A stretch of 57,342 bases of DNA, the filler included, from an uncultured virus (IMG/VR IMGVR_UViG_2049941000_000905) (taxonomy: Duplodnaviria > Heunggongvirae > Uroviricota > Caudoviricetes). It is 30 parts of one record of this genome, joined end to end, with 100 filler letters (N's around TTAATTAATTAA, not from the genome) between each part and the next. Parts side by side here need not be neighbours in the genome. Positions count along the whole stretch, not along the records: positions 27,835 to 31,027 come from IMGVR_UViG_2049941000_000905; 29 more parts are not named here. One strand, written 5' to 3'. Shown here piece after piece: positions 1 to 57,342 of the stretch. The notes below the pieces were generated by a model. The model saw nothing but the letters and a program-made list of their open reading frames with translations, was not told the origin of the DNA and did no database searches. How positions within the stretch are numbered: position 1 is the first letter of the stretch; every line of letters begins with the position of its first letter. The position numbers and the translations under genes were made by a program.

Positions 1-294
1 ATGAAAATGAGTTTCATAGATTTTGATAAACAACTGAGACGCGGAGACTGGAAGGGCCACACGTACTTTTACGAAACGGACAGCCAGAAAGATGCTAAAG
101 GACTGACCGTTCGTCTTCGACTTGATGACGTGGCTCTCATGTTTTCCCCGAACTGTATGACCTTCAAAGGGAACGGAGGCTCGCTTTCAATATACGGAGT
201 TCGCAGTATCGACTGTGAACAGGCGTCAGCGTCTTGCGCTATGCTGACGATACATACAGACAAGAGCGTTCCGGTTTATATCTACGTCCGATGA
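1..294 (+). CDS. hypothetical protein (97 aa)
   Basis: Complete ORF with plausible composition; no motif recognised. Confidence 0.45.
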   Translation: MKMSFIDFDKQLRRGDWKGHTYFYETDSQKDAKGLTVRLRLDDVALMFSPNCMTFKGNGGSLSIYGVRSIDCEQASASCAMLTIHTDKSVPVYIYVR

Positions 295-439
295 TGACCG
301 CAAAACAGACTACACCCGTTCTTTACACCGCCCATTCCGNNNNNNNNNNNNNNNNNNNNNNNNNNNNNNNNNNNNNNNNNNNNTTAATTAATTAANNNNN
401 NNNNNNNNNNNNNNNNNNNNNNNNNNNNNNNNNNNNNNN

Positions 440-802
440 CGTGTGATAGGTGAAAATGATCGGGGCATTAGTGTCTTCCCGCAGAATACGGGCTATGATC
501 GTCGCCGTGGCCGGGCAGTGGGAATGGAGGATATCGGGAGCAAAGGCCGCCAGTTCTGCCGCCGCTTCCGAAGAAAACGGATTTCCCGCCCTGTACCCGC
601 TCGCAAAAGCGGTCGTATCGAAGCTCTGATAGGGTACAACTTTGTACGGGTAAGCGCTGTAATCGGCCCCCGGATATTGGGGGGTTCCCACGATCACTTC
701 CGCGCCGTGATCCCTGATCAAATGCTCGGCGTAATTCATCACGACATTGACAACGCCGTCGATGACCGGAGCGAACGAGTCGTTCAGTAAGCAAACCTTC
801 AT
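440..802 (-). CDS. glycosyltransferase family 4 (GT-B), N-terminal part, truncated by gap
   Basis: MKVCLLNDSFAPVIDGV...PDILHSHCP...IIFTYHT motifs typical of GT4 N-domain. Confidence 0.85.
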
Positions 803-934
803 GAGTCAGTCTCCTGAAAAAGATGATTCTGCCATGGAAAAAGCCCTCGCACAAGACGGGCAAGGACTGCTGTCGCATAGGCAAAGAAAAAAGATCGGAA
901 CCTGAACCTGTGGGCATAAACCCTGTCCGAAAAG

Positions 935-964
935 ATTATACCACACTCCGGGAAGGAATGTCAA
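935..964 (-). promoter_or_regulatory. sigma-A promoter for the glycosyltransferase leader
   Basis: Minus strand TTGACA (964-959), 18 bp, TG-g-TATAAT (940-935). Confidence 0.6.
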
Positions 965-1019
965 GCAGCGGGGAAAGCTCCTTATGTGACGGTTTTTTCA
1001 CATACTTTTCACGCAGTTT

Positions 1020-1046
1020 TTAGCACTCACCCCTTGACAGTGCTAA
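1020..1046. promoter_or_regulatory. CIRCE element (HrcA operator)
   Basis: TTAGCACTC-N9-CAGTGCTAA, one mismatch to the TTAGCACTC-N9-GAGTGCTAA consensus; overlaps a -35 box. Confidence 0.85.
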
Positions 1047-1062
1047 CCAACCGTGCTATAAT
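1034..1062 (+). promoter_or_regulatory. consensus sigma-A promoter with extended -10
   Basis: TTGACA 1034-1039, 17 bp, TGcTATAAT with -10 at 1057-1062. Confidence 0.85.
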
Positions 1063-1226
1063 AGGTCACGAACAAAGGAACAGAGAGAGGTTCCCCGGCA
1101 GCCCGCATAGATTGCGGACGGTCCGCAGCCTCAAGCCCTCCTTCCCTTGCGGATAACCCCGTCCGTTCCGGATCTCCCGCATCAAAGGGAGTAGGAACCA
1201 CGCGGGAAAGCAAGGAGGTCTGACCT

Positions 1227-1252
1227 ATGTTACCGAGCATTTGGAGAGACAA
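1227..1252 (+). CDS. start of probable Hsp20/alpha-crystallin small heat-shock protein (truncated by gap)
   Basis: AAGGAGG RBS at 1212-1218, ATG 1227, MLPSIWRD resembles clostridial Hsp20 N-termini; lies under CIRCE control; only 8 codons visible. Confidence 0.4.
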
Positions 1253-1262
1253 NNNNNNNNNN

Positions 1263-1949
1263 TTTATGCCATAGGGAGCGGTTTGATCGAGGTCCTGTGC
1301 AGTCCCATCATAGAGGCATGCCCGTTTGAGAACAAGGCGGGGATGATGAGCTTTCTGCACTCCTTTTATTCCTGGGGAGCCGTGGGTACGATCCTCGGTT
1401 CCACGCTGTTCTTTGCGGTTTTCGGAACGGAACACTGGCGCGTCCTCGCCTGTCTGTGGTCGGTCATTCCGCTGTACAACATCGTCAATTTCGCGCTCTG
1501 TCCCATCGATCCCATCGTAAAGGAAGGCGACGGCATGACGATCGGACAGCTGATGAAAACGAAGGTCTTCTGGCTGTTCATCGTTCTGATGGTATGCGCG
1601 GGAGCGTCCGAGATGTCCATGGCGCAGTGGGCATCCGCGTTTGCGGAGTCCTCTCTGGGCGTGAGTAAAACGGTGGGGGATCTGCTCGGGCCCTGCGGTT
1701 TTGCCGTCTTCATGGGAATCAGCAGAGTCTGGTACGGCCGATATGGGGAGAAAGTGAGATTATCGGGTTTCATGATCGCCTCCGGCATTCTCTGCCTGAT
1801 CAGCTATGTTTTGGCTGCCCTCTCCGTGTGGCCGGTCATGGGACTCATCGGGTGCATGCTGTGCGGTTTTTCGGTGGGGATCATGTGGCCCGGTTCTCTC
1901 AGCATCTCCTCCGCCAGACTGCCGAAGGGAGGAACCGCCCTGTTCGCTT
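1263..1949 (+). CDS. MFS transporter, internal fragment
   Basis: Multiple TM helices; GSGLIEVLCSP, LHSFYSWG, GASEMSMAQWAS motifs. Confidence 0.85.
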
Positions 1950-2049
1950 NNNNNNNNNNNNNNNNNNNNNNNNNNNNNNNNNNNNNNNNNNNNTTAATTA
2001 ATTAANNNNNNNNNNNNNNNNNNNNNNNNNNNNNNNNNNNNNNNNNNNN

Positions 2050-2472
2050 TTCGTCCACGATCTCCGGTTCCATATCAAAGACCGTGAAGATCTTTTCCGC
2101 AGACGCCATCGCCGACTGGAGCCAGTTGAACTGCTCCGCCAGGGACTGGATCGGGTTAAAGAACTTGGAAATGTACATGTAGAAAGACACCAGCACGCCG
2201 GAGGTAATCGTCTGCCCGAGGAACGAGGTCTCTTTGATATATCCGCGCCCGCCGAGATAGAGCAGGCAGAGGACCGAGGCTACGTAAAGCATGTACACGA
2301 CGGGGCGGAAGACGGCGAAGGTCAGGATCTGCGCCCGCTTTGCTCGTCCGAGGAAGCGGTTTTTCTCATCGAACTGCGCTTTCTTTTCCGCCTCCCGGTT
2401 GAAGATCTGGATGATCTTCATGCCGGACAGGTGTTCGGACAGGAAGGTGTTGATGTCGGTGGTACCGTCCTT
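2050..2472 (-). CDS. ABC exporter (fused permease/ATPase), transmembrane-domain fragment
   Basis: E-LSGMKIIQIFNRE, ITSGVLVSF, FFNPI, QSAMASAEKIF typical of ABC_membrane domain. Confidence 0.85.
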
Positions 2473-2554
2473 NNNNNNNNNNGCCATTTCTCCTTTCCGG
2501 GCAGGAACGTGTCATCCATAAGCGAGCAGATTTCCAAGCGCAACGGTAGAATAT

Positions 2555-2926
2555 TCACCGCTGCCGGAAGACCCGTACTTCATACGGTCGGAAAGCGGCA
2601 TGTGCTTCCGGCCCGGGATAATTGCACAGAACAAGTTCCGCTTTTTCAGAATCAAAGTGCTTCGGCAGTTTGATCCCGCACTCACGATCAGAAAACGAAC
2701 AGACCACCAGAACCCGTTCATCCTGAGTATATCGCTCATACATATAGAATTTGTCGTTCCAAGGGGCATATTCCCGGTAAGTGCCGGACAGTATGGCTCG
2801 GCTGTTTTTACGCAAAGCAAGACAACGTCGGTAGAAGTTCAGGATGCTGTCCGGATCCTCCTCTTCCCGTTCCACATTGACCTCCGGATAGTTCGGATTC
2901 ACGACGAACCACGGCTCCGCCTCCGA
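2555..2926 (-). CDS. GH13 alpha-glucosidase/oligo-1,6-glucosidase, C-terminal fragment
   Basis: PWFVVNPNYPEVNVE..DPDSILNFYR..LRPYE-like C-terminus. Confidence 0.85.
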   Translation of the reverse strand, partial: SEAEPWFVVNPNYPEVNVEREEEDPDSILNFYRRCLALRKNSRAILSGTYREYAPWNDKFYMYERYTQDERVLVVCSFSDRECGIKLPKHFDSEKAELVLCNYPGPEAHAAFRPYEVRVFRQR

Positions 2927-2936
2927 NNNNNNNNNN

Positions 2937-3086
2937 ATAAGCGCCGGAAAGCAGGGTCCGGCTGCTTTTGCGCAAAGCCAAGCACTTCCGGTAGAAATTC
3001 AGGATGCTGTCCGGATCCTCCTCTTCCCGTTCCACGTTGACCTCCGGATAGTTCGGATTCACGACGAACCACGGCTCCGCCTCCGA
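2937..3086 (-). CDS. allelic variant fragment of the same GH13 gene
   Basis: Near-identical to 2777-2926 with scattered substitutions. Confidence 0.75.
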
Positions 3087-3186
3087 NNNNNNNNNNNNNN
3101 NNNNNNNNNNNNNNNNNNNNNNNNNNNNNNTTAATTAATTAANNNNNNNNNNNNNNNNNNNNNNNNNNNNNNNNNNNNNNNNNNNN

Positions 3187-4743
3187 GTCCTCGCGCACAG
3201 GATAACGGCTCAGGATCCCACGGTCCAGTCTTCAGACACACAGACCGCACAGAAGGTATCTTCCGGCGCGCCCATCGTCATCTATAAGGCAGCGGATACG
3301 GCAAGCACCGCCTCCAATGCAGAATCCACGGCTTCCCCCGCCGGCGATATGGACTATGCGCAGGTCGCCGCGATCGTAAAGGATTCCGTCGTGGAGATCA
3401 ATACCGAATACAAGACGGAAAATATCTGGTTCCAGTACACCACCGGCGGCGCAGGGTCCGGCGTCATCCTCACGGAGGACGGATATATCATCACCAACGC
3501 ACACGTCATTCTGGACAACGAACAGCAGAATGTGGCGGACACCGTCACCGTACGCCTTACCGACGGGACGGAATATCCCGCCGAGGTAAAAGCCTACGAT
3601 ACGGACGAGGATATCGCCATCGTCAAGATCGATGCGAAAGGGCTCAAGGCCGTCAAATGCGGAGACAGCGACAAACTGGTCGTCGGACAGAGGCTTGTGA
3701 TCGTCGGCAATCCGCTCGGCGAACTGGGCGGCACCGTGACCAACGGCATCGTTTCCGCTACGGAGCGGGAGATCCAGGTCGGCGGCGTGACCATGCATCT
3801 GATCCAGACCAACGCAGCTGTCAACCCCGGCAATTCCGGCGGCGGCATGTTCAATATGCGCGGCGAACTGATCGGCATCGTCAACTCAAAGTCTTTCGGC
3901 ACCGGTATTGAGGGACTTGGTTTCGCCATCCCGGTCAACAAAGCCATCTCCGTTTCCGAGGAGCTCATGACAAAGGGATATGTTTCCGGCAAACCCATGA
4001 TCGGCGTATCGTTTGAAGATGTTACCAATGACGCAAGCAGTTTCTTCTTCTTCGGCAGCACAACATCCAATGTTAAACCTGGCGTCTATGTCAGCAGCCT
4101 GGTTGAAGGCATGAACGACAAGGTGCTGAAGGAGGGTGACCGCATAATTGCTGTCAACGGCGAGGAGATCGGCTCTTCGGAAGATATCAAGGCGGCGGTG
4201 TCCGCGGCATCCATAGGAGACAAACTGACGTTCCAGCTTTACCGTGATGGGAAGTTGATGGAAGTAAAGGTCTCCGTTTATGAACGCACACCGGAAATTA
4301 TGGCTGCTGCCTCCTCCGATACCGAAGAAAAGAAGTCTGATCCCGATGAAGGAAAGAACCTGACAACCAAACCGGCAATCGGTGTTTCCATGCAGGAAGT
4401 CAACAACGGTTTCGCAAAGGAAGGCGTATATGTCACAGCTCTTGAAGAAGGCATGAACGACAAGGTCCTTCAGGTAGGCGACCGCATCGTAGCTGTAAAC
4501 GGTGATGAAATCAACTCCGTCTCCGATGTGAAATCCATTGTGGAAAACGCAAAAATCGGCGACAAGCTGAATTTCCAGGTCTCCCGCGAAGGAAAGTTGA
4601 TTTCAGTTGAAGTTACGGTTTTTGAAAAGGCTGTCGACGCAGAGGAGGATGCCCCTGCAAAAGAGGAGGAGACACCTTCGGAATCTGACGGCTTCTCCGG
4701 ATTTGGTGACTTATCTAAGTTCTTCGAACGGTTCTTCGGCTGA
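3187..4743 (+). CDS. htrA: HtrA/DegP-family serine protease with two PDZ domains (5' end missing)
   Basis: GSGVI, TNAHV, DIAIVKI, IQTNAAVNPGNSGG catalytic motifs followed by two related PDZ repeats. Confidence 0.92.
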   Translation, partial: VLAHRITAQDPTVQSSDTQTAQKVSSGAPIVIYKAADTASTASNAESTASPAGDMDYAQVAAIVKDSVVEINTEYKTENIWFQYTTGGAGSGVILTEDGYIITNAHVILDNEQQNVADTVTVRLTDGTEYPAEVKAYDTDEDIAIVKIDAKGLKAVKCGDSDKLVVGQRLVIVGNPLGELGGTVTNGIVSATEREIQVGGVTMHLIQTNAAVNPGNSGGGMFNMRGELIGIVNSKSFGTGIEGLGFAIPVNKAISVSEELMTKGYVSGKPMIGVSFEDVTNDASSFFFFGSTTSNVKPGVYVSSLVEGMNDKVLKEGDRIIAVNGEEIGSSEDIKAAVSAASIGDKLTFQLYRDGKLMEVKVSVYERTPEIMAAASSDTEEKKSDPDEGKNLTTKPAIGVSMQEVNNGFAKEGVYVTALEEGMNDKVLQVGDRIVAVNGDEINSVSDVKSIVENAKIGDKLNFQVSREGKLISVEVTVFEKAVDAEEDAPAKEEETPSESDGFSGFGDLSKFFERFFG

Positions 4744-4794
4744 AAACATTGATATCGTCCCCGAACACATGACTGACTGACAAGATATGCACTT

Positions 4795-4838
4795 CGCCCC
4801 GATGGTACAGAACATCGGGGCGTTTACTTTTTATTTTT
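4795..4838 (+). terminator. intrinsic terminator after htrA
   Basis: CGCCCCGATG-loop-CATCGGGGCG followed by T-rich tail. Confidence 0.8.
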
Positions 4839-5146
4839 GCAACTTTCCGTCGTCACCTGCACGCTCTTGAACCGCTCCTACGCAAAGGACAAGAGGTTCA
4901 CCCTGCGCGACTGCGGCGAGATCCTGTCCGCGGTTCTGTACCGTTCGGAGGATGTGGTGCCGACTTCCGTGTTTGAAAAGACGGNNNNNNNNNNNNNNNN
5001 NNNNNNNNNNNNNNNNNNNNNNNNNNNNTTAATTAATTAANNNNNNNNNNNNNNNNNNNNNNNNNNNNNNNNNNNNNNNNNNNNCAGTCTCATCTGCTCT
5101 CGATAGTAAATGAGAGTGGATGACACAAAAATCAGGAGGGGACAAC

Positions 5147-5473
5147 ATGAATCAGGAAATGACAGAGCGGATCGCAGAGACCAAGGAACTCGTAAACGCC
5201 GCAGAGTGGAGGGAGAAAATCCTAGCCTGTCAGGAAAGCGGGAAGCCCGTAGCGGCATGGTGTGAAGAGAACGGAATATCTCCGTCCACGTATTACCGAA
5301 AACTGCGCATGATGCGGGAAGATATTCTGAGCGGAGAGCAGCAGATCGTACCGATCAAACCGAGAGTCCCGCACGGGATCAGAAGCACAGCGGGAGAGAT
5401 CAGTATAGCCATGCCGGAGAATGCAGATCCGGATCAGTTGGCAGCGATCGTAGGAGCGTTGAAGTCATGCTGA
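5147..5473 (+). CDS. tnpA: IS66 accessory protein TnpA
   Basis: W..I..CQESG..V..WCEENGIS.STYY HTH motif; ATGCTGA overlap with tnpB. Confidence 0.85.
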   Translation: MNQEMTERIAETKELVNAAEWREKILACQESGKPVAAWCEENGISPSTYYRKLRMMREDILSGEQQIVPIKPRVPHGIRSTAGEISIAMPENADPDQLAAIVGALKSC

Positions 5474-5854
5474 GCGATCTGCTTGCTATGAGCCAGCCAT
5501 ACCTTGTGACGGGCTATACGGACCTGCTGCTCGGGATCATTATCTCAGCAAGGTAAGAGAATACATGACGTTCAACAGGAAGAAACCCTTCGATGAAGCC
5601 GGGATAAAGATACCCTGCAAGCTAATGGACATACACATAAAACAAAACTGAATTTCGAAGTTATTCAACAGNNNNNNNNNNGGGACGGGTTCCTCCTGCT
5701 GTATAAACGTCTTGACAACGGCGTATTCCGATGGCCGAGGACGGAAACAGAGGCGCTGCTGTTGACGGAACAGCAGGTCCGGTGGCTGACGGAAGGGCTT
5801 GAAATCGAACAGCCGAAAGCCATCAAGCCCGGGAAACCGGGGCTGTTCTATTGA
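5467..5854 (+). pseudogene. tnpB: IS66 TnpB, interrupted by unrelated sequence and a gap
   Basis: YLVTGYTDL N-terminus at 5467-5540; GDGFLLLYKRLDNGVFRWP C-terminus at 5682-5854. Confidence 0.8.
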
Positions 5855-5955
5855 ATTTACAGGGTGTTTCCCGTATGTTTTCCCAGTATCCATTGAATTC
5901 CTTTCTGCATTCTGGTATGCTGACAGCAACAGAACGCGGGGAGGAATTATGCTTC

Positions 5956-6567
5956 ATGAAGATCAAAATCACACCTGAGCAATATTTCTCCCTTCAGAGA
6001 GAAAACGCCGTATTAAAGGCCCAACTTGCAGCGGTGCAGGATGACATGGCGGAGATGCGGTCTCAGCTGAACTGGCTGAAGAATCAGCTGTTCGGGCAGA
6101 AGAGCGAGAAAACGGAATATGTTCTTCCCGTCAGCGAACAGATTCACCTGTTTGAGAACACCGCTCCTCTGACGGAACCGGAAACCGTTACGGTTAAGGA
6201 ACATACCAAACGAGCAAAACGGACGCATGATGAAATCTTTGCGGACATGCCTCGGGACATCGTGGACATACCCGCCGAAAAGACCTGCGAGCAGTGCGGC
6301 GCAGAGATGGAACACGTCAGCTGGGAACAGGCGCGGTATGAACTGACCATGACCCCGGCACAGTACAAGCTGACGGAATATCGGGAAGAGGTCGTCAAAT
6401 GCCCGCGGTGCGGAGTGGAAAAAGAAAAGAATGACGATCTTTCCATCGCAAAGTCGGTGTTTCACAGAGGAAAGGCTCCCGCCGCGTTCATGCCTGGCAG
6501 CTACTGCACCGCATCTCTTCTGGCCTATATCGTGAACGAAAAGTTCGGAAAGGCCGTTCCGCTGTAA
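5956..6567 (+). pseudogene. tnpC: IS66 transposase TnpC, truncated
   Basis: Leucine zipper plus LFGQKSEK, CxxC zinc ribbon, stop right after KF.KAVPL, before the DDE core. Confidence 0.85.
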
Positions 6568-6820
6568 CATCGTAACCGAGCCTCAGAGAAAGGATATCAC
6601 GGGATGAAAAAAGATAAGCCGCCGAGAGGNNNNNNNNNNNNNNNNNNNNNNNNNNNNNNNNNNNNNNNNNNNNTTAATTAATTAANNNNNNNNNNNNNNN
6701 NNNNNNNNNNNNNNNNNNNNNNNNNNNNNGGAGTGCGCTGAGTTCAGCGAAAACCGCTATCAATACTGGGGTCCGGGTTGGATCCTGCAAGGGTTTCACA
6801 ACTCCCCAATCGGTGCCAGA

Positions 6821-7111
6821 TTGTGGATAGAGTGGCCGGAAAACGACGCGGTCAAAGCACTCCTGTATTCCAAGCGTGGCAAGATCCCACCCTTTTCCAC
6901 CGGACTTGAACCGTATATCAACATCATTCCGTATTCATTCGCCGACTGGAATATCGATAATGGCGTTCGGTGGTATCGCAGGATCGAAGATAACCTTCGG
7001 AGAGCCGGGGCGGACGTCACGATGTACTTTGAGACGCCACACAACACTTATGACTTCGGCGGCGGTCCGTATTTCGTAAACAATGAATTTCGTGTCACCC
7101 GCTGGGACTAA
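6821..7111 (+). CDS. hypothetical protein or gene fragment
   Basis: 96-aa ORF, TTG start, no clear RBS. Confidence 0.35.
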   Translation: MWIEWPENDAVKALLYSKRGKIPPFSTGLEPYINIIPYSFADWNIDNGVRWYRRIEDNLRRAGADVTMYFETPHNTYDFGGGPYFVNNEFRVTRWD

Positions 7112-7373
7112 TCCTGACTTTACGAATTCAGAAATAATTACAGAGAATCATTAATCTACTTCATTGCCATTTTCGAAGAGAACAGCCGCCCGGTGTTAAT
7201 CGAGCGGATGTAGTACTGTTTGACTGTTTATTCTTCGCCACGTTTTCGAGGAGCGTGTAGACCGCTTTCGCGATCTAGGTTCTCGATGCAGGGGACTGCT
7301 TCGCGAGTTCGCACACCGTTTCACGTCCGTTCATGGAAAGCCTCCTCGGGAGAGTGTAGTGATGTGAATCAAA

Positions 7374-7735
7374 TCAGTTTTTAATCTGCTCAAACTCAAC
7401 AAGAGAAGTCAGAAAGAGGTTTTTGAAGTTGCTAACCTTGAATTCAATCGTCAAAGGTTTATAATCTGCGGCAAAATGATTATTGATCGTTACGATAACA
7501 AGAGAGTCAGGGCTCCATTTTTGCTTTTCAGCTTTTTTGCTTGTGAGTGTGACAAAATATTTATCGAAATCTCCGCCGGAACGATCGACTTTTTTTACGT
7601 TCCAATCATCATGTGTATATGTAGTATTGCCTTCATTAACTCTAACGATTACTTCTGAATTTTCAGATAAAATGAAAGCTGGAACCGTAAGTTCTGATTT
7701 ATCAAAAGAGGCATCAAAAGTAAGAGTTTTTTCTT
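7374..7735 (-). CDS. hypothetical protein, C-terminal fragment, low GC
   Basis: Open frame up to the gap; beta-rich; AT-rich relative to neighbours. Confidence 0.5.
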
Positions 7736-7760
7736 NNNNNNNNNNTGTCCGTCCCAACCC

Positions 7761-8717
7761 GTTTGAGAGCAGTGCGATTTCATAGGGGTCTCAAACCCGA
7801 AACAGGTCTTGTTTGCACCGCAGGTCGTTTGAGAGCAGTGCGATTTCATAGGGGTCTCAAACCAGTTCGTCCGGCAACACGACGTACTACTAGTTTGAGA
7901 GCAGTGCGATTTCATAGGGGTCTCAAACTTAGAAATCGACTGGAACGAGCCGAAGATGTTTGAGAGCAGTGCGATTTCATAGGGGTCTCAAACTACCTAC
8001 ACCGTATTCCCAATCTTCAACCCGTTTGAGAGCAGTGCGATTTCATAGGGGTCTCTAACGTCTAAGATTCCAGACACGCCACACAGATCGTTTGAGAGCA
8101 GTGCGATTTCATAGGGGTCTCAAACTTCGACGTGACGTTCCGCGAGGTGACAGTGTTTGAGAGCAGTGCGATTTCATAGGGGTCTCAAACTAAGGGAAGA
8201 GCCGCCGGACAGGCTCAACCGTTTGAGAGCAGTGCGATTTCATAGGGGTCTCAAACTTTCGCCGGTCTGCGCCTTGTAGTCCTTCTGTTTGAGAGCAGTG
8301 CGATTTCATAGGGGTCTCAAACCTGTGCCATTGTAGCGCATATCGATGATGTGTTTGAGAGCAGTGCGATTTCATAGGGGTCTCAAACTGCGGTCCGTAA
8401 GGCCAACGATGTGATCCCGTTTGAGAGCAGTGCGATTTCATAGGGGTCTCAAACAGAAAAGGAGATCGGAATGGCAGTCACAAGTTTGAGAGCAGTGCGA
8501 TTTCATAGGGGTCTCAAACGAGCGAAAGGGTGATTGTCTTAGCCATCGCGTTTGAGAGCAGTGCGATTTCATAGGGGTCTCAAACTCGTCTCGGCCTGAA
8601 CTACACCACGCAGGGGTTTGAGAGCAGTGCGATTTCATAGGGGTCTCAAACCACGGTTCATTCTATCAGGACTTGTTTTCAGTTTGAGAGCAGTGCGATT
8701 TTGAAGGTCTTGAAATA
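7761..8717 (+). CRISPR. CRISPR array, type II-like: 15 repeats (14 full plus degenerate terminal), 14 complete spacers of 29-30 nt
   Basis: Repeat GTTTGAGAGCAGTGCGATTTCATAGGGGTCTCAAAC (36 nt) at 7761, 7827, 7893, 7958, 8024 (one A>T variant), 8090, 8155, 8221, 8287, 8353, 8419, 8484, 8550, 8616; degenerate copy at 8682 marks the trailer; leader side lost in gap. Confidence 0.98.
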
Positions 8718-8969
8718 ATGGCCTACGGTAATCTGTTCACTATACCGGACGGAGGATATGCTACAAACAGAAAGTTTGTTGCAGAGTTTTTGCAAATTGT
8801 GTCAGGGGCATTCCAATAGACATGGCTTGCCGACCATCGGAACAGCCACAATAAGACAAAACGCTTCGCNNNNNNNNNNNNNNNNNNNNNNNNNNNNNNN
8901 NNNNNNNNNNNNNTTAATTAATTAANNNNNNNNNNNNNNNNNNNNNNNNNNNNNNNNNNNNNNNNNNNN

Positions 8970-9452
8970 ACCGTGCGTAACGCACAGAACGTAGGTGGGG
9001 TGTGTCTCTCCCTTTGAGCGCGGAGGACCGAATTGTACCTTCACGAACGCCATGTTCTCACGGCATCTATCCTCGATGTCCAGCTTCGCGCAGATGTCGT
9101 AGATGATGCAGTCATCCACATCGCGGGAAGATCGAGCTTCGTGGTTCCCCGACACCGCACAGAGGATGCGGTCTTTTAAGGGGGTAAGCATCTCCACCAT
9201 AAGTTTCTTCTGCTCACGAGGACGGAGGATTTCATCATACACATTAGATACAGAGGATTTGACAGCATTGTTTACTAAGTCACCCCCAAGCGTAATGTAT
9301 GCGTTCTCTTCGTTCAAAATCATCGTCCGAAATTCGCGCCATGCCGCTTCCATATGTTCTGCCGCGCCGAGGTGGATGTCCGCTATGGGATAGATTGTCA
9401 GGTCGTGTCGGTCCTCAAAGCGGTGCTGAATTAAAGTGAAGTCATTTAACAC
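8970..9452 (-). CDS. calcineurin-like metallophosphoesterase (phage), truncated
   Basis: ADIHLG, LGGDLVNN, VSGNHE, THG motifs. Confidence 0.88.
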
Positions 9453-9469
9453 AAGGCCATTGCCTCCTC

Positions 9470-9898
9470 TCACAGGAAGGTGTTGTTTCGCAAACACTCC
9501 TCATACACTTCCGCTATATATCTCTCGTTGATCTCTGCGATCTTATTCTTGAAGGTCGGATGGTCTGTGCAGTATTTATCGTAGTCCGAGATCGTTCCAA
9601 GAACATTATCGAATGATTCCTTGCTGTGTTTGATCCCAAGCCGCAGCTCATCACCGAAGCGGAGGATGTCCGAGCGATTCTGTTTCGCCCGGTTTTCCTC
9701 CGCGCTATTCTGCATTTCGGCGAGGTCTTCTTCGAGCTTGTCAACCTTTTCGATCACTTCGGCGTTGATAGCACGTCCGATCTTTTTCGCCACCCACGAC
9801 CACGGGTTTAACTTGATAGGGGATATTTGTATGATGCCGGAGATCGCCACAATTCCCCCTATGATCCAGCCCGCAAGTTGTCCGAATGATTCTGTCAT
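9470..9898 (-). CDS. phage membrane protein, possible holin-like
   Basis: N-terminal TM helix, IQISPIKLNPWSW motif, coiled coil; lysis-module position. Confidence 0.65.
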   Translation of the reverse strand: MTESFGQLAGWIIGGIVAISGIIQISPIKLNPWSWVAKKIGRAINAEVIEKVDKLEEDLAEMQNSAEENRAKQNRSDILRFGDELRLGIKHSKESFDNVLGTISDYDKYCTDHPTFKNKIAEINERYIAEVYEECLRNNTFL

Positions 9899-10011
9899 AG
9901 GCGAATACCCCCCCCCTATCAATGTCGTTACTGACTTAAATTTCCCTTTACGCGATGCGGAAACAAACCGGAAGCGACGAACTTGCATAAGACGCACTCG
10001 TNNNNNNNNNN

Positions 10012-11086
10012 TCTTGCCGTTCGCTTTTGCAATGAAGGATCCGCCGCCATCAAGACAGATGATGTCGTCGAATTCCTCGTCCTTGACCTTCTTCCAGAAC
10101 TCCATGCCATAGATGTAGTTGGCTGTCGTGGTCTGTCCCCAGATCAACCAGATCTCGCCGTCACGGACTCCCAACCAGTTCCGCCACGTCGGACGCATAC
10201 ACGACGAATCCCAACCCTGTTTCGCAACGTACTGATAGTAGTTTACGTCGTCCCCGTCACGGACCGTGGGAACGCCGGAGATCGCATACAGGCAGTTGGC
10301 TGGGGGAGCGGCAAGGTCGGCAATATAGGGGCTTCCGGAGGCCGGCACGACGAGCGTTGCAACAGTATGCCCCTTAAACTGCGAGGACGCATTATCCGCG
10401 CAAGAGATCCGCATTTTGCCGTTTTTTACGAATTTCATTACGTCCTTGCGGCCCTCTTCCGGGACGTTCCAAGGATCGCAGACGAGATTCGCGACAGGCA
10501 GCGTGTAGATCACACCGTTCGATGCCTTGTAGTTTCCGAAAAATCCTGCGTTGATGTAGTTGGCGTAGTTCGCACCAACCTTCGGCGCGTCATGGTAGAC
10601 AACACGAAAGGAATTCAGTTTCCGGAAAGTAAGTCCGTTTTTCTCGTATTTATCGGCCCGTTTTTGCACATTTATCTTATATGTGCCGAGCGCGTTGTTA
10701 ATGCCGAGCAGAGGAGCGGGGTTGACACTCATACCATTCTTACGAACCTCGAAATGACAATGCTCACCAAAAGAATACCCGGTATTGCCTTGCAGTCCTA
10801 CGACGTCCCCAGCTTTGACTTGCTGGCCAACGGTGACTTTTCGCTCCGCCATGTGACACATGAAGACGTTATATCCGTCCGCTGTGTCGATGCGGATGTA
10901 GTTGCCCCATTCCCACGTCAGATTCCCGGAGGACTTCGGAATCATCGTCGAGGACCGGACCACACCGTCACACGGAGCCACAAGCACACGGTCTCCATCA
11001 ACCCCGACAAGGTCGATCCCGTTGTGCCAGCCGGAGACGCCGTTGAGTGTTCTCTGCCCATAGGGGGAAGTCACCCAGCAAGCCAT
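10012..11086 (-). CDS. M23 peptidase plus phosphodiester-glycosidase (NAGPA-like) domain protein, probable endolysin
   Basis: HNGIDL and HCHFEVR (M23); INAGFF, ISGVP, ICLDGGGS (NAGPA-like). Confidence 0.8.
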
Positions 11087-11104
11087 GTCGGCTTNNNNNN
11101 NNNN

Positions 11105-11625
11105 GCCCGCTATATGTGACATAGCACCACGCCGTAGATGTCCCGCCGCCCGGAGATAATAGCCACCATCCTGTACGGCCAAACGCAAACCGATTCATGT
11201 TTTGCAGAAAGAACGAATACGGCATGAACCCACCAGAAGCATATCCTTGATGAGACCACTGCGTCGTGCCGTAAACCTCAATCTCATGCGGGAACCATAT
11301 TTTTCCAATATCAGCCCATCCCCATGTCGTGGCATCAGTCAGTAATTCTGCTGTGCTATATCGGTTTTCCAGCACTACTCGTTTTTCTACTATGACGTTT
11401 TTGAGATTCGTAGGCAAGAAATAGTATATTCCATCTGTTCGGTAATCTTTGGATGTCAAAGTCGGATTCACAGTTGCCGCTGATGGGACGCCACCTTGCA
11501 GACTGTTAGCGTACAAATACGCATCAGAAGCAATCCACGGGAACGCGCTACGCGATGTGCCATTGTTATAGTTCACGGGATTGATCGGTTTTCGTGTAGG
11601 CCATAATCCTGCCCAAAAATCGATA
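11105..11625 (-). CDS. DUF6273-like / C-type-lectin-fold tail-associated protein fragment
   Basis: KIWFPHEIEVYG and GWWLLSP...AWCYVTYSG motifs. Confidence 0.65.
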
Positions 11626-11635
11626 NNNNNNNNNN

Positions 11636-11841
11636 GTCGCGATCTCCTCCGAAAATTTGGAAGATAAATCTACTCCGGCGTATGGAATGCCAAATTCTAT
11701 TGGTAGATCGAGCGTTCCCGTCGTCCTTACTCCGTTTGCTTTTGTGGCTGTCTCTCCTGCCAGAAGGTTTTCCTCATCAACCGTGTCCTGTGTAACATCC
11801 ATTATTGTGCTTCCATTTAACGTCACCTTGCTAAAAGCCAT
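11636..11841 (-). CDS. tail fibre/receptor-binding protein N-terminus
   Basis: SKVTLNG.TIMDVTQDTV....LLAGETAT.ANG..TTGT motif seen in clostridial phage fibre proteins; RBS AAGGATGG. Confidence 0.6.
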
Positions 11842-11855
11842 AATGTCACCATCCT

Positions 11856-12394
11856 TTATTCAAGTGCCACAAGCTGATAGGTTACACAAGACGATTCATT
11901 CTTGTTCCCGCCCGTGATAATGCTTTGATCGATCTGCCTGTTGCTCCCAACCCATACGCCTTTGCTCGAATCGTATGTAAATGATTCGTAAACTCTGGCC
12001 TCCGAAACAGTCGGATTGACTTTACCATTCGCATTATAGATGATCGTGAGATTGTTAGAATCCACACTTGCAGGAGCACTAACAACGCCACCTTTATATG
12101 TGCAGTTATCCTCAATGTGATATACACCATAATCTGCGGTTATGGTAACAATGCAAGTGTCATCCAGAATGTCTTGATATACGGTTTCAGTCCCGTACCT
12201 GTTTACGGCATACGGCCCGTCATTCCAACAACTCCGCACTACCGCTTCGCAGTTTGCCTTGAAGACATTCTGACTGGTAATGCCAAGTACTATATTTTTG
12301 TAATTTGCTTCAAAATAGCACCCGGTTATTTCAACCCCGAACGGATTATCAATCCAAATAGCCGCACCGCACGCGGGCGTGCCGTCATTGTTGA
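11856..12394 (-). CDS. hypothetical phage tail-region protein, C-terminal part
   Basis: Open frame ending just before the next gene's RBS. Confidence 0.5.
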
Positions 12395-12569
12395 NNNNNN
12401 NNNNNNNNNNNNNNNNNNNNNNNNNNNNNNNNNNNNNNTTAATTAATTAANNNNNNNNNNNNNNNNNNNNNNNNNNNNNNNNNNNNNNNNNNNNCACTTC
12501 TACGCGGTGCTGACCTTCCCAAATGTCAATATAATCTTGTGATACAGTCTGCACTTTCGCGCTCCCTTC

Positions 12570-12932
12570 TCACTGTTCGATGAGCGGGAAAGTGATCCCT
12601 TCCCACCATTCTGTATTCGATTCGTCTATCATAAGGAACGACGCCGGATTGTTGTTGGAGTACATGGTTTTCGTGACTACGCCGGACATCGGATCAGAGT
12701 ATGTCACCGTCACAAATTCCGGGTAGATCGCGTTTAGAACGATGGACGCCTCATAGGAGGTGAGGGGGCGGCACGTTACGTCCAGCCTGATCTTTGTGGC
12801 TACCCGCCCCCTGTGCATGATGCCGTCAAGCGTTCTGCCGCTGTCAGCGGCGTCAAGGTCTGATCTCTGCCATTTGACGCCGCCTTTCGCGATATAGGGC
12901 GTCATATCAATTCCGTTGATGGTTACGGTCAT
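12570..12932 (-). CDS. phage tail protein (distal-tail-like, DUF6711-like)
   Basis: DLDAADSGRTLDGIMHRGRV...FPLIEQ; directly follows the tape measure C-terminus. Confidence 0.75.
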   Translation of the reverse strand: MTVTINGIDMTPYIAKGGVKWQRSDLDAADSGRTLDGIMHRGRVATKIRLDVTCRPLTSYEASIVLNAIYPEFVTVTYSDPMSGVVTKTMYSNNNPASFLMIDESNTEWWEGITFPLIEQ

Positions 12933-12944
12933 GTCACGCCCTCC

Positions 12945-13227
12945 TTATGAATTCTGTAATGTTGTGCCGTACATCCGGTTCATGCGGTTCTGCCCTTTGG
13001 TGACAGCATCCGAAACCTTCTGTCCGTCGAGATAGGTTGCCGTGTCTTTTGCGTTGACAGCCCGGATAATCTGCGTAGCTGCCGCGTACAGGGCAGTCAC
13101 GACGTCTCCGTTTGCGTTTCTCACACCCGCCGAGATACCTTCCACGATCTGATCGTTGTTGGCAACGGCAGTTCGGTTTCCGATGGTCCCGACAAGTTCC
13201 GGTCCGGCTTCACGGGCAATGAACATT
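12945..13227 (-). CDS. tape measure protein, C-terminal fragment
   Basis: [31 protein letters not shown] and YLDG motifs. Confidence 0.85.
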
Positions 13228-13237
13228 NNNNNNNNNN

Positions 13238-14841
13238 TACCTCGCGTCACAGGGTCGATAGTCAGCGTCCAGTTGTCCGTTGTTGTCGGCGCGAAGTTAA
13301 TTGTGCCTCCGCAGAGGATTACACGGGATATATCGCGATAATTATAGTTGTCTATACCGATTTTCACAGCATAGTCCGTGACAGAACCGGAAGATGTCGT
13401 TACTTCCGATTCCAGAATCTTATATTCACCGTAGTAGACCTTTTCAACGTGCAAGTCATCGACATCGATTCGGTCGGCAGAAATCGTTCCGCTTACGATG
13501 TTGTCTCCATTGATTACAGTTCGTCCAGAGGAGGAAAGGTCTTCAAAGGTGACCGTGCCGCGAATGACAATGCTTGCGGAGGAAAGCGTCGCATTTCCCG
13601 CTTTGAGGAGCAACGTGCTTTCCGGTAAAGGTCCGCTGTGCGCATGGAACCGAAAATAGTCTCCCGCTCCGCTGCCGCTTCCGTCTTTGCGAAACTTTAC
13701 GGTAATGAAATGGTTTCCTGCGGGAACAGTGAAATGTAGTTCCACAGGATCCTCAGACACTTCTTCGGCAAATGAATACAGAACACCGGTGGAATCTACC
13801 TCGATGCTTTTGAGTAATTCTACGTCCACCTCAGACACAATGCCAAAATCCTTGTTGATCTCTCCGAGGTTTATGCAGTCCAAATATACTACGGTATCAC
13901 TTTCAAAGTTGAAGTTGATTTTTGCGTAGGCCACGGTGGTGTTCGTTCCAACATTAGTGGATTTATACCACCCGTCACCATCGGGGGCGAATCGAACCAC
14001 ACCACCTCCCGTTGTGCTATCAACGGTCCCAACAGTCACGCCCTCGCTTGATACTGCCGTCAAGGAAAGCGTGGAAGTTGCCTGAGAGATTGCCCGATCC
14101 GTCATCGTGAAGTCAGAAGCGGATGTACCGGATTCTACAATCCAACTGATGTGGTCTGCGGCGATAACTGCCTTTGCATTGACTTCCGATACTCTGCGGT
14201 TGATCGCTCTCCGCGAGACGGATTCGTACGGATATTCATGATCGAGTTCCTCGTCTCCGGGGGAGGTAATGTCCGACGCACAGAGGCTGTCAAGCCGCAT
14301 GGTCTGGGTTGCAAGAATGCCCGTGGTCGTACCTACCGTGGCCGTACCTACGGTCACATGGTCTCCGATCTCATAGGCCGGGTCGAGGATGGCTCCGTCT
14401 GCCGTTAAGGGGGTATAAATAAACCCATCGAGGGCATCGAGAATGTCTTCGGCAATATCTTCGCCGTCTTCGGTCGTGACTACCGGGAGAGCAACTTCAA
14501 GCGTCCGTCCGGTATCATCCCCGGCCTCGACGTAAAGTTCCTCCGATAGGTCAAGTTCGACTTTAGAGAAGGCCTGATAAGGCTCCGAGATATGGTACGT
14601 CTTCGCCGCAAGTCCGAGGTCTACGGAATCTACTGTATCGTTCACACGGATCAGTCTCAGCTTGCCCTCGTCGGTGATGACCCAGTTGCCGCAGTTCGCG
14701 ACGGCGATATAGCCGAGCAGTTCCCGCATGGTGTAGTCGGTCGGCAGCTGCATTTCATAGGTCTGGTTGAGAGTAGTTCTCGCATCGATGGTCAGGCCCA
14801 TCATATCCGCAATCTCGTCCGCTACATCTGCCATTGTCTTG
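13238..14841 (-). CDS. tail spike/baseplate minor structural protein fragment
   Basis: YTMRELLGYIA..CGNW.IT.EGKLRL, DPAYEIGD, TVINGDNIVSGTI motifs. Confidence 0.75.
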
Positions 14842-14941
14842 NNNNNNNNNNNNNNNNNNNNNNNNNNNNNNNNNNNNNNNNNNNNTTAATTAATTAANNN
14901 NNNNNNNNNNNNNNNNNNNNNNNNNNNNNNNNNNNNNNNNN

Positions 14942-15800
14942 TCAGCAAGTTTGTTCGCGATGGCTTGCAATTCTCTGGTTTGCGTGAGTGTGAGATTTTC
15001 GTTTTCGTCAATCTCAAAAGCCTTTTTGATAAGCTCGTGGACACCGGCGAAACTGGATTCGATCTCCCTAATTTTAGTATTGATCGTTCCGATTTTCGCT
15101 TCAATATCTGCTGTCACTTCAATGGTGATTTTCCATTGTTCTGCGCTCTTTTGAATCTTTTGCCCGATTTCCGTTTCGAGCATTTTCGCTTTTAATGCCT
15201 CATATTTTCCGAGCGCAAACGCAACAGCGTCAATGATGATGGAAGCTGCCGTTCCTACGATCAACCCGGCGGGACCGAGCAGAAGATACATTCCACCGAT
15301 AAGGATGCCGTTCCCGATGATTGTTTCAAGCACGTTCCACGGAGTTATTTCGCCCTTGCCGAGATCGAACGCGCCGTCTGCCGATAAAACAGCCCCTGTC
15401 AGAACAAGAGCAACTCCAATCGGAACTTTGAGGAGTTCAAAATTCTTTACGAGACCAGCAATCGTGTCAATGAATCCTGTTGCCAGTTTCCACCCAAGCA
15501 GTGCAACGGCGATCAGTCCCGCTGTTTTTAGAATATCCTCGAACGTGATGCCAAGGTCATCCATAACCTTCTTGATCCCGTCGATGATCTTCTTGACCCG
15601 TTCTCCCCATTTCTTTGCGCTGTCAGATGCAATCTCCATCGTGACATCTTCAAACATGGTGAGCGGGGAAGGATTCGCGCCGGTGATCGCAGAGGTCTTT
15701 TCCTTCGCTTTCGCGGATGCGTCTTCGAGGATGTTCAGCTCGTCCAGCCCGGAGATAAGGGACTTCACGGCCTTTGCTTCTTCCTGCGTTGCCTCCGTGG
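14942..15800 (-). CDS. tape measure protein, middle fragment
   Basis: GLDELNIL motif, hydrophobic Gly/Ala helices and coiled coil. Confidence 0.8.
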
Positions 15801-15812
15801 NNNNNNNNNNCG

Positions 15813-16148
15813 TTAATTTTCGGCATTCTCGCCCACCTCCTTAAATTCTATGAATGGAGTAAGTGCCTCAATATCCGCGACGGAGAGGCTGATATTGTCA
15901 TCCAACGGAATCGTAATCTTCGTCTCTTCCCAGTCGATCTCTAAGTTCAGCAGTTCGTTGTACTCTCCGACGGGAACTTTATACTCATGTTTGGCTTTCA
16001 GTTCGGTCTCTTTCGCTTTGAAGAAGTCCAGTTCTTCGTTGACGCGGCGTACCATCTTAGACAGACGGTATGCCGTGCGGAGAGGAAGGTCCTGATGGAT
16101 CAGCTTCTGGAAAGCGGAGATCGAGTTGAGAAGATGTATATATTTCAT
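15813..16148 (-). CDS. hypothetical phage protein (111 aa), contains protospacer for spacer 3
   Basis: RBS GAGG, MKYIHLLNSISAFQKL..DLPLRTAYRLSK. Confidence 0.75.
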   Translation of the reverse strand: MKYIHLLNSISAFQKLIHQDLPLRTAYRLSKMVRRVNEELDFFKAKETELKAKHEYKVPVGEYNELLNLEIDWEETKITIPLDDNISLSVADIEALTPFIEFKEVGENAEN

Positions 16149-16281
16149 GTTTACCTCACGCGAGTTGAACGCCATTCCAGAACAAATGTCCGTTCTGGCA
16201 GTTAAAGTATCCGGTAGACTGGGAATCACCGTCTTCTCCGAGGTACAGTCTGCTGAAGAATCTGAGATTGCNNNNNNNNNN

Positions 16282-16886
16282 GCACCGGCGAAGTCCGTAC
16301 CAATGTACTTGCTGTACTGATAGAGGTTTCCGATTCCTTCGGAAAAAGCCTGTGTTATCTCGTTGAATATGGCACGGATAATTCGGTATCTAAGGAATCG
16401 TTTGAGAAACTCATCAAATTTCTTCAAGCCGGGGAACAGTTTATCAAGATTCCCACGGAAGTGGTCGAAACGAGTTGCAAGACTTTCCTGCCCCTCTTTC
16501 CACTGATCGAACGCGCCTCGAATCTGATCCGCCTCTTCCTTAAACTGCTCAAACTGTTCAAGGTTCATCCCCTTAAACAGCTTGTCGTTCGTTGTGGCGT
16601 TCGCCCACTCTTTAATGAAGTATGGGCCGTAACGCTCGTATTGCTGAGAAGAAATCCCTTGCATGGCTTTCGGGAATTTCTTCGCAATGGCCTCTAACTG
16701 ACTGAAAGCCTCCGAGGTCTTCTTGATGTCTTTTGTGTAATCGCGAAAGCGAACTTGCGTGTTATAAACCGCCTTATTCGTCTCGTATAATTTGCCTTTC
16801 CACTCTGTTACGCACTTAACGAGACGGTATATATGCTGTTCTGCTTGCGCAGTGTCGGCGGTAACTTTTATGTTTAAGGATTCAAC
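16282..16886 (-). CDS. tape measure protein, N-terminal fragment
   Basis: VESLNIKVTAD N-terminal motif, helical, YR.IR...EGIGNLYQYS; follows chaperone genes. Confidence 0.75.
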
Positions 16887-17102
16887 NNNNNNNNNNNNNN
16901 NNNNNNNNNNNNNNNNNNNNNNNNNNNNNNNNNNNNNNNNNNNNNNNNNNNNNNNNNNNNNNNNNNNNNNNNNNNNNNNNNNNNNNNNNNNNNNNNNNNN
17001 NNNNNNNNNNNNNNNNNNNNNNNNNNNNNNNNNNNNNNNNNNNNNNNNNNNNNNNNNNNNNNNNNNNNNNNNNNNNNNNNNNNNNNNNNNNNNNNNNNNN
17101 NN

Positions 17103-17592
17103 TCCTTTCTCTTTCGCGCTAACTGGACGTCGTGCATCCATTGTTCCATCGCATTCTGTTGCTTTTCGTATTCCTGACGCTGTTTCCGCTCTTCCTGCTC
17201 CCGCATTTCCTTGGCCGTAACCGGATAGGGTTCTTCCGCATAGGGNNNNNNNNNNNNNNNNNNNNNNNNNNNNNNNNNNNNNNNNNNNNNNNNNNNNNNN
17301 NNNNNNNNNNNNNNNNNNNNNNNNNNNNNNNNNNNNNNNNNNNNNNNNNNNNNNNNNNNNNNTAGACATACAGACCTTGCCGCCAAAGATCGCGCTCGTT
17401 GCGTCGTCTCTGTATCTCGTAGGCTCTCCGGTATGCTCTGACGGCTGTACAGTCTCCCCGCCAGAACAAATGATAGGGCATTCCGAGGGCAAGGTAGTAC
17501 GGTAAGTGTTCTTCAAATATGGAGGAAACAGAGGGAGGGGGACTTTGGTGATCCCCCTCCTCCGAAGGGCCACTTACCAGCTCTTCTTCCAC
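17103..17592 (-). CDS. tail assembly chaperone, downstream (T-like) frame
   Basis: PYYLALGMPYHLFWRGD..WRQGLY; overlaps the upstream chaperone in the -1 frame. Confidence 0.75.
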
Positions 17593-17906
17593 ACTGCGTT
17601 TTTTTCGTTGTCTCCCTCGTCAGCATCGAAGAGGGTCTCGACGGTTTCGGCGTACATCTCGCCGAGGGCCGCGATGAGGTCGCTCTTCTCTGGGACGCTC
17701 GACATGATTTTGTCGATCTGCGCGTTTTTCAGCTTGCGGTGATGCGCGAAGAACGCATACCGGATCAGGATCGGAACCATGATGTTCGGCTTGTCCCCGA
17801 TCTCGCTGAGAATCAGGCCGCTCTGTTCAGCAGCTCTCGCCGCCTCGCGGGTGTATTCGAGGGTGTAGTCCGCTCCGTCGAGCGAAAGGGTGATTGTCTT
17901 AGCCAT
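17574..17906 (-). CDS. tail assembly chaperone (G-like), contains protospacer for spacer 12
   Basis: 110 aa, RBS AGGAGG, between major tail and tape measure genes; slippery A AAA AAC near 3' end. Confidence 0.8.
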   Translation of the reverse strand: MAKTITLSLDGADYTLEYTREAARAAEQSGLILSEIGDKPNIMVPILIRYAFFAHHRKLKNAQIDKIMSSVPEKSDLIAALGEMYAETVETLFDADEGDNEKNAVWKKSW

Positions 17907-17936
17907 CGCTAAAACCTCCTGTAAAATAGTTCAGAG

Positions 17937-17991
17937 TTAAGTGGACGCCTTGGTCGGTCCTTCGGAGCAGTTGATCGTGATAGTCATCTCC
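17937..17991 (-). CDS. probable major tail protein, extreme C-terminus
   Basis: EMTITINCSEGPTKAST* immediately upstream of the chaperone; inferred from position. Confidence 0.45.
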
Positions 17992-18001
17992 NNNNNNNNN
18001 N

Positions 18002-18190
18002 TACCGGGTTCTTGACCACCACATCATTGTCGCCGTCGTATTCTGCCTCAGAGAAGCGTATCGTCGCGCTCTGGACGCCGATCTGTGCCAGCTCCTCCAT
18101 GAAGACTTCGACTTTGCGCCGCCGCTTGGATAGATCGAAGAGCGGGTGGTTTAATACCCGCTTGATTCCTTCGACTTCAAGACTTATCAC
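18002..18190 (-). CDS. head-tail joining/neck protein, N-terminal fragment
   Basis: Position and GTGA overlap with upstream gene. Confidence 0.55.
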
Positions 18191-18582
18191 GACACATTCA
18201 CCTTCTTCAAGGCGTAGCTCAACACGTTGATCGACTTATCGACTTTGACTACGATATGATCGTACAAGAGCTGCCCCGCGTCGTTGTACTCTACGGGACG
18301 GTCGATAATCAGCACGGAGTATTCATCCATAGGACAATCCATATCCGTGATAACAAGCGTTTTGTCGTATCGAAGATCGATACCGAAGTCCTCCACGGCA
18401 CTCTGAGAGTTGATACCGTATCTGCCGTTGAATCCGGCGTCAAGGTTTCCGTAGAGAAGTACCGGTTCGCTATATAACGGTCTGCGTTCCCCGGTGGGGT
18501 TGCCCTGTCCGTCGAGGATGTCTTCCTCGCCGAGATACAGGGCATACCACATGGGGATCTGATTTCGTTTAAGTGCCTTCAT
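18187..18582 (-). CDS. head-closure/head-tail adaptor protein
   Basis: GNPTGE...YSEPV, FGIDLRYDK, YDHIVVKVDKSIN. Confidence 0.7.
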   Translation of the reverse strand: MKALKRNQIPMWYALYLGEEDILDGQGNPTGERRPLYSEPVLLYGNLDAGFNGRYGINSQSAVEDFGIDLRYDKTLVITDMDCPMDEYSVLIIDRPVEYNDAGQLLYDHIVVKVDKSINVLSYALKKVNVS

Positions 18583-18819
18583 GGACAACACCTCCTACGA
18601 CGCCACAGTAGGGGACAATCCCCCGGAAGTATTCCTCCGGGACGTCCGCCGAACCGTATTTCCGGTCGATACCGTTTTCGTTGTGGGAGGTCTGCCCTTC
18701 TGCTCCTCGTTTGTTGAGGAGATATGCGGCAATGTCGATCTGATTCTCCGCATACTGTTCGGGCATGTTTGTCGTCTCGCTCTGGAAGGGATAGAGACGA
18801 CGCAGGATTTTTGTTTTTG
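18569..18819 (-). CDS. head-tail connector protein, C-terminal part
   Basis: NKRGAEGQTSHNENGIDRKY motif typical of Firmicutes phage connectors. Confidence 0.8.
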
Positions 18820-18919
18820 NNNNNNNNNNNNNNNNNNNNNNNNNNNNNNNNNNNNNNNNNNNNTTAATTAATTAANNNNNNNNNNNNNNNNNNNNNNNNN
18901 NNNNNNNNNNNNNNNNNNN

Positions 18920-19756
18920 TGCCCATGAGGGCGAAGACGTTGCCGGTAGCGCGAGTGTAGTCACCTTCCGCATGGAAGCCAATGAGGTTGGTCACGCCCT
19001 GAGTGGTGTAGTTCAGACCCATAGCGGCGAAGTTGCTGTCACCCGGATCGACGTAGTAGAGGTCGATGTTGTCAACCGGGAGGGCGATCACAGTGCCGGA
19101 GGGAATGTCGGATTCGGAGAGGAGGAACAGGGTACGATAGCCCATGAAGTCCTCGACGTAGGACACGCCGAATCTGTTCTGAATGGTGATCTGAGCCGCG
19201 CCGAGGTAGTTGTACGCGTCGAGGATGTTGGCGAAACCGACGACTTCGGTGACGGTCTTTCTCATTTCCTGGAACTTGTTGATGACCTGACCCTTCGCCA
19301 TAGCGAGAGCCATCTGCCACGTGGTGGCGGTATAGGTCAGTTCGCCGGAACGGAGGAAGGGNNNNNNNNNNTGTAGAAGGAGGTGAGAACCTTGTTCTGA
19401 AGTTCGTTGAGGAACGCTTCGTCGGTCTTCTGGATCGCGACAGCCGCGCCGAACTTATCGACCGCTTCGATGGAAACGCTCTTCGCGTACTTTTCGATGG
19501 TGACATCGGAGTACACGACGGGTTCCACGGTGGCGCGGGAGAAGGGGATCAGTTCACCTTCGCCGACGGTGTCCTGCAGAGTGATGGACGCTCTGGAAGC
19601 AACCAGCTTCGTGCCGGGAGTCTTGCGGATGGGACGGGAGATACCCATGATGTTCATGAGGGCCGCCCAGTTGTTGCCGAATACGGTTACGAAATCCTGT
19701 TCACGCACGGATACGGTGATGTCCTGCGCTCTGGTGAGATAATCAAGCTGTGCCAT
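18920..19756 (-). CDS. major capsid protein (split by a short gap, 3' end missing)
   Basis: VGEGELIP.S, IEKYAKSVSIEAVDKFG..VA..KTD, NRFGVSYVEDFMG; follows scaffold gene. Confidence 0.85.
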
Positions 19757-19777
19757 AGTTTGTTTCCTTTCTTGTTG

Positions 19778-19943
19778 TTAACTTGACTGAGCAAGTTTAG
19801 CGAGTGCCTCCTGACGCTGACCGGCGTCGAGGACGTATCGCCCATGCTCGTCTGTTTTATAGATTTCATCGCGGGTAAGTACCTTCTCCCCGCCTCCCGC
19901 CGGACGGGGCATGGATTTGAGCGACGCGGCCTGCTGCTCTTTC
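19778..19943 (-). CDS. scaffold protein, C-terminal fragment
   Basis: LKSMPRPAGG...LTRDEI..RQEAL directly before the capsid gene. Confidence 0.65.
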
Positions 19944-20973
19944 NNNNNNNNNNNNNNNNNNNNNNNNNNNNNNNNNNNNNNNNNNNNNNNNNNNNNNNNN
20001 NNNNNNNNNNNNNNNNNNNNNNNNNNNNNNNNNNNNNNNNNNNNNNNNNNNNNNNNNNNNNNNNNNNNNNNNNNNNNNNNNNNNNNNNNNNNNNNNNNNN
20101 NNNNNNNNNNNNNNNNNNNNNNNNNNNNNNNNNNNNNNNNNNNNNNNNNNNNNNNNNNNNNNNNNNNNNNNNNNNNNNNNNNNNNNNNNNNNNNNNNNNN
20201 NNNNNNNNNNNNNNNNNNNNNNNNNNNNNNNNNNNNNNNNNNNNNNNNNNNNNNNNNNNNNNNNNNNNNNNNNNNNNNNNNNNNNNNNNNNNNNNNNNNN
20301 NNNNNNNNNNNNNNNNNNNNNNNNNNNNNNNNNNNNNNNNNNNNNNNNNNNNNNNNNNNNNNNNNNNNNNNNNNNNNNNNNNNNNNNNNNNNNNNNNNNN
20401 NNNNNNNNNNNNNNNNNNNNNNNNNNNNNNNNNNNNNNNNNNNNNNNNNNNNNNNNNNNNNNNNNNNNNNNNNNNNNNNNNNNNNNNNNNNNNNNNNNNN
20501 NNNNNNNNNNNNNNNNNNNNNNNNNNNNNNNNNNNNNNNNNNNNNNNNNNNNNNNNNNNNNNNNNNNNNNNNNNNNNNNNNNNNNNNNNNNNNNNNNNNN
20601 NNNNNNNNNNNNNNNNNNNNNNNNNNNNNNNNNNNNNNNNNNNNNNNNNNNNNNNNNNNNNNNNNNNNNNNNNNNNNNNNNNNNNNNNNNNNNNNNNNNN
20701 NNNNNNNNNNNNNNNNNNNNNNNNNNNNNNNNNNNNNNNNNNNNNNNNNNNNNNNNNNNNNNNNNNNNNNNNNNNNNNNNNNNNNNNNNNNNNNNNNNNN
20801 NNNNNNNNNNNNNNNNNNNNNNNNNNNNNNNNNNNNNNNNNNNNNNNNNNNNNNNNNNNNNNNNNNNNNNNNNNNNNNNNNNNNNNNNNNNNNNNNNNNN
20901 NNNNNNNNNNNNNAAATAAAAACGGGGCTATGGTCAGATATACTTGACCGATAGCCCCGTTGGACTGTTGTTC

Positions 20974-21144
20974 TCACCCGTTGGCGGGAACCTCTCTTAT
21001 TTCTTTCGTGACTTTTGCTTTCACTTCGAGGATGACAACGCTGTCTTTCCGCTTTCGGATTTCTACGTTGCCGCCCTTGCGCAGGATCGCGTTAATCGTT
21101 TCCAGATCCGCCGCCGTCACTTGCGGAATCGTCTTGTCCGGCAT
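20974..21144 (-). CDS. small hypothetical phage protein (56 aa)
   Basis: RBS GGAGG; INAILRKGGNVEIRKRKD; follows portal. Confidence 0.65.
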   Translation of the reverse strand: MPDKTIPQVTAADLETINAILRKGGNVEIRKRKDSVVILEVKAKVTKEIREVPANG

Positions 21145-22409
21145 CCCGTTCCTCCTTCCGCAGAAGTTCCTGATACTGTTCCTCGCTCGTCTTGTAGGCG
21201 AGGTCGGGATCCGCGAAGAGGCCGCAGACTTCGTATGCCAGCTTCCGTGCGATCTTGTCGTTGTCAAGCATCGTGGTAAGTACCTGAGACTTGACCTGGA
21301 TATTCTCGTAATTGCGACGCGTGAACCGGATCTCGATGTCGGACAGCTTGATGTCTACGTTCCGCAGAGTACGGCAGATATTCAAGGCGATCCGAAGAAT
21401 CCGCTTTTCGCTCTTCTTGTAGAGCATCTCCGTCTTCCGCGCTCTTGCTTCCGCGTCTTCCCAGCCGTCCCGGTAGATCGTAGCAATGCCGGTATCGCTC
21501 GTGCTTGAANNNNNNNNNNCCTTCCGGCAGCAGAAGCGCACCCTGTTCTTTGAGGGAGTTGAGCTTCTCTTCGTCGATGTTCGCTCCGATGAACACCATG
21601 AACGCCTGTACGAACTGTTCGATGGCGTCCTCGCGGTTTGATTCGACCGCGTTAATTGTGTCGAGGAGGCTGATAACGATCTCGAATGCGCCGAGACGAG
21701 CCTTGTTCGCCGGGTATTCGACAATCGGGATCTCTCCGCACGGATTGTCCGCCTCTTCTATGACGGTATCGTTTGCGATCTTGTAGAACTTATCCTGCGT
21801 ATATACGCTGAATACCCGCTCTCCGTTTGCGTTCTTAACATACGTCGCCGCGAGAAGGGGACGGCGGGAGATTTCGTTCGTGTAGACGATAAAGGTGTTA
21901 CGAGGGTCCAGAGCATAGACCTCGAACGGGGAGGAATCCTTTTCCGTGTCTTCCCGGTCCGGAAGGATGATCTTATAGCCCGTGCCGCAGACGTTGAACC
22001 ATTCCGCTACCTCTACGTCCACGCTGCTTGCGTCTTCCTCGAACATATATGTGTTGAGCGTTCCGATCCCGTCCATAACCGAGCTGTCGTCCGACCGGCT
22101 GACATACTGGATCGGTTCGCCGAGCAGATAGCCCACGTTGAAGGACACGATCTGGAAAGCGTGATTCACGGACACCTTCGCGTTCAATTCCTGCCGGAAC
22201 TGCTTTATCTTGTTGAAGATGGGCGTGTTCCCTTTATAATACTGCCAGAGATAGTCGATCTCCCAGCGGTTCTGCTCGTGGACAGGGAAGACGGCATTGA
22301 TCGTATCGACGATAGACTGAGACCTCATCTTCTCCGGGTCGTAGGTAATCTCCCTACGTCCACTTAGCATGATGCCGAGACCAGCCGTGGTGTAACCCGC
22401 ATTATCCAT
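21092..22409 (-). CDS. portal protein, SPP1 gp6-like (split by gap)
   Basis: YYKG, NHAFQIVSFNVGYLLGEPIQY, LDPRNTFIVY, IPIVEYPAN..RLGAFE, IEIRFTR. Confidence 0.9.
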
Positions 22410-22444
22410 GCGCCGCTTCCTCCTTCCGGATAGTTTTATAACTC

Positions 22445-22473
22445 ATGTTACATATTTTGAGTTTCTGTGTCAA
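22445..22473 (-). promoter_or_regulatory. possible internal promoter upstream of portal
   Basis: Minus strand TTGACA-17bp-TAACAT in an AT-rich intergenic gap. Confidence 0.45.
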
Positions 22474-22501
22474 TATACGAATATGGTAAAATACGTTTAC
22501 C

Positions 22502-22835
22502 TCAGAATGGACGTTGTATAACTCGCGCTTCCTTCGCGTATAAGGACTGAACAAAGTCCGCCGACATGGAGAACGCGTCGGGAACGTCGTCGTGCGGATT
22601 CTTCCCGGCCACGGTGTAGGAACAGAGCATTTGAAGGGCCTTGCGGTATTCCGGCTTGTCCTTCAAAGAGGTATCATCCTTGAACAGGAAGTGTTCCTTC
22701 ACAAACGGAGAATCCACGATAATGCGCGTTTCCTTGTTGGCCGTGGAATACTTCGTCGTAATGTGTGTGATGCCGCCCTTCTTCTTGACCTCTTCCTGCA
22801 CCTTCTCCGCGATCTTGCCACCCGCGCTGTTCGAT
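22502..22835 (-). CDS. terL: terminase large subunit, C-terminal nuclease fragment
   Basis: SNSAGG, NKETRI, GKNPHDDVPDA. Confidence 0.88.
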
Positions 22836-22935
22836 NNNNNNNNNNNNNNNNNNNNNNNNNNNNNNNNNNNNNNNNNNNNTTAATTAATTAANNNNNNNNN
22901 NNNNNNNNNNNNNNNNNNNNNNNNNNNNNNNNNNN

Positions 22936-23587
22936 TCCATTTCCATACCCTCGACACCAATCTGGTTTTTCCTCGCGAAAATCACGCGCTGATAGCCGCT
23001 TGATGTGCCGAAATTCGACTTGAAAATCACAGACCAAATGTCTGGTTCATCTTCAAGCCCTGTAAAAGTAATGGAGGTCGCGCCGCTTCCGACTTGTACA
23101 TCTTTCGTATCGATATTCGCTGACGAGCCGCCGTAGGTATATTCCAGATAATGTTCAACCGAAACAAAATTCGGACCAGAGCTGGTAATCGTCAGCGTAC
23201 CATTAGAGTAAGATTTCGCGAACGACGACGAATTATACGTGACTTGCGCATTGCTTGTGTTTGTGATAGTCTGTGCATGAATTGTTGTTCCGTCGTAGAC
23301 AATCGCTGCAACCTTCGCAGGAGTTCCTGTCGATACCGTACTGTCCGGCATTATGCTAAACGACGTAGGCTCGCCCTTTAGCCCGGTAAAAACCAGAGTT
23401 GTTGTACTTGAAGGAATGCCCACCGCCTCATCCGTCTGCATCCCACCGCCACCGCCTCCGGCAACATTGACATCGACGGATGCATATTCTGTGACATCGT
23501 ACGTTCCGTTCTGCGTGATGCTCTGCGTACCGGACACGACGATGCCGTTGATGTGACGGATCGTGCCGCCGTGAGAATCCAGCTCGT
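22936..23587 (-). CDS. fibre/decoration-like Ser/Thr/Gly-rich phage protein fragment
   Basis: ITQNGTYDVTEYASVDVNVAGGGG linker plus internally repeated FTGL..EP domain. Confidence 0.6.
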
Positions 23588-23597
23588 NNNNNNNNNN

Positions 23598-23959
23598 TGT
23601 GCCGCTCTTACGGCCTCGTGATTCGCGAATACCGTTGCGTCGTCGCCGTTGACATACGCCTCTGCCGTCTTCCCGGCGAGATCGTCGTCGAAACCGAGCT
23701 TGATGTACGATGCTTTCAGATTCGCAACACGTTTCTCTTTCTCCGATTCCTGGATCTTCTTTTCAAGTTCCGCGATACGGTCTTCGTAACCCTTCGCGGT
23801 CTTCTTGAATGCAGCAGCTTCGCTGTTCGCCTTGGATGCCGCGTTCTTGTAGCGGTCGATTTCGGAAGTATCGTCCACGTCGAGAGCGAGGATCGCTTCG
23901 ATGCGCTCTTCCGCAGTCATGTTTTCGTAGCCTTCGATTTTGGATGTGTCGATCTTCAT
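23598..23959 (-). CDS. scaffold protein (DUF4355-like), N-terminal part
   Basis: MKIDTSKIEGYENMTAEE, KANSEAA, LGFDDDLA.KTAEA. Confidence 0.8.
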
Positions 23960-24126
23960 GTGTGCCTCCGCGTTTGTTGAAGCGGTTCACTCCGCTGTGT
24001 TGTCCGTTATTAAGCGTTTTCTCGCTNNNNNNNNNNNNNNNNNNNNNNNNNNNNNNNNNNNNNNNNNNNNTTAATTAATTAANNNNNNNNNNNNNNNNNN
24101 NNNNNNNNNNNNNNNNNNNNNNNNNN

Positions 24127-24441
24127 GAAGCGTTTCTCCGGCTCCCGGTTCAGTTCGATGTACTGCATATAGCTGTCGAACCGAAGACCTTGCGCCTCCA
24201 GCAGAAGCGTTCCCCGGAATATCCGTCCGATCTCCTCCCGGTCCTCGACAGGACCCCGGATCCTCTCCGCACACGCTTTCTTCAAAGCGTCCGTTGCTTC
24301 CCATTTATCCCGTCCGTTATCCATGTTCTGGCAGACGGTGTACAGGGCCTGATAGTTCCGTAAGGATGCGGGATCGCTCTGTATCGACCGGATACAGGAC
24401 AGCGCGACAGCTCGCAGCTTGACTTGATCCTCGTATCCCAT
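24127..24441 (-). CDS. terL: terminase large subunit, N-terminal fragment
   Basis: LLLEA..FDSYMQYIELNREPEKRF motif. Confidence 0.7.
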
Positions 24442-24444
24442 ACG

Positions 24445-24708
24445 TTATTTCCCCGCAATCTCTCCGGCACAGGCCGCGTAACCGGCGAGGTCTATAAAGG
24501 AATCGTCCGTGCCGGTCCCGGTCTTGATGCGCCCGATCTTGAACAGGCACATCATAATCCCGACGTCCTTTGCGCTAATATCCTGATCCAGATATGCGCT
24601 CCAAAACTCTGCTATTGCCGCAAAGTTGTCCTCTGCCTTCCCGTAATCCTGCTCTCGCTGGCCGCAGACCATTGCCTTGGCTGTGTCGAGAATCTCACTT
24701 CTGAGCAT
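24445..24708 (-). CDS. DUF6378-like phage protein
   Basis: REQDYG.AEDNF..IA..WS, KIGR, DSFIDLAGYAAC. Confidence 0.85.
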   Translation of the reverse strand: MLRSEILDTAKAMVCGQREQDYGKAEDNFAAIAEFWSAYLDQDISAKDVGIMMCLFKIGRIKTGTGTDDSFIDLAGYAACAGEIAGK

Positions 24709-24720
24709 ATTGTACCTCTC

Positions 24721-25201
24721 TTATTGTTCAACAATAAAGAAATTCATGACGCCGCACACATACGACGTACTTCTTGATCTTGCGCGGACGGTAATCGTGG
24801 CGTTTGCCGCAAAAGTAAGCGTCTCTTCGCAGTTCATACCATTTCGGTTATTATTGTTATATGTCCATGATGTGTGTGCCGATCCGAGCGCGGTTGATCC
24901 ATTATACAACTGCGATCCTGACGTGCCTGACGTTGTGTTTCTGTCCATTGACCAGTAGCATTTATATGTCCCGGCCTTGCTGACCTTAATAGATAGGTTG
25001 GTTGCGGTATATGACGTTGCAGAGACCTCGTAACGTCCTGTTGCGTACTGGATATTTTTGCTGCTTCCGCCGCCAGTATAAGTACCAGTAACGGATGTAA
25101 CGCAGTCAGCGTCGGTGGAATCACCAACGGTTACGACAACCCCGGACTTTATGTTATCGGCAGTAAGGTTTGATGTCGTTACCGCTTTGATTGTCTGCGT
25201 T
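24721..25201 (-). CDS. fibre-like phage protein, C-terminal part
   Basis: ADNIKSGVVV..G..VTGTYTGGGS motif then beta-rich domain; open from gap to stop at 24721. Confidence 0.55.
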
Positions 25202-25211
25202 NNNNNNNNNN

Positions 25212-25637
25212 GACGTTGAAGGATGGATCGTCTGCGCAGCCTGTGTCGTGACGGATGCTGTCAGGGAAACAGATGAATTGCCCGCCGTCCCGGACGAAAC
25301 ATACCCGGCTGTCGTGACGCTCGGCGTGACGGAGACAGTCTTCGTCAACGTGAGCGTGTTGGTTCCAGTCGTGACCGTTGCCGCAGTCCCGGAGATTGAT
25401 GCCGGAGCCGTGACCGTGCCGCTTGCAACAGACTTGGATGCCGCAGTTGCGTAGGTTCCAGCCGGGGCTGTTACAGTCGCACCGGAAACAGTCAGGTCGG
25501 ATGATGTGCGAGGTGTTCCCCCGGTCGGCACATTGACCGTAACCTCGGAATAACCGTCGGCATTGTCATCGGCAGGATCATAAGTTCCGTTTTCCGTGAC
25601 AGTTTTCGGCACAAGAACCGATCCCCCGCCGCCTCCA
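25212..25637 (-). CDS. Thr/Ser-rich fibre-like phage protein fragment
   Basis: KTVTENGTYDPADDNADGYSEVTVNVP, DLTVSGATVTAPAG.Y repeats. Confidence 0.6.
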
Positions 25638-26256
25638 NNNNNNNNNNNNNNNNNNNNNNNNNNNNNNNNNNNNNNNNNNNNTTAATTAATTAANNNNNNN
25701 NNNNNNNNNNNNNNNNNNNNNNNNNNNNNNNNNNNNNCACCATTCCTTGCGAAATTTGGGGCTTTCTCGAGGCAATGCACGGGCATGTGTGCGTATACGC
25801 GCACGCGTGTGTGTGGGATCGCGCCGGGACGCCAGGACGCGGCCAGAGCAGGGAATCGGCAAAACACACAAAACAGACTGTTTGTTTTTGTGCATTCATA
25901 CAAACATTGCAAAACAATCGTCCGGACGATATCTCTTTACAGTTTGTTCATGGTTTGTTCAAGCAATCGTCCGGACGATCTGATACAATCTCTCACGACA
26001 GCAACGAAACCGACGCAAGAGAGATCCGGCAGATCCCCGATACCGATCCACTCATTGACAACTGAATATCAGCCTCTCCTCGTCAAATGGCGAACCGCAA
26101 CTGTTGCATTCCGCGACAGGCAAGAACACGGTTTGACAAGTGAGGCGGTGACTCCCTTTCAAATGTCCCTGTTTACAGGGACTCATGGATACAAGCCCGC
26201 TTGTATATGTGAGTCTCTGTAAAAGAGAACATTTATTTACAAAAGGAGAACAAAAC

Positions 26257-26899
26257 ATGTATACTCTTGAATCTATCCGTAAAGTCATTCATAGCTATTG
26301 CAATCTTCGCAAGGTATATGATCCTATGGATGTAGAGGACATCAAGCTGTCGATCTCCGACGGCAATCGTAAAATCGGCCGTGTCATGAACGTCTCTCTC
26401 ATGCCTATCGTCACTTGTAAAAACTGCGGTGAATGCCGTTTCTTCTGCTACGACATCAAGGCATGTTTACAGTATGCGAACGTGATTGACGCAAGAACAC
26501 GGAATACAGTCATCCTCAAAAAGGATCGCGACGAATTCTTCCGCCGAATCGATGACAAAATGTCACGGAGACGCACAAACAAATATTTCCGCTGGCACGT
26601 TTCCGGAGATATCGTCGATCTCGACTATCTCTGTAGAATGATTGAGAACGCAAGAAACCATCCTGATTTCGTCATTTGGACATATACCAAAAACTACGAA
26701 ATCGTGAATGCCTACTGTGCATTATACGGGAAAGACAACATTCCGGAAAACTTTTCAATCATGTTTTCCGAATGGAAAGGACTGGCAATGCCTAATCCGT
26801 ATAACTTCCCCGTGTTCGCATGCCGCATGCCAGACGAGGACGAACTCGAATACGCTCGTCAGATGTGGAAATGCCCCGGGAACTGCGACGTCTGTAAAG
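26257..26899 (+). CDS. GP88-like Cys-rich (radical-SAM-related) phage protein
   Basis: RBS AAGGAG; GN.KIG, TCxxCxxCxxxCY, FRWHVSGD, WTYTK, CPG.CxxC. Confidence 0.75.
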
Positions 26900-26968
26900 N
26901 NNNNNNNNNCTCACGCCGCCCGATTCCTGTACAAAAGGAAAAATGAAATCTTGAGAGGAGACTTTGAG

Positions 26969-27206
26969 GTGAATATCTTGATAGCTTGCGAAGAATCGCA
27001 GAGGGTCTGCACTGCTTTCCGTGAAAACGGTCACAGAGCTTTCTCCTGTGATATGCAGGAATGCTCCGGGGGACACCCTGAGTGGCATATCTGCGGAGAC
27101 TGCTTGCCTTTACTGGACGGGAAATGTAACTTCACGACACAGGACGGCAAGCCCCACCACATCGACGGCAGATGGGATATGATAATCGCCCACCCCACCA
27201 TGCACC
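26969..27206 (+). CDS. phage DNA cytosine methyltransferase, N-terminal fragment
   Basis: ILIACEESQRVC.AFR..GH.AFSCD...GGHPEWHI.GD...WDMIIAHP. Confidence 0.85.
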
Positions 27207-27430
27207 NNNNNNNNNNAGAGTGGACTTGCCCGTTCCGGGAGGAAGAGAGATGGAGAGTATATCCAGCTCGTCATCTATCAGTCTTTGCATTGCCTGACAG
27301 ACGGGCATAAGCTGTTCACGGCGGGGTATCNNNNNNNNNNNNNNNNNNNNNNNNNNNNNNNNNNNNNNNNNNNNTTAATTAATTAANNNNNNNNNNNNNN
27401 NNNNNNNNNNNNNNNNNNNNNNNNNNNNNN

Positions 27431-27734
27431 ATTTGAGAGTAGTACGAGGTAGCCCCAAATATAGAGCATAAGCCGCTATTGCAGGACGTCTATTTAATTC
27501 ATAGCATCTTTTGAGGTATGTAGTAGTCCTATCTTTGACGGCTTGAAAGTCATTCATATCCACAGGAGGCGTATCCATTAGACTAATACCCTCTTTAAGA
27601 AGTTCAAGTGTAGTAGACTCTGGTCTGCCTCCATATTGAGTCAAATTCTTTTCTTCGCTATTTGCGATAGACTTTCTAATTTCGACTTCTGACTTAGTAC
27701 CAGTAGCAGGACGACCACGTTTACGAGGTGTAGA
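27431..27734 (-). CDS. terminase small subunit-like fragment with AT-hook-like PRKRGRP
   Basis: YLKRC....RPAIAAYALYLGLPRTTL resembles DNA-packaging HTH of TerS. Confidence 0.55.
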
Positions 27735-27834
27735 NNNNNNNNNNNNNNNNNNNNNNNNNNNNNNNNNNNNNNNNNNNNTTAATTAATTAANNNNNNNNNN
27801 NNNNNNNNNNNNNNNNNNNNNNNNNNNNNNNNNN

Positions 27835-28032
27835 TGCCTCTGGCTGAAAAACCTTCCTCCGCTCGTTCATACGAACGTAGTGGAACCGCAAGGCTATTGG
27901 ATCGGAGCGCATGGACACGACAAGGCGAAAAAGGGAATGTCAAAGGGTTTCCGGGATCAGAAGACCCGGAGCAAGACCTTCCCCGGCATTGCCAAGGCAA
28001 TCGCAGACCAGTGGGGAGGGATCGCTGAGTGA
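27835..28032 (+). CDS. DNA cytosine methyltransferase, C-terminal fragment
   Basis: RSKTFPGIAKAIADQWG, the conserved C-terminus of the family at 26969. Confidence 0.85.
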   Translation, partial: CLWLKNLPPLVHTNVVEPQGYWIGAHGHDKAKKGMSKGFRDQKTRSKTFPGIAKAIADQWGGIAE

Positions 28033-28235
28033 AAACCATGTCCTACAACCCCGATGAAATCATGCGGGAAATCGAAGAGCGCGCGGAGTGGATCGAATTC
28101 CGCGCCTCTTCGAGGAAAAACAAAGACACATCGCTCGACGAATACAGAGCGATGTCGTATGAAAAGCGCAAGCTGGAGCATGAATGCGCTCTGGCGGTTG
28201 AAAAATGTCTATCAAAACGCTATGGGAGGGCGTGA
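28029..28235 (+). CDS. small hypothetical protein
   Basis: GTGA overlap with the methyltransferase stop; GGAGG RBS. Confidence 0.65.
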   Translation: MKTMSYNPDEIMREIEERAEWIEFRASSRKNKDTSLDEYRAMSYEKRKLEHECALAVEKCLSKRYGRA

Positions 28236-28237
28236 AA

Positions 28238-28513
28238 ATGAAAATCACCAGAACCATCAACGGTCAGAAGGTTGAAATCGAACTCACCGCAGAGGAACGC
28301 TATTCTGCATATATCGAGGAAAAGCGCGACCTCGACATCTCGGAACTATACTGGACGTGGCAGAACATCTGCGACGATGAGGAAATCGAGCGCGACTTGA
28401 CAGAAGACGAAGTCGAGGATGCTCTTGAACGCTACTACAATCGTGTAGAGTGGTGCGATCAGCAAGCCACCGAAATCCGGTATGAAATCCTACAGGACTA
28501 CCTTGAAGACTAA
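28238..28513 (+). CDS. small highly acidic protein (91 aa)
   Basis: GGAGG RBS; 28 D/E versus 10 K/R by manual count. Confidence 0.75.
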   Translation: MKITRTINGQKVEIELTAEERYSAYIEEKRDLDISELYWTWQNICDDEEIERDLTEDEVEDALERYYNRVEWCDQQATEIRYEILQDYLED

Positions 28514-28581
28514 CGCAGACTGACGGGGGAAACCTCCCCCGGTAATGCGGGACAGCGCAAGCTGTGCGGTCAGCACCCCGC
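28514..28581 (+). ncRNA. twister self-cleaving ribozyme (circularly permuted, P5-type)
   Basis: CGCA-GA-CTG / P1 hairpin GGGGGA-aacc-TCCCCC / TAA-TGCG (P2) / P3 ACAGC-GCAA-GCTGT / P4 GCG-GTCAGCACCC-CGC; both pseudoknots can pair. Confidence 0.8.
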
Positions 28582-28618
28582 TACAAATGAAAATCTATTC
28601 CACGAAGGAGGGCCGCAT

Positions 28619-28855
28619 ATGAAATTCACACGCGACCATGTACGCCAAGCGTACAACGAAATCGATCGCCGGGTGGAACACACCATCCGGCATGAAAACC
28701 TGACCGAACCGGAGGAAATCCACGACCTCATCGTCACCATGCTCCAGGGACTTTATGCTGTCTTCTGTGCCATTGCGGACAACTGGCCCGAAGTCAGGAT
28801 GTGGACGGAAGAAGAAGAGAGAAAGCGCGAATACTTCTGCGAAGAAGGGAAGTGA
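28619..28855 (+). CDS. small hypothetical protein (78 aa, acidic)
   Basis: AAGGAGG RBS directly downstream of the ribozyme. Confidence 0.7.
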   Translation: MKFTRDHVRQAYNEIDRRVEHTIRHENLTEPEEIHDLIVTMLQGLYAVFCAIADNWPEVRMWTEEEERKREYFCEEGK

Positions 28856-28860
28856 AACTA

Positions 28861-28890
28861 TTGACAAGCGAGAAAACATCGTGCTATAAT
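28861..28890 (+). promoter_or_regulatory. strong sigma-A promoter
   Basis: TTGACA-18bp-TATAAT with extended TG. Confidence 0.75.
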
Positions 28891-28920
28891 GGCATGGAGG
28901 AAACCGAAAGGAGAAACACC

Positions 28921-29367
28921 ATGCCAAGGGAGAAAAAACACGAGAACGGTTACGCTAAAAGCCCGGAGGGGGTGGCATACCGGAACCAATATCGCGGGGA
29001 GCATTACTCGCGAATGGAAATCTTGATACCACCAGAACTCAGGACAAAGATCGAAGAACGCGCAGCCGAAGAGGGCATCAGCAGAACCCAGCTCATCGTC
29101 AAAGCATTAACAGCATACATGGAGGCGGCATCCGAAAGCCGCAGAAAGGAAATCAAAATGAAAACCATCACCCTTCTCAACCGCATTCGCGCCATGACAA
29201 ACGAACAGCTTGCCAAGACCATCCGCGAAGCAGACGAATGGGATCCCGAAGCACTCGCCGAACTCTGCAAGAGAGCAGGACTCGAAAACGAATGGAAAGA
29301 AAGCGATGGGGACACGTTTGAGTCCGTCGCATACCGTGCCGCCGAAATTCTCGGCGTTGAAATCTAA
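28921..29367 (+). CDS. ribbon-helix-helix-like protein, in frame with a second small gene starting at 29158
   Basis: SRMEILIPPELRTKIEERAAEEGISRTQLIVKAL RHH pattern; second RBS/ATG at 29158. Confidence 0.7.
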   Translation: MPREKKHENGYAKSPEGVAYRNQYRGEHYSRMEILIPPELRTKIEERAAEEGISRTQLIVKALTAYMEAASESRRKEIKMKTITLLNRIRAMTNEQLAKTIREADEWDPEALAELCKRAGLENEWKESDGDTFESVAYRAAEILGVEI

Positions 29368-29385
29368 GAAGCAAGGAGGAACGCC

Positions 29386-29607
29386 ATGAGAATCGACCTG
29401 ACGGTAAGATACAAGTGCGGATGTGAAGAATGCATCCGCACGGTTATCGGTATTCCGCATGAACTCGCATCCGCTCCGCGATCCAAGGCAAACGACCGCA
29501 AGATCGCGGACTACATCAAGGAAAACTATCACATCAACTGGAGATGTCCGAAGGGGCACGGCATCGGAATCGACAGCGGTTTCGATGATATTATCGGCAT
29601 CAACTAA
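29386..29607 (+). CDS. small Cys/His-containing hypothetical protein
   Basis: AAGGAGG RBS; YKCGC...CPKGH possible zinc ribbon. Confidence 0.65.
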   Translation: MRIDLTVRYKCGCEECIRTVIGIPHELASAPRSKANDRKIADYIKENYHINWRCPKGHGIGIDSGFDDIIGIN

Positions 29608-29623
29608 CACGGGAGGACTGACC

Positions 29624-29688
29624 ATGCCGAAAAAGAAATATGAAGAGGGATACGATAAGTCCCCGGCGGGGATCGCGTACCGAAACCA
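29624..29688 (+). CDS. paralog of the 28921 RHH-like protein, N-terminus only
   Basis: MPKKKYEEGYDKSPAGIAYRN versus MPREKKHENGYAKSPEGVAYRN. Confidence 0.65.
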
Positions 29689-29698
29689 NNNNNNNNNN

Positions 29699-30227
29699 TC
29701 CCGGAAGCCGCCGAAACCTATCTGCAATCCCTCGCATCCCTCGGAAAATCACCGCACACCATAAGACTGTACACGACCGTCCTGCACCGTTTTGGGGACT
29801 TCCTCTCCCGCCTCGCCGGGGAAATCACTCCGGCAACCATCGCCGCATACCGCTCACAGCTCTCTGGGGGCGATCTGAGCGCGAACAGCGTCAGACAGCA
29901 CCTGACTATCATCCATGCGTTCTTCGCGAAAATAGAGGCCTTCTCGCGTGTCTCCGGCGGGGATGAGCGAAATCCCGTACTCCGGGAGGAAATCCCGGAG
30001 GAAGTCCCGGTGGACTACGACGATGTGCTGACAGCGGAAGAAATCAGGATCCTGCTCGACACGAAACCGAAAGCGACCACCGCCGGAATCCCGCTCCGAA
30101 ACTACTGCATCATCGTCATGCTCTTGCAGACGGGACTCCGCAATTCCGAACTCCGCGCCTTGACGGTGGAGGATCTCGACTTTGAAAACCACATCGTCAC
30201 CGTCAGGCACGGCAAGGGGTACAAGGG
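29699..30227 (+). CDS. tyrosine recombinase (XerD-like) fragment
   Basis: GKSPHTIRLY core-binding domain; RNYCII.MLLQTGLRNSEL..L...DLDF....V.VRHGKG.K. Confidence 0.9.
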
Positions 30228-30237
30228 NNNNNNNNNN

Positions 30238-30444
30238 GACGATCCCGCGAAAGCCCTCCGGGAACCGACCGTATTCTACAAGTGCATCAACATCTTCCCG
30301 CCGTCCGCCATATGGTATGAAACCGAGAAGGAAGCGAAGAAGGACGCAGACGGAATCGACACGATCTACGTCGGACCCATCGAGTTCTACGACGAGTACG
30401 AAATCCAGCGCATCAAGGATGAGATCGCATCCTATCCCGCATGA
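30238..30444 (+). CDS. small acidic hypothetical protein, C-terminal part
   Basis: Open frame from gap to stop; unrelated to the recombinase. Confidence 0.5.
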   Translation, partial: DDPAKALREPTVFYKCINIFPPSAIWYETEKEAKKDADGIDTIYVGPIEFYDEYEIQRIKDEIASYPA

Positions 30445-30450
30445 AAATTG

Positions 30451-30482
30451 CCCCCTCATTCCGAGGGGGCTTTTTCTTTTTC
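30451..30482 (+). terminator. intrinsic terminator ending the + strand island
   Basis: GCCCCCTC-attcc-GAGGGGGC followed by TTTTTCTTTTT, at a convergent gene junction. Confidence 0.8.
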
Positions 30483-30950
30483 GCTTGAAATCTTTTCGTA
30501 GCACGTCACGCCGACGGCAATTGCTTGCCAAACATCGGCGGACACCCCATAGAACGTGTCCGGGTCCTTCTTCGTTCCCTTTCCCGTCTTGAAATCTTTC
30601 TTCGCGTAGCGGTTTATCAGTTCCTGCCGTATGTTGGAATCCTTTGCTTTCATGCTCCCGCAGATTGAAATCTTTTCCTCTCTGCGGAAAATGTACTCCA
30701 CGGGACGTCCGAGTTCCTGCACGAATCGCCCGATCCAGATACAGGTGTCGAACACATCCGCGCCGACGGGCATTCCATAGGACGCGATCTTCTCTATCGC
30801 CACCGCATCCGCCTTGGATGAAATATCCCGCAGACACTTGACGAGTTCCACGTTTGCAGATTTGTTGAAATCGAGCAGCTTGAAATCCGGGAGGGAGAGC
30901 AGAGCATATCCCGTGAACTCGTTTCCGGGATCGAGCGCGAGAATGTTCAT
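30456..30950 (-). CDS. RuvC-like Holliday junction resolvase (phage)
   Basis: ILALDPG, VAIE.IASYGM, AKD, DVWQAIAV. Confidence 0.8.
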   Translation of the reverse strand: MNILALDPGNEFTGYALLSLPDFKLLDFNKSANVELVKCLRDISSKADAVAIEKIASYGMPVGADVFDTCIWIGRFVQELGRPVEYIFRREEKISICGSMKAKDSNIRQELINRYAKKDFKTGKGTKKDPDTFYGVSADVWQAIAVGVTCYEKISSEKEKAPSE

Positions 30951-31127
30951 GCTCTCACCTCACAGCAATCGCCGCCACGTTGAAAATCATCAGCACGATA
31001 ATCATAATCACCGTCGCGAGGAATTCCNNNNNNNNNNNNNNNNNNNNNNNNNNNNNNNNNNNNNNNNNNNNTTAATTAATTAANNNNNNNNNNNNNNNNN
31101 NNNNNNNNNNNNNNNNNNNNNNNNNNN

Positions 31128-31257
31128 GCTGTGCCGCTCCGTGTATGGCCTCCGTGAAAGTCTCGTACAGGCCGACGAAATTATGTGCCGGGGAAAGTAC
31201 CTTCCAACCGGACGCCTGTATCTCTACGGCGTATCCGTGTTTCAACCTAATCAGCAT
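31128..31257 (-). CDS. hypothetical phage protein, N-terminal fragment
   Basis: Overlaps upstream stop; truncated by gap. Confidence 0.45.
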
Positions 31258-31636
31258 TGATTTCTATCCTTTCGATGTGATATCTTTCTTGGACAATTCG
31301 TGGTGTTCCCGCCGCCCGGTAAATCGTGGAGTGGACGCATCCGAGGAAATCCATAACCTCATTGATACCGCCCTGGAATACTTCCCGATCTCCCTCTATG
31401 ACGGAAAAGCGGTACTTCGGCTGCGCCCCGACGGGGAGTTGATACATCCCCGCCGCTTTGCGCCTTGCATAGTTCTTCGCGTTGTAGTCTGACTGTTTGA
31501 TCGCACAGGCGAAACAAGTCACCCGGTCCGGGCGCGGGGGATTGATCCCGCACAGGACGCATTTCCCCCTCGCCACTCTCGCCTTTCGTGTAGCGTTGTG
31601 ATCTGCCCGTTTAGATTCCGGTGCTGCCGAATCCAT
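31247..31636 (-). CDS. hypothetical zinc-finger phage protein
   Basis: GKCVLCG...CFAC; RBS AAGGGGAG. Confidence 0.65.
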   Translation of the reverse strand: MDSAAPESKRADHNATRKARVARGKCVLCGINPPRPDRVTCFACAIKQSDYNAKNYARRKAAGMYQLPVGAQPKYRFSVIEGDREVFQGGINEVMDFLGCVHSTIYRAAGTPRIVQERYHIERIEINAD

Positions 31637-31944
31637 TTGCTCCCCTTTCTGTCTCTTCGAGAGCGGACACAAGTTCGATCTCCGGCGTGATGATCGGACT
31701 GATGACGAGCTGCGTCACCTTATCTCCGCGCCTGATCGTGTAGTGCCAGTCCCCGTGGTTGAAAAGTTTAACATGAATACTACCGTTGTAGCCCGCGTCA
31801 ATTGTGCCATCGGTCGTAATCTCATGGTTCACCATCAGGCCGGACTTCGACCGGATCATCCCGACGAAGCCGCGCGGGATAGCAACATGAACGCCCGTGT
31901 CGATCTCCACGGAGGAATGCGGCTTGACGATCACATCCATCGGA
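31611..31944 (-). CDS. dut: dUTPase, C-terminal part
   Basis: IDTGV, RSKSGL, GTIDAGYNG, TERGANGFGSTG. Confidence 0.92.
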
Positions 31945-31954
31945 NNNNNNNNNN

Positions 31955-32203
31955 CCTCTCCCCCGCTTTTAGCCTCTGATCCTCTGTTAACTGACGGGGC
32001 GGAGAGACCTTCACCCACTTCTTGGGTACTAATACCTCCAAATACCCGTCTCTCTCCGAAACCATGTTAATTAACACGTTTCCAGACCTCAGAATCGACG
32101 TTAGCTTCCGGATCATCACCGGGTCCTCTGTGCATACCCGTGCTTCCTTCTCAGCCTGATTATACAGGATGACCGTCTCGCGCTCAATGCTCGTGTGTTC
32201 CAT
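31955..32203 (-). CDS. hypothetical phage protein
   Basis: ERETVILYN..E..A.V.T...VPKKWVKVSPPRQLTEDQR, common phage family. Confidence 0.7.
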
Positions 32204-32264
32204 CGTCCCCTCCCTCAAACCAGATGTCCTCCATGAAATCCTCCGCGACCTTCGNNNNNNNNNN

Positions 32265-32350
32265 CTTCTCAGGTCCAGCCCCGCGTCATCGGAATGCGCT
32301 CTCTCCGGGCGGAAAGCACCCGGATCAAGCTGAATCTTCAGTCTGTTCAT
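32265..32350 (-). CDS. dut: dUTPase, N-terminal fragment
   Basis: LDPGAFRPERAHSDDAGLDL. Confidence 0.85.
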
Positions 32351-32633
32351 TTTCTCTCGCTCTCTTTCATGAAAATCCCGTCAACGGGGAAGTCAAGCAG
32401 TCTCAGCCCGGCGATGGGCAGCTTGTAATAATGCCCGGCCATGTCATACCCTTCGGCATACGGTTCCTCGCTCGTACAGTACACCTCGCGGCCTATCGTG
32501 ACGGGGACTTCCCGAACAAGCACCGTCTTTCCGGCCCAGAAGGAAACGCCCGTCTGCCTGTGTTCTTCCTGCGGCTTGCTCAGTTCCTTGTACGCGTCCT
32601 GGATTATGTCCTCCATGCAGTCGAAGTCCGAAT
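32347..32633 (-). CDS. hypothetical phage protein, C-terminal part
   Basis: ATGA overlap with dut start. Confidence 0.5.
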
Positions 32634-32686
32634 NNNNNNNNNNACAGCACATCGCTCCGCTTGATGTAATCGTCATGCATCCCACT

Positions 32687-33178
32687 TCACCTTCCTTCCA
32701 TGCACCAGTCAAATTCAATTTTGTAGATATAATTTCTCAGATCATAGTCTATGGCTGCCGGCTGATATACTGGAAATGGGCTGTTCACGAGTTCGACAAT
32801 GTTCTCGTCATATCGTTCCTTCGCGTTCATCAGGGCTTTATAATCCTTAAATAGTCCGGTTCTGTCATATCGTTCTTGTAGCCGCTGAATCCATTCTTCC
32901 TTCATGGATCGTGTAGGGCAGAACACAACAACAGCTCCGACATTTTCCAATTTCGGCATCGTCTCAAAAGTATCTCTGACAACCTTGTGCGAACTCGTCA
33001 TAACAACGTATCTCTGATTAGCCAGATTCATAGCGGTCTGGCAATACGGTATAAACCACCAGTCTTCCCGTCTGTCTCCAATAAAGAAGTTGCCGCTTTC
33101 AAGATCAATGCATCTTTCCGTTCCAGCGCACGAACTCTTTCCGATCCCCTGATACCCGATTATGATTAACCCTTTCAT
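32687..33178 (-). CDS. P-loop kinase-like phage protein
   Basis: IIIGYQGIGKS Walker A, IDLES. Confidence 0.7.
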   Translation of the reverse strand: MKGLIIIGYQGIGKSSCAGTERCIDLESGNFFIGDRREDWWFIPYCQTAMNLANQRYVVMTSSHKVVRDTFETMPKLENVGAVVVFCPTRSMKEEWIQRLQERYDRTGLFKDYKALMNAKERYDENIVELVNSPFPVYQPAAIDYDLRNYIYKIEFDWCMEGR

Positions 33179-33449
33179 TTTACATCTCCTTCCCACGGCG
33201 TTTTCCGCATTTGATCCGGCGATGGACGGGAAGTCCAACACCTCCATTTTACATTGTGTGAACAAGCGTTGTGCGCACAATAAGCGTTCGCTCCGAAGAT
33301 CATAATATAAGCCCCGAGGTCCGATGTCTGAACCCCATATCCGTTCCCGNNNNNNNNNNNNNNNNNNNNNNNNNNNNNNNNNNNNNNNNNNNNTTAATTA
33401 ATTAANNNNNNNNNNNNNNNNNNNNNNNNNNNNNNNNNNNNNNNNNNNN

Positions 33450-33992
33450 CCGTCGTGAATCCGTCGCTCTGCGTGGTGAACCAATGGTCGTGTCCGTCCG
33501 TCTGGCAGTACAGGACGATGGAGAACAGCCCTTCGAGCGTCAGCTGGTTGTCGATCATCTTTCCGGTAGTCTTGGCCTTGACTTCTCCCGCTTCCGTGCG
33601 CTCTGTGTGCATCAGAAAGTACACGATCACATCGTCCGGGAGACTGTTGATGATATACTGGACAAGGTTGTAGAAGTTGACGGCGAAGTCTGTGAACTTG
33701 CCGTAACCGATTTCCTTGGCCCGACCGAACGCCTCGAATGTCATGAGGTAGTCGGCGTCGTCTATCGCGTAGACTTTGCGAAGGGTCCCTTGCGCCTTGC
33801 CTCTTTCGAGGATGTTGTAGATCGTTTGATAGCTGGNNNNNNNNNNGCATTATCGTATCCCGTCGGTTTTTTAAGCATTCTCAGTCTCCCCCACCTTAGC
33901 GGTGTCAAATTCGTAGTATTCTCTGATTACTGTGTCAACGTGTTTGAGGTCGTTGTCGATCCGCTCCGGGAACATCCCCATAGGGCTTTTCG
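33450..33992 (-). CDS. Sak4-like AAA ATPase (ssDNA annealing), two fragments
   Basis: YAIDDADYLM, GYGKFTD, KAKTTGKMIDNQLTLEGLFSIVL; C-terminus KSPMGMF..IDNDL at 33871-33992. Confidence 0.85.
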
Positions 33993-34002
33993 NNNNNNNN
34001 NN

Positions 34003-34184
34003 ACTCAAAGCTGTCAAATGCGGCGACAGCGACAAACTGGTCGTCGGACAGGAACTTGTGATTGTCGGCAATCCGCTTGGCGAGTTGGGCGGCACTGTGA
34101 CCAACGGCATTGTCTCTGCCACGGAGCGGGAAATTCAAGTCGGCGGCGTGACCATGCATCTGATCCAGACCAACGCAGCTGTCA
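34003..34184 (+). CDS. htrA: allelic variant fragment of htrA
   Basis: Matches 3643-3823 with mostly synonymous changes. Confidence 0.85.
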
Positions 34185-34284
34185 NNNNNNNNNNNNNNNN
34201 NNNNNNNNNNNNNNNNNNNNNNNNNNNNTTAATTAATTAANNNNNNNNNNNNNNNNNNNNNNNNNNNNNNNNNNNNNNNNNNNN

Positions 34285-35435
34285 CACCGTGAAGTCTTCC
34301 CGGTCGAATTTCACGTCTTCCGAAACGAGGCATCCCGTCGCGCCGACCTCCGCGTTCGCCCCACGAACGCCCTTTGCGTAATACTTGACATGACCGTATT
34401 CGGTGAAACGCGCCTTCTTCATCGCGTCCTCGGCTCCAAACTCAAAGAACATGGCGAGCTTGATTTCTTCTTCGGGGAAGAACGACAGAAGCCCTTTTTC
34501 GCCGTAAAGATCGGGTTGCGGCTTCGGCTCGACGTCGCTGCGTTCCCCCATCAGAGGGATCACATAGGGTCTCTTCCAGTCCGTGAATATCCCTTCCGGC
34601 ACTTGGGAGGAATAGCCGTCGAGGTCGTGCTCCGGGATTTCCAGCCCGAAGGCATACCGCACGACGGCATTGACGTCTTTGGTCGTCGCAAAGAATCCGT
34701 CCGTCTGCTTCACGGTCCTTCCCCGCAGAGCGAAATAGACGTACTTCTCCCCATCGGTATAGCCGCCGTGCCCGTGATGAAAGCCGCCGTGGTCCGTAAT
34801 CACGAGAAAGAGCGTGTCTTCGATCATACCGGCGCGGACATAGGCATCAAAGATCCTGCCCACCATCGCGTCCACGTTTGTGATGCAGTCGAGATGTCCC
34901 TCGGTTCCGTAACCGTGATGATGCCCCGCCCCGTCGGGATCGTCGATGTGAACGAACAAGAGNNNNNNNNNNGTCAAAGATCCTGCCCACCATCGCGTCC
35001 ACGTTTGTGATGCAGGCGAGGTGTCCCTCGGTTCCGTAGCCGTGATGATGCCCCGCCCCGTCGGGATCGTCGATGTGAACGAACAAGAGATCGGGCTTCT
35101 GTGTCAGGACGCATTCCACGACCTTCTCCGTGGTAGCCTCTCCGTCCGGTGCCGTCTGCATCAATACGCCGACGTCGTGCTCGATGATCCCCTTATTGAT
35201 CGGCTCCCAGTTGCTGACGCTGCACAGAACGCTGTCCGGGTATGCATGCCGCACGGTCGTGAAAATCGATGGCAGCGACTTGTTCGTGTATTCCCGCTGG
35301 CTGACGATCCCATTGGTCAGTCCGTGTATTTCCGGCTCCGCACCAAGCAGCATCGCGCCCCAGTTCTGCGCGCTGATGGTCGGGAAAAGACTGAGCGCGC
35401 GGGTTGTTTTCGCCCCGTTTTTGAAGATTTCATCC
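34285..35435 (-). CDS. alkaline phosphatase/NPP-family protein, overlapping fragments
   Basis: FPTISAQNW, LFVHIDDPDGAGH..GYG, ITDHGG...HGG. Confidence 0.85.
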
Positions 35436-35535
35436 NNNNNNNNNNNNNNNNNNNNNNNNNNNNNNNNNNNNNNNNNNNNTTAATTAATTAANNNNNNNNN
35501 NNNNNNNNNNNNNNNNNNNNNNNNNNNNNNNNNNN

Positions 35536-35808
35536 GGAAGGAAAGCATGATTCGATCAGTACAGCCCATCTCTCATCCTGTGGGACCATGAAAACGAAAC
35601 GGTCAGGCTTATTCAGGACAAGTTCTTCGTTTGGGTCTCCGGCAAAGAAGACGAAGCTCCCCAAATGGGCCATGGCGGATCGAGGGTTTTCAAGATCTGA
35701 AACATAGAGCGTCCCCATAACCTGTTGAAAGCATGAGTAGATCAAGGTCTCTTCCCAGCCTTGGAAGAGTTTCTCAACTCTGGCGGTGTCTTTGAGCGTG
35801 TAGAGCAT
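35536..35808 (-). CDS. GNAT-family acetyltransferase, N-terminal part
   Basis: LF.GWEETLIYSC.Q.VMG..F.FFAG.P motif. Confidence 0.65.
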
Positions 35809-35845
35809 TTTTATGTCGGACGGGACAATTCCTTATCTTCAAACT

Positions 35846-36229
35846 TTACGCCACCGCCCCTGCAACCACAAGAATTAACGCAACCACAATCGAAGCAAGT
35901 CCGATGATGAGATAAAGTTTGGTTGACGGACGGAACTCCTTGACGTGCGCATCCTTTGCCTTCTTGGGGTTGTAGCAGATCGTGTACTTCTTTGTGACAT
36001 CAGGCGAAAGAGACCATTTTACTTTCTTCAATTCCTGACGGACTCCATCGAGGAGAAACTCGAAATCAATAGAGTAGGTCGTTCCGTGTTTTCTTACTCG
36101 GTGTTTCCGAACCTCGGTAATGGTTCCGGTTGTTTCGGCTGTTCTGCGTTTGTTCTGAACTGTCAGACTCAGAGCCGCAATCAAAAAGCAGATCCCGAAG
36201 ATGAAAAGGCAAAAGCCAAATACGATCAT
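35846..36229 (-). CDS. DUF3592-like membrane protein
   Basis: TM helix, T.GTITEV beta domain, I.YNP, C-terminal TM. Confidence 0.75.
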   Translation of the reverse strand: MIVFGFCLFIFGICFLIAALSLTVQNKRRTAETTGTITEVRKHRVRKHGTTYSIDFEFLLDGVRQELKKVKWSLSPDVTKKYTICYNPKKAKDAHVKEFRPSTKLYLIIGLASIVVALILVVAGAVA

Positions 36230-36597
36230 TTTCTGTCCTCCCGAAATGAAATGTGCGAATCAACATCGCTTGATGGTATTATATCATATCCCGTCCGAAA
36301 TAGCAACCCGAAATTGATAGGTTTGGAAGACCGATCAAGCCGATTCGAACCGAGGGGCTGTCCGGGCGTTTCTGTTCTTCGTTCCCTTTCCTCAAATCAT
36401 CAGTTCACACGAATCGCGCTTCCGTAACGTCATCTTGGCTATCTTTGAAGGAACAAAAATCTTCTCGACCCGTGCCTGTGGAATATAGTATAATTGANNN
36501 NNNNNNNNNNNNNNNNNNNNNNNNNNNNNNNNNNNNNNNNNTTAATTAATTAANNNNNNNNNNNNNNNNNNNNNNNNNNNNNNNNNNNNNNNNNNNN

Positions 36598-37221
36598 ATA
36601 GAGCATGGTGCCCTGCCAGGCGTTGTTGACGTCGTCGCTCCATCCATAGGCGCCGGAACGCTGGGTGTCGCCGGACACCTGGTCGTTGACCTGAATGTCG
36701 AAACCGATGACCTGATTCGCTTTGAGGGAAGTCTCCATCGGCTCCATAAGGATCTGGGCTTCGTAAGTATAGCCGGCATCTATGGTCGTCATTGCGACGG
36801 TGGCGGCATCCTGTAGACAGACCGAGCCGTAGGAAGAGCCGTCGTAGGTCAGATACGTCTCGTCGTCCGCGCACATGGCGAAATATGCCTGAAGATCATC
36901 CTCGAAACCGGCTGTTTTCAGGTTGTTGAGGTCAAAATAGACCTCCATGCCGTCGCCGACGGAGGGGCCGCCGGTGAAGGAGTGATCGGTGTCCTTAACT
37001 TCAATGAGGACGTAGAGGGCGCTTTCCTGCCACATCACGCGGAACTGCGCGGAGAGGCCGGTGTCCCTGCCGTCCTTGAGACGGTCAATCGGGTATGCGG
37101 GAACGTCCGCCCACGCGGCGTCGATCCGGCCGTCGATCACGGGTGTGCCCTTGACGGCAATCCCTTCGGGGATGTCGTCGGACGCGGCTGTCGGGAGCGC
37201 GAGGGAGGTGAGGATCAGGGG
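36598..37221 (-). CDS. secreted CBM9-like sugar-binding domain protein
   Basis: GTPVIDGRIDAAW, W....LYVLIEVKD, GYTYEAQI, IGFDIQVND. Confidence 0.8.
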
Positions 37222-37237
37222 NNNNNNNNNNTCTCCA

Positions 37238-38200
37238 TCAAACGGCGTCGGACGACGGGTGCTGTGTTTCCCACCACCGAGTGAACGCGGCGGCGTAGTT
37301 CGTCTTGAAACCGAGCGCGCCTGTCCGGCACATCTCCTCCCACCATGCGGGATAATCGCCCAAATTGGAGAAGACTTCGATTCCCCTGTCGTTCAGGACC
37401 TTCACGTCCTCCTGCGTGTACCTCCGGTCGTTCAAGCCGATCTCGAACAGATCGANNNNNNNNNNNNNNNNNNNNNNNNNNNNNNNNNNNNNNNNNNNNN
37501 NNNNNNNNNNNNNNNNNNNNNNNNNNNNNNNNNNNNNNNNNNNNNNNNNNNNNNNACGGACGCCCGCGGGCTTCCCGAGACGGCGGCAGGTATTCTGCAT
37601 ATCGTCGATCAGCTCTCTGTGCCCGGAGAAAAGGATGTATTGTTCCTTATTGGGCGAGGCATCCAGGATTTCGAGTATCCGCGGCATGAGGCCCGGCGCG
37701 CAGAATTCCACCTCGACGGTGATTTTCCGCGTCTGCCGCGAAAGCCACCGGTCGAAATCAAGAAAGCGCATCAGGCGGGCCATGCGCGGCTCCGTGCGGT
37801 ATGCGGCTTCATAATCGCCGAGCAGCGTCCACGGCACCGTGGCGAGTGATTCGTTTTCCGTATAAGGCGGCAGCTCTTCCGGAAGCAGGTGTAGGGCGTA
37901 GGGAAGCTCGATCCGGGCAAGCTCTTCCCATGTCATATCCGCAAGATGCCGGATGCAGTACTTTGAGGGATGGCCGCAGGTAAGTCTGGCAAAGTGGCTG
38001 TCGTGACACACGATCGCTTCCCCGTCCTTCGACAGCCGGATATCCAGCTCAATCCCTTCATAGCCTTCGTCCACCGCTGCCTGAAACGCGCCTTCCGTAT
38101 TCTCCGGAGCTTTCTGCGCGACGCCTCTGTGCGCGAAACGCATGGGTCCGTTGTAGATCATCGGGATATTCCTTTCTGACAACACAAGGTATGATTTCAC
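37238..38200 (-). CDS. glycerophosphodiester phosphodiesterase
   Basis: AHRG...PENT..AF, IELDIRLSKDG..IVCHD. Confidence 0.9.
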   Translation of the reverse strand: MKSYLVLSERNIPMIYNGPMRFAHRGVAQKAPENTEGAFQAAVDEGYEGIELDIRLSKDGEAIVCHDSHFARLTCGHPSKYCIRHLADMTWEELARIELPYALHLLPEELPPYTENESLATVPWTLLGDYEAAYRTEPRMARLMRFLDFDRWLSRQTRKITVEVEFCAPGLMPRILEILDASPNKEQYILFSGHRELIDDMQNTCRRLGKPAGVRXXXXXXXXXXXXXXXXXXXXXXXXXXXXXXXXXXDLFEIGLNDRRYTQEDVKVLNDRGIEVFSNLGDYPAWWEEMCRTGALGFKTNYAAAFTRWWETQHPSSDAV

Positions 38201-38217
38201 AATGTCGAGTCGGTCTT

Positions 38218-38439
38218 TTAATCGCCTATATAACCTTCAACAACCCCCTCCAGCGTTTTTTGCGCCAACTTCGCGCTCTTCTGCAGATATGATGCCACTT
38301 CCTGATTGGTAAATACGACATCCTTGATGAAGTTATCATATGTCAGCTTCATTGCAAACGCGAAAGCTATTGTCCGAGAATCCACGATCAGCTGAAGCAT
38401 TTCAGCATCATCGGGGTTATCTGCCAGGCGACTCTTCAG
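38218..38439 (-). CDS. probable ABC solute-binding protein, C-terminus
   Basis: DDAEMLQLIVDSR..AFA motif typical of clostridial sugar-binding lipoproteins. Confidence 0.55.
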   Translation of the reverse strand: MKSRLADNPDDAEMLQLIVDSRTIAFAFAMKLTYDNFIKDVVFTNQEVASYLQKSAKLAQKTLEGVVEGYIGD

Positions 38440-38539
38440 NNNNNNNNNNNNNNNNNNNNNNNNNNNNNNNNNNNNNNNNNNNNTTAATTAATTAANNNNN
38501 NNNNNNNNNNNNNNNNNNNNNNNNNNNNNNNNNNNNNNN

Positions 38540-38699
38540 AATCTTCCGGTTCTGGGACCGCATCGGTAACGACGGTCTGCCCGGCTATGGACTGTCCGTC
38601 GTCCGGCGTTGCCGTTGTCTGCGCGCAGGAAACGCAGGAACAGACAAGCGCGGCAGTTAACAGGACGGCCAATACGTGCGTAAGTATCCTTGTTTTCAT
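38540..38699 (-). CDS. lipoprotein N-terminus
   Basis: Signal peptide with VSC lipobox; RBS AAGGAG. Confidence 0.65.
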
Positions 38700-38861
38700 C
38701 CAGAGACTCCTTTCTTGTTTTGCGTACATGAGAAGCTGTGTTTTTGTTCAATGGAAACAATCTAATCCCTGCGTCCGCGCAGAAAATGACGATTCTTCCA
38801 AATACAGCATAGCATACTGAGATAAAATTGTAAACACGCAAGCAATACAAAACGGACATAA

Positions 38862-39860
38862 CTATAAAAATATGTCCGTTTCGTTTTCTGTTTTTCTTTC
38901 TTTTCGGAACTGCATCGGGGACATCCCGAACTGATCTCTGAAACATCGGTTCAAATACGCAGCGCTGACCCCGCATTGACCTGCAATCTGCCTGACGGAA
39001 AGATCCGTATGAAGCAGCAAATGCTCCGCCAGTTTCGTGCGGGTTACGTTNNNNNNNNNNCCGAACTGATCTCTGAAACATCGGTTCAAATACGCCGCGC
39101 TGACCCCGCATTGACCTGCGATCTGCCTGACGGAGAGATCCGTATGAAGCAGCAAATGCTCCGCCAGTTTCGTGCGGGTTACGTTCAGTTTCTGCGAAAA
39201 CGTCATGCCGTATTCCTGCTGCAGGATCCGGCTGACCTGCCGGGTGCTGAACCTCATCATTCCAGCCAGTTCTCCAATAGACAGCTGCCTTCCATCCTGC
39301 CGAAATATCCCGTCAAAATACTCGTCAAGGATCGTCCGGTCGTCCGAAGAATGAGAACGTTTCCTGCTGCGAAGGGAATCCGAAGCGGATGTCTGCCGGA
39401 TCAAATGAATCAGGAGAACCGTACAGAGGCTCCGCACCATGTCGTACGCCCCCGGATTCTCTTCGTCCGCCTCCTCAAAAACCCAGCGGATAAGCTTTTG
39501 AACTTCAGGGTCGATCTCTCCTTTGATCCATGCGGAATTCTTCCACTCCTCGAACGGGGATGTTTTCTCCGCGGAGCGTATCTCCAGCCGGATGATGTAT
39601 CCGGAGCACTGTTCCGACACATTTTCCTCATGGTATACGTCTTTTCCCAGAAGGATCCATTCTCCCGGCAGTACGCGGACCGTTTCGTTGAAATCAAGCA
39701 CAAATTCCATCAAGCCTTCCTGTTGGAAGTGCATTTCAAGGAATGAGTGATGATGCGCATGCACATGGCATCGATCCGGTTTGGCATAGATCATACTGAT
39801 ATACACCATCGCGTCCATTACAGAAATCTCGCAGTCCGCATTGTACTTCAGCCATTTCAT
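38862..39860 (-). CDS. AraC-family transcriptional regulator (3' part duplicated across a gap)
   Basis: Cupin HAHHHSFLEMHF plus AraC double HTH. Confidence 0.9.
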   Translation of the reverse strand: MKWLKYNADCEISVMDAMVYISMIYAKPDRCHVHAHHHSFLEMHFQQEGLMEFVLDFNETVRVLPGEWILLGKDVYHEENVSEQCSGYIIRLEIRSAEKTSPFEEWKNSAWIKGEIDPEVQKLIRWVFEEADEENPGAYDMVRSLCTVLLIHLIRQTSASDSLRSRKRSHSSDDRTILDEYFDGIFRQDGRQLSIGELAGMMRFSTRQVSRILQQEYGMTFSQKLNVTRTKLAEHLLLHTDLSVRQIAGQCGVSAAYLNRCFRDQFXXXXNVTRTKLAEHLLLHTDLSVRQIAGQCGVSAAYLNRCFRDQFGMSPMQFRKERKTENETDIFL

Positions 39861-39992
39861 TCCGGTTACTCTCCTTTGCTGGGCTCTCTGTTAGTCTTCC
39901 GGCAACCACCATTTTCAAGAGAATGGAAGTGGTATCTTAATCTTGCATGCTTTTATTTAGCTGCAAAAACTTAAATACCTGATAGACAGCGC

Positions 39993-40466
39993 TTATTTTT
40001 TTACAGCTTTCAACCGATCCAGCAACCTTAATCTATCGGTAACAGCCTTTTCTTCACTCCCTCTGTACGGCTCCAGAATCTCTGACGCTCTATCCGCGTC
40101 ACACCGTTCCAGTAAAGACAGAGCATACATGGAAGCAACCAGTTCACCCTTGTCTTTCAGGGAAGTATAGAATTGATAGGCTTCCTCGTATCTTTCCATC
40201 TTGTCCAGCGCATATGCAATGGATCCATTCCAAATGTCGCAGTTGCTCGGACTCCACACAAACAGAGAAAGCATGTCCCGGCAATACGGAACCATAGCCT
40301 CATAATCTTCTGCTTCATCCATGTATCTTGACATTTCTTTCAGGAGAAGGAAGAAGTCATTGTGAATGTCATTCTTGATCCTGTTCTGCGGGTAGTTGAT
40401 ATCCAGGTCAGCAGCTATGATCCTCCCTCCGCCTTTATAGCTCATCGTGGCAACTGTTTTCAGATA
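39993..40466 (-). CDS. hypothetical helical (TPR-like) protein, C-terminal part
   Basis: Open frame; YEEA..FY helical repeats. Confidence 0.5.
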   Translation of the reverse strand, partial: YLKTVATMSYKGGGRIIAADLDINYPQNRIKNDIHNDFFLLLKEMSRYMDEAEDYEAMVPYCRDMLSLFVWSPSNCDIWNGSIAYALDKMERYEEAYQFYTSLKDKGELVASMYALSLLERCDADRASEILEPYRGSEEKAVTDRLRLLDRLKAVKK

Positions 40467-40566
40467 NNNNNNNNNNNNNNNNNNNNNNNNNNNNNNNNNN
40501 NNNNNNNNNNTTAATTAATTAANNNNNNNNNNNNNNNNNNNNNNNNNNNNNNNNNNNNNNNNNNNN

Positions 40567-41434
40567 TCGTCACCTCAGACAATGGTTCGATAGGTGCTGT
40601 TTCTCGTGCAGATTCGACAGTTAGCTGTTCCGGTCGCGTAATTGACGATACTCAGGAAGCACTCAACGATACTGGTGTTTGGAATACTGACAACTCAGAA
40701 TATACCTATCATGGGCTTCATTATGACGCGTATTCCCGTACGGTCTCTTTCTATGTGGAAAATCTTAGTGCTGGTTGCGAACTTACCGTCGGTATTATCA
40801 CCCAGACTCCAGAGACCGTCGACGATCCAGCTACAACCGTCGTGGAATCACGCCGCGACTTCTACAACACTGCTCTCGCCACCGAAGGTCTTATTTCCGC
40901 TCCATCAAATACCGTTCATGCTTTCATGGGCGATAAAAACGCCGAGATGTATAAAGTGACCTATGCCTATACTGGCACGGTTCCAGGGAATGCGCCTGCT
41001 TTGCCGCCAGAATCGGAATATGCTACAGATAGTTCAGTCGGCGTAGCGACCATTCCATCTCTAGATGGTTACACCTTTACCGGCTGGACGACATCCGATG
41101 TTAGTGTTTCGAATGACAGTTTCACTATGCCGGCTGGTAATGTTGTGTTAGAAGGCTACTTTACTGAGAATACTGTCGAAACTAAATATACCGTCACTTA
41201 TCGCATTGACGGAGATAAGCCAGAAGATTTCGTTGCACCAAAAGAGAAATCTTATCCTGCAGGTGCAGAGATAACTCTTGACTCAACCGAGCCCGGCACA
41301 GTTATTAATGGATATAGGTTCATCGGTTGGACAGCGGAAGACGTAGAGCTCTCTGATACCGGTTTTGCGATGCCAGAGAAGAATGTCGTAATTGTCGGTA
41401 AATTCGAGCGTGTTAGCTATAAGGTCAGTTATCA
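40567..41434 (+). CDS. cell-surface protein with InlB-B/SHIRT-like repeats, fragment
   Basis: Two repeats Y.VTY...GY.F.GW...F.MP..NV...G.F. Confidence 0.75.
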
Positions 41435-41444
41435 NNNNNNNNNN

Positions 41445-41690
41445 GTCATCCGGGAAGCGGATCTCCTTCGCCGCGGTCTCGGGCAGATACAGGCGAACAG
41501 CGGACCCATCAGCGGGAACCTGTTCGTCCAGATGGGCGGCTTCCGTCGGTTCCTCTTCGGGCTCCGGCTCCGGAGGTTCGCTTTCGGGCCGTTCTTCTTT
41601 TTCCTGGGCTGGAAGCTGACTTTCCATGATCCTGGTACAGCCGGAGACGGAGAACAGCAGGGCAAGCAAAAATGCGGCGAATCTTTTCAT
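41445..41690 (-). CDS. lipoprotein N-terminus
   Basis: MKRFAAFLLALLFSVSGC lipobox, Glu/Pro linker. Confidence 0.7.
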
Positions 41691-42099
41691 AATCCCTCAC
41701 AAATCAAACAGCGGTATAAACGGGAAGGGCGGAAGCTGAGCCTTCTGCTTTTCCAGTTATGCAGCCATAAACGGTGTTTGCACTGGATGTTGTCACAACA
41801 CACGCTCTTTGCATTGATGAATTCTTGATATTCTTTCCTTTATAGTCTGGAAGAGCTAATCTTCCGCCCACCTAGGAGGTGTGTATGAATAATATAGAAT
41901 ACAGTAGCGACGCTAATGCCCAGGCAAGGAAATTGTGCTATAGCGATTTAGTAGTACAGCTGGATCGGCTGCTTACTGAGGGTGCAGACCCAAATTTGTG
42001 CATAGAGTGTGTGTGCTCAATGCCGCAAGAAACGACAAAGTGTCAAAAAGCGGAAAACTCATGGTGATGTATCGATAATAGTGATCCATTGCTGAATCT

Positions 42100-42267
42100 C
42101 TCGATAACGACACCCGCATCGAAGAACAGTCTGAGCTTGCTTATTATCTCAAAGTCAAATATGATGGTGTAGACAAAGAGGGCGTACAGTCTAATGATGC
42201 CACGATGGCAAAAGTCAATAGTGGACGCATTAAAGTTACGGATAAAATCCCAGATGGGTTGACCTTC
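42100..42267 (+). CDS. fragment of a pilin-like/isopeptide (DUF11-like) domain surface protein
   Basis: LAYYLKVKYDG...IKVTDKIPDGLTF; probably the same gene as 40567. Confidence 0.5.
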
Positions 42268-42367
42268 NNNNNNNNNNNNNNNNNNNNNNNNNNNNNNNNN
42301 NNNNNNNNNNNTTAATTAATTAANNNNNNNNNNNNNNNNNNNNNNNNNNNNNNNNNNNNNNNNNNNN

Positions 42368-42826
42368 CCTCTGCAAAGTGATGGGGATCCTTCGCAGCAG
42401 CTTCTACGCCTGGAAGAAACGCCTTTCCCATCCGTCGGACAAGGAGAAAAACTTTCTGAACAGTATTCTGCTGTTTCAGGAATATCACCTGAAATATCCG
42501 TCCCACGGATACCGCTGGCTGAATGCCAAGATCCGGCTTGATACAGGACTTGTCCTTTCCGATCCGTATGCCCACAAATGCTGCAAAGCGGCGGGAATCA
42601 AGAGCAATTCCAAGCACTACCGGTACAAGAAGGCCGGGGAACCCGCCCGGATTTTCCCGAATCTTTTGCTGTCCGAAATGCAGATTGACAGGCCGATGCA
42701 GTGCATCGTAAGCGATATGACGGCTTTCTATGTGAAAGGCACATACTACGAACTGACGCTGTACATGGATCTCTGGAACAACGAGATTCTTGCGCATTCC
42801 CTTTCCGCAAAGCGCGGAGACCGCAT
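42368..42826 (+). mobile_element. IS3-family transposase fragment
   Basis: RSSFY.W, HGYRW, PNLL, VSDMT, YMDLWNNEI. Confidence 0.88.
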
Positions 42827-43117
42827 NNNNNNNNNNCTCTCGCAAGAATTGCTGTGTTCATACATTGCAGTGCTTTGTCTGGCAAAATTGTGTTTTTACC
42901 CTACGGAAAAACCTGATTCCGAGGGATCTCTCCCTCTTTTTTCATGTTTCCCTTACTTGTCTGTCATGTATGTCTCACATGCTTTCTTTCGAATTCATAT
43001 GATCCATTTCTCTCTTATTCGGTTTTCAATGAACATTCGCCCTCATCGGGCTTCATGAACGCCTCAGTCTTCTCTCAGACGCTCGTGAAACTTGATGAAG
43101 TACTCTTCCCCGCTCCC

Positions 43118-43191
43118 TGGGCTCAAGTGGACTCGAACCACCGACCTCGCGCTTATCAGGCGCGCGCTCTAACCAGCTGAGCTATGAGCCC
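43118..43191 (-). tRNA. tRNA-Ile(GAT), in 16S-23S spacer context
   Basis: Full cloverleaf GGGCTCATAGCTCAGCTGGTTAGAGC..CTGATAA..GGTTCGAGTCC. Confidence 0.95.
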
Positions 43192-43290
43192 TTAAGTACG
43201 AGGAGCACGCGGCTTTCTTGAAAGAAAGCCTGGCAAAGAACTTTCATTGGGCTTCTTTCTCTCTCGCCTTTCCGTTCTCTCTTCCTTCGC

Positions 43291-43339
43291 TGGAGATGAG
43301 GGGATTCGAACCCCTGACCCCCTGCTTGCAGGGCAGGTG
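43291..43339 (-). tRNA. tRNA-Ala(TGC), 3' part
   Basis: CCTGC-CCTGCAA-GCAGG anticodon arm, GGTTCGAATCC T-arm. Confidence 0.9.
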
Positions 43340-44660
43340 NNNNNNNNNNTCCGACGGCGAGGCTGTCCGTTCGATCTGCTCATGAGTCCGTCGCCGTCGG
43401 CACGCCTTGCCCAGCGATTCCCGGAGTGATGTCAAGGGTGGCGGCAAGTCTGCACAATCACTCGTTTCACAGGTACACTTTTTCGTTTTTCGTGTCCAAT
43501 TTTGGTTGACAAGTACAAGGGGACGTCCCCTACCCCACGTCTGCCCAATTGCCCGGGCGGGGCGGAGAGAGGGAGGTTTTCCCGTCCGTTACCGCCCCTC
43601 TTCATCCCGGAGTACTTCCAACAGCCTTTTCTGCACCGCCCGGAGCATGTCCCTTTCCTGAGCGGAGTAGGAGTCCTCNNNNNNNNNNNNNNNNNNNNNN
43701 NNNNNNNNNNNNNNNNNNNNNNNNNNNNNNNNNNNNNNNNNNNNNNNNNNNNNNNNNNNNNNNNNNNNNNNNNNNNNNNNNNNNNNNNNNNNNNNNNNNN
43801 NNNNNNNNNNNNNNNNNNNNNNNNNNNNNNNNNNNNNNNNNNNNNNNNNNNNNNNNNNNNNNNNNNNNNNNNNNNNNNNNNNNNNNNNNNNNNNNNNNNN
43901 NNNNNNNNNNNNNNNNNNNNNNNNNNNNNNNNNNNNNNNNNNNNNNNNNNNNNNNNNNNNNNNNNNNNNNNNNNNNNNNNNNNNNNNNNNNNNNNNNNNN
44001 NNNNNNNNNNNNNNNNNNNNNNNNNNNNNNNNNNNNNNNNNNNNNNNNNNNNNNNNNNNNNNNNNNNNNNNNNNNNNNNNNNNNNNNNNNNNNNNNNNNN
44101 NNNNNNNNNNNNNNNNNNNNNNNNNNNNNNNNNNNNNNNNNNNNNNNNNNNNNNNNNNNNNNNNNNNNNNNNNNNNNNNNNNNNNNNNNNNNNNNNNNNN
44201 NNNNNNNNNNNNNNNNNNNNNNNNNNNNNNNNNNNNNNNNNNNNNNNNNNNNNNNNNNNNNNNNNNNNNNNNNNNNNNNNNNNNNNNNNNNNNNNNNNNN
44301 NNNNNNNNNNNNNNNNNNNNNNNNNNNNNNNNNNNNNNNNNNNNNNNNNNNNNNNNNNNNNNNNNNNNNNNNNNNNNNNNNNNNNNNNNNNNNNNNNNNN
44401 NNNNNNNNNNNNNNNNNNNNCTTTCCTGTCTTGGAATGAAAAAAGGCCAAACAGTATTTCCGAGGAAATGTGTTTGGCCTTCAACCAGAGCCTCACAAGG
44501 TCATTACCTCATGCAGCCCGTGGTTTCGTGTATTCAGTTTTTCACTGGGCTTAACCCAGCTTCCGATTTCATGTAGTTGGTTTAACAGTCAGTGCAGCGG
44601 CATGAGTTTCGCTATATCCGCCACCTGCTGTTGTTGTTTTTTTGCTTGCGTTCTGGACGT

Positions 44661-44692
44661 AAAAAAGCACCTCAAATTTCTTTGAAGTGCTT
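44661..44692 (-). terminator. terminator after tRNA-Ala(GGC)
   Basis: Minus strand AAGCACTTCAAA-gaaa-TTTGAGGTGCTTTTTT. Confidence 0.7.
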
Positions 44693-44703
44693 TCTTGAAT
44701 CCA

Positions 44704-44751
44704 TGGAGCATACGAGACTCGAACTCGTGACCCCAACACTGCCAGTGTTGT
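44704..44751 (-). tRNA. tRNA-Ala(GGC), 3' part
   Basis: CAACA-CTGGCAG-TGTTG anticodon arm, GAGTTCGAGTCTC T-arm. Confidence 0.85.
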
Positions 44752-44761
44752 NNNNNNNNNN

Positions 44762-44889
44762 CTCGGCGTTAAAACACCATAGGTTTTGACGCTCTCCGCC
44801 GTTTCCCTCATGGCGTCATCTTCCCGAACCTGAAACGGGTGCTCGGGAAATGCTTCAAGGTCCTTGATTTTGAGTATTTCGATTCTGTC
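44762..44889 (-). CDS. ParB-like N-terminal domain fragment (ICE/plasmid type)
   Basis: LEAFPEHPFQVREDDAM.ETAESVKTYGVLTP. Confidence 0.75.
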
Positions 44890-44900
44890 NNNNNNNNNNA

Positions 44901-45004
44901 ACGTATATCAGCGGGTTGAAAGACCTGATCGAGCTGAAGAAGGAGCATCCCGAGTACCGGATGATCCTCCATTCGGATCAGGGATCGGTTTATGCCTCCA
45001 AGGC
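44901..45004 (+). mobile_element. IS3-family transposase fragment
   Basis: ILHSDQGSVYAS; continues the 42368 fragment. Confidence 0.8.
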
Positions 45005-45075
45005 NNNNNNNNNNACAAGAATACCAAGTGATCATGGAACTGTCCGGTTCGTTCCCGGTCAAGGTNNNNNNNNNN

Positions 45076-45374
45076 AAGCTCATGAAAGGAAGGCCGGAAA
45101 GCCCCGCCGTCAGAACGCCGCGCAGAACGGTCCGCAGATAGAACCACTCCCGCAGCTGATCCCCCGCCCACAGGAAGGGATACCGCTGTGCTCCGATCCC
45201 GCCTCCGCGCGAGAAATTCATGCCTCCGCCCGGCAGAGCGCTGTAATAGCGGTACATCAAAGCGTTGTAGAGAGTCGGATACCAGTGATGCGCGCCGGAG
45301 GTCTCCCGTCCGTCGTAAAAGATCAGTTCTTCATCGTCCGGGAACAGTTCGCAGAAATCGATTTTCGATCCGCG
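45076..45374 (-). CDS. GH31 glycoside hydrolase fragment
   Basis: HHWYP, FSRGGGIGAQRYPFLWAGDQ, LTAGLSGLPFMS. Confidence 0.8.
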
Positions 45375-45474
45375 NNNNNNNNNNNNNNNNNNNNNNNNNN
45401 NNNNNNNNNNNNNNNNNNTTAATTAATTAANNNNNNNNNNNNNNNNNNNNNNNNNNNNNNNNNNNNNNNNNNNN

Positions 45475-45933
45475 ACGTGCTCTTCACACTCGGTTTCCCT
45501 CCGGCTCCGGTCCTTAAGACCTTAACCTCGCTGCATACAATAACTCGCCGGACCATTCTACAAAAGGTACCACATCGCGCCTTAACGCGCTTTGTGTGCT
45601 TGTAAACATATGGTTTCAGGTTCTTTTCACTCCGCTCCCGCGGTTCTTTTCACCTTTCCCTCACGGTACTTCTCCGCTATCGGTCATTGGGTAGTATTTA
45701 GGCTTGGATGATGGTCCACCCGTCTTCTCTGCGGATTCCTCGTGTCCGCAGATACTCCGGATACCGCTCGCTCTCCTCCGTTTTCACCTAAGTGACTCTC
45801 ACACGCTCCGGTGCGCCTTCCCATGCGCTTCGGTTAACTTGGAGATACGGTGTGCGGTCCTTACCCCGGAAGCATTGCTGCTCCCGGTTTGGCCTCCTCC
45901 GCGTTCGCTCGCCACTACTTGCGGAATCTCGTT
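45475..45933 (-). rRNA. rrl: 23S rRNA fragment (5' region), variant A
   Basis: TTTCACCTTTCCCTCACGGTACT and CGTTCGCTCGCCACTACT conserved motifs. Confidence 0.95.
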
Positions 45934-45965
45934 NNNNNNNNNNNNNNNNNNNNNNNNNNNNNNNN

Positions 45966-46446
<481 letters not shown>

Positions 46447-46546
46447 NNNNNNNNNNNNNNNNNNNNNNNNNNNNNNNNNNNNNNNNNNNNTTAATTAATT
46501 AANNNNNNNNNNNNNNNNNNNNNNNNNNNNNNNNNNNNNNNNNNNN

Positions 46547-47105
46547 ACAGAAAGATGAGCACCTCCCGGGCGTGCATGACGGCATCCGCCCCGGCCTCTC
46601 CGCTCCGCGCGCACGAGAGGATCGACAGCGCCTGCCGCTCGCACTCCTCCGCGATCCGTCCCGCTCGCTCGCCCGCATCGATCCGGCCGTTGTCCGACAC
46701 CACGAGCGAGAGCCCGAGGCTCATGCAGTTTTCCAGCAGCGCGATGCTGCCCGGGTATTTCGCCACACCCGCGAGGAGCTTGTCGTAGGCGGCGAGGGCC
46801 GTCTCCGGCTTCCCCGGCTGTATGTCGCGGAAAGCGTCGGTGAGGATGCGAAACGCCTCCTCGGTCTCCGCACGTCCGTCGAGGCCGAAGAGGACGTCGG
46901 TCGTGGTGCCGAAGACGCTCGCGAGCGGCACAATCTGCGAGATATCGGGCATCCCCGTCTCGTTCTCCCACTTGCTGACGGCCTGCGCGGTGACGTTCAG
47001 GCGCAGGGCCAGTTCCTCCTGCGTCAGATTTCTCTCGAGCCGGAGCCGCCGGATATTCTTCCCGAGACTTCCCGACGGCCTTGCGTCCGGTGTCATGATT
47101 TCCAT
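46547..47105 (-). CDS. XRE-family HTH regulator, truncated
   Basis: LGKNIRRLR....LTQEELA..LNVTAQAVSKWE...MPDI. Confidence 0.9.
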
Positions 47106-47283
47106 ATCGATTCTCCTTTTTCTTTGTTTTTTGTATCGGTTCTGCGGATCCGCATCCTCAGTATAGCACATCGGGACGCCCGTGAGAAGCGACGCGTCGG
47201 CAAGGCCCCCTCAACGTTCTGTTGTATGGAAAAAGACCGCGCAGCGCACGGTCTCGCGTCCGGATGGACAGAGGTCCTCCCGG

Positions 47284-47643
47284 TTATATCGTTCTTCCGG
47301 CAAAATACAGTCTGCCGGGGACGGATTCTACATATTCCTCGACCGGGCCGCAGAAGAGCATCTCGTCCGAGAGGTGGAGCACCGTCCCGTCCACGGCGTC
47401 GCGGTCGACGATCACGATGGCGACACGTCCTTCGTCCCGGATGCGCGCGATCTCGTCGTACATCTCGTCCTTCGCCCGCGCGTCGAGCCCCTTCATCGGC
47501 TCGTCGAGGATGAGCAGCCGTTTCGCCCCGCAGAGCGCACGGGCCAGGAGCGCCTTCTGCCGCTGACCGCCGGAGAGATCCCCGAAGCGGCGTTTCGCGA
47601 GAGCCGTGAGACCCATCCGCTCCATCGCATCGGCGGCGAGCGC
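47284..47643 (-). CDS. metal ABC transporter ATP-binding protein, C-terminal part
   Basis: LSGGQRQKALLARAL, LLILDEP. Confidence 0.8.
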   Translation of the reverse strand, partial: ALAADAMERMGLTALAKRRFGDLSGGQRQKALLARALCGAKRLLILDEPMKGLDARAKDEMYDEIARIRDEGRVAIVIVDRDAVDGTVLHLSDEMLFCGPVEEYVESVPGRLYFAGRTI

Positions 47644-47653
47644 NNNNNNNNNN

Positions 47654-47882
47654 ACGTAGACGCGGAGGGTGACGAACTTCTTGCCCTTGGAATCGGTCTG
47701 GACGTCCGCCTCCTGGATCGTCCGGAGATTGGACGAGGTGGAGGACTTGGCCGTGACGGTGCCGCGGCTGTTGACGGTCAGGACTTCGATGTCGATGCTG
47801 TCGGAATACTTCGAGAAATCGTCGGAATAGAGCTTCTTCACGGAGCCGTTTCTCGACTGGGTGTACTGGATGAAGTCGATGT
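47654..47882 (-). CDS. allelic variant fragment of the S-layer protein
   Basis: Near-identical to about 51482-51711. Confidence 0.8.
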
Positions 47883-47892
47883 NNNNNNNNNN

Positions 47893-48538
47893 TCGTGCTC
47901 TTCACACTCGGTTTCCCTGCGGCTCCGATCCTTCAGATCTTAACCTCGCTGCATACAATAACTCGCCGGACCATTCTACAAAAGGTACCATATCGCGCCT
48001 TAACGCGCTCTATGTGCTTGTAAACATACGGTTTCAGGTTCTTTTCACTCCGCTCCCGCGGTTCTTTTCACCTTTCCCTCACGGTACTTCTCCGCTATCG
48101 GTCATCGGGTAGTATTTAGGCTTGGATGATGGTCCACCCGTATTCTCTGCGGATTCCACGTGTCCGCAGATACTCTGGATACTGCTCGCTCCTCTTCCGT
48201 TTTCACCTACGTGGCTCTCACACCCTTCGGCGCGCCTTCCCATGCGCTTCGGTTAACTCAAGGATACGTCTTGCAGTCCGAACCCCGGAGATATTGCTAC
48301 CTCCGGTTTGGCCTCTTCCGCTTTCGCTCGCCACTACTCGCGGAATCTCGTTTGATTTCTCTTCCTCCGGGTACTTAGATGTTTCAGTTCCCCGGGTTCC
48401 CCGCATATACCTATTGATTCAGCATATGCTCCGCGATTCTTCATCGCGGGGGTTCCCCCATTCGGAAATCTGCGGGTCAAAGCTCATTTGCAGCTCACCG
48501 CAGCTTATCGCAGCTTGTCACGTCCTTCGTCGGCTCCC
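47893..48538 (-). rRNA. rrl: 23S rRNA fragment (5' region), variant B
   Basis: GGTACTTAGATGTTTCAGTTC and CCCCATTCGGAAATC conserved motifs. Confidence 0.97.
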
Positions 48539-48638
48539 NNNNNNNNNNNNNNNNNNNNNNNNNNNNNNNNNNNNNNNNNNNNTTAATTAATTAANNNNNN
48601 NNNNNNNNNNNNNNNNNNNNNNNNNNNNNNNNNNNNNN

Positions 48639-49726
48639 GCGGTTGGCGTAGAATGCAGGATCGATCCCGGTCGACGCGAAGATGTCCATCCAGCCATCGT
48701 AGGAGAATGTGTCCTCCCACGCGTCGAACCGGACGTGACGGCGGAGCGCCTCTTCCAGCGCACGTCCGAGTCTGCGGTCCCCGCGCGCGAACACCGCTTC
48801 GATGCGGGACACCGTCGCGTCGTGATAGTTGTACCGGACCTTGCGGTCGGTGATCTTCGCCGACAGGAAGCTCTGCTTTTCCTCGAGCTCCTCGGGGAGA
48901 TTCTGCCGCTCCCACTGGAAGGGCGTGTGCGGCTTCGGGATGAAGCACGCGACGGACAGGGTGACCTGCGGCTGGCGGGCCTTATTCCTCCCCGGCGTGC
49001 GGTAGTATTCGTCCACAACGTGCGAGGCGAGGGTCGCGATCCCCGCGATGTCCTCGTAGGTCTCGCCCGGGAGGCCGTCCATGAAATACAGCTTGATCTG
49101 ATTCTTCCCGGCTTCGTACGCGACGCGGCAGGCCCGGAGGATTTCCTCTTCCGTGATGTTCTTGTTGATGATGTCGCGCAGCCGCGGGGTCCCGGCTTCC
49201 GGCGCGAAGGTCAAGGTCGAAGAGCGCACGGAGGAGATCTTGTCCATCAGCTCCTTCGTGAAGGAGTCGGCGCGCATGGACGGCAAGCTGAGATTGACCA
49301 TGGCATCGTCGGTCCAGCCGAGGAGAAGATCGGTCAGCTCGCTGATCTTGGTGTAGTCGGAGATCGAGAGGGACGAGAGGGAGATCTCGTCGTAGCCGGA
49401 GTTTTCGATCATGGTCTTCGCGATGCAGTTGAGGGTCTCGGGCGTTTTTTCGCGCACCGGGCGGCATACCATGCCCGCCTGACAGAACCGGCAGCCGCGC
49501 GTGCATCCGCGGAAAACCTCGATGGTCACGCGGTCGTGCACGGTCTCGATGTTCGGCATGACGGGATCGAGCGGGACGTAGCACTTGTCGAAGTCTTCNN
49601 NNNNNNNNNNNNNNNNNNNNNNNNNNNNNNNNNNNNNNNNNNNNNNNNNNNNNNGCCCGTCTCACCGCCGGTATAGCGCCCGGGCTTCTGAACGTTGGCG
49701 ATAAAGCTGCGGATGTCTTCTCTCAT
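48639..49726 (-). CDS. TIGR03960-like B12-binding radical SAM protein (gapped)
   Basis: VQKPGRYTGGE N-terminus, RGCTRGCRFC, TFAPEAG, FIPKPHTPFQW. Confidence 0.9.
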
Positions 49727-49867
49727 GCTGGATTCCTTCAATCAAATACAAAAGATAGGCGATACGGTCGTTTTCGTTAAGTATAGCATGCCCGGCGCGG
49801 ATTTGTCAAGAGAGCGGGCAAAACAAAAAAAGGAGCGCGCGGTCCAGAGACAGCACGCTCCCGGCGT

Positions 49868-50335
49868 TCATTCGTTTTCGAGGTTTCCGAGGAGCTTGTA
49901 CAGAAGATCGTACAGGGTCTTGGCTTCGTCCTCTTCGAGCTTCACGGATCCGCCGATCTTCGCGGGGATGCCGACAGCCTTGTCCTTCAGGGAACGGCCG
50001 GTGTCCGTCAGGTCCACGATAACCACGCGTTCGTCTTCCAGATTTGGTAGNNNNNNNNNNNNNNNNNNNNNNNNNNNNNNNNNNNNNNNNNNNNNNNNNN
50101 NNNNNNNNNNNNNNNNNNNNNNNNNNNNNNNNNNNNNNNNNNNNNNNNAGCGGGAGCGGGAGATGAAGCCCTTCGCCTCGAGGCTCTTCAGGACGGGGGT
50201 CAGCGTGCCGCTGTCAAGATGCAGGCGCTTGCCCATCTCTTTCTCGGTGATCGGATCGGTCTCCCAGAGCACCATCATCACAAGGTACTGCGTGTAGGTG
50301 AGGTTGAGATCCGTCAGCATGGGGTGATAAAGTTT
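49868..50335 (-). CDS. MarR/OhrR-family regulator (gapped)
   Basis: [31 protein letters not shown]. Confidence 0.88.
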
Positions 50336-50435
50336 NNNNNNNNNNNNNNNNNNNNNNNNNNNNNNNNNNNNNNNNNNNNTTAATTAATTAANNNNNNNNN
50401 NNNNNNNNNNNNNNNNNNNNNNNNNNNNNNNNNNN

Positions 50436-52501
50436 CTCTGCGCTCCAGAATTCGCCGATCTTGTTCGCGTCGGGGATGCTCAGGGTCACATTGGCAACAC
50501 TCGGCTTCTTCCCCATGAGAAGTGCGTAGCGGTACATGATGATGTACATCTGCTGGTGCGTGATATTGTCGCGCGGTCCGAAGGTGCCGTCGCCGTAGCC
50601 GAGGATCAGACCGTTGGCGGTCGCCCAGTTGATGTACGGAACGGCGTACTTGATGTCGCCCATGTCATAGCTGACGTCGGTGAAATCGGAGTTGGTGCCG
50701 TAGATGCGGAGGACGGCGGCATCCTTCTCTTCGGTCGTCGTGTAGTCGGAGAAGTACATTCTGCCGAGGGTCGTGACGAACTGGGNNNNNNNNNNTTCTT
50801 CATCGTGTAGGTCGCCACGCCGGTGGTCGCGTTCACGGTGTAGGCGCTGTTGCTCGAAGACGTCGTGGATACAGTCGTCGTGCCGAGCTTCACGGTGTCG
50901 ATCTGATAATTCTCGTTCGGCGTGATCGTGAAGGTGATGTCGTTGCCGTGCGCGATGGAAACTTCATTCTTGCTGTTGGCCGCGGGCTTCGCCGTGACCT
51001 TGCCGTTCGTCACATCCGCGATCTTCACGGTGTAGAGACCGGGAACCTCATCGCGTCCGAGGTCGGAATCGAAGGTGAGGGTCTCGCCCTTGTCGATGAG
51101 GAGGGTCTCGTCGAGATCGTAGTATTCAAACTTCGAGGTCGTCGAGGCGGTGTTGGTCACGCTCACGGTGTACTTGTTGCGGGAGCTGACGCCGATGGTC
51201 GTGGAGTAGAACGTGAGGTTGTGGCCGTTGAGGTCGATGGAGATGTAGCGCTCGGGATCGTAGTCGCTGTAGTTCTTCGTGACCTTCTGGTCCTCGCCGA
51301 GGCGGATGTTGTAGGTGCCGGAGGTTCTCGACGCATAGGAAGTCAGCGCGGAATCGCCGTCTTCGATGGCATCGAGGGCGTCCATGATGTCGTCATAGTA
51401 GGTGAGAAGGGTGCTGCCGTAGTATACGGACACGCCGCCCAGATCGCCGACCGAGACGTCAACATCGAAGTCTTCTCTGCCGACGTATACGCGGAGGGTG
51501 ACGAACCTCTTGCCCTTCGAATCGGTCTGAACGTCCGCTTCCTGGATGGTGCGCAGGTAGGAGGACGTCGAGGACTTCGTCGCTACCGTGCCGCGGCTGT
51601 TGACCGTCAGAACTTCGATGTCGATGGCTTCCGAATACTTGGAGAAGTCATCGGAATAGATCTTCTTCACGGAGCCGTTTCTCGACTGGGTGTACTGGAT
51701 GAAGTCGATGTCCGTCGTGGCAAAGCGGTACCCGACCGGATAAGCGGTCTTCTCCATCTGAACATTCACGATCTCGTAGAGCTCGAGCGAAGACTTGTTC
51801 GCGGTGATTGTCAGATCGGAGAACGTGAAGGTTCTCGTGAAATTCTGGCCTTCGTACGTATAATTGAACGGGATCTCGAGTTTGGTCTTGCCGACATCGG
51901 AATCCTTGATGGTGTAATTGAAAATGTTGGTCAGATCACTGTCCTTGAGGGTCTTCTTGGTCTCGTTGCCCAGCTTGATATAGATGGTCATACCCTCTGC
52001 ATTGAACTTGTCACCGGACTTATAGGTCGTGTTCTTGAGCTTGCTCGCAGAGTCGAGTTCAAGGGTGTATTCCTTCGGCTTGACGGTGATGTCTTTCGAC
52101 GCGCTCTTTCCGCCATAGGTGACNNNNNNNNNNNNNNNNNNNNNNNNNNNNNNNNNNNNNNNNNNNNNNNNNNNNNNNNNNNNNNNNNNNNNNNNNNNNN
52201 NNNNNNNNNNNTCGGCGTGATGGAATAGCCGGTGCCGCCGGAGATCTCGGCGAAAGTGCCGTCGTTGTAGGTGACCTTGATCTTGATTTCAGAGAGTGTG
52301 TCGCCGACGGTGAATTCCTTGCGGGTATCGGTGATTTCGATCTTATCCACGCCGAAGGATTCTACGGTCACAGTGACGTTCGTTGAAACGCCGGCGTATG
52401 TCACCACGACCGTCGTATCGCCCACGTCGAGTTTCCCGCCGGGTGTCCAAGAGCAGTTCGACGTCGTGAGGGAAATGTTTTCGTCCTTTTCGTTGTTGTT
52501 A
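50436..52501 (-). CDS. S-layer homology domain surface protein with Ig-like domains (several fragments)
   Basis: INWATANGLILGYGDGTFGP.DNIT SLH motif; KTTYKSGDKF and Big-like repeats. Confidence 0.8.
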
Positions 52502-52600
52502 NNNNNNNNNNNNNNNNNNNNNNNNNNNNNNNNNNNNNNNNNNNNTTAATTAATTAANNNNNNNNNNNNNNNNNNNNNNNNNNNNNNNNNNNNNNNNNNN

Positions 52601-52993
52601 NAAAACCTTTTGTCTTCCTCGTTGAACGGACGCACTGAGCAATATCCGCGGAAGAAAGCGTTTACAAGGTCTTCGTCTGAAAAGGATCTGTCCAGAGGAT
52701 ACTCCATCTGGCGGGCGACAAAAAAGCCTTGCATGACGGCGTCACAGAAGAGTACACAGTCTCCGGCATTGTTGAAGTCGAAGAATCCGATTCCCCCGTC
52801 GGACATGAAAAAGCAGTTGCACATGCTGATATCCCCTTGCACCGCATATCTCGGACGCAGGCGCAGAGGCTCAAGCTCTGCCATGATCCGCCGGTACTCC
52901 TCCGCGATTTGCCGGTGCAGGAAAAGGTTTTCTCCGGCCAAACGGTCACTCAGCGAAAGAAACTCCAAAGCGGAAAAGAGCTCGTTATCCTCG
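52601..52993 (-). CDS. APH/homoserine-kinase-like phosphotransferase, C-terminal fragment
   Basis: VQGDIS.CN and FFDFN motifs. Confidence 0.75.
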
Positions 52994-53003
52994 NNNNNNN
53001 NNN

Positions 53004-53576
53004 GCGAGGGTGGGTTCGAGCGCGCAGAGGACCGCCGTCATCCCGAGGCCCCAGAGAAGCCCGAGCGCGATGATGACGAATGCGCGGTAGAGGGTCTCGT
53101 CCTTCAGCTTCTTTCCGAAAGCCGCAGGTTCTTCCCCCGTCGCGGCAGACCGCAGGGAGCAGAAGAGCACGAAGACCGTCGTGGTTTTCATGCCGCCGCC
53201 CGTCGAGCCGGGGTTCGCACCGATGAACATGAAGACGCACATGATGAGAAGGCCCGCGTTCGTAAAGCCGGACATGGGGAAGGTCGCAAATCCGGCGGTC
53301 CGGGCGGTGACGCTCGAAAAGAACGCGCCGAGCCACGTGATCCCCCGCCCTTCGGTGATTTTGAAGAGGATCGTCCCGCCGACGGTGAGGATGGACGTCA
53401 TGAAGAGGACGACCTTCGTATGCAGCGTGAAGGGCTTGCCGCGCTTATGCGTGAGGAGCTCGCGGATGACGAAGAAGCCGAGGCCGCCCGCGAGGATGAG
53501 GGCCACGGTGACAAGGTTGAAATAGAAGTCGCCCAGATCGGAAGAGCGGTTCAGCAGGAATGCCGAGACCGATATC
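53004..53576 (-). CDS. Trk/KtrB potassium uptake membrane subunit fragment
   Basis: GGLGF, SVTARTAGF, MFIGANPGSTGGGMKTTT. Confidence 0.9.
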
Positions 53577-53676
53577 NNNNNNNNNNNNNNNNNNNNNNNN
53601 NNNNNNNNNNNNNNNNNNNNTTAATTAATTAANNNNNNNNNNNNNNNNNNNNNNNNNNNNNNNNNNNNNNNNNNNN

Positions 53677-54152
53677 AAAGGATCAAAAAGTACTCTGTTC
53701 GGGACATGACATTCTCGCTCCTCCGACACATTATGAGAACGGGCGAGAAGCGCTCCCATTTTTTCCGCGGTCTCCACGTCAACGAATCGGACCTCATTTT
53801 CCATAAAGGCCTCTGCCGTAACGAAAACGGCTCGACCGTCGATCTGCGCGCGTAGGACGAATTGGTTTTCTCCGGCAACGGGGAGTATCCGCGCCGTAGG
53901 GATGCCGCTTTCAGCCAGTGTCTCCGAAAACCTGCATTGACTCTCGAAAACCGTTTCAGACACATCACGGTCGTCTTTGATTTTGACGACCAACGGGGGA
54001 AAACCGTCCAGCGTCACCTTGACGATTACACGAAGCCGACCGTCCTCATCGTCGTCGTCATATTTCTGAAGTTCTTCCACCTTCAACAACGACGCATTCA
54101 TTCCATATTTTCGAAGAAGATTGCTTACATCTTCTAATGTGTATGAAAACAT
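53677..54152 (-). CDS. phosphotransferase, N-terminal part
   Basis: VVKIK, L.ESGIP, MGALLARSH; probably the same gene as 52601. Confidence 0.7.
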
Positions 54153-54249
54153 AGAAACTCACCTTCTTTTCTTTGCCCCGCACCGCTTATCCGATCGGGA
54201 TCTCCTCCTCCGCTCTTGAAACGGCGGCGGTTTTCTTCCNNNNNNNNNN

Positions 54250-54390
54250 TCGTGTCCGCAGATACTCTGGATTCTGCTCGCTCTTTTTCCGTTTTCGCCT
54301 AAGTGGCTCTCACACTCTCCGGCGCGCCTTCCCATGCGCTTCGGCTAACTCAAAGATGCTTGGTGCAGTCCTTACCCCGGTGATATTGCT
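54250..54390 (-). rRNA. rrl: 23S rRNA fragment, variant C
   Basis: Homologous to about 45741-45880 and 48159-48298. Confidence 0.9.
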
Positions 54391-55388
54391 NNNNNNNNNN
54401 NNNNNNNNNNNNNNNNNNNNNNNNNNNNNNNNNNNNNNNNNNNNNNNNNNNNNNNNNNNNNNNNNNNNNNNNNNNNNNNNNNNNNNNNNNNNNNNNNNNN
54501 NNNNNNNNNNNNNNNNNNNNNNNNNNNNNNNNNNNNNNNNNNNNNNNNNNNNNNNNNNNNNNNNNNNNNNNNNNNNNNNNNNNNNNNNNNNNNNNNNNNN
54601 NNNNNNNNNNNNNNNNNNNNNNNNNNNNNNNNNNNNNNNNNNNNNNNNNNNNNNNNNNNNNNNNNNNNNNNNNNNNNNNNNNNNNNNNNNNNNNNNNNNN
54701 NNNNNNNNNNNNNNNNNNNNNNNNNNNNNNNNNNNNNNNNNNNNNNNNNNNNNNNNNNNNNNNNNNNNNNNNNNNNNNNNNNNNNNNNNNNNNNNNNNNN
54801 NNNNNNNNNNNNNNNNNNNNNNNNNNNNNNNNNNNNNNNNNNNNNNNNNNNNNNNNNNNNNNNNNNNNNNNNNNNNNNNNNNNNNNNNNNNNNNNNNNNN
54901 NNNNNNNNNNNNNNNNNNNNNNNNNNNNNNNNNNNNNNNNNNNNNNNNNNNNNNNNNNNNNNNNNNNNNNNNNNNNNNNNNNNNNNNNNNNNNNNNNNNN
55001 NNNNNNNNNNNNNNNNNNNNNNNNNNNNNNNNNNNNNNNNNNNNNNNNNNNNNNNNNNNNNNNNNNNNNNNNNNNNNNNNNNNNNNNNNNNNNNNNNNNN
55101 NNNNNNNNNNNNNNNNNNNNNNNNNNNNNNNNNNNNNNNNNNNNNNNNNNNNNNNNNNNNNNNNNNNNNNNNNNNNNNNNNNNNNNNNNNNNNNNNNNNN
55201 NNNNNNNNNNNNNNNNNNNNNNNNNNNNNNNNNNNNNNNNNNNNNNNNNNNNNNNNNNNNNNNNNNNNNNNNNNNNNNNNNNNNNNNNNNNNNNNNNNNN
55301 NNNNNNNNNNNNNTGCACCTGTGCGCCTTCTGGCCGACGCGGGAGATCGCCTCCGCCGCGCTGAACGGCAATCCGGGGGCAGTCTGAT

Positions 55389-55690
55389 TCACTCGCAGGC
55401 GATATAGACGTCCATGTCGTCTCCGGCGGTCTCGAAGCACGGAATCACGCCGGTCTCGGTGCGCGTGAGGCCGTTGACCCGCATGAACGAATCGAGCGTC
55501 CGGTACGCGCCGGGGATCGTGACAAAGGGATTCTCGAAAGGCCGATCGATGTGGATCGCCGCGTATTTGTGCGTCGGCTGCTCCCGGATCGGCAGGCCCT
55601 CCGGCGCGAGCCCTTCCGGCAAAATCCACGCCGCCGTGTAGCCGTGCATGTGGTGGACGCTGATCTGTTCGGCGGACAGGCCCGGGAAGT
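55389..55690 (-). CDS. GyrI-like effector domain, C-terminal part (probably AraC regulator)
   Basis: YAAIHI..PF..PF..IPGAY...YI pattern. Confidence 0.6.
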
Positions 55691-55897
55691 NNNNNNNNNN
55701 NNNNNNNNNNNNNNCATTTCCTGACCCACGCACATCGCACGCAGGGATCCGTCGCTTTCTCCCGGATATCAAATCAAAAAGGCACGCTTGAGGTGCCTTT
55801 TCGTTGTTTTCGGCAAGATCGGTTGAATTCCCCGCTTTTTTCTGGTATAATGGAAGCAGGATGGCTTAATCGGTAACGAAGAAAATCGGAGGCAATC

Positions 55898-56086
55898 ATG
55901 GCAGAGGAATTCCTGACCCTGATGGCGGATCTCGACGAAGAATCGCAGGCCCGGATGGCCGGGTGGTACGCCGCGCTTCGGGAAGCGGGCTTCCGAGGCA
56001 CCCAGACCCCGGGACTTCCCTACCACATCAGTCTGGCAACCTTCCCCCTCGACGGGGAGCGGGAAGCCGTCTGCCTGATGCAGAAG
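55898..56086 (+). CDS. 2H-phosphoesterase-like protein N-terminus
   Basis: PYHISL (HxS/T) motif; GGAGG RBS; upstream TTGAAT-17-TATAAT. Confidence 0.55.
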
Positions 56087-56456
56087 NNNNNNNNNNNNNN
56101 NNNNNNNNNNNNNNNNNNNNNNNNNNNNNNNNNNNNNNNNNNNNNNNNNNNNNNNNNNNNNNNNNNNNNNNNNNNNACCACCCCCCTGACGAAGGAGCCC
56201 TCATACCGACCCCACCGCTCTTTCTAACACTTTTTCTAACAAAATTCGCTGAATATTAGAAAACCTCCGCAAACCCAATGCCCTCACTGTTCCAGAAAAG
56301 TTTTTCGGCTTGATATGCGGAAACCCTTGTATTTATTCACTTTTCTCCTTCTGCCATCTTCTGTGAACTTCCGTCACCGTCTGCCAAAATCCGGCATTTT
56401 CCGATACCGGACACGACCTTGAAANNNNNNNNNNAGCATTTTTCACTGACTGTATC

Positions 56457-56775
56457 ATGATCAAACTGCATTACGGAAACACAAACACCTTCCTGTTCCC
56501 CGGCAGGGACGGGTTTCTCCTGCTCGACACCGGGTATGCCGGAGAACTGAACGCTTTCTACAAGGCGATCAAGGCAAAGGGCGTACAGGTGAAGGACATT
56601 GCCTTCGTCCTCGCCACACATTACCACCCTGACCACATCGGGCTGATCCCGGACCTCATGGAGCAGGGCGTGCGTCTTCTTCTCACGGACACGCAGACAG
56701 ATGCTGTCCACAATTACGACGGCATCTTTGCGCGGGAGCCGAAGCTGAACTGGCGGCCGATCCGGGACAGCGCAG
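56457..56775 (+). CDS. MBL-fold metallo-hydrolase, truncated
   Basis: LLDTG, THYHPDHIG. Confidence 0.88.
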
Positions 56776-56875
56776 NNNNNNNNNNNNNNNNNNNNNNNNN
56801 NNNNNNNNNNNNNNNNNNNTTAATTAATTAANNNNNNNNNNNNNNNNNNNNNNNNNNNNNNNNNNNNNNNNNNNN

Positions 56876-57342
56876 ATCGTCTTCTCCGCCCTTCTCCCAA
56901 TCGCTAAAAAAGACGTCGTCCGGGGAAAATTCCTCTTCGTCTGCTTTATCGAATGCTGCGCGCTGATTCTGATGGCTGCCTCCATGATCGTCCGGATGAC
57001 TGCCCTTGCGGAATCGGACGTCTATCGGACAAACGCGCTGATGAACGCCAATCCGTTTGCGCTCGGCGTCGCGTCCCTTTTGTTCGGGCTCTTCAACCTG
57101 ATCTTCGTCGGCGGATTCTTCAAGACGGCCTACCGGTTCGCGCGTCCGTTCGTGACCTACCTCATCGTCGGTTTTCTCGTGATCGCGGCCGCGGAAGCAC
57201 TGCACCATTTCCCCGGCCTCGACTGCCTGAACGCCTTCGGCACGGATCGCCTCGGGCTGCAGATGCTCCTCCTCGCCGCCGGGGGTGCGCTGTATCTCTG
57301 CATGACGGTCCTCGCGTGCCGCAAAGCCTGCCGCGACTTTGA
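56876..57342 (+). CDS. ABC-2 type permease, C-terminal part
   Basis: IVFSALLPIAKKDVVRGKF motif and several TM helices in a frame not given in the ORF track. Confidence 0.65.
   Translation, partial: MVFSALLPIAKKDVVRGKFLFVCFIECCALILMAASMIVRMTALAESDVYRTNALMNANPFALGVASLLFGLFNLIFVGGFFKTAYRFARPFVTYLIVGFLVIAAAEALHHFPGLDCLNAFGTDRLGLQMLLLAAGGALYLCMTVLACRKACRDF

Follow-up and report, generated by a model that had tools for sequence, protein, structure and literature searches.

Whether a CRISPR array and a phage that lie in one stretch of DNA also shared one cell is the question raised by a 57,342-nt record of an uncultured virus (IMGVR_UViG_2049941000_000905; the whole stretch is referred to here as the window). 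One of the spacers in the array is identical to a site in the phage, so that the pair can be taken either as a case of self-targeting or as the trace of an encounter between a phage and a host lineage that reside in separate cells. The analysis presented here shows that a host and a phage of a rumen community are genuinely linked through CRISPR, a type of result that is well known and ordinary, and the apparent self-targeting rests on a co-location that is an artefact of concatenation. Our preferred explanation is that the array and the phage are scaffolds from separate cells that are connected by an ordinary host-phage immunity link, to which we assign a probability of about one half.

Anatomy of the CRISPR array

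The array (7761..8717, + strand) contains 14 intact copies of a 36-nt repeat (GTTTGAGAGCAGTGCGATTTCATAGGGGTCTCAAAC), of which the one at 8024 has a single mismatch, together with a degenerate 15th repeat that carries 10 mismatches and occupies the right end of the array (8682-8717). The 14 complete spacers are each 29-30 nt in length and unique. On the leader side the array runs on into an N10 gap (7736-7745), directly after which a partial spacer of 15 nt is found (7746..7760, +). The scaffold that carries the array measures just 2.1 kb, including this unsized gap.

The surroundings of the array were searched for components of a CRISPR-Cas system. None of the 90 translated frames of the window matched a Cas family (0/90; of the original 93 frames, three within the array were dropped and two were replaced by the frame on the opposite strand), the sequence left of the array is not that of cas9, and no anti-repeat of the kind expected for a tracrRNA was found in the window or in contigs L018 and L019 with up to 5 mismatches over 22 nt. 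The two ORFs that flank the array have no Pfam match even at E values up to 1, no PHROG match, and no relatives in the viral contig collection or among the genome contigs. For the flanking ORF at 6731-7108, the sole homologues are unnamed proteins of ~230 aa, one of which is encoded on a 118-kb contig. The array scaffold is without a match in G002, the closest bacterial relative of the htrA piece of the record (see below). Piece 5 of the record, which stands directly before the array scaffold, contains a fragment of an IS66-family transposase (5803-6564, +), also with no match in G002.

The full repeat gave 0 exact matches in the species-representative genomes. Its 22-nt 5' half gave two, both solitary and outside arrays, in a Bacteroidaceae MAG (L001, 221-242) and in a sheep-rumen Clostridia MAG (L002, 2736-2757), compared with an estimate of ~0.07 chance matches of the 22-nt half-repeat for that collection. 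Such half-repeats may have been left behind by arrays since lost, or may be repeat units that stand alone.

Spacer 12 and its protospacer

The 30-mer GAGCGAAAGGGTGATTGTCTTAGCCATCGC occurs exactly twice in the window, at 8520-8549 and at 17880-17909, in both cases on the + strand and with 0 mismatches, and the identity between array and phage amounts to 31 nt when the C that ends the upstream repeat is included. A chance match of the 30-mer was seen in 0 of 100 dinucleotide-preserving shuffles, and the perfect 30/30 match claimed by the sequence-only reading is thus borne out. The first copy is spacer 12 (8520..8549, +), which is the 12th of 14, has two further complete spacers between it and the trailer end, and is flanked by two perfect 36-nt repeats. 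The second copy is the protospacer (17880..17909, +), whose strand would be the non-target one for a crRNA read on +. The PAM of a type II system sits 3' of the Cas9 protospacer, and this place is taken here by TAAAACC (17910..17916, +), a candidate PAM if it is functional. Among the viral contigs the 30-mer had 0 exact matches; a 21-mer of the protospacer had one unrelated, high-GC match among metagenome contigs (L003).

A 110-aa ORF (17574..17906, -) has its ATG (17906-17904, -) and its first 9 codons within the protospacer, together with the 3 nt that precede the ATG, and spacer 12 is antisense to the mRNA of this target. The ORF is preceded by a GGAGG ribosome-binding site and matches Pfam DUF5055 (E 4e-22); its likely function as a chaperone is indicated by its position and by a frameshift signal. 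An in-phase slippery site near the 3' end of a gene, together with an open -1 frame, is a hallmark of tail-gene frameshifts. The target ORF has the slippery heptamer A AAA AAC (17598..17604, -) in phase (X XXY YYZ); ~25 nt separate it from the stop codon, and the -1 frame that follows is open. Both the heptamer and the open frame are kept in the viral relative L004. The order of genes in L004 is a 144-aa ORF, the DUF5055 gene (6001-6330), an overlapping -1 ORF (6312-6773) and a 935-aa tape measure, and the target gene in the window has L004-like neighbours. By position alone, the 144-aa ORF of L004 would be the tail tube gene. The earlier statement that the match lies over the start codon of the gene for a tail assembly chaperone holds: the gene lies between the presumed tail tube gene and the tape measure, has the in-phase A AAA AAC and is followed by an open -1 frame. 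From its position and slippery site it is predicted to encode a tail assembly chaperone of the gpG/gpGT type. Its only family match was Pfam DUF5055; PHROG and the sequences of solved structures (at E up to 1) gave none, and the protein had 0 relatives in the genome contigs.

A Cas13d effector was also considered for the array, as the 3' end of the repeat recalls Cas13d and spacer 12 is antisense. This candidate was rejected, since a related array adjoins Cas9 and spacers 3 and 13 are sense to their genes.

The phage block

Pieces 7-17 of the record (8970..34002) are collinear with G001, a complete viral contig of 43,110 bp, from 4.0 kb to 42.0 kb of the latter. The matches show 69-84% nucleotide identity, all lie on the + strand and follow a nearly rising order, and protein matches confirm the collinearity. 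The genes of the block include an M23 endolysin-like peptidase, tail proteins, the tape measure, the chaperone and a head protein fragment, as well as an SPP1-type portal, a fragment of the large terminase, an integrase-like recombinase and early genes. Judged by sequence, pieces 7-17 are one siphovirus. No piece outside 8970-33990 has a match to any G001 protein, and comparison of pieces 1-6 with G001 yielded noise. The "terminal repeat" of G001 is a 127-bp end overlap, which points to a circular assembly.

G001 encodes two tyrosine recombinases, one within 908-2847 beside a CI-like repressor and the other at 29656-30603 between the packaging and early genes. The CI-like repressor and integrase (0.9-2.8 kb) adjoin the lysis module, and their presence in G001 indicates that the phage family is temperate. 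This CI/integrase module has no counterpart anywhere in the window; only the second recombinase has one, a tyrosine recombinase/integrase fragment (29701..30225, +) with phage-homologous DNA on both sides. The phage block of the window starts at the lysis module. No convincing host-phage junction (att) was found in the window, and bacterial sequence is attached to the phage scaffolds only in the form of a 182-nt contig at 34003-34184, which is a variant of htrA and is discussed below.

Among GenBank phages, the phage segment has only one match, of 98 nt at 79% identity. Relatives at roughly 90-99% identity are present in other sequencing runs; the phage family was found in runs X1, X5, X6 and X9, each from another study, with X1 and X5 labelled as bovine gut metagenome and X6 as gut metagenome.

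Piece 15 also contains a match to the Twister-P5 ribozyme (RF02684; 28514-28581, +) with a score of 45.7 bits against a gathering threshold of 37.6 (E 2.4e-6). It lies between small ORFs, upstream of an Arc-like repressor and an integrase-like gene.

Further spacers against the phage family

Three other spacers have diverged matches to the same phage or to its relative. Spacer 3 (7929..7957, +) matches the phage at 25 of 29 positions (15916..15944, -), inside a segment that is misplaced in the record (15811-16271; see below). Spacer 13 (8586..8615, +) matches a major head protein fragment at 23 of 30 positions (18997..19026, -), and spacer 8 (8257..8286, +) matches G001 at 24 of 30 (41348-41377), with nothing corresponding to it in the window. 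For spacer 12 the match to G001 is 24/30, with differences at positions 1, 4, 7, 10, 13 and 22. These six differences are all spaced in threes, the pattern of wobble drift and not of targeted escape.

Altogether, 4 of the 14 spacers produce 5 matches with at most 7 mismatches to the phage of the window or to G001, compared with a mean of 0.01 matches and a maximum of 1 in 100 shuffled spacer sets. The owner of the array therefore has a history with this phage family. No clear PAM consensus emerges among the four 3' flanks TAAAACC, TACGATT, CGTAGTA and CGTGACC. Spacers 13, 3 and 8 had 0 exact matches each in the viral contigs, and the spacers of this array and of the array in the relative G100 (see below) had 0 matches among GenBank phages.

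Host lineage and Cas9 link of the repeat

The bacterial htrA piece of the record has 92% protein identity to a rumen MAG named "uncultured Ruminococcus sp." (L005, genome G002). Neither the repeat (0/5) nor Cas9 (0/5) was found in G002 and four other relatives, and G002 is without this phage. Across 401 sampled genomes of the family to which G002 belongs, the repeat occurs with at most 3 mismatches in two, and relatives of the portal protein occur in eight, at just 35-47% identity. An assignment of the host by way of related prophages was rejected on the grounds of these distant portals, of the chaperone protein without genome relatives and of the absence of the phage from G002.

The assignment of the array to Cas9, made previously from the sequence, is upheld through two relatives that carry the same repeat. 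In G012, whose repeats are 2 mismatches away from the repeat of the array, a Cas9 ORF (TIGR01865, E 3e-200) lies on the same strand as the repeats, the first of which follows its end after 13 nt; the N-terminus of cas9 is on another contig. In G100, cas9 is a 1,375-aa open frame that covers the whole model and is followed by cas1 (TIGR03639), cas2 and the start of csn2 (TIGR01866); the repeats of G100 are 3 mismatches from the array repeat and lie on another contig than the cas genes. The Cas9 of G100 matches solved Cas9 chains of SpCas9 size over its full length, the best being 9jwk_A (E 2e-197), with many SpCas9 entries after it. A tracrRNA candidate with an anti-repeat, three 3' hairpins and a T-run (z = -3.6) is encoded upstream of this cas9, on the opposite strand. 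By way of G012 and G100, then, the repeat family is classified from sequence as type II-A.

The orientation of cas9 and tracrRNA in these same-repeat relatives also indicates that the crRNA is read on the + strand. Together with the degenerate repeat at the right end of the array, it places spacer 12 near the trailer and among the old spacers, in agreement with what had been proposed before.

Composition and origin of the record

It should be noted that the window is not one contiguous sequence. It is interrupted by 29 linkers of 100 nt, each N44-TTAATTAATTAA-N44, which are artificial and divide it into 30 pieces of 0.3-3.9 kb; the pieces carry additional N10 or sized gaps. The array is on piece 6 (6730-8869) and its target on piece 9 (14942-18819), three artificial linkers apart: one where the array scaffold gives way to the first scaffold of the phage (8870..8969) and two more at 12395-12494 and 14842-14941. 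Among public sequencing runs, 20 runs from 13 studies are listed with part of 6730-16729, and only two of them, which come from one sample labelled bovine gut metagenome, have at least half of its words. Runs X7, X8 and X10-X20, with small word shares, were left out of the evidence, as were those parts of piece 9 that lack cover in X5, X6 and X9. The bovine-gut sample may be the source of the record and is therefore counted as non-independent support. In run X1, an independent public assembly agrees with the phage sequence of the window throughout 17363-17991 (0 differences); as X1 may likewise be the source sample, this agreement confirms the sequence and not the biology.

The record appears to be a set of metagenome scaffolds, and several observations bear on how far its joins can be trusted. 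The 182-nt contig 34003..34184 (+), which is scaffolded behind an N10 gap onto the end of the last phage piece, has ~90% identity (163/182 positions by manual count) to the htrA sequence at 3642-3823 in piece 4. The differences fall mainly at third codon positions, and the two have a 46-mer in common. Two variants of one htrA stretch at ~90% identity mean that the record is mixed, and the presence of the variant on a phage scaffold is due either to strain mixing or to a mis-join. Segment 15811-16271 is placed by X1 on a 9,980-nt contig and the rest of piece 9 on a 13,420-nt contig; the segment maps to G001 10371-10712, 4-5 kb away, and not between 15.3 and 15.7 kb. Since this segment is misplaced, the scaffolds of the record are unreliable. 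The N10 gap at 17992-18001 conceals 1,114 nt according to the X1 contig, so that the N10 gaps of the record are unsized.

The order of the pieces nevertheless has structure. Pieces 2, 3b and 4 map at 91-93% identity to one 6-kb stretch of G002 contig 29, and the 11 phage pieces have nearly the order of G001 (two neighbours are swapped) in the same orientation. These ordered phage pieces and the clustering of bacterial pieces in G002 show that the order of the record is non-random, and it may follow the connectivity of the assembly graph.

The window also contains fragments of 16S and 23S rRNA genes on the minus strand, which are without operon order, and several near-duplicate stretches, common to pieces 24, 25, 27 and 29, which coincide in part with the 23S match or lie next to it. 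These rRNA fragments and near-duplicates lie at 45476-45723, 47894-48252, 51662-51711 and 54251-54344, at 46104-46431, and at 48032-48549. The rRNA fragments at 45.5-54.3 kb have k-mers in common with one another.

Same cell or separate cells

The suggestion of self-targeting had started from the presence of array and phage in the same window. This premise gives way, as the two are on separate scaffolds divided by artificial linkers in a metagenome-like record with two htrA variants. Its fallback, namely that the match assigns the phage to a host lineage, is the reading that the data support, with 4 of 14 spacers matching the phage family.

According to the separate-cell explanation, the array would be a fragment of a type II-A (Cas9) locus of a Ruminococcus-like bacterium, with the crRNA read on the + strand. 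Spacer 12 would have been acquired from a temperate-type siphovirus of the roughly 43-kb class, which would still circulate in the same community. If Cas9 and a tracrRNA are present and TAAAACC is an accepted PAM, crRNA-12 would direct cleavage at the start codon of the chaperone gene; by analogy with SpCas9-type enzymes, the double-strand cut would fall ~3 bp 5' of the PAM, near 17906/17907. Array and phage, most likely from different cells, would have been brought together through the concatenated scaffolds of a strain-mixed metagenome assembly. The immune lineage would carry the spacer, and the phage would persist in sensitive or lysogenic sister strains or would escape via the PAM. What speaks against separate cells is that the occurrence of the phage in one record with host scaffolds would fit a prophage, if the record is a bin formed by composition and coverage.

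True self-targeting, with the phage residing in the cell of the array as a prophage or episome and maybe integrated nearby, is in our judgement possible but doubtful. Survival of such a cell would call for an anti-CRISPR of the phage, a missing or broken cas9 (that is, an orphan array), or a TAAAACC flank that is no working PAM. The array scaffold does stand directly before an ordered, co-oriented phage block, in a record in which neighbouring pieces elsewhere map close together in a relative; however, three artificial linkers lie between array and target and no physical join is seen, and the neighbourhood could be due to common k-mers alone (a 31-mer for array and phage, a 46-mer for htrA and its variant). 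The first genes of the block are those of the lysis end, adjoining the predicted attP region of G001, and because the lysis module of G001 is next to the CI-repressor/integrase and the expected attP site, such a start is the order that an integrated prophage would show. Against this, no att junction is seen, and the CI/integrase module of G001 is without a counterpart in the window. A bacterial contig resembling htrA has been scaffolded onto the opposite end of the block, but the misplacement of 15811-16271 makes the scaffolds unreliable, and the record, which has two variants of the htrA stretch, appears to be metagenome-derived. What lies to the left of the array differs from the arrangement in G012 in that it is not cas9, which hints at an orphan array, and the self-targeting of prophages is common, as reported in PMC7708048; the closest relative, G002, by contrast lacks the phage, the repeat and Cas9.

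It is highly improbable that the array resides on the phage itself or on an adjacent mobile element and is used against competitor phages, with the match reflecting a merged sister phage. Such an arrangement could be seen in the array scaffold adjoining the phage block, with the IS66 transposase in piece 5 before it, and the array scaffold is unmatched in the closest bacterial relative; yet its two flanking ORFs have no viral-contig relative or PHROG match, and the unnamed ~230-aa homologues of the ORF at 6731-7108 include one on a 118-kb contig. Related phage variants do co-occur, at roughly 90-99% identity in other runs, but the complete relative G001 is without an array, pieces 1-6 give only noise against it, and in G012 and G100 the repeat family sits on the chromosome and is linked to Cas9.

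Comparison with known systems

The AcrIIA inhibitors of Listeria were reportedly discovered via self-targeting. If co-residence of array and phage should be true, the present phage would be a place to seek a new Cas9 inhibitor. We consider it unlikely, all the same, that a rumen Ruminococcus-like lysogen with an intact type II-A system of SpCas9 size and a usable PAM would be found to carry this phage, perhaps next to the array on the chromosome, as a prophage with a new, undescribed AcrIIA-type inhibitor of this Cas9 lineage. In the passages of Nobrega et al. (2020, PMC7708048) that give frequencies, self-targeting spacers are placed in about one fifth of CRISPR-carrying bacteria, and more than half of the self-targeting cases map to prophages. 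The present pair resembles the prophage cases in those passages (PMC7708048) in that a spacer perfectly matches a temperate-type phage in the same record. The cases described there, however, are isolate genomes with spacer and target on one genome, whereas here we have metagenome scaffolds with artificial joins and strain variants. We would like to emphasize that concatenated draft records can create apparent self-targeting, and that adjacency in such records is not linkage.

The assignment of hosts through spacer-protospacer matches is standard practice for uncultured phages from metagenomes. The present data are of this type, comprising an exact 30-nt match and three diverged matches between one array and one phage family from the same sample. 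They connect an uncultured siphovirus family, by way of CRISPR, with a host lineage that is Ruminococcus-like and has a type II-A array. The pairing of a Ruminococcus-like type II-A array with this siphovirus family appears to be new to the GenBank phages and viral contigs that were searched.

The array shares its dimensions (36-nt repeats and 29-30-nt spacers) with the type II-A arrays of S. pyogenes and S. thermophilus CRISPR3. Its repeat starts with GTTTGAGAGC and ends with CAAAC, which we take to resemble the GTTTTAGAGC...CAAAAC repeats of S. pyogenes and S. thermophilus CRISPR3. The gene set of G100, with its tracrRNA candidate, is like that of an S. pyogenes-type locus (tracrRNA, cas9, cas1, cas2, csn2 and array). 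On the array scaffold and in the window, in contrast to such a locus, no cas gene or tracrRNA was found. G012 differs from it in another respect: at the locus covered by L018 (124-3476, contig 82) and L029, cas9 abuts a short 6-repeat array with no cas1, cas2 or csn2 in between. In the array of G012, two of the repeats carry an extra G and two neighbouring spacers differ from each other by one base.

Follow-up and report, generated by a model that had tools for sequence, protein, structure and literature searches.

A type-P5 twister ribozyme between small co-directional genes of a probable phage accessory region

Does a run of small ORFs around a self-cleaving ribozyme in the DNA of an uncultured virus form a ribozyme-processed anti-CRISPR or anti-defence module, as had been proposed from the sequence alone, or is it a phage region of another kind? 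The window, which is the whole stretch of DNA analysed (57,342 nucleotides), turned out to consist of 30 contigs of 304-3916 bp each, concatenated via 29 linkers (44 N, TTAATTAATTAA and another 44 N), and the locus lies within a single contig of 3.2 kb (27835-31027). The stretch contains bacterial contigs (HtrA-like protease, MFS, amylase, IS66, AraC, rRNA pieces and a tRNA) as well as phage contigs (SPP1 portal, GP88 and DUF5055), and the coding strand varies between them. Because the window is made of 30 joined short contigs, it is meaningless to call the cluster inverted against the phage's main direction; the supposed island is an artefact of concatenation, with strands differing from contig to contig. 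The interval 27835-29688, said to be gap-free, indeed contains zero N. Two public contigs (8578 and 13496 bp) span all three pieces of the locus in identical order and orientation with 0 differences, and they bridge both gaps (202 nt for gap 1 and 752 nt for gap 2). In public assemblies the locus contig is thus part of a longer one, of 13.5 kb or more.

The contig 27835-31027 is best explained as part of a temperate phage or a prophage from a bovine-gut (rumen) community. Its phage origin is indicated by the PHROG matches of a methyltransferase, an Arc-like repressor, an integrase and a resolvase, and by the family of one small protein (C), which occurs in 8 viral contigs (41-122 kb) and whose top fold matches are unnamed gut-phage proteins. 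Most features listed by the sequence-only reading are real, the inverted orientation and the link of a CRISPR spacer to the locus being the exceptions. A mobile-element cluster of small genes, with a real ribozyme of a self-cleaving family inside a co-directional operon, is supported, which leaves the earlier interpretation as a whole partly supported.

The upstream half of the locus contains the following features:

27835..28032, + strand: A, DNA methyltransferase truncated by the contig end, C-terminal 65 aa present (phrog_757, phrog_27471)
28029..28235, + strand: B, 68-aa ORF, pI 7.8, family-less (ORF call)
28238..28513, + strand: C, 91-aa very acidic ORF, pI 4.1, net charge -18 (small phage protein family)
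28514..28581, + strand: type-P5 twister self-cleaving ribozyme, RF02684 (covariance model and fold)
28543..28544, + strand: predicted scissile U-A step (U30-A31, directly 3' of P1, followed by A and P2)
28619..28855, + strand: D, 78-aa ORF, pI 5.0, first gene 3' of the ribozyme (ORF call)

Gene A matches phrog_757 (DNA methyltransferase, E 2e-11) and phrog_27471 (E 3.2e-12). Its stop overlaps the GTG start of B (GTGA), and the gap between B and C is 2 nt. Strong RBSs had been claimed for the small co-directional ORFs, and GGAGG-type sites are found 5-10 nt upstream of B (68 aa), C (91 aa), D (78 aa) and F (73 aa, downstream). The description of the ORFs as acidic holds for C (pI 4.1), D (5.0), the C-terminal part of E (4.5) and the fragment I (4.3), but fails for B (7.8) and F (7.7). 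Protein C has 7 distant homologues among 1.84 billion representatives, and its homologues in IMG/VR are 8 ORFs of 83-112 aa on contigs of 41-122 kb. Its AF2 model (pLDDT 90.5) is composed of a beta-hairpin and three helices and has no meaningful analogue among solved structures (best PDB Foldseek E 0.84; best VIA Z 7.0, to generic helical chains), its best viral matches being the unnamed gut-phage proteins mentioned above. B and D have no match in Pfam, PHROGs, NCBIfam, PADLOC or PDB sequences. D has a single relative (P0010, 41% identity), and its low-confidence Atlas model (pTM 0.39, pLDDT 0.62) matched only unnamed proteins, with all scores <0.9.

The twister claimed for this locus is present. 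The match to twister-P5 (RF02684) exceeds the curated cut-off by about 8 bits (45.7 bits against a gathering score of 37.6), and its E is 2.4e-6 for the window and 1.3e-7 for the contig. The MFE fold (-31.5 kcal/mol, z -2.67) has the P2/P1/P3/P4 structure of the family, with 4 bp in P2, 7 bp in P1, 5 bp and a GCAA loop in P3 and 4 bp in P4; type P5 requires P1, P2 and P4, with P3 optional and the molecule open at P5, and this is the form of 28514-28581. An eighth P1 pair, which adjoins the cut, is A·G. Between their presumed partners, both pseudoknots can form with standard pairs, four in T1 (C7-G60, U8-A59, G9-C58, A10-U57) and two in T2 (G37-C64, G38-C63). Three of these pairs differ from the Rfam consensus on both sides, and the changes are therefore compensatory. 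The loop with the Rfam consensus CAAGCC reads GCACCC here, and most of the changes fit T1/T2 covariation; for one of them, a consensus loop A replaced by C, pseudoknot covariation fails to account. Near the U-A step, UAAUGCGG is retained. The assignment of T1/T2 partners (P4 loop to internal loops) follows PMC6154101, which also places the U-A cleavage site of twisters beside P1. On this basis the cut is predicted between U28543 and A28544, and the ribozyme would presumably be cleaved in vivo. Among the runs listed for this stretch there was no RNA run.

Compared with other RF02684 twisters, the one described here shares a score above gathering, P1-P4, T1 and T2, the U-A step beside P1, and a co-oriented intercistronic place near phage genes (PMC6765202, PMC8782182), and it differs in having other T1/T2 base pairs and a C for one consensus loop A. 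We regard it as very unlikely that the twister has decayed into an inactive relic, or that the match arose by chance, among ordinary small phage genes with no RNA processing. The replaced loop adenine and the A·G pair next to the cut would suit a relic, and conservation of the twister in relatives could not be demonstrated; the twister stretch is absent from the contigs of two independent samples (X5, X7). Yet the score lies 8 bits over the curated cut-off at E 2.4e-6 in 57 kb, the sequence keeps all four stems and the two pseudoknots and shows compensatory changes, and the place and orientation are those usual for viral twisters.

To examine this last point, we took those canonical twister cores in IMG/VR contigs that have 300 nt or more on either side (57 cores). 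The twister begins at the base directly 3' of C's TAA, and its core lies 29 nt from the stop of C and 38 nt from the ATG of D. In the comparison set, a same-strand stop within 60 nt upstream together with a same-strand start within 130 nt downstream was found for 36 of the 57 cores, against 4 of 57 in the antisense control, by an ORF calling that is crude (30 of the 57 cores are also spanned by a same-strand ORF in another frame). The median gaps are 26-29 nt upstream and 35-41 nt downstream, and the C-twister-D spacing is typical of these viral-contig twisters. The neighbouring genes are another matter: none of the 8 loci with C homologues carries any Rfam match at E <= 0.01, and a comparison of the 9 proteins of the locus contig with 3144 ORFs from the surroundings of 80 viral twister loci brought up no relative. 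The twister and its flanking genes do not form a conserved association here, and these genes, unlike the position of the twister, set the locus apart from the 80 others.

Bacterial twisters occur near phage genes, and processing of polycistronic mRNA has been suggested for them (PMC6765202). An intercistronic twister beside a phage regulator/integrase operon is a known kind of setting. In Mu-like early operons from IMG/VR, where a twister lies between regulator and transposase or before gam, the early/accessory genes are likewise co-directional and the twister likewise follows right after a stop codon, some tens of bases before the next start. Mu Gam-like nuclease inhibitors account for 5 of the 31 genes directly downstream of viral-contig twisters. 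The present locus differs from these operons in its tyrosine integrase, with no Mu-type transposase or Gam and no shared proteins. As for the proposed ribozyme-processed module, the real twister within a co-directional operon stands, but it separates only C from D, and the cluster as a whole is not processed.

Taken together, we consider it likely that this is a phage accessory/lysogeny region with two co-directional units, in which the twister cuts a shared transcript between C and D. This reading starts from the observed parts and their order, the family membership of the ribozyme and its typical intercistronic position. The first unit would enter from outside the contig and comprise the methyltransferase gene A, the tightly coupled B and C, the twister and D. 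The twister would fold co-transcriptionally and cut between U28543 and A28544, so that the methyltransferase-B-C message would end in a 2',3'-cyclic phosphate 3' of the P1 hairpin, while D and any read-through into the second unit would become 5'-hydroxyl RNA. With distinct RNA ends produced by the cut, the two halves of the operon would, as we propose, have separate stabilities and translation. The model for the downstream RNA is borrowed from glmS, whose self-cleavage likewise yields a 5'-hydroxyl downstream RNA with a fate unlike that of the uncut message (PMC6765202). However, glmS is metabolite-dependent and lies in a 5'-UTR, whereas the twister is intercistronic with no ligand known. A faster decay of 5'-OH RNA in this host is assumed.

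The second unit starts immediately behind D:

28861..28890, + strand: consensus sigma-70-type promoter with extended -10 (TTGACA-18-TATAAT, 12/12 with TG)
28890..28926, + strand: 8-bp perfect inverted repeat TGGCATGG/CCATGCCA, from the -10 end to the start codon of E (fold)
28921..29367, + strand: E, 148-aa protein with N-terminal RHH (~79 aa) and a 69-aa acidic module (phrog_582)
29386..29607, + strand: F, 73-aa Cys-rich ORF (CxCxxC...C), pI 7.7, family-less (ORF call)
29624..29688, + strand: G, second RHH paralog, only its start visible before gap 1 (alignment to E)

The consensus promoter had been recognised correctly, all 12 positions of 28861-28890 agreeing and the TG extension being present. 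It begins 5 nt past the stop of D, and there is no terminator-like site between D and the promoter. The fold of 28884-28932 is stable (-14.8 kcal/mol, z -4.76; none of 200 shuffled sequences folds as well), and RNA from 28897 on is unstructured (-1.5 kcal/mol). The TGGCATGG/CCATGCCA repeat could be an operator, or a hairpin that sequesters the start codon in read-through RNA. In the preferred two-unit arrangement, the hairpin 28890-28926 would hide the start codon of E on read-through RNA and leave it free on RNA from E's promoter, so that E would, as we propose, be made only from its own promoter. E probably autoregulates this promoter. We infer this role of the hairpin, like the fates of the two RNA halves, from the layout of the locus.

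The claim of two RHH-like paralogs was borne out. The RHH part of E matches phrog_582 (Arc-like repressor, E 2.8e-6) and phrog_7325 (CopG-like, 1.7e-4), as do its homologues P0005, P0007 and P0008, and the matches to Pfam RHH_1, RHH_5 and RHH_10 reach only 13-14 bits, under the cut-offs. The 21 visible residues of G align to the N-terminus of E with 15 of 22 identical positions (E 4e-9). The reading frame of G is not that of the integrase (269 nt separate the start of G from the integrase frame), which makes G an ORF of its own. The acidic module of E is in frame with the RHH, with no stop between them, and has its own RBS and an ATG at 29158. In alignment A1, the RHH followed by 'AASESRRKEIKMKT' continues into unrelated C-terminal modules in P0002, P0003 and P0005, and the C-terminal module of E recurs with other N-termini in P0004 and P0006.

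An N-terminal RHH with an acidic C-terminal module, a small ORF 19 nt later and a strong promoter with an inverted repeat might also suggest a toxin-antitoxin-like pair, in which E would act as the antitoxin, its RHH domain repressing E's own promoter and its acidic tail neutralising a small toxin, F. Sub-threshold matches of E point in this direction (VapB and RelB in NCBIfam, E 0.017-0.02; MazE6 and EndoAI chains in PDB, E 0.34-0.37), but every antitoxin match is insignificant, and the C-terminal module of E also stands behind the non-RHH N-termini of P0004 and P0006. Searches of Pfam, PHROGs, NCBIfam, PADLOC and PDB sequences gave no match for F, neither to a toxin nor to a defence protein, and no recognisable type II toxin stands beside the RHH gene; we judge such a pair very unlikely.

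The remainder of the second unit and its surroundings are as follows:

29125..29162, + strand: 38-nt translation-initiation junction (RBS and ATGAA), with an exact second copy inside gap 2
29699..30227, + strand: H, internal part (175 aa) of a tyrosine recombinase, with the SAM-like domain and the start of the catalytic domain
30238..30444, + strand: I, C-terminal 68 aa of a predicted 161-aa protein, pI 4.3 (start at the second junction copy)
30450..30470, either strand: bidirectional intrinsic terminator hairpin between the convergent I and J (reads on both strands)
30456..30950, - strand: J, 164-aa RuvC-like Holliday junction resolvase, convergent (phrog_1770, E 4.2e-16)

The recombinase of the earlier description is a tyrosine integrase fragment, matching PF00589 (1.7e-10, residues 109-174), PF13495 (9.4e-8) and PF02899 (both on residues 5-78), phrog_1 (E 1.6e-24) and, under the cut-off, XerA/XerD-type NCBIfam models; it stops at ...HGKGYK, the remainder, which would carry the C-terminal catalytic residues (His-Arg-His/Trp-Tyr), being within the 752-nt gap 2. 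The closing terminator is likewise real, and its hairpin (30450-30470) is bidirectional. The second unit would thus run from the consensus promoter through E, F, G, H and I and end at this terminator, facing the resolvase J. Protein I has an unusable predicted model (pLDDT 41). Its relatives P0033-P0037 are 159-165 aa long (three of them 161) and begin with MK or MT.

The 38-mer occurs once in the visible window, and its second copy, on the 8578- and 13496-bp public contigs, is separated by 440 nt from the end of piece 2 and by 274 nt from the start of piece 3. Two exact direct copies, 1735 bp apart, therefore bracket the integrase block (the C-terminal module of E, F, G and the integrase) in two public contigs, and it is conceivable that they are recombination sites by which the integrase excises or exchanges this cassette, swapping the partner of the RHH. 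The RHH indeed carries, behind one junction peptide, C-terminal modules of three unrelated kinds (P0002; P0003/P0005; the window's own), contigs of two independent samples carry 29114-29147 (34 nt, 4 differences) between unlike flanks, and the ATG of the second copy gives I exactly the length of its relatives (5 + 274 + 207 nt = 486 nt, i.e. 161 aa and a stop). However, the repeat consists for the most part of a ribosome site and start codon, a similar GCAGAAAGGA...ATGAAA precedes other genes of related phages (L004/L005), and it may be a reused translation-initiation sequence and a hotspot for ordinary homologous recombination. The sole recombinase-type inverted repeat seen is a weak 5-bp GCGGC/GCCGC pair, and no RHH-I fusion exists among the 5 relatives of I. 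An exact 38-mer twice within one contig is also unusual for short-k assemblers, which produced this contig. Some mycobacteriophages have repeated start-associated sequences before many genes, and the 38-nt junction and L004/L005 resemble them as a ribosome-site/start-codon stretch reused before unrelated genes; the difference is that here two exact 38-nt copies bracket an integrase block and one copy is translated through in frame within an RHH protein. On balance, we find the role as recombination sites improbable.

We then return to the anti-defence question. The inference of an anti-CRISPR module is unsupported, as no ORF matches a known Acr or another anti-defence family. The statement that no ORF was recognised as a known Acr stands: 10 ORFs and fragments gave no such match in Pfam, PHROGs, NCBIfam and PADLOC (I among them, which also has none in PDB sequences), and B, C, D, E, F and I have no anti-defence match among all PDB chain sequences. 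As to Acr, Ocr and ArdA, against which a search had been suggested, the small ORFs showed no resemblance by the HMMs of these four libraries, by PDB sequence or, for C (model pLDDT 90.5), by fold. A perfect spacer match had been brought forward in support. The spacer at 8520-8549 does equal 17880-17909 (30/30), but its target is on another contig (14942-18819); the CRISPR array (7759-8717), the protospacer and the twister locus are on three separate contigs of a binned assembly, and there is no cas protein among the 29 window ORFs scanned with PADLOC. Given this position of the target and a scan in which cas genes did not turn up, the spacer match no longer lends the locus support.

A locus of the acr type, in which one or more of C, D, the C-terminal module of E, F and I would inhibit CRISPR-Cas or restriction, with the RHH proteins as Aca-like repressors and E as a built-in regulator-effector fusion, is unlikely in our view. 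Several features would agree with it: the ORFs are small, partly very acidic and have strong ribosome sites, an inverted repeat touches the -10 of a consensus promoter, an orphan methyltransferase gene heads the cluster, a CRISPR spacer from the bin has a 30/30 match in a phage-like contig, and Gam-like nuclease inhibitors follow viral twisters in the 5 of 31 cases given above. RHH regulators of acr operons also have precedent, since the inverted repeat bound by Aca14 lies across the -10 and AcrIF25 contains an RHH domain (PMC13551039). With the acr-aca operons described there, the locus shares small ORFs, an RHH protein and a strong promoter with a -10 inverted repeat, and with regulator-fused Acrs the fusion of an RHH domain to another module, E being likened to Aca14 by description only. 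Against this, B, C, D, E, F and I lack a sequence match to known anti-defence families or solved structures, and the confident model of C has no Acr/Ocr/ArdA-like match (Foldseek E 0.84; VIA Z 7.0). The layout departs from the usual promoter-acr-aca order: the acidic C and D lie in the unit upstream of the promoter, and the RHH gene E comes first after it, not last. Neither an Acr-like ORF nor cognate cas genes were seen. Besides, the spacer target lies elsewhere, and an autoregulated RHH gene is just as characteristic of a repressor or an antitoxin. One of the small ORFs lacking a family could still have an anti-defence role.

In conclusion, the twister and its position fit known type-P5 twister settings in phage operons. 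A broader reading, which we hold to be very improbable, would combine three layers in a regulated anti-defence and lysogeny switch: the twister cut would insulate the upstream methyltransferase operon, the hairpin hiding the start codon would restrict translation of the RHH gene to RNA from the gene's own promoter, and a constant RHH head would be joined to interchangeable C-terminal effector modules at the 38-nt cassette flanking the integrase. If true, such a switch would provide regulator-effector fusions like the regulator-fused anti-CRISPRs, with the integrase or the repeat driving the exchange of modules.

The window, 57,342 bases in all, is not a single molecule but consists of 30 contigs (304-3916 bp each) joined by 29 linkers which each consist of 44 N, TTAATTAATTAA and 44 N (e.g. 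27331-27430 and 27735-27834); runs of 10 N within the contigs are scaffold gaps. The coding strand varies between contigs and the GC content ranges from ~0.39 to ~0.59, as expected for a binned assembly, and the order and orientation of the contigs are uninformative. We called 99 ORFs in the window and scanned 84 with Pfam, the other 15 being 7 of the contig under study, 3 within the CRISPR array and 5 that overlap rRNA. The matches are a mixture of bacterial and phage genes: the bacterial content comprises an HtrA-type protease, an MFS transporter, an amylase, IS66, an AraC regulator, 16S and 23S fragments and a tRNA, and the phage content an SPP1-type portal, GP88, DUF5055 and DUF6378. The rRNA-bearing contigs share stretches of 84-96% identity (45465-45933 with 47883-48352, 47654-47882 with 51483-51711, and 48159-48298 with 54251-54390), which suggests that the bin contains pieces from several rRNA operons or from more than one organism. 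The entire finding sits within contig 27835-31027. The description of its small genes as inverted against the main direction of the phage is meaningless because the orientation of each contig in the chain is arbitrary, and windows of linker-joined contigs give no basis for arguments from gene orientation or "self"-targeting.

The features listed by the sequence-only reading (small ORFs, strong RBSs, twister, promoter, terminator and recombinase) were recovered as real, and a GGAGG-type site lies upstream of every + strand ORF of this contig.

Features of contig 27835-31027
27835-28032, + strand: A, DNA methyltransferase, last 65 aa (phrog_757, 2e-11)
28029-28235, + strand: B, 68 aa, GTG start overlapping the stop of A
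28238-28513, + strand: C, 91 aa, pI 4.1, net charge -18, starting 2 nt past the stop of B
28514-28581, + strand: twister ribozyme (Rfam type-P5 model)
28619-28855, + strand: D, 78 aa, pI 5.0
28861-28890, + strand: promoter, 12/12 consensus with TG extension
28921-29367, + strand: E, 148 aa
29386-29607, + strand: F, 73 aa, four cysteines
from 29624, + strand: G, cut by a gap after 21 codons
29699-30227, + strand: H, tyrosine recombinase, 175 aa (PF00589, 1.7e-10; phrog_1, 1.6e-24)
30228-30237: second gap, between H and I
30238-30444, + strand: I, last 68 aa of a protein
30450-30470: hairpin reading as a terminator on both strands
30456-30950, - strand: J, RuvC-like resolvase (phrog_1770, 4.2e-16)

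The final ~55 nt of the methyltransferase gene (27960-28017) occur at 85-88% likeness in many other contigs. This stretch was matched in all four metagenome runs compared, at up to 245x depth in one, and is a motif widely shared among rumen phage methyltransferases. A blastn search of phage GenBank with 27835-29688 gave a single match, of 83 nt, in the methyltransferase end.

The twister scores 45.7 bits against the Rfam type-P5 model (gathering score 37.6), and a model-free thermodynamic fold of its 68 bases gives the exact stems of the family at -31.5 kcal/mol (z -2.67; 1 of 200 shuffles as good). In this fold, P2 pairs positions 1-4 with 33-36, P1 pairs 11-17 with 22-28, P3 pairs 39-43 with 48-52 and is closed by a GCAA loop, and P4 pairs 53-56 with 65-68. 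Both pseudoknots can form between the unpaired 5' segment and the P4 loop, T1 through C7-G60, U8-A59, G9-C58 and A10-U57, and T2 through G37-C64 and G38-C63; three of these pairs are altered on both sides relative to the Rfam consensus, as a working fold would require. PMC6154101 places twister cleavage at the U-A step beside P1, and from our mapping onto the present sequence we infer a predicted cut at U28543-A28544. Two caveats attach to the fold: one consensus loop adenine is replaced by C, and the P1 pair adjoining the predicted cut is A·G. The exact twister stretch had no match in viral contigs, and the contigs from two independent metagenome samples (X5 and X7) do not cover it.

The first base of the twister is the base directly 3' of the C stop codon, and its conserved core starts 29 nt past that stop and ends 38 nt short of the ATG of D. 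For comparison, IMG/VR was scanned for the canonical twister core, which matched 83 stretches; the 80 loci retrieved contained 65 distinct cores, of which 57 had 300 nt or more of flanking sequence on either side. A core was taken as intercistronic when a same-strand ORF (at least 50 aa) ended within 60 nt upstream and another started within 130 nt downstream. This was found for 36 of the 57 cores and for 4 of 57 in the antisense-strand control, with median gaps of 26-29 nt upstream and 35-41 nt downstream. ORF calling was crude, and at 30 of the 57 cores an ORF in an alternative frame runs across the core, but the contrast between strands is clear. A typical viral twister lies between two cistrons and points in their direction, and the twister studied here is a textbook case of such placement. 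When the 67 ORFs flanking the 36 cores were scanned against PHROGs, 49 had no match. Among the others, three loci have the order regulator (phrog_2345), twister, Mu-type transposase (phrog_310), and in five a twister precedes a Mu Gam-like protein (phrog_491); by these matches, twisters tend toward early or accessory operons. Such placement agrees with a review (PMC6765202), in which bacterial twisters and hammerheads have common gene neighbourhoods and lie near phage genes, the role of bacterial and phage twisters is left open and processing of polycistronic transcripts is proposed. Similar statements on placement and purpose are made for other ribozyme classes in PMC8782182. Six viral contigs carry two canonical cores each on the same strand, 0.8-3.6 kb apart (locus pairs L019/L026, L032/L033, L041/L042, L049/L050, L061/L062 and L016/L089), and such pairs would excise a defined RNA segment.

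Downstream of D, the consensus promoter leads into E, whose residues 1-79 match Arc-like and CopG-like ribbon-helix-helix (RHH) PHROGs, with Pfam RHH models below their cut-offs. There is no stop in E ahead of an internal ATG, so the RHH domain reads through into a 69-aa acidic module. An 8-bp perfect inverted repeat, TGGCATGG (28890-28897) and CCATGCCA (28919-28926), spans from the last -10 base to the E start codon. Folded as RNA, it reaches -14.8 kcal/mol with the ATG buried (z -4.76; 0 of 200 shuffles as good; the repeat was spotted by eye, which makes this significance post hoc). A transcript starting ~7 nt past the -10 would lack the left arm and is predicted to be unstructured (-1.5 kcal/mol), and by this modelling read-through RNA alone would form the strong hairpin. 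The start of G is flanked by a weaker 7-bp analogue (29594-29630; -9 kcal/mol, z -1.6). In both RHH paralogs, E and G, the start codon falls within the right hairpin arm. The 8-bp repeat may equally be a DNA operator of the RHH protein; no operator-like repeats of at least 10 nt were found near the promoter.

We found seven relatives of E and compared them in an alignment. Two are stand-alone RHH proteins of 88-90 aa (P0007 and P0008), in three the RHH domain is joined, as in E, to the junction peptide AASESRRKEIKMKT and then to unrelated sequence (P0002, P0003 and P0005), and P0004 and P0006 carry the C-terminal module of E behind different N-termini. With E as a single query, no relative was confirmed in viral contigs, and with an alignment of the RHH relatives none was confirmed from 156 pattern matches in genomes, 43 in viral contigs and 597 in metagenome contigs.

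The stretch is present only in bovine-gut metagenome runs, two of which are probably the source of the window and hence are not independent support. The public contigs of these two runs, of 8578 and 13496 bp, contain all three visible pieces of the contig in the order and orientation of the window and without differences. Elsewhere in the window, several 10-N gaps have flanks that are 90-98% identical copies of 116-160 nt (2778-3086, 34847-35089 and 38926-39185); these gaps are unmerged overlaps, probably of strain variants, and not missing sequence. In contrast, the two gaps of the present contig conceal 202 (gap 1) and 752 (gap 2) real bases. The G start lies 269 bases before the integrase reading frame, an offset which makes G a separate ORF; it would have at most ~85 codons and lie directly before the integrase start or overlap it. 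The visible integrase piece is followed by 440 bases, room for the remaining catalytic domain, then a 38-base copy of 29125-29162, then 274 bases and then the third piece.

In these public contigs the two exact 38-nt copies are 1735 bp apart and flank a block that consists of the C-terminal module of E, then F and G, then the integrase; gene I starts at the second copy. The 38-mer is the end of the RHH part of E and holds AGAAAGGAAATCAAA, then ATG, then AA; at 29125-29162 it supplies the ribosome site and start codon of the C-terminal module. The ATG of the second copy is in frame with I and predicts a full protein of 161 aa (5 + 274 + 207 = 486 bases). Relatives of I, searched for after this prediction, have 161, 161, 161, 159 and 165 aa and start with MK or MT; this agreement with the prediction is evidence for the second copy and its register. 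The model of I (pLDDT 41) was too poor for a fold search. Contigs from two independent samples hold 34 junction bases with unlike flanks. The junction peptide and bases recur with differing flanks, so the junction is a module boundary that this phage group reuses; it could be either an integrase target or simply a conserved initiation region in which homologous exchange occurs. A 26-mer of the junction had no match in viral contigs, and its sole match in metagenome contigs (L001), an unrelated, eukaryote-like sequence without bacterial genes, was treated as chance. In phages with homologues of C, genes are preceded by GCAGAAAGGA(A/T)AAA...ATGAAA, like the 38-nt junction (L004/L005, ~3975-4001 and 4290-4310), which hints at a translation-initiation sequence reused in this group.

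The small genes had been proposed as a ribozyme-processed anti-CRISPR or anti-defence module, supported by a perfect spacer match. There is indeed a CRISPR array at 7759-8717, with ~15 copies of the 36-nt repeat GTTTGAGAGCAGTGCGATTTCATAGGGGTCTCAAAC and 30-nt spacers, and the match of spacer 8520-8549 to 17880-17909 is real (30/30). However, the protospacer, which is followed by TAAAACC, belongs to a different, phage-like contig, where it forms the start of a DUF5055 gene. Array, target and the present locus are on three separate contigs of one bin, and none of 29 window ORFs scanned with PADLOC matched a cas or other defence protein. An orphan methyltransferase at the head of the cluster fits an anti-defence role, and PMC13551039 reports that acr operons can be regulated by an RHH protein, Aca14, and that AcrIF25 contains an RHH domain. 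Against this, profile searches and PADLOC matched B, C, D, E, F, G and I to no known anti-defence family, and B, C, D, E, F and I had no match to PDB chain sequences at E < 0.1. The model of C is confident (pLDDT 90.5; a beta-hairpin and three helices), but it has no significant solved analogue (best Foldseek E 0.84; best VIA Z 7.0, on generic helical chains) and the only proteins it resembles are unnamed ones of gut phages (best E 8.9e-4, TM 0.56). In the Atlas, C had no usable match, and D matched unnamed helical proteins only, with all scores below 0.9. C has seven distant homologues in 1.84 billion representatives and eight in large viral contigs; as a single query against viral contigs, C gave no confirmed relative. 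Rfam matched nothing in the eight homologue loci, two of which have an integrase ~3 kb downstream, and the surrounding genes are mostly without annotation (89 of 110 called ORFs scanned; the shortest ORFs, the C homologues and the duplicates between L004 and L005 were excluded). On balance, the anti-CRISPR idea is unsupported, and we regard it as improbable for this locus.

In conclusion, the locus belongs to a known kind: an accessory operon of a phage that contains a twister ribozyme. Most likely, self-cleavage between the cistrons would uncouple the methyltransferase-B-C message from D, and the same cut would also uncouple it from read-through into the RHH/integrase operon, which has its own promoter and is probably autoregulated by E. 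The purpose of bacterial and phage twisters is an open question (PMC6765202), and this instance does not answer it. Intercistronic, co-oriented placement is the rule in our survey of 57 viral-contig twisters (36/57 vs 4/57 antisense), and the present locus is a compact test case, in which a stop codon, a ribozyme, one small gene and a consensus promoter follow each other and read-through RNA alone would conceal the E start. Should the cut and the hairpin indeed shield the regulator-integrase operon from transcription that starts upstream, this would give such ribozymes a concrete job.

Follow-up and report, generated by a model that had tools for sequence, protein, structure and literature searches.

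A predicted type-P5 twister ribozyme between two co-directional reading frames in phage-like metagenomic DNA

Judged by its sequence, the element at positions 28514-28581 (+) of the window (the whole stretch of DNA analysed, 57,342 nt) is a genuine, ordinary member of the known twister family. Its core is intact and it lies between two co-directional open reading frames (ORFs). The reading that we favour, with a probability of roughly 0.8, is that it is a functional type-P5 twister with P3 and without P5, which would cleave itself and thereby separate two cistrons; the cleavage we infer from homology and from published bulk assays.

Results

The Rfam twister-P5 check proposed in the preliminary description of this DNA gave a match. 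The element aligns with Twister-P5 (RF02684) over the full length of the model (1-58 of 58) at 45.7 bits, compared with a cut-off of 37.6, and with an E value of 2.4e-6, in agreement with the claim that it is a twister ribozyme. No other ribozyme is matched in the 57-kb window at E<=1, and a search with a degenerate twister-P5 pattern gives one hit where shuffles lead to an expectation of 0.01. The unconstrained minimum free energy (MFE) fold of the 68 nt (-31.5 kcal/mol, z -2.67, with 1 of 200 shuffles equally good) yields P2, P1, P3 and P4 with 4, 7, 5 and 4 bp, respectively; it agrees with the Rfam structure line and reproduces all the stems that had been proposed. The stems, of which P1, P2 and P4 are essential, follow each other in the type-P5 order, that is, P2 5' strand, P1 hairpin, P2 3' strand, optional P3 and P4 hairpin. 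The coordinates of these and all other features are collected in Table 1.

A P5 helix, which would close the open ends and from which the type takes its name, was not found: the flanks (…GACUAA and UACAAAUG…) are without complementarity, and the fold of the extended region contains no P5. Since the 5' flank is the stop codon of the upstream gene, P5 cannot be drawn. Because P5 is optional in the twister class according to PMC5408937, and is also absent from the Rfam structure line of RF02684, the membership of the element stands without it. We also considered a pairing of the P4 5' strand (GCGGUC, 28566-28571) with GGCCGC at 28611-28616, in the gap between the Shine-Dalgarno (SD) sequence and the ATG, and dropped it. 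It appears only in the MFE fold of the extended region, has an ensemble frequency of 0.016 and is absent from the centroid, and in these fold models it is probably due to chance.

Table 1. Features of the putative ribozyme and of the piece that carries it, in window coordinates.
Feature	Position	Strand	Basis
Twister ribozyme, type-P5 permutation, ends in P4-P2 junction, P3 present	28514..28581	+	RF02684, MFE fold
P2 5' strand CGCA, partner UGCG 28546-28549	28514..28517	+	Rfam alignment, MFE fold
Active-site guanine (general base) counterpart G28518; A28519, A of the A·A trans pair	28518..28519	+	homology, as described in PMC5408937
T1 5' strand CUG, partner CAG 28571-28573	28520..28522	+	sequence; family covariation
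P1 hairpin, 7 bp CGGGGGA/UCCCCCG, loop AACC	28524..28541 (28524-30 with 28535-41)	+	Rfam alignment, folds
Predicted scissile bond U28543 (N-1)/A28544 (conserved A, general acid)	28543..28544	+	UAA aligned to Rfam; PMC5408937 description
P2 3' strand UGCG	28546..28549	+	Rfam alignment, MFE fold
T2 5' strand GG, partner CC 28576-28577	28550..28551	+	sequence; GG/CC in 11 of 75 (matches listed)
P3 hairpin ACAGC/GCUGU, loop GCAA, optional stem	28552..28565 (28552-56 with 28561-65)	+	MFE fold; subclass P3s
P4 GCGG/CCGC with loop L4 UCAGCACC	28566..28581 (28566-69 with 28578-81)	+	Rfam, MFE; roles as described in PMC5408937
L4 content: T1 3' strand 28571-73, C28574, A28575, T2 3' strand 28576-77		+	alignment, MFE fold
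DNA methyltransferase-like gene, 3' end	27835-28029	+	phrog_757, E 2e-11
68-aa ORF	28029-28235	+	ORF listing
Upstream ORF of 91 aa, start ATG preceded by GGGAGGG (as listed, from 28205)	28238..28513	+	no family
Leader, 37 nt, with SD AAGGAGGG at 28605-12	28582-28618	+	sequence
Downstream ORF, 78 aa, ATG 28619	28619-28855	+	one distant relative, 41% identity
Sigma-70-type promoter-like site TTGACA-18-TATAAT	28861..28890	+	12/12 hexamer matches, extended -10 TG
Arc/CopG-like gene, ATG 28921, 31 nt after the promoter-like site	28921-29364	+	phrog_582, E 2.9e-6
Integrase fragment	further along the piece, across gaps		PF00589, E 5.6e-11
RuvC-like resolvase	further along the piece, across gaps	-	phrog_1770, E 4.2e-16

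The UAA at 28543-45 aligns with the Rfam consensus and puts the predicted cleavage between U28543 and A28544, the same bond as proposed before. According to PMC5408937, about ten nucleotides in L1/L4 are more than 97% conserved; the A 3' of the cut and the G of the active site belong to them, as do the U·A and G-C pairs that extend P4. Measured against this description, which is not the original list, the window keeps A28544, A28545, G28518, A28519, U28570, A28575 and G28569-C28578, and deviates at C28574 only.

Both pseudoknots are intact and complementary. In the comparison of the sequence with the Rfam alignment, T1, which joins L1 and L4, consists of G28522-C28571, U28521-A28572 and C28520-G28573, and T2, which joins L2 and L4, of G28550-C28577 and G28551-C28576, and all five pairs are Watson-Crick. 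For comparison with the family, IMG/VR was scanned with a pattern that fixes the conserved core and leaves the T1 and T2 positions free, which gave at least 126 distinct matches in at least 125 stretches. A filter that is blind to T1 and T2 (P1 hairpin dG <= -7 kcal/mol and the two outer P4 pairs) was passed by 75 of the 126 matches listed. Three standard T1 pairs are present in 71 of these 75 listed twisters (1000 shuffles averaged 31.2 and did not exceed 43), and in 12 of the 51 listed matches that failed the P1/P4 filter. Among the 75, the middle T1 pair is U-A in 39, G-C in 23, C-G in 5, A-U in 4 and something else in 4, and the outer T1 pair is G-C in 66, A-U in 4, U-A in 1, C-G in none and unpaired in 4. 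T2 is GC/GC in 32 and GG/CC in 11 of the same listed twisters; it is in register in 48, and in 26 more the 5' strand is shifted by one nucleotide.

We further built an alignment (A1) of 52 sequences, namely the window and 51 filter-passing copies chosen for similar P1 and P3 lengths; seven of its rows are members of the subclass described below and were included deliberately. Pairing is kept in 95.7% of its cells, compared with 79.0% after shuffling (none of 500 shuffles as high), and falls to 29-39% when the partners are slid by 1-3 columns. The T1 columns are paired in all 52 sequences (100%), with changes on both sides. The T1 and T2 pseudoknots are supported by family-wide covariation, and the earlier claim that both covary is borne out well beyond this copy, in A1 as well as in the 75 listed twisters. 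By this sequence comparison, the U-A middle pair of T1 and the GG/CC of T2 are common family variants, and only the outer C-G pair of the window is rare. To call the pseudoknots non-standard, as the preliminary description did, was thus an overstatement: U-A is found in the middle of T1 in more than half of the listed sample, GG/CC forms T2 in 11 of the 75, and the exact combination of the window recurs in 39 credible sequences.

These sequences were collected with a pattern for CUG/CAG together with GG/..CC, scanned in viral, genome and metagenome collections. It matched 10 contigs in IMG/VR, 4 contigs in species-representative genomes (an Oscillospiraceae MAG, a Bacillota MAG, a Dormiibacterota MAG and Hyphomicrobium) and 32 metagenome stretches, of which several duplicate viral contigs. 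The Hyphomicrobium match has no P1 and is probably due to chance. Including the window, this makes 40 distinct sequences, 39 of them credible. Their P1 and P3 hairpins differ wholly in sequence and length from member to member, and the pairing is kept in all.

The members of this CUG/CAG subclass share a second peculiarity. By the account in PMC5408937, the L4 nucleotide 3' of T1 extends this pseudoknot through a non-canonical A·A trans Watson-Crick pair. Of the 39 credible sequences, 32 have C there, 5 have A and 2 have U, compared with A in 73 of the 75 filtered, listed general viral twisters. In the window, A28519 would accordingly face C28574 where an A·A pair is usual. Before the metagenome scan, C at this position accompanied the flipped outer pair in 11 of 14 cases and occurred in 1 of 75 elsewhere among the matches listed (Fisher p 1.2e-10, a value that is not a probability of independent events, because the sequences are related). 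The flipped outer T1 pair thus co-occurs with the A-to-C change.

In the run at the RF02684 gathering cut-off, 5 of the 10 viral subclass relatives pass (L002 with 45.6, L006 with 40.3, L010 with 39.5, L009 with 39.2 and L004 with 37.8 bits). L005 has 37.6 bits, exactly the cut-off, and is listed in the E-value run only; L003 (36.3) and L007 (32.3) lie below it, and L001 and L008 have no RF02684 match at E<=1. The suspicion that this variant might score low with standard models therefore proved unfounded for the window copy, which is well above the cut-off, and justified for its subclass.

The published record on the positions involved is as follows. In CHiTA (McKinley et al. 2024, PMC11662667), roughly 2,600 natural twisters were assayed in bulk and about 94% of those tested are described as active. 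For natural twisters with A-to-C in the A·A pair the difference from controls was not significant, whereas for those with A-to-G it was; this tolerance is a class average and was obtained with RNAs other than the window copy. The same source reports that some twisters without visible imperfections still cleave poorly. PMC5113685 describes any change at G13, G30, A46 and G48 as disruptive. By our own mapping, the counterpart of A46 is A28519, which is kept, the counterpart of G13 is G28550, which is unchanged and still has a C as partner, and at the counterparts of G48 and G30 both partners of the pair have changed in a compensating way. The accessible text of the deep-mutational-scan paper makes no mention of the A28 position. 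Because A-to-C is tolerated and the G48 and G30 changes are compensated, the variant of the window is, as far as these sources describe the class, natural variation that is already known and not a new architecture.

The window is made up of dozens of short draft contigs, with N44-TTAATTAATTAA-N44 linkers (e.g. 27735-27834), 10-N scaffold gaps and N runs of up to 970 nt, and genes are often cut in it (portal, integrase, phosphodiesterase and rRNA fragments). Since it consists of joined short contigs, we did not assume neighbouring pieces to be linked. Other pieces hold a tRNA and partial bacterial 16S/23S rRNA (43118-43191, 46104-46431 and 48032-48549), cut by N runs, from which we take it that the bin mixes cellular and phage-like contigs. 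The piece with the ribozyme spans 27835-31027, of which only 27835-29688 (1854 bp) is contiguous. The piece at 27431-27734 was compared as the possible middle of the methyltransferase whose fragments flank it, and does not carry it.

On the ribozyme piece, the TAA stop of the 91-aa ORF (28511-13) directly abuts the start of the ribozyme at 28514. Terminator-like sites are absent from 27835-29688 (shuffle mean 3.2), and the one promoter-like site found on the piece compares with 1.1 expected from shuffles, a count that is not significant when taken alone. The Arc/CopG-like protein has an N-terminal motif, MPREKKHENGYAKSPEGVAYRN, that is found again as MPKKKYEEGYDKSPAGIAYRN at 29622-29688, just before the 10-N gap at 29689, which suggests a second, paralogous gene cut by this gap. 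The 91-aa and 78-aa flanking proteins have no Pfam or PHROG family. No locus in viral contigs was confirmed for the flanking proteins, nor did tblastn find a match in annotated phages, and in a large protein collection the 91-aa protein retrieved only itself and the 78-aa protein only the relative given in Table 1. When the 1854-bp piece was compared with phages by blastn, the one match (83 nt, 77%) lay in the methyltransferase end and was uninformative. The piece has the look of phage or mobile-element DNA, with orphan ORFs on both sides of the ribozyme. The ribozyme had been placed between two phage genes. Two co-directional ORFs are indeed present, the upstream one with its stop at 28511-13 and the downstream one with its ATG at 28619, but neither has a family match. 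As the immediate neighbours are without family and the phage-like genes lie further away, their phage nature is only partly verifiable.

The position of the ribozyme relative to the genes is shared with its relatives. In the window, as in 7 of the 10 viral relatives from the subclass, an upstream ORF ends 0-1 nt before the ribozyme. For the 39 subclass sequences triplets were checked and not ORFs; 28 of them have a stop triplet whose end lies 0-2 nt before the ribozyme. In the general sample (74 usable of the 75 matches listed), an ORF of at least 50 codons ends between -2 and +2 nt from the ribozyme in 36 copies and at offsets of 3-40 in about 22, and 48 copies have an SD-led start at a distance of 10-39 nt behind the ribozyme. 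The layout of the window, with the stop abutting and an SD-led start 37 nt on, is typical of the family. We also observed that in 11 of the 74 listed copies (sample L011-L135) the upstream ORF ends at -10, on a UGA made of the T1 GUG and the following A, so that the coding sequence overlaps the ribozyme by 10 nt.

Further ribozymes are frequent nearby. Additional Twister-P5 copies are present in 7 of the 10 viral subclass loci, and a pistol (L003) and a hammerhead II (L006) each lie within 1.5 kb of a subclass twister. L003 (77-141, 1401-1587) carries the pistol together with two adjacent twisters 40 nt apart, and L006 (934-1009, 1842-1906) a DUF3800-VIII RNA and the hammerhead II within 1 kb of the twister. 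These ribozyme-crowded loci fit the gene-neighbourhood associations of ribozymes from phage regions described in PMC6765202. Arrays of twister-P5 copies spaced every ~300-600 nt were seen in L051-L053 (6 on a 10.6-kb viral contig), L068-L069 (5 on a 5.5-kb contig) and L038 (3), and suggest strings of small genes, each separated from the next by a ribozyme.

By contrast with the ribozyme, which is common to these loci, the neighbouring genes are not: six flank proteins of the window have no tblastn match (E<=0.01) in any of the 139 loci compared. What does recur behind subclass ribozymes is a module of TTGACA, a GGGTTTACCC-type palindrome that is repeated after TATAAT, and a gene of ~60 aa. It lies ~20 nt past the ribozyme in L001, L007, L009 and L010, and is also found in L003, L008 and many of L142-L170. 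The ~60-aa product is conserved, starts with MAMPD.PSK.RWD.EN and has no Pfam or PHROG family. From its sequence, the TTGACA/GGGTTTACCC/TATAAT part has the appearance of an operator-controlled promoter. We gave up the idea that twister and RHH gene form a shared module, the small gene behind the promoter and palindrome being without family.

Discussion

How would such an element act? A + strand message reading from the 91-aa ORF into the 78-aa ORF would include the ribozyme, and this RNA would fold into the double-pseudoknot twister core. As PMC5408937 describes for the family, the backbone would then be cut between U28543 and A28544 by internal transesterification, assisted by Mg2+, with G28518 as putative general base and A28544 as putative general acid. 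The 5' product would end in the GC-rich P1 hairpin followed by GU, with a 2',3'-cyclic phosphate on U28543. The 3' product would begin with a 5'-OH on A28544 and consist of AAU, the P3/P4 body in folded form and the 37-nt leader, predicted to be unstructured, with its strong SD. The folds computed for the two products agree with this picture, as the upstream RNA has the 7-bp GC-rich P1 hairpin at its 3' end and the leader ahead of the SD is unstructured in the downstream RNA (z -0.5). The most likely effect would be that one bicistronic RNA becomes two molecules with separate stabilities and fates. Depending on the host RNases, a 5'-OH end may make the downstream RNA more stable or less so (glmS/RNase J1 literature). 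Cutting of polycistronic messages is the standard hypothesis in the literature, and a physiological benefit to the gene at 28619 is something that we infer from it; PMC6765202 treats a message-processing role of twisters as suggested and not as established.

It is possible, although we rather doubt it, that the ribozyme instead marks the end of the upstream unit and does not mature the mRNA of the 28619 gene. Read-through RNA would then be cut, the P1 hairpin would protect the upstream message in place of an intrinsic terminator, and downstream genes with a promoter of their own would be uncoupled. The lack of terminator-like sites in 27835-29688 is consistent with this, as is the 7-bp GC-rich hairpin in which the 5' product terminates. 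At least 4 of the 10 viral relatives (L001, L007, L009 and L010) moreover have TTGACA-N17-TATAAT with the GGGTTTACCC-type palindrome 20-21 nt past the ribozyme, and similar TTGACA sites can be seen by eye in L003 and L008 and in many metagenome copies. In the window, however, the SD-led gene starts after 37 nt without an intervening promoter-like site, and the promoter-like site at 28861-28890 comes only after the 78-aa gene; the 48 of 74 listed general copies with an SD-led start at 10-39 nt point the same way. Because an SD-led gene follows directly, the layout of the window favours cistron separation over an end-of-unit role, and the two are not mutually exclusive.

It would be improbable, in our view, that the element is a selfish or mobile RNA module which spreads between intergenic gaps of phages and is of no benefit to its carrier. 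Unrelated genes do adjoin the subclass copies, the six flank proteins find no counterpart in the 139 loci, and some contigs hold several twisters (6 in 10.6 kb in L051-L053, 5 in 5.5 kb in L068/L069); yet the regular placement, with a stop codon abutted and an SD or promoter next, suggests integration into gene expression as opposed to random insertion. Quite improbable is also a decayed twister fold, which would have lost all or nearly all cleavage through the flipped outer T1 pair and C28574 and would persist as a passive spacer or stability element. The rarity of C at the A·A position, the lower Rfam scores in the subclass and the existence of poor cleavers without visible imperfections, as reported in PMC11662667, would be compatible with decay. 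Both pseudoknots are Watson-Crick throughout, however, A-to-C brought no significant loss in the bulk assays of that source, and in the 39 credible subclass sequences the core is invariant while P1 and P3 covary freely, which is the signature of selection on the fold including its catalytic nucleotides. That the element resembles the twister consensus by chance, finally, is a negligible prospect. The motif is short, but it matches the full model with an E value of 2.4e-6, the degenerate pattern is expected 0.01 times per window, and every stem and both pseudoknots pair, so that this reading is effectively refuted.

With cistron separation by a cleaving twister as the preferred reading, the subclass invites one further proposal, which we put forward tentatively and consider unlikely: CUG/CAG twisters might represent a co-adapted alternative T1 architecture, in which the flipped outer pair and the C at the stacked non-canonical pair would form a third-order covariation that keeps the geometry of the active site. 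In addition, with the stop codon 0-2 nt upstream, a paused ribosome would cover the 5' strands of P2 and T1, and cleavage could then be gated by translation of the upstream gene and not be constitutive. In the texts accessible to our literature search, with the 2014/2015 discovery papers standing outside it, we found no paper on stop-codon abutment or on the CUG/CAG subclass.

In summary, thousands of twisters are known from phage-like DNA; this draft metagenome bin contributes one more, and the picture of the class is unchanged by it. The comparison brings out two small leads, the coupled change of T1 and of A·A to A·C in a subclass and the tight placement at stop codons. The subclass that combines C at the A·A position with the flip of the outer T1 pair is a recurring one, and the Rfam cut-off misses half of the members sampled. 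As a rule, viral twister-P5 copies extend from the upstream stop codon to just before the next ribosome-binding site or promoter, and to have this placement in numbers sharpens the question of what twisters do in phages.

Among other small ribozymes, hammerhead type II (RF02276) and pistol (RF02679) share the same kind of phage-like neighbourhood and have unrelated folds; neither gave a match on the short piece of the window in the Rfam ribozyme search at E<=1. A 2026 paper on ribozyme-driven translation initiation deals, in the part accessible to us, with eukaryotic RNA viruses only. The description of the twister class itself goes back to Roth et al. 2014, summarised in PMC5408937. With type-P5 twisters (RF02684, clan CL00120) the window shares the full-length match above the cut-off, P1, P2, P4 and the optional P3, both T1 and T2, the U/A cleavage dinucleotide followed by A, the G of the active site, a P4 extended by U·A and G-C, and the permutation with a loop-closed P1. 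It differs from them in its outer T1 pair, which is C-G and not the usual G-C (0 of 75 in the listed general sample), in having C28574 where an A of the A·A trans pair is usual, and in lacking P5.

Osa-1-4 and env22, the solved type-P1 twisters, have the same core by the descriptions in PMC5408937 and PMC5113685. In our own mapping from the consensus, G28518, A28519 and C28520-G28522 correspond to Osa G45, A46 and G47-G49, and U28570-C28577 to Osa U24-C31. The window differs from these two in that it is circularly permuted and has P3, and in that T1 is CUG/CAG instead of GGG/CCC and T2 GG/CC instead of GC/GC; relative to Osa, A28 is replaced by C and A46 is kept. A further parallel, in sequence variation, is offered by the natural variants of the CHiTA study (PMC11662667), which covers activity and not genomic context. 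They share with the window the A-to-C change at the A·A position and Watson-Crick-variant pseudoknots, and by that account they are active on average.
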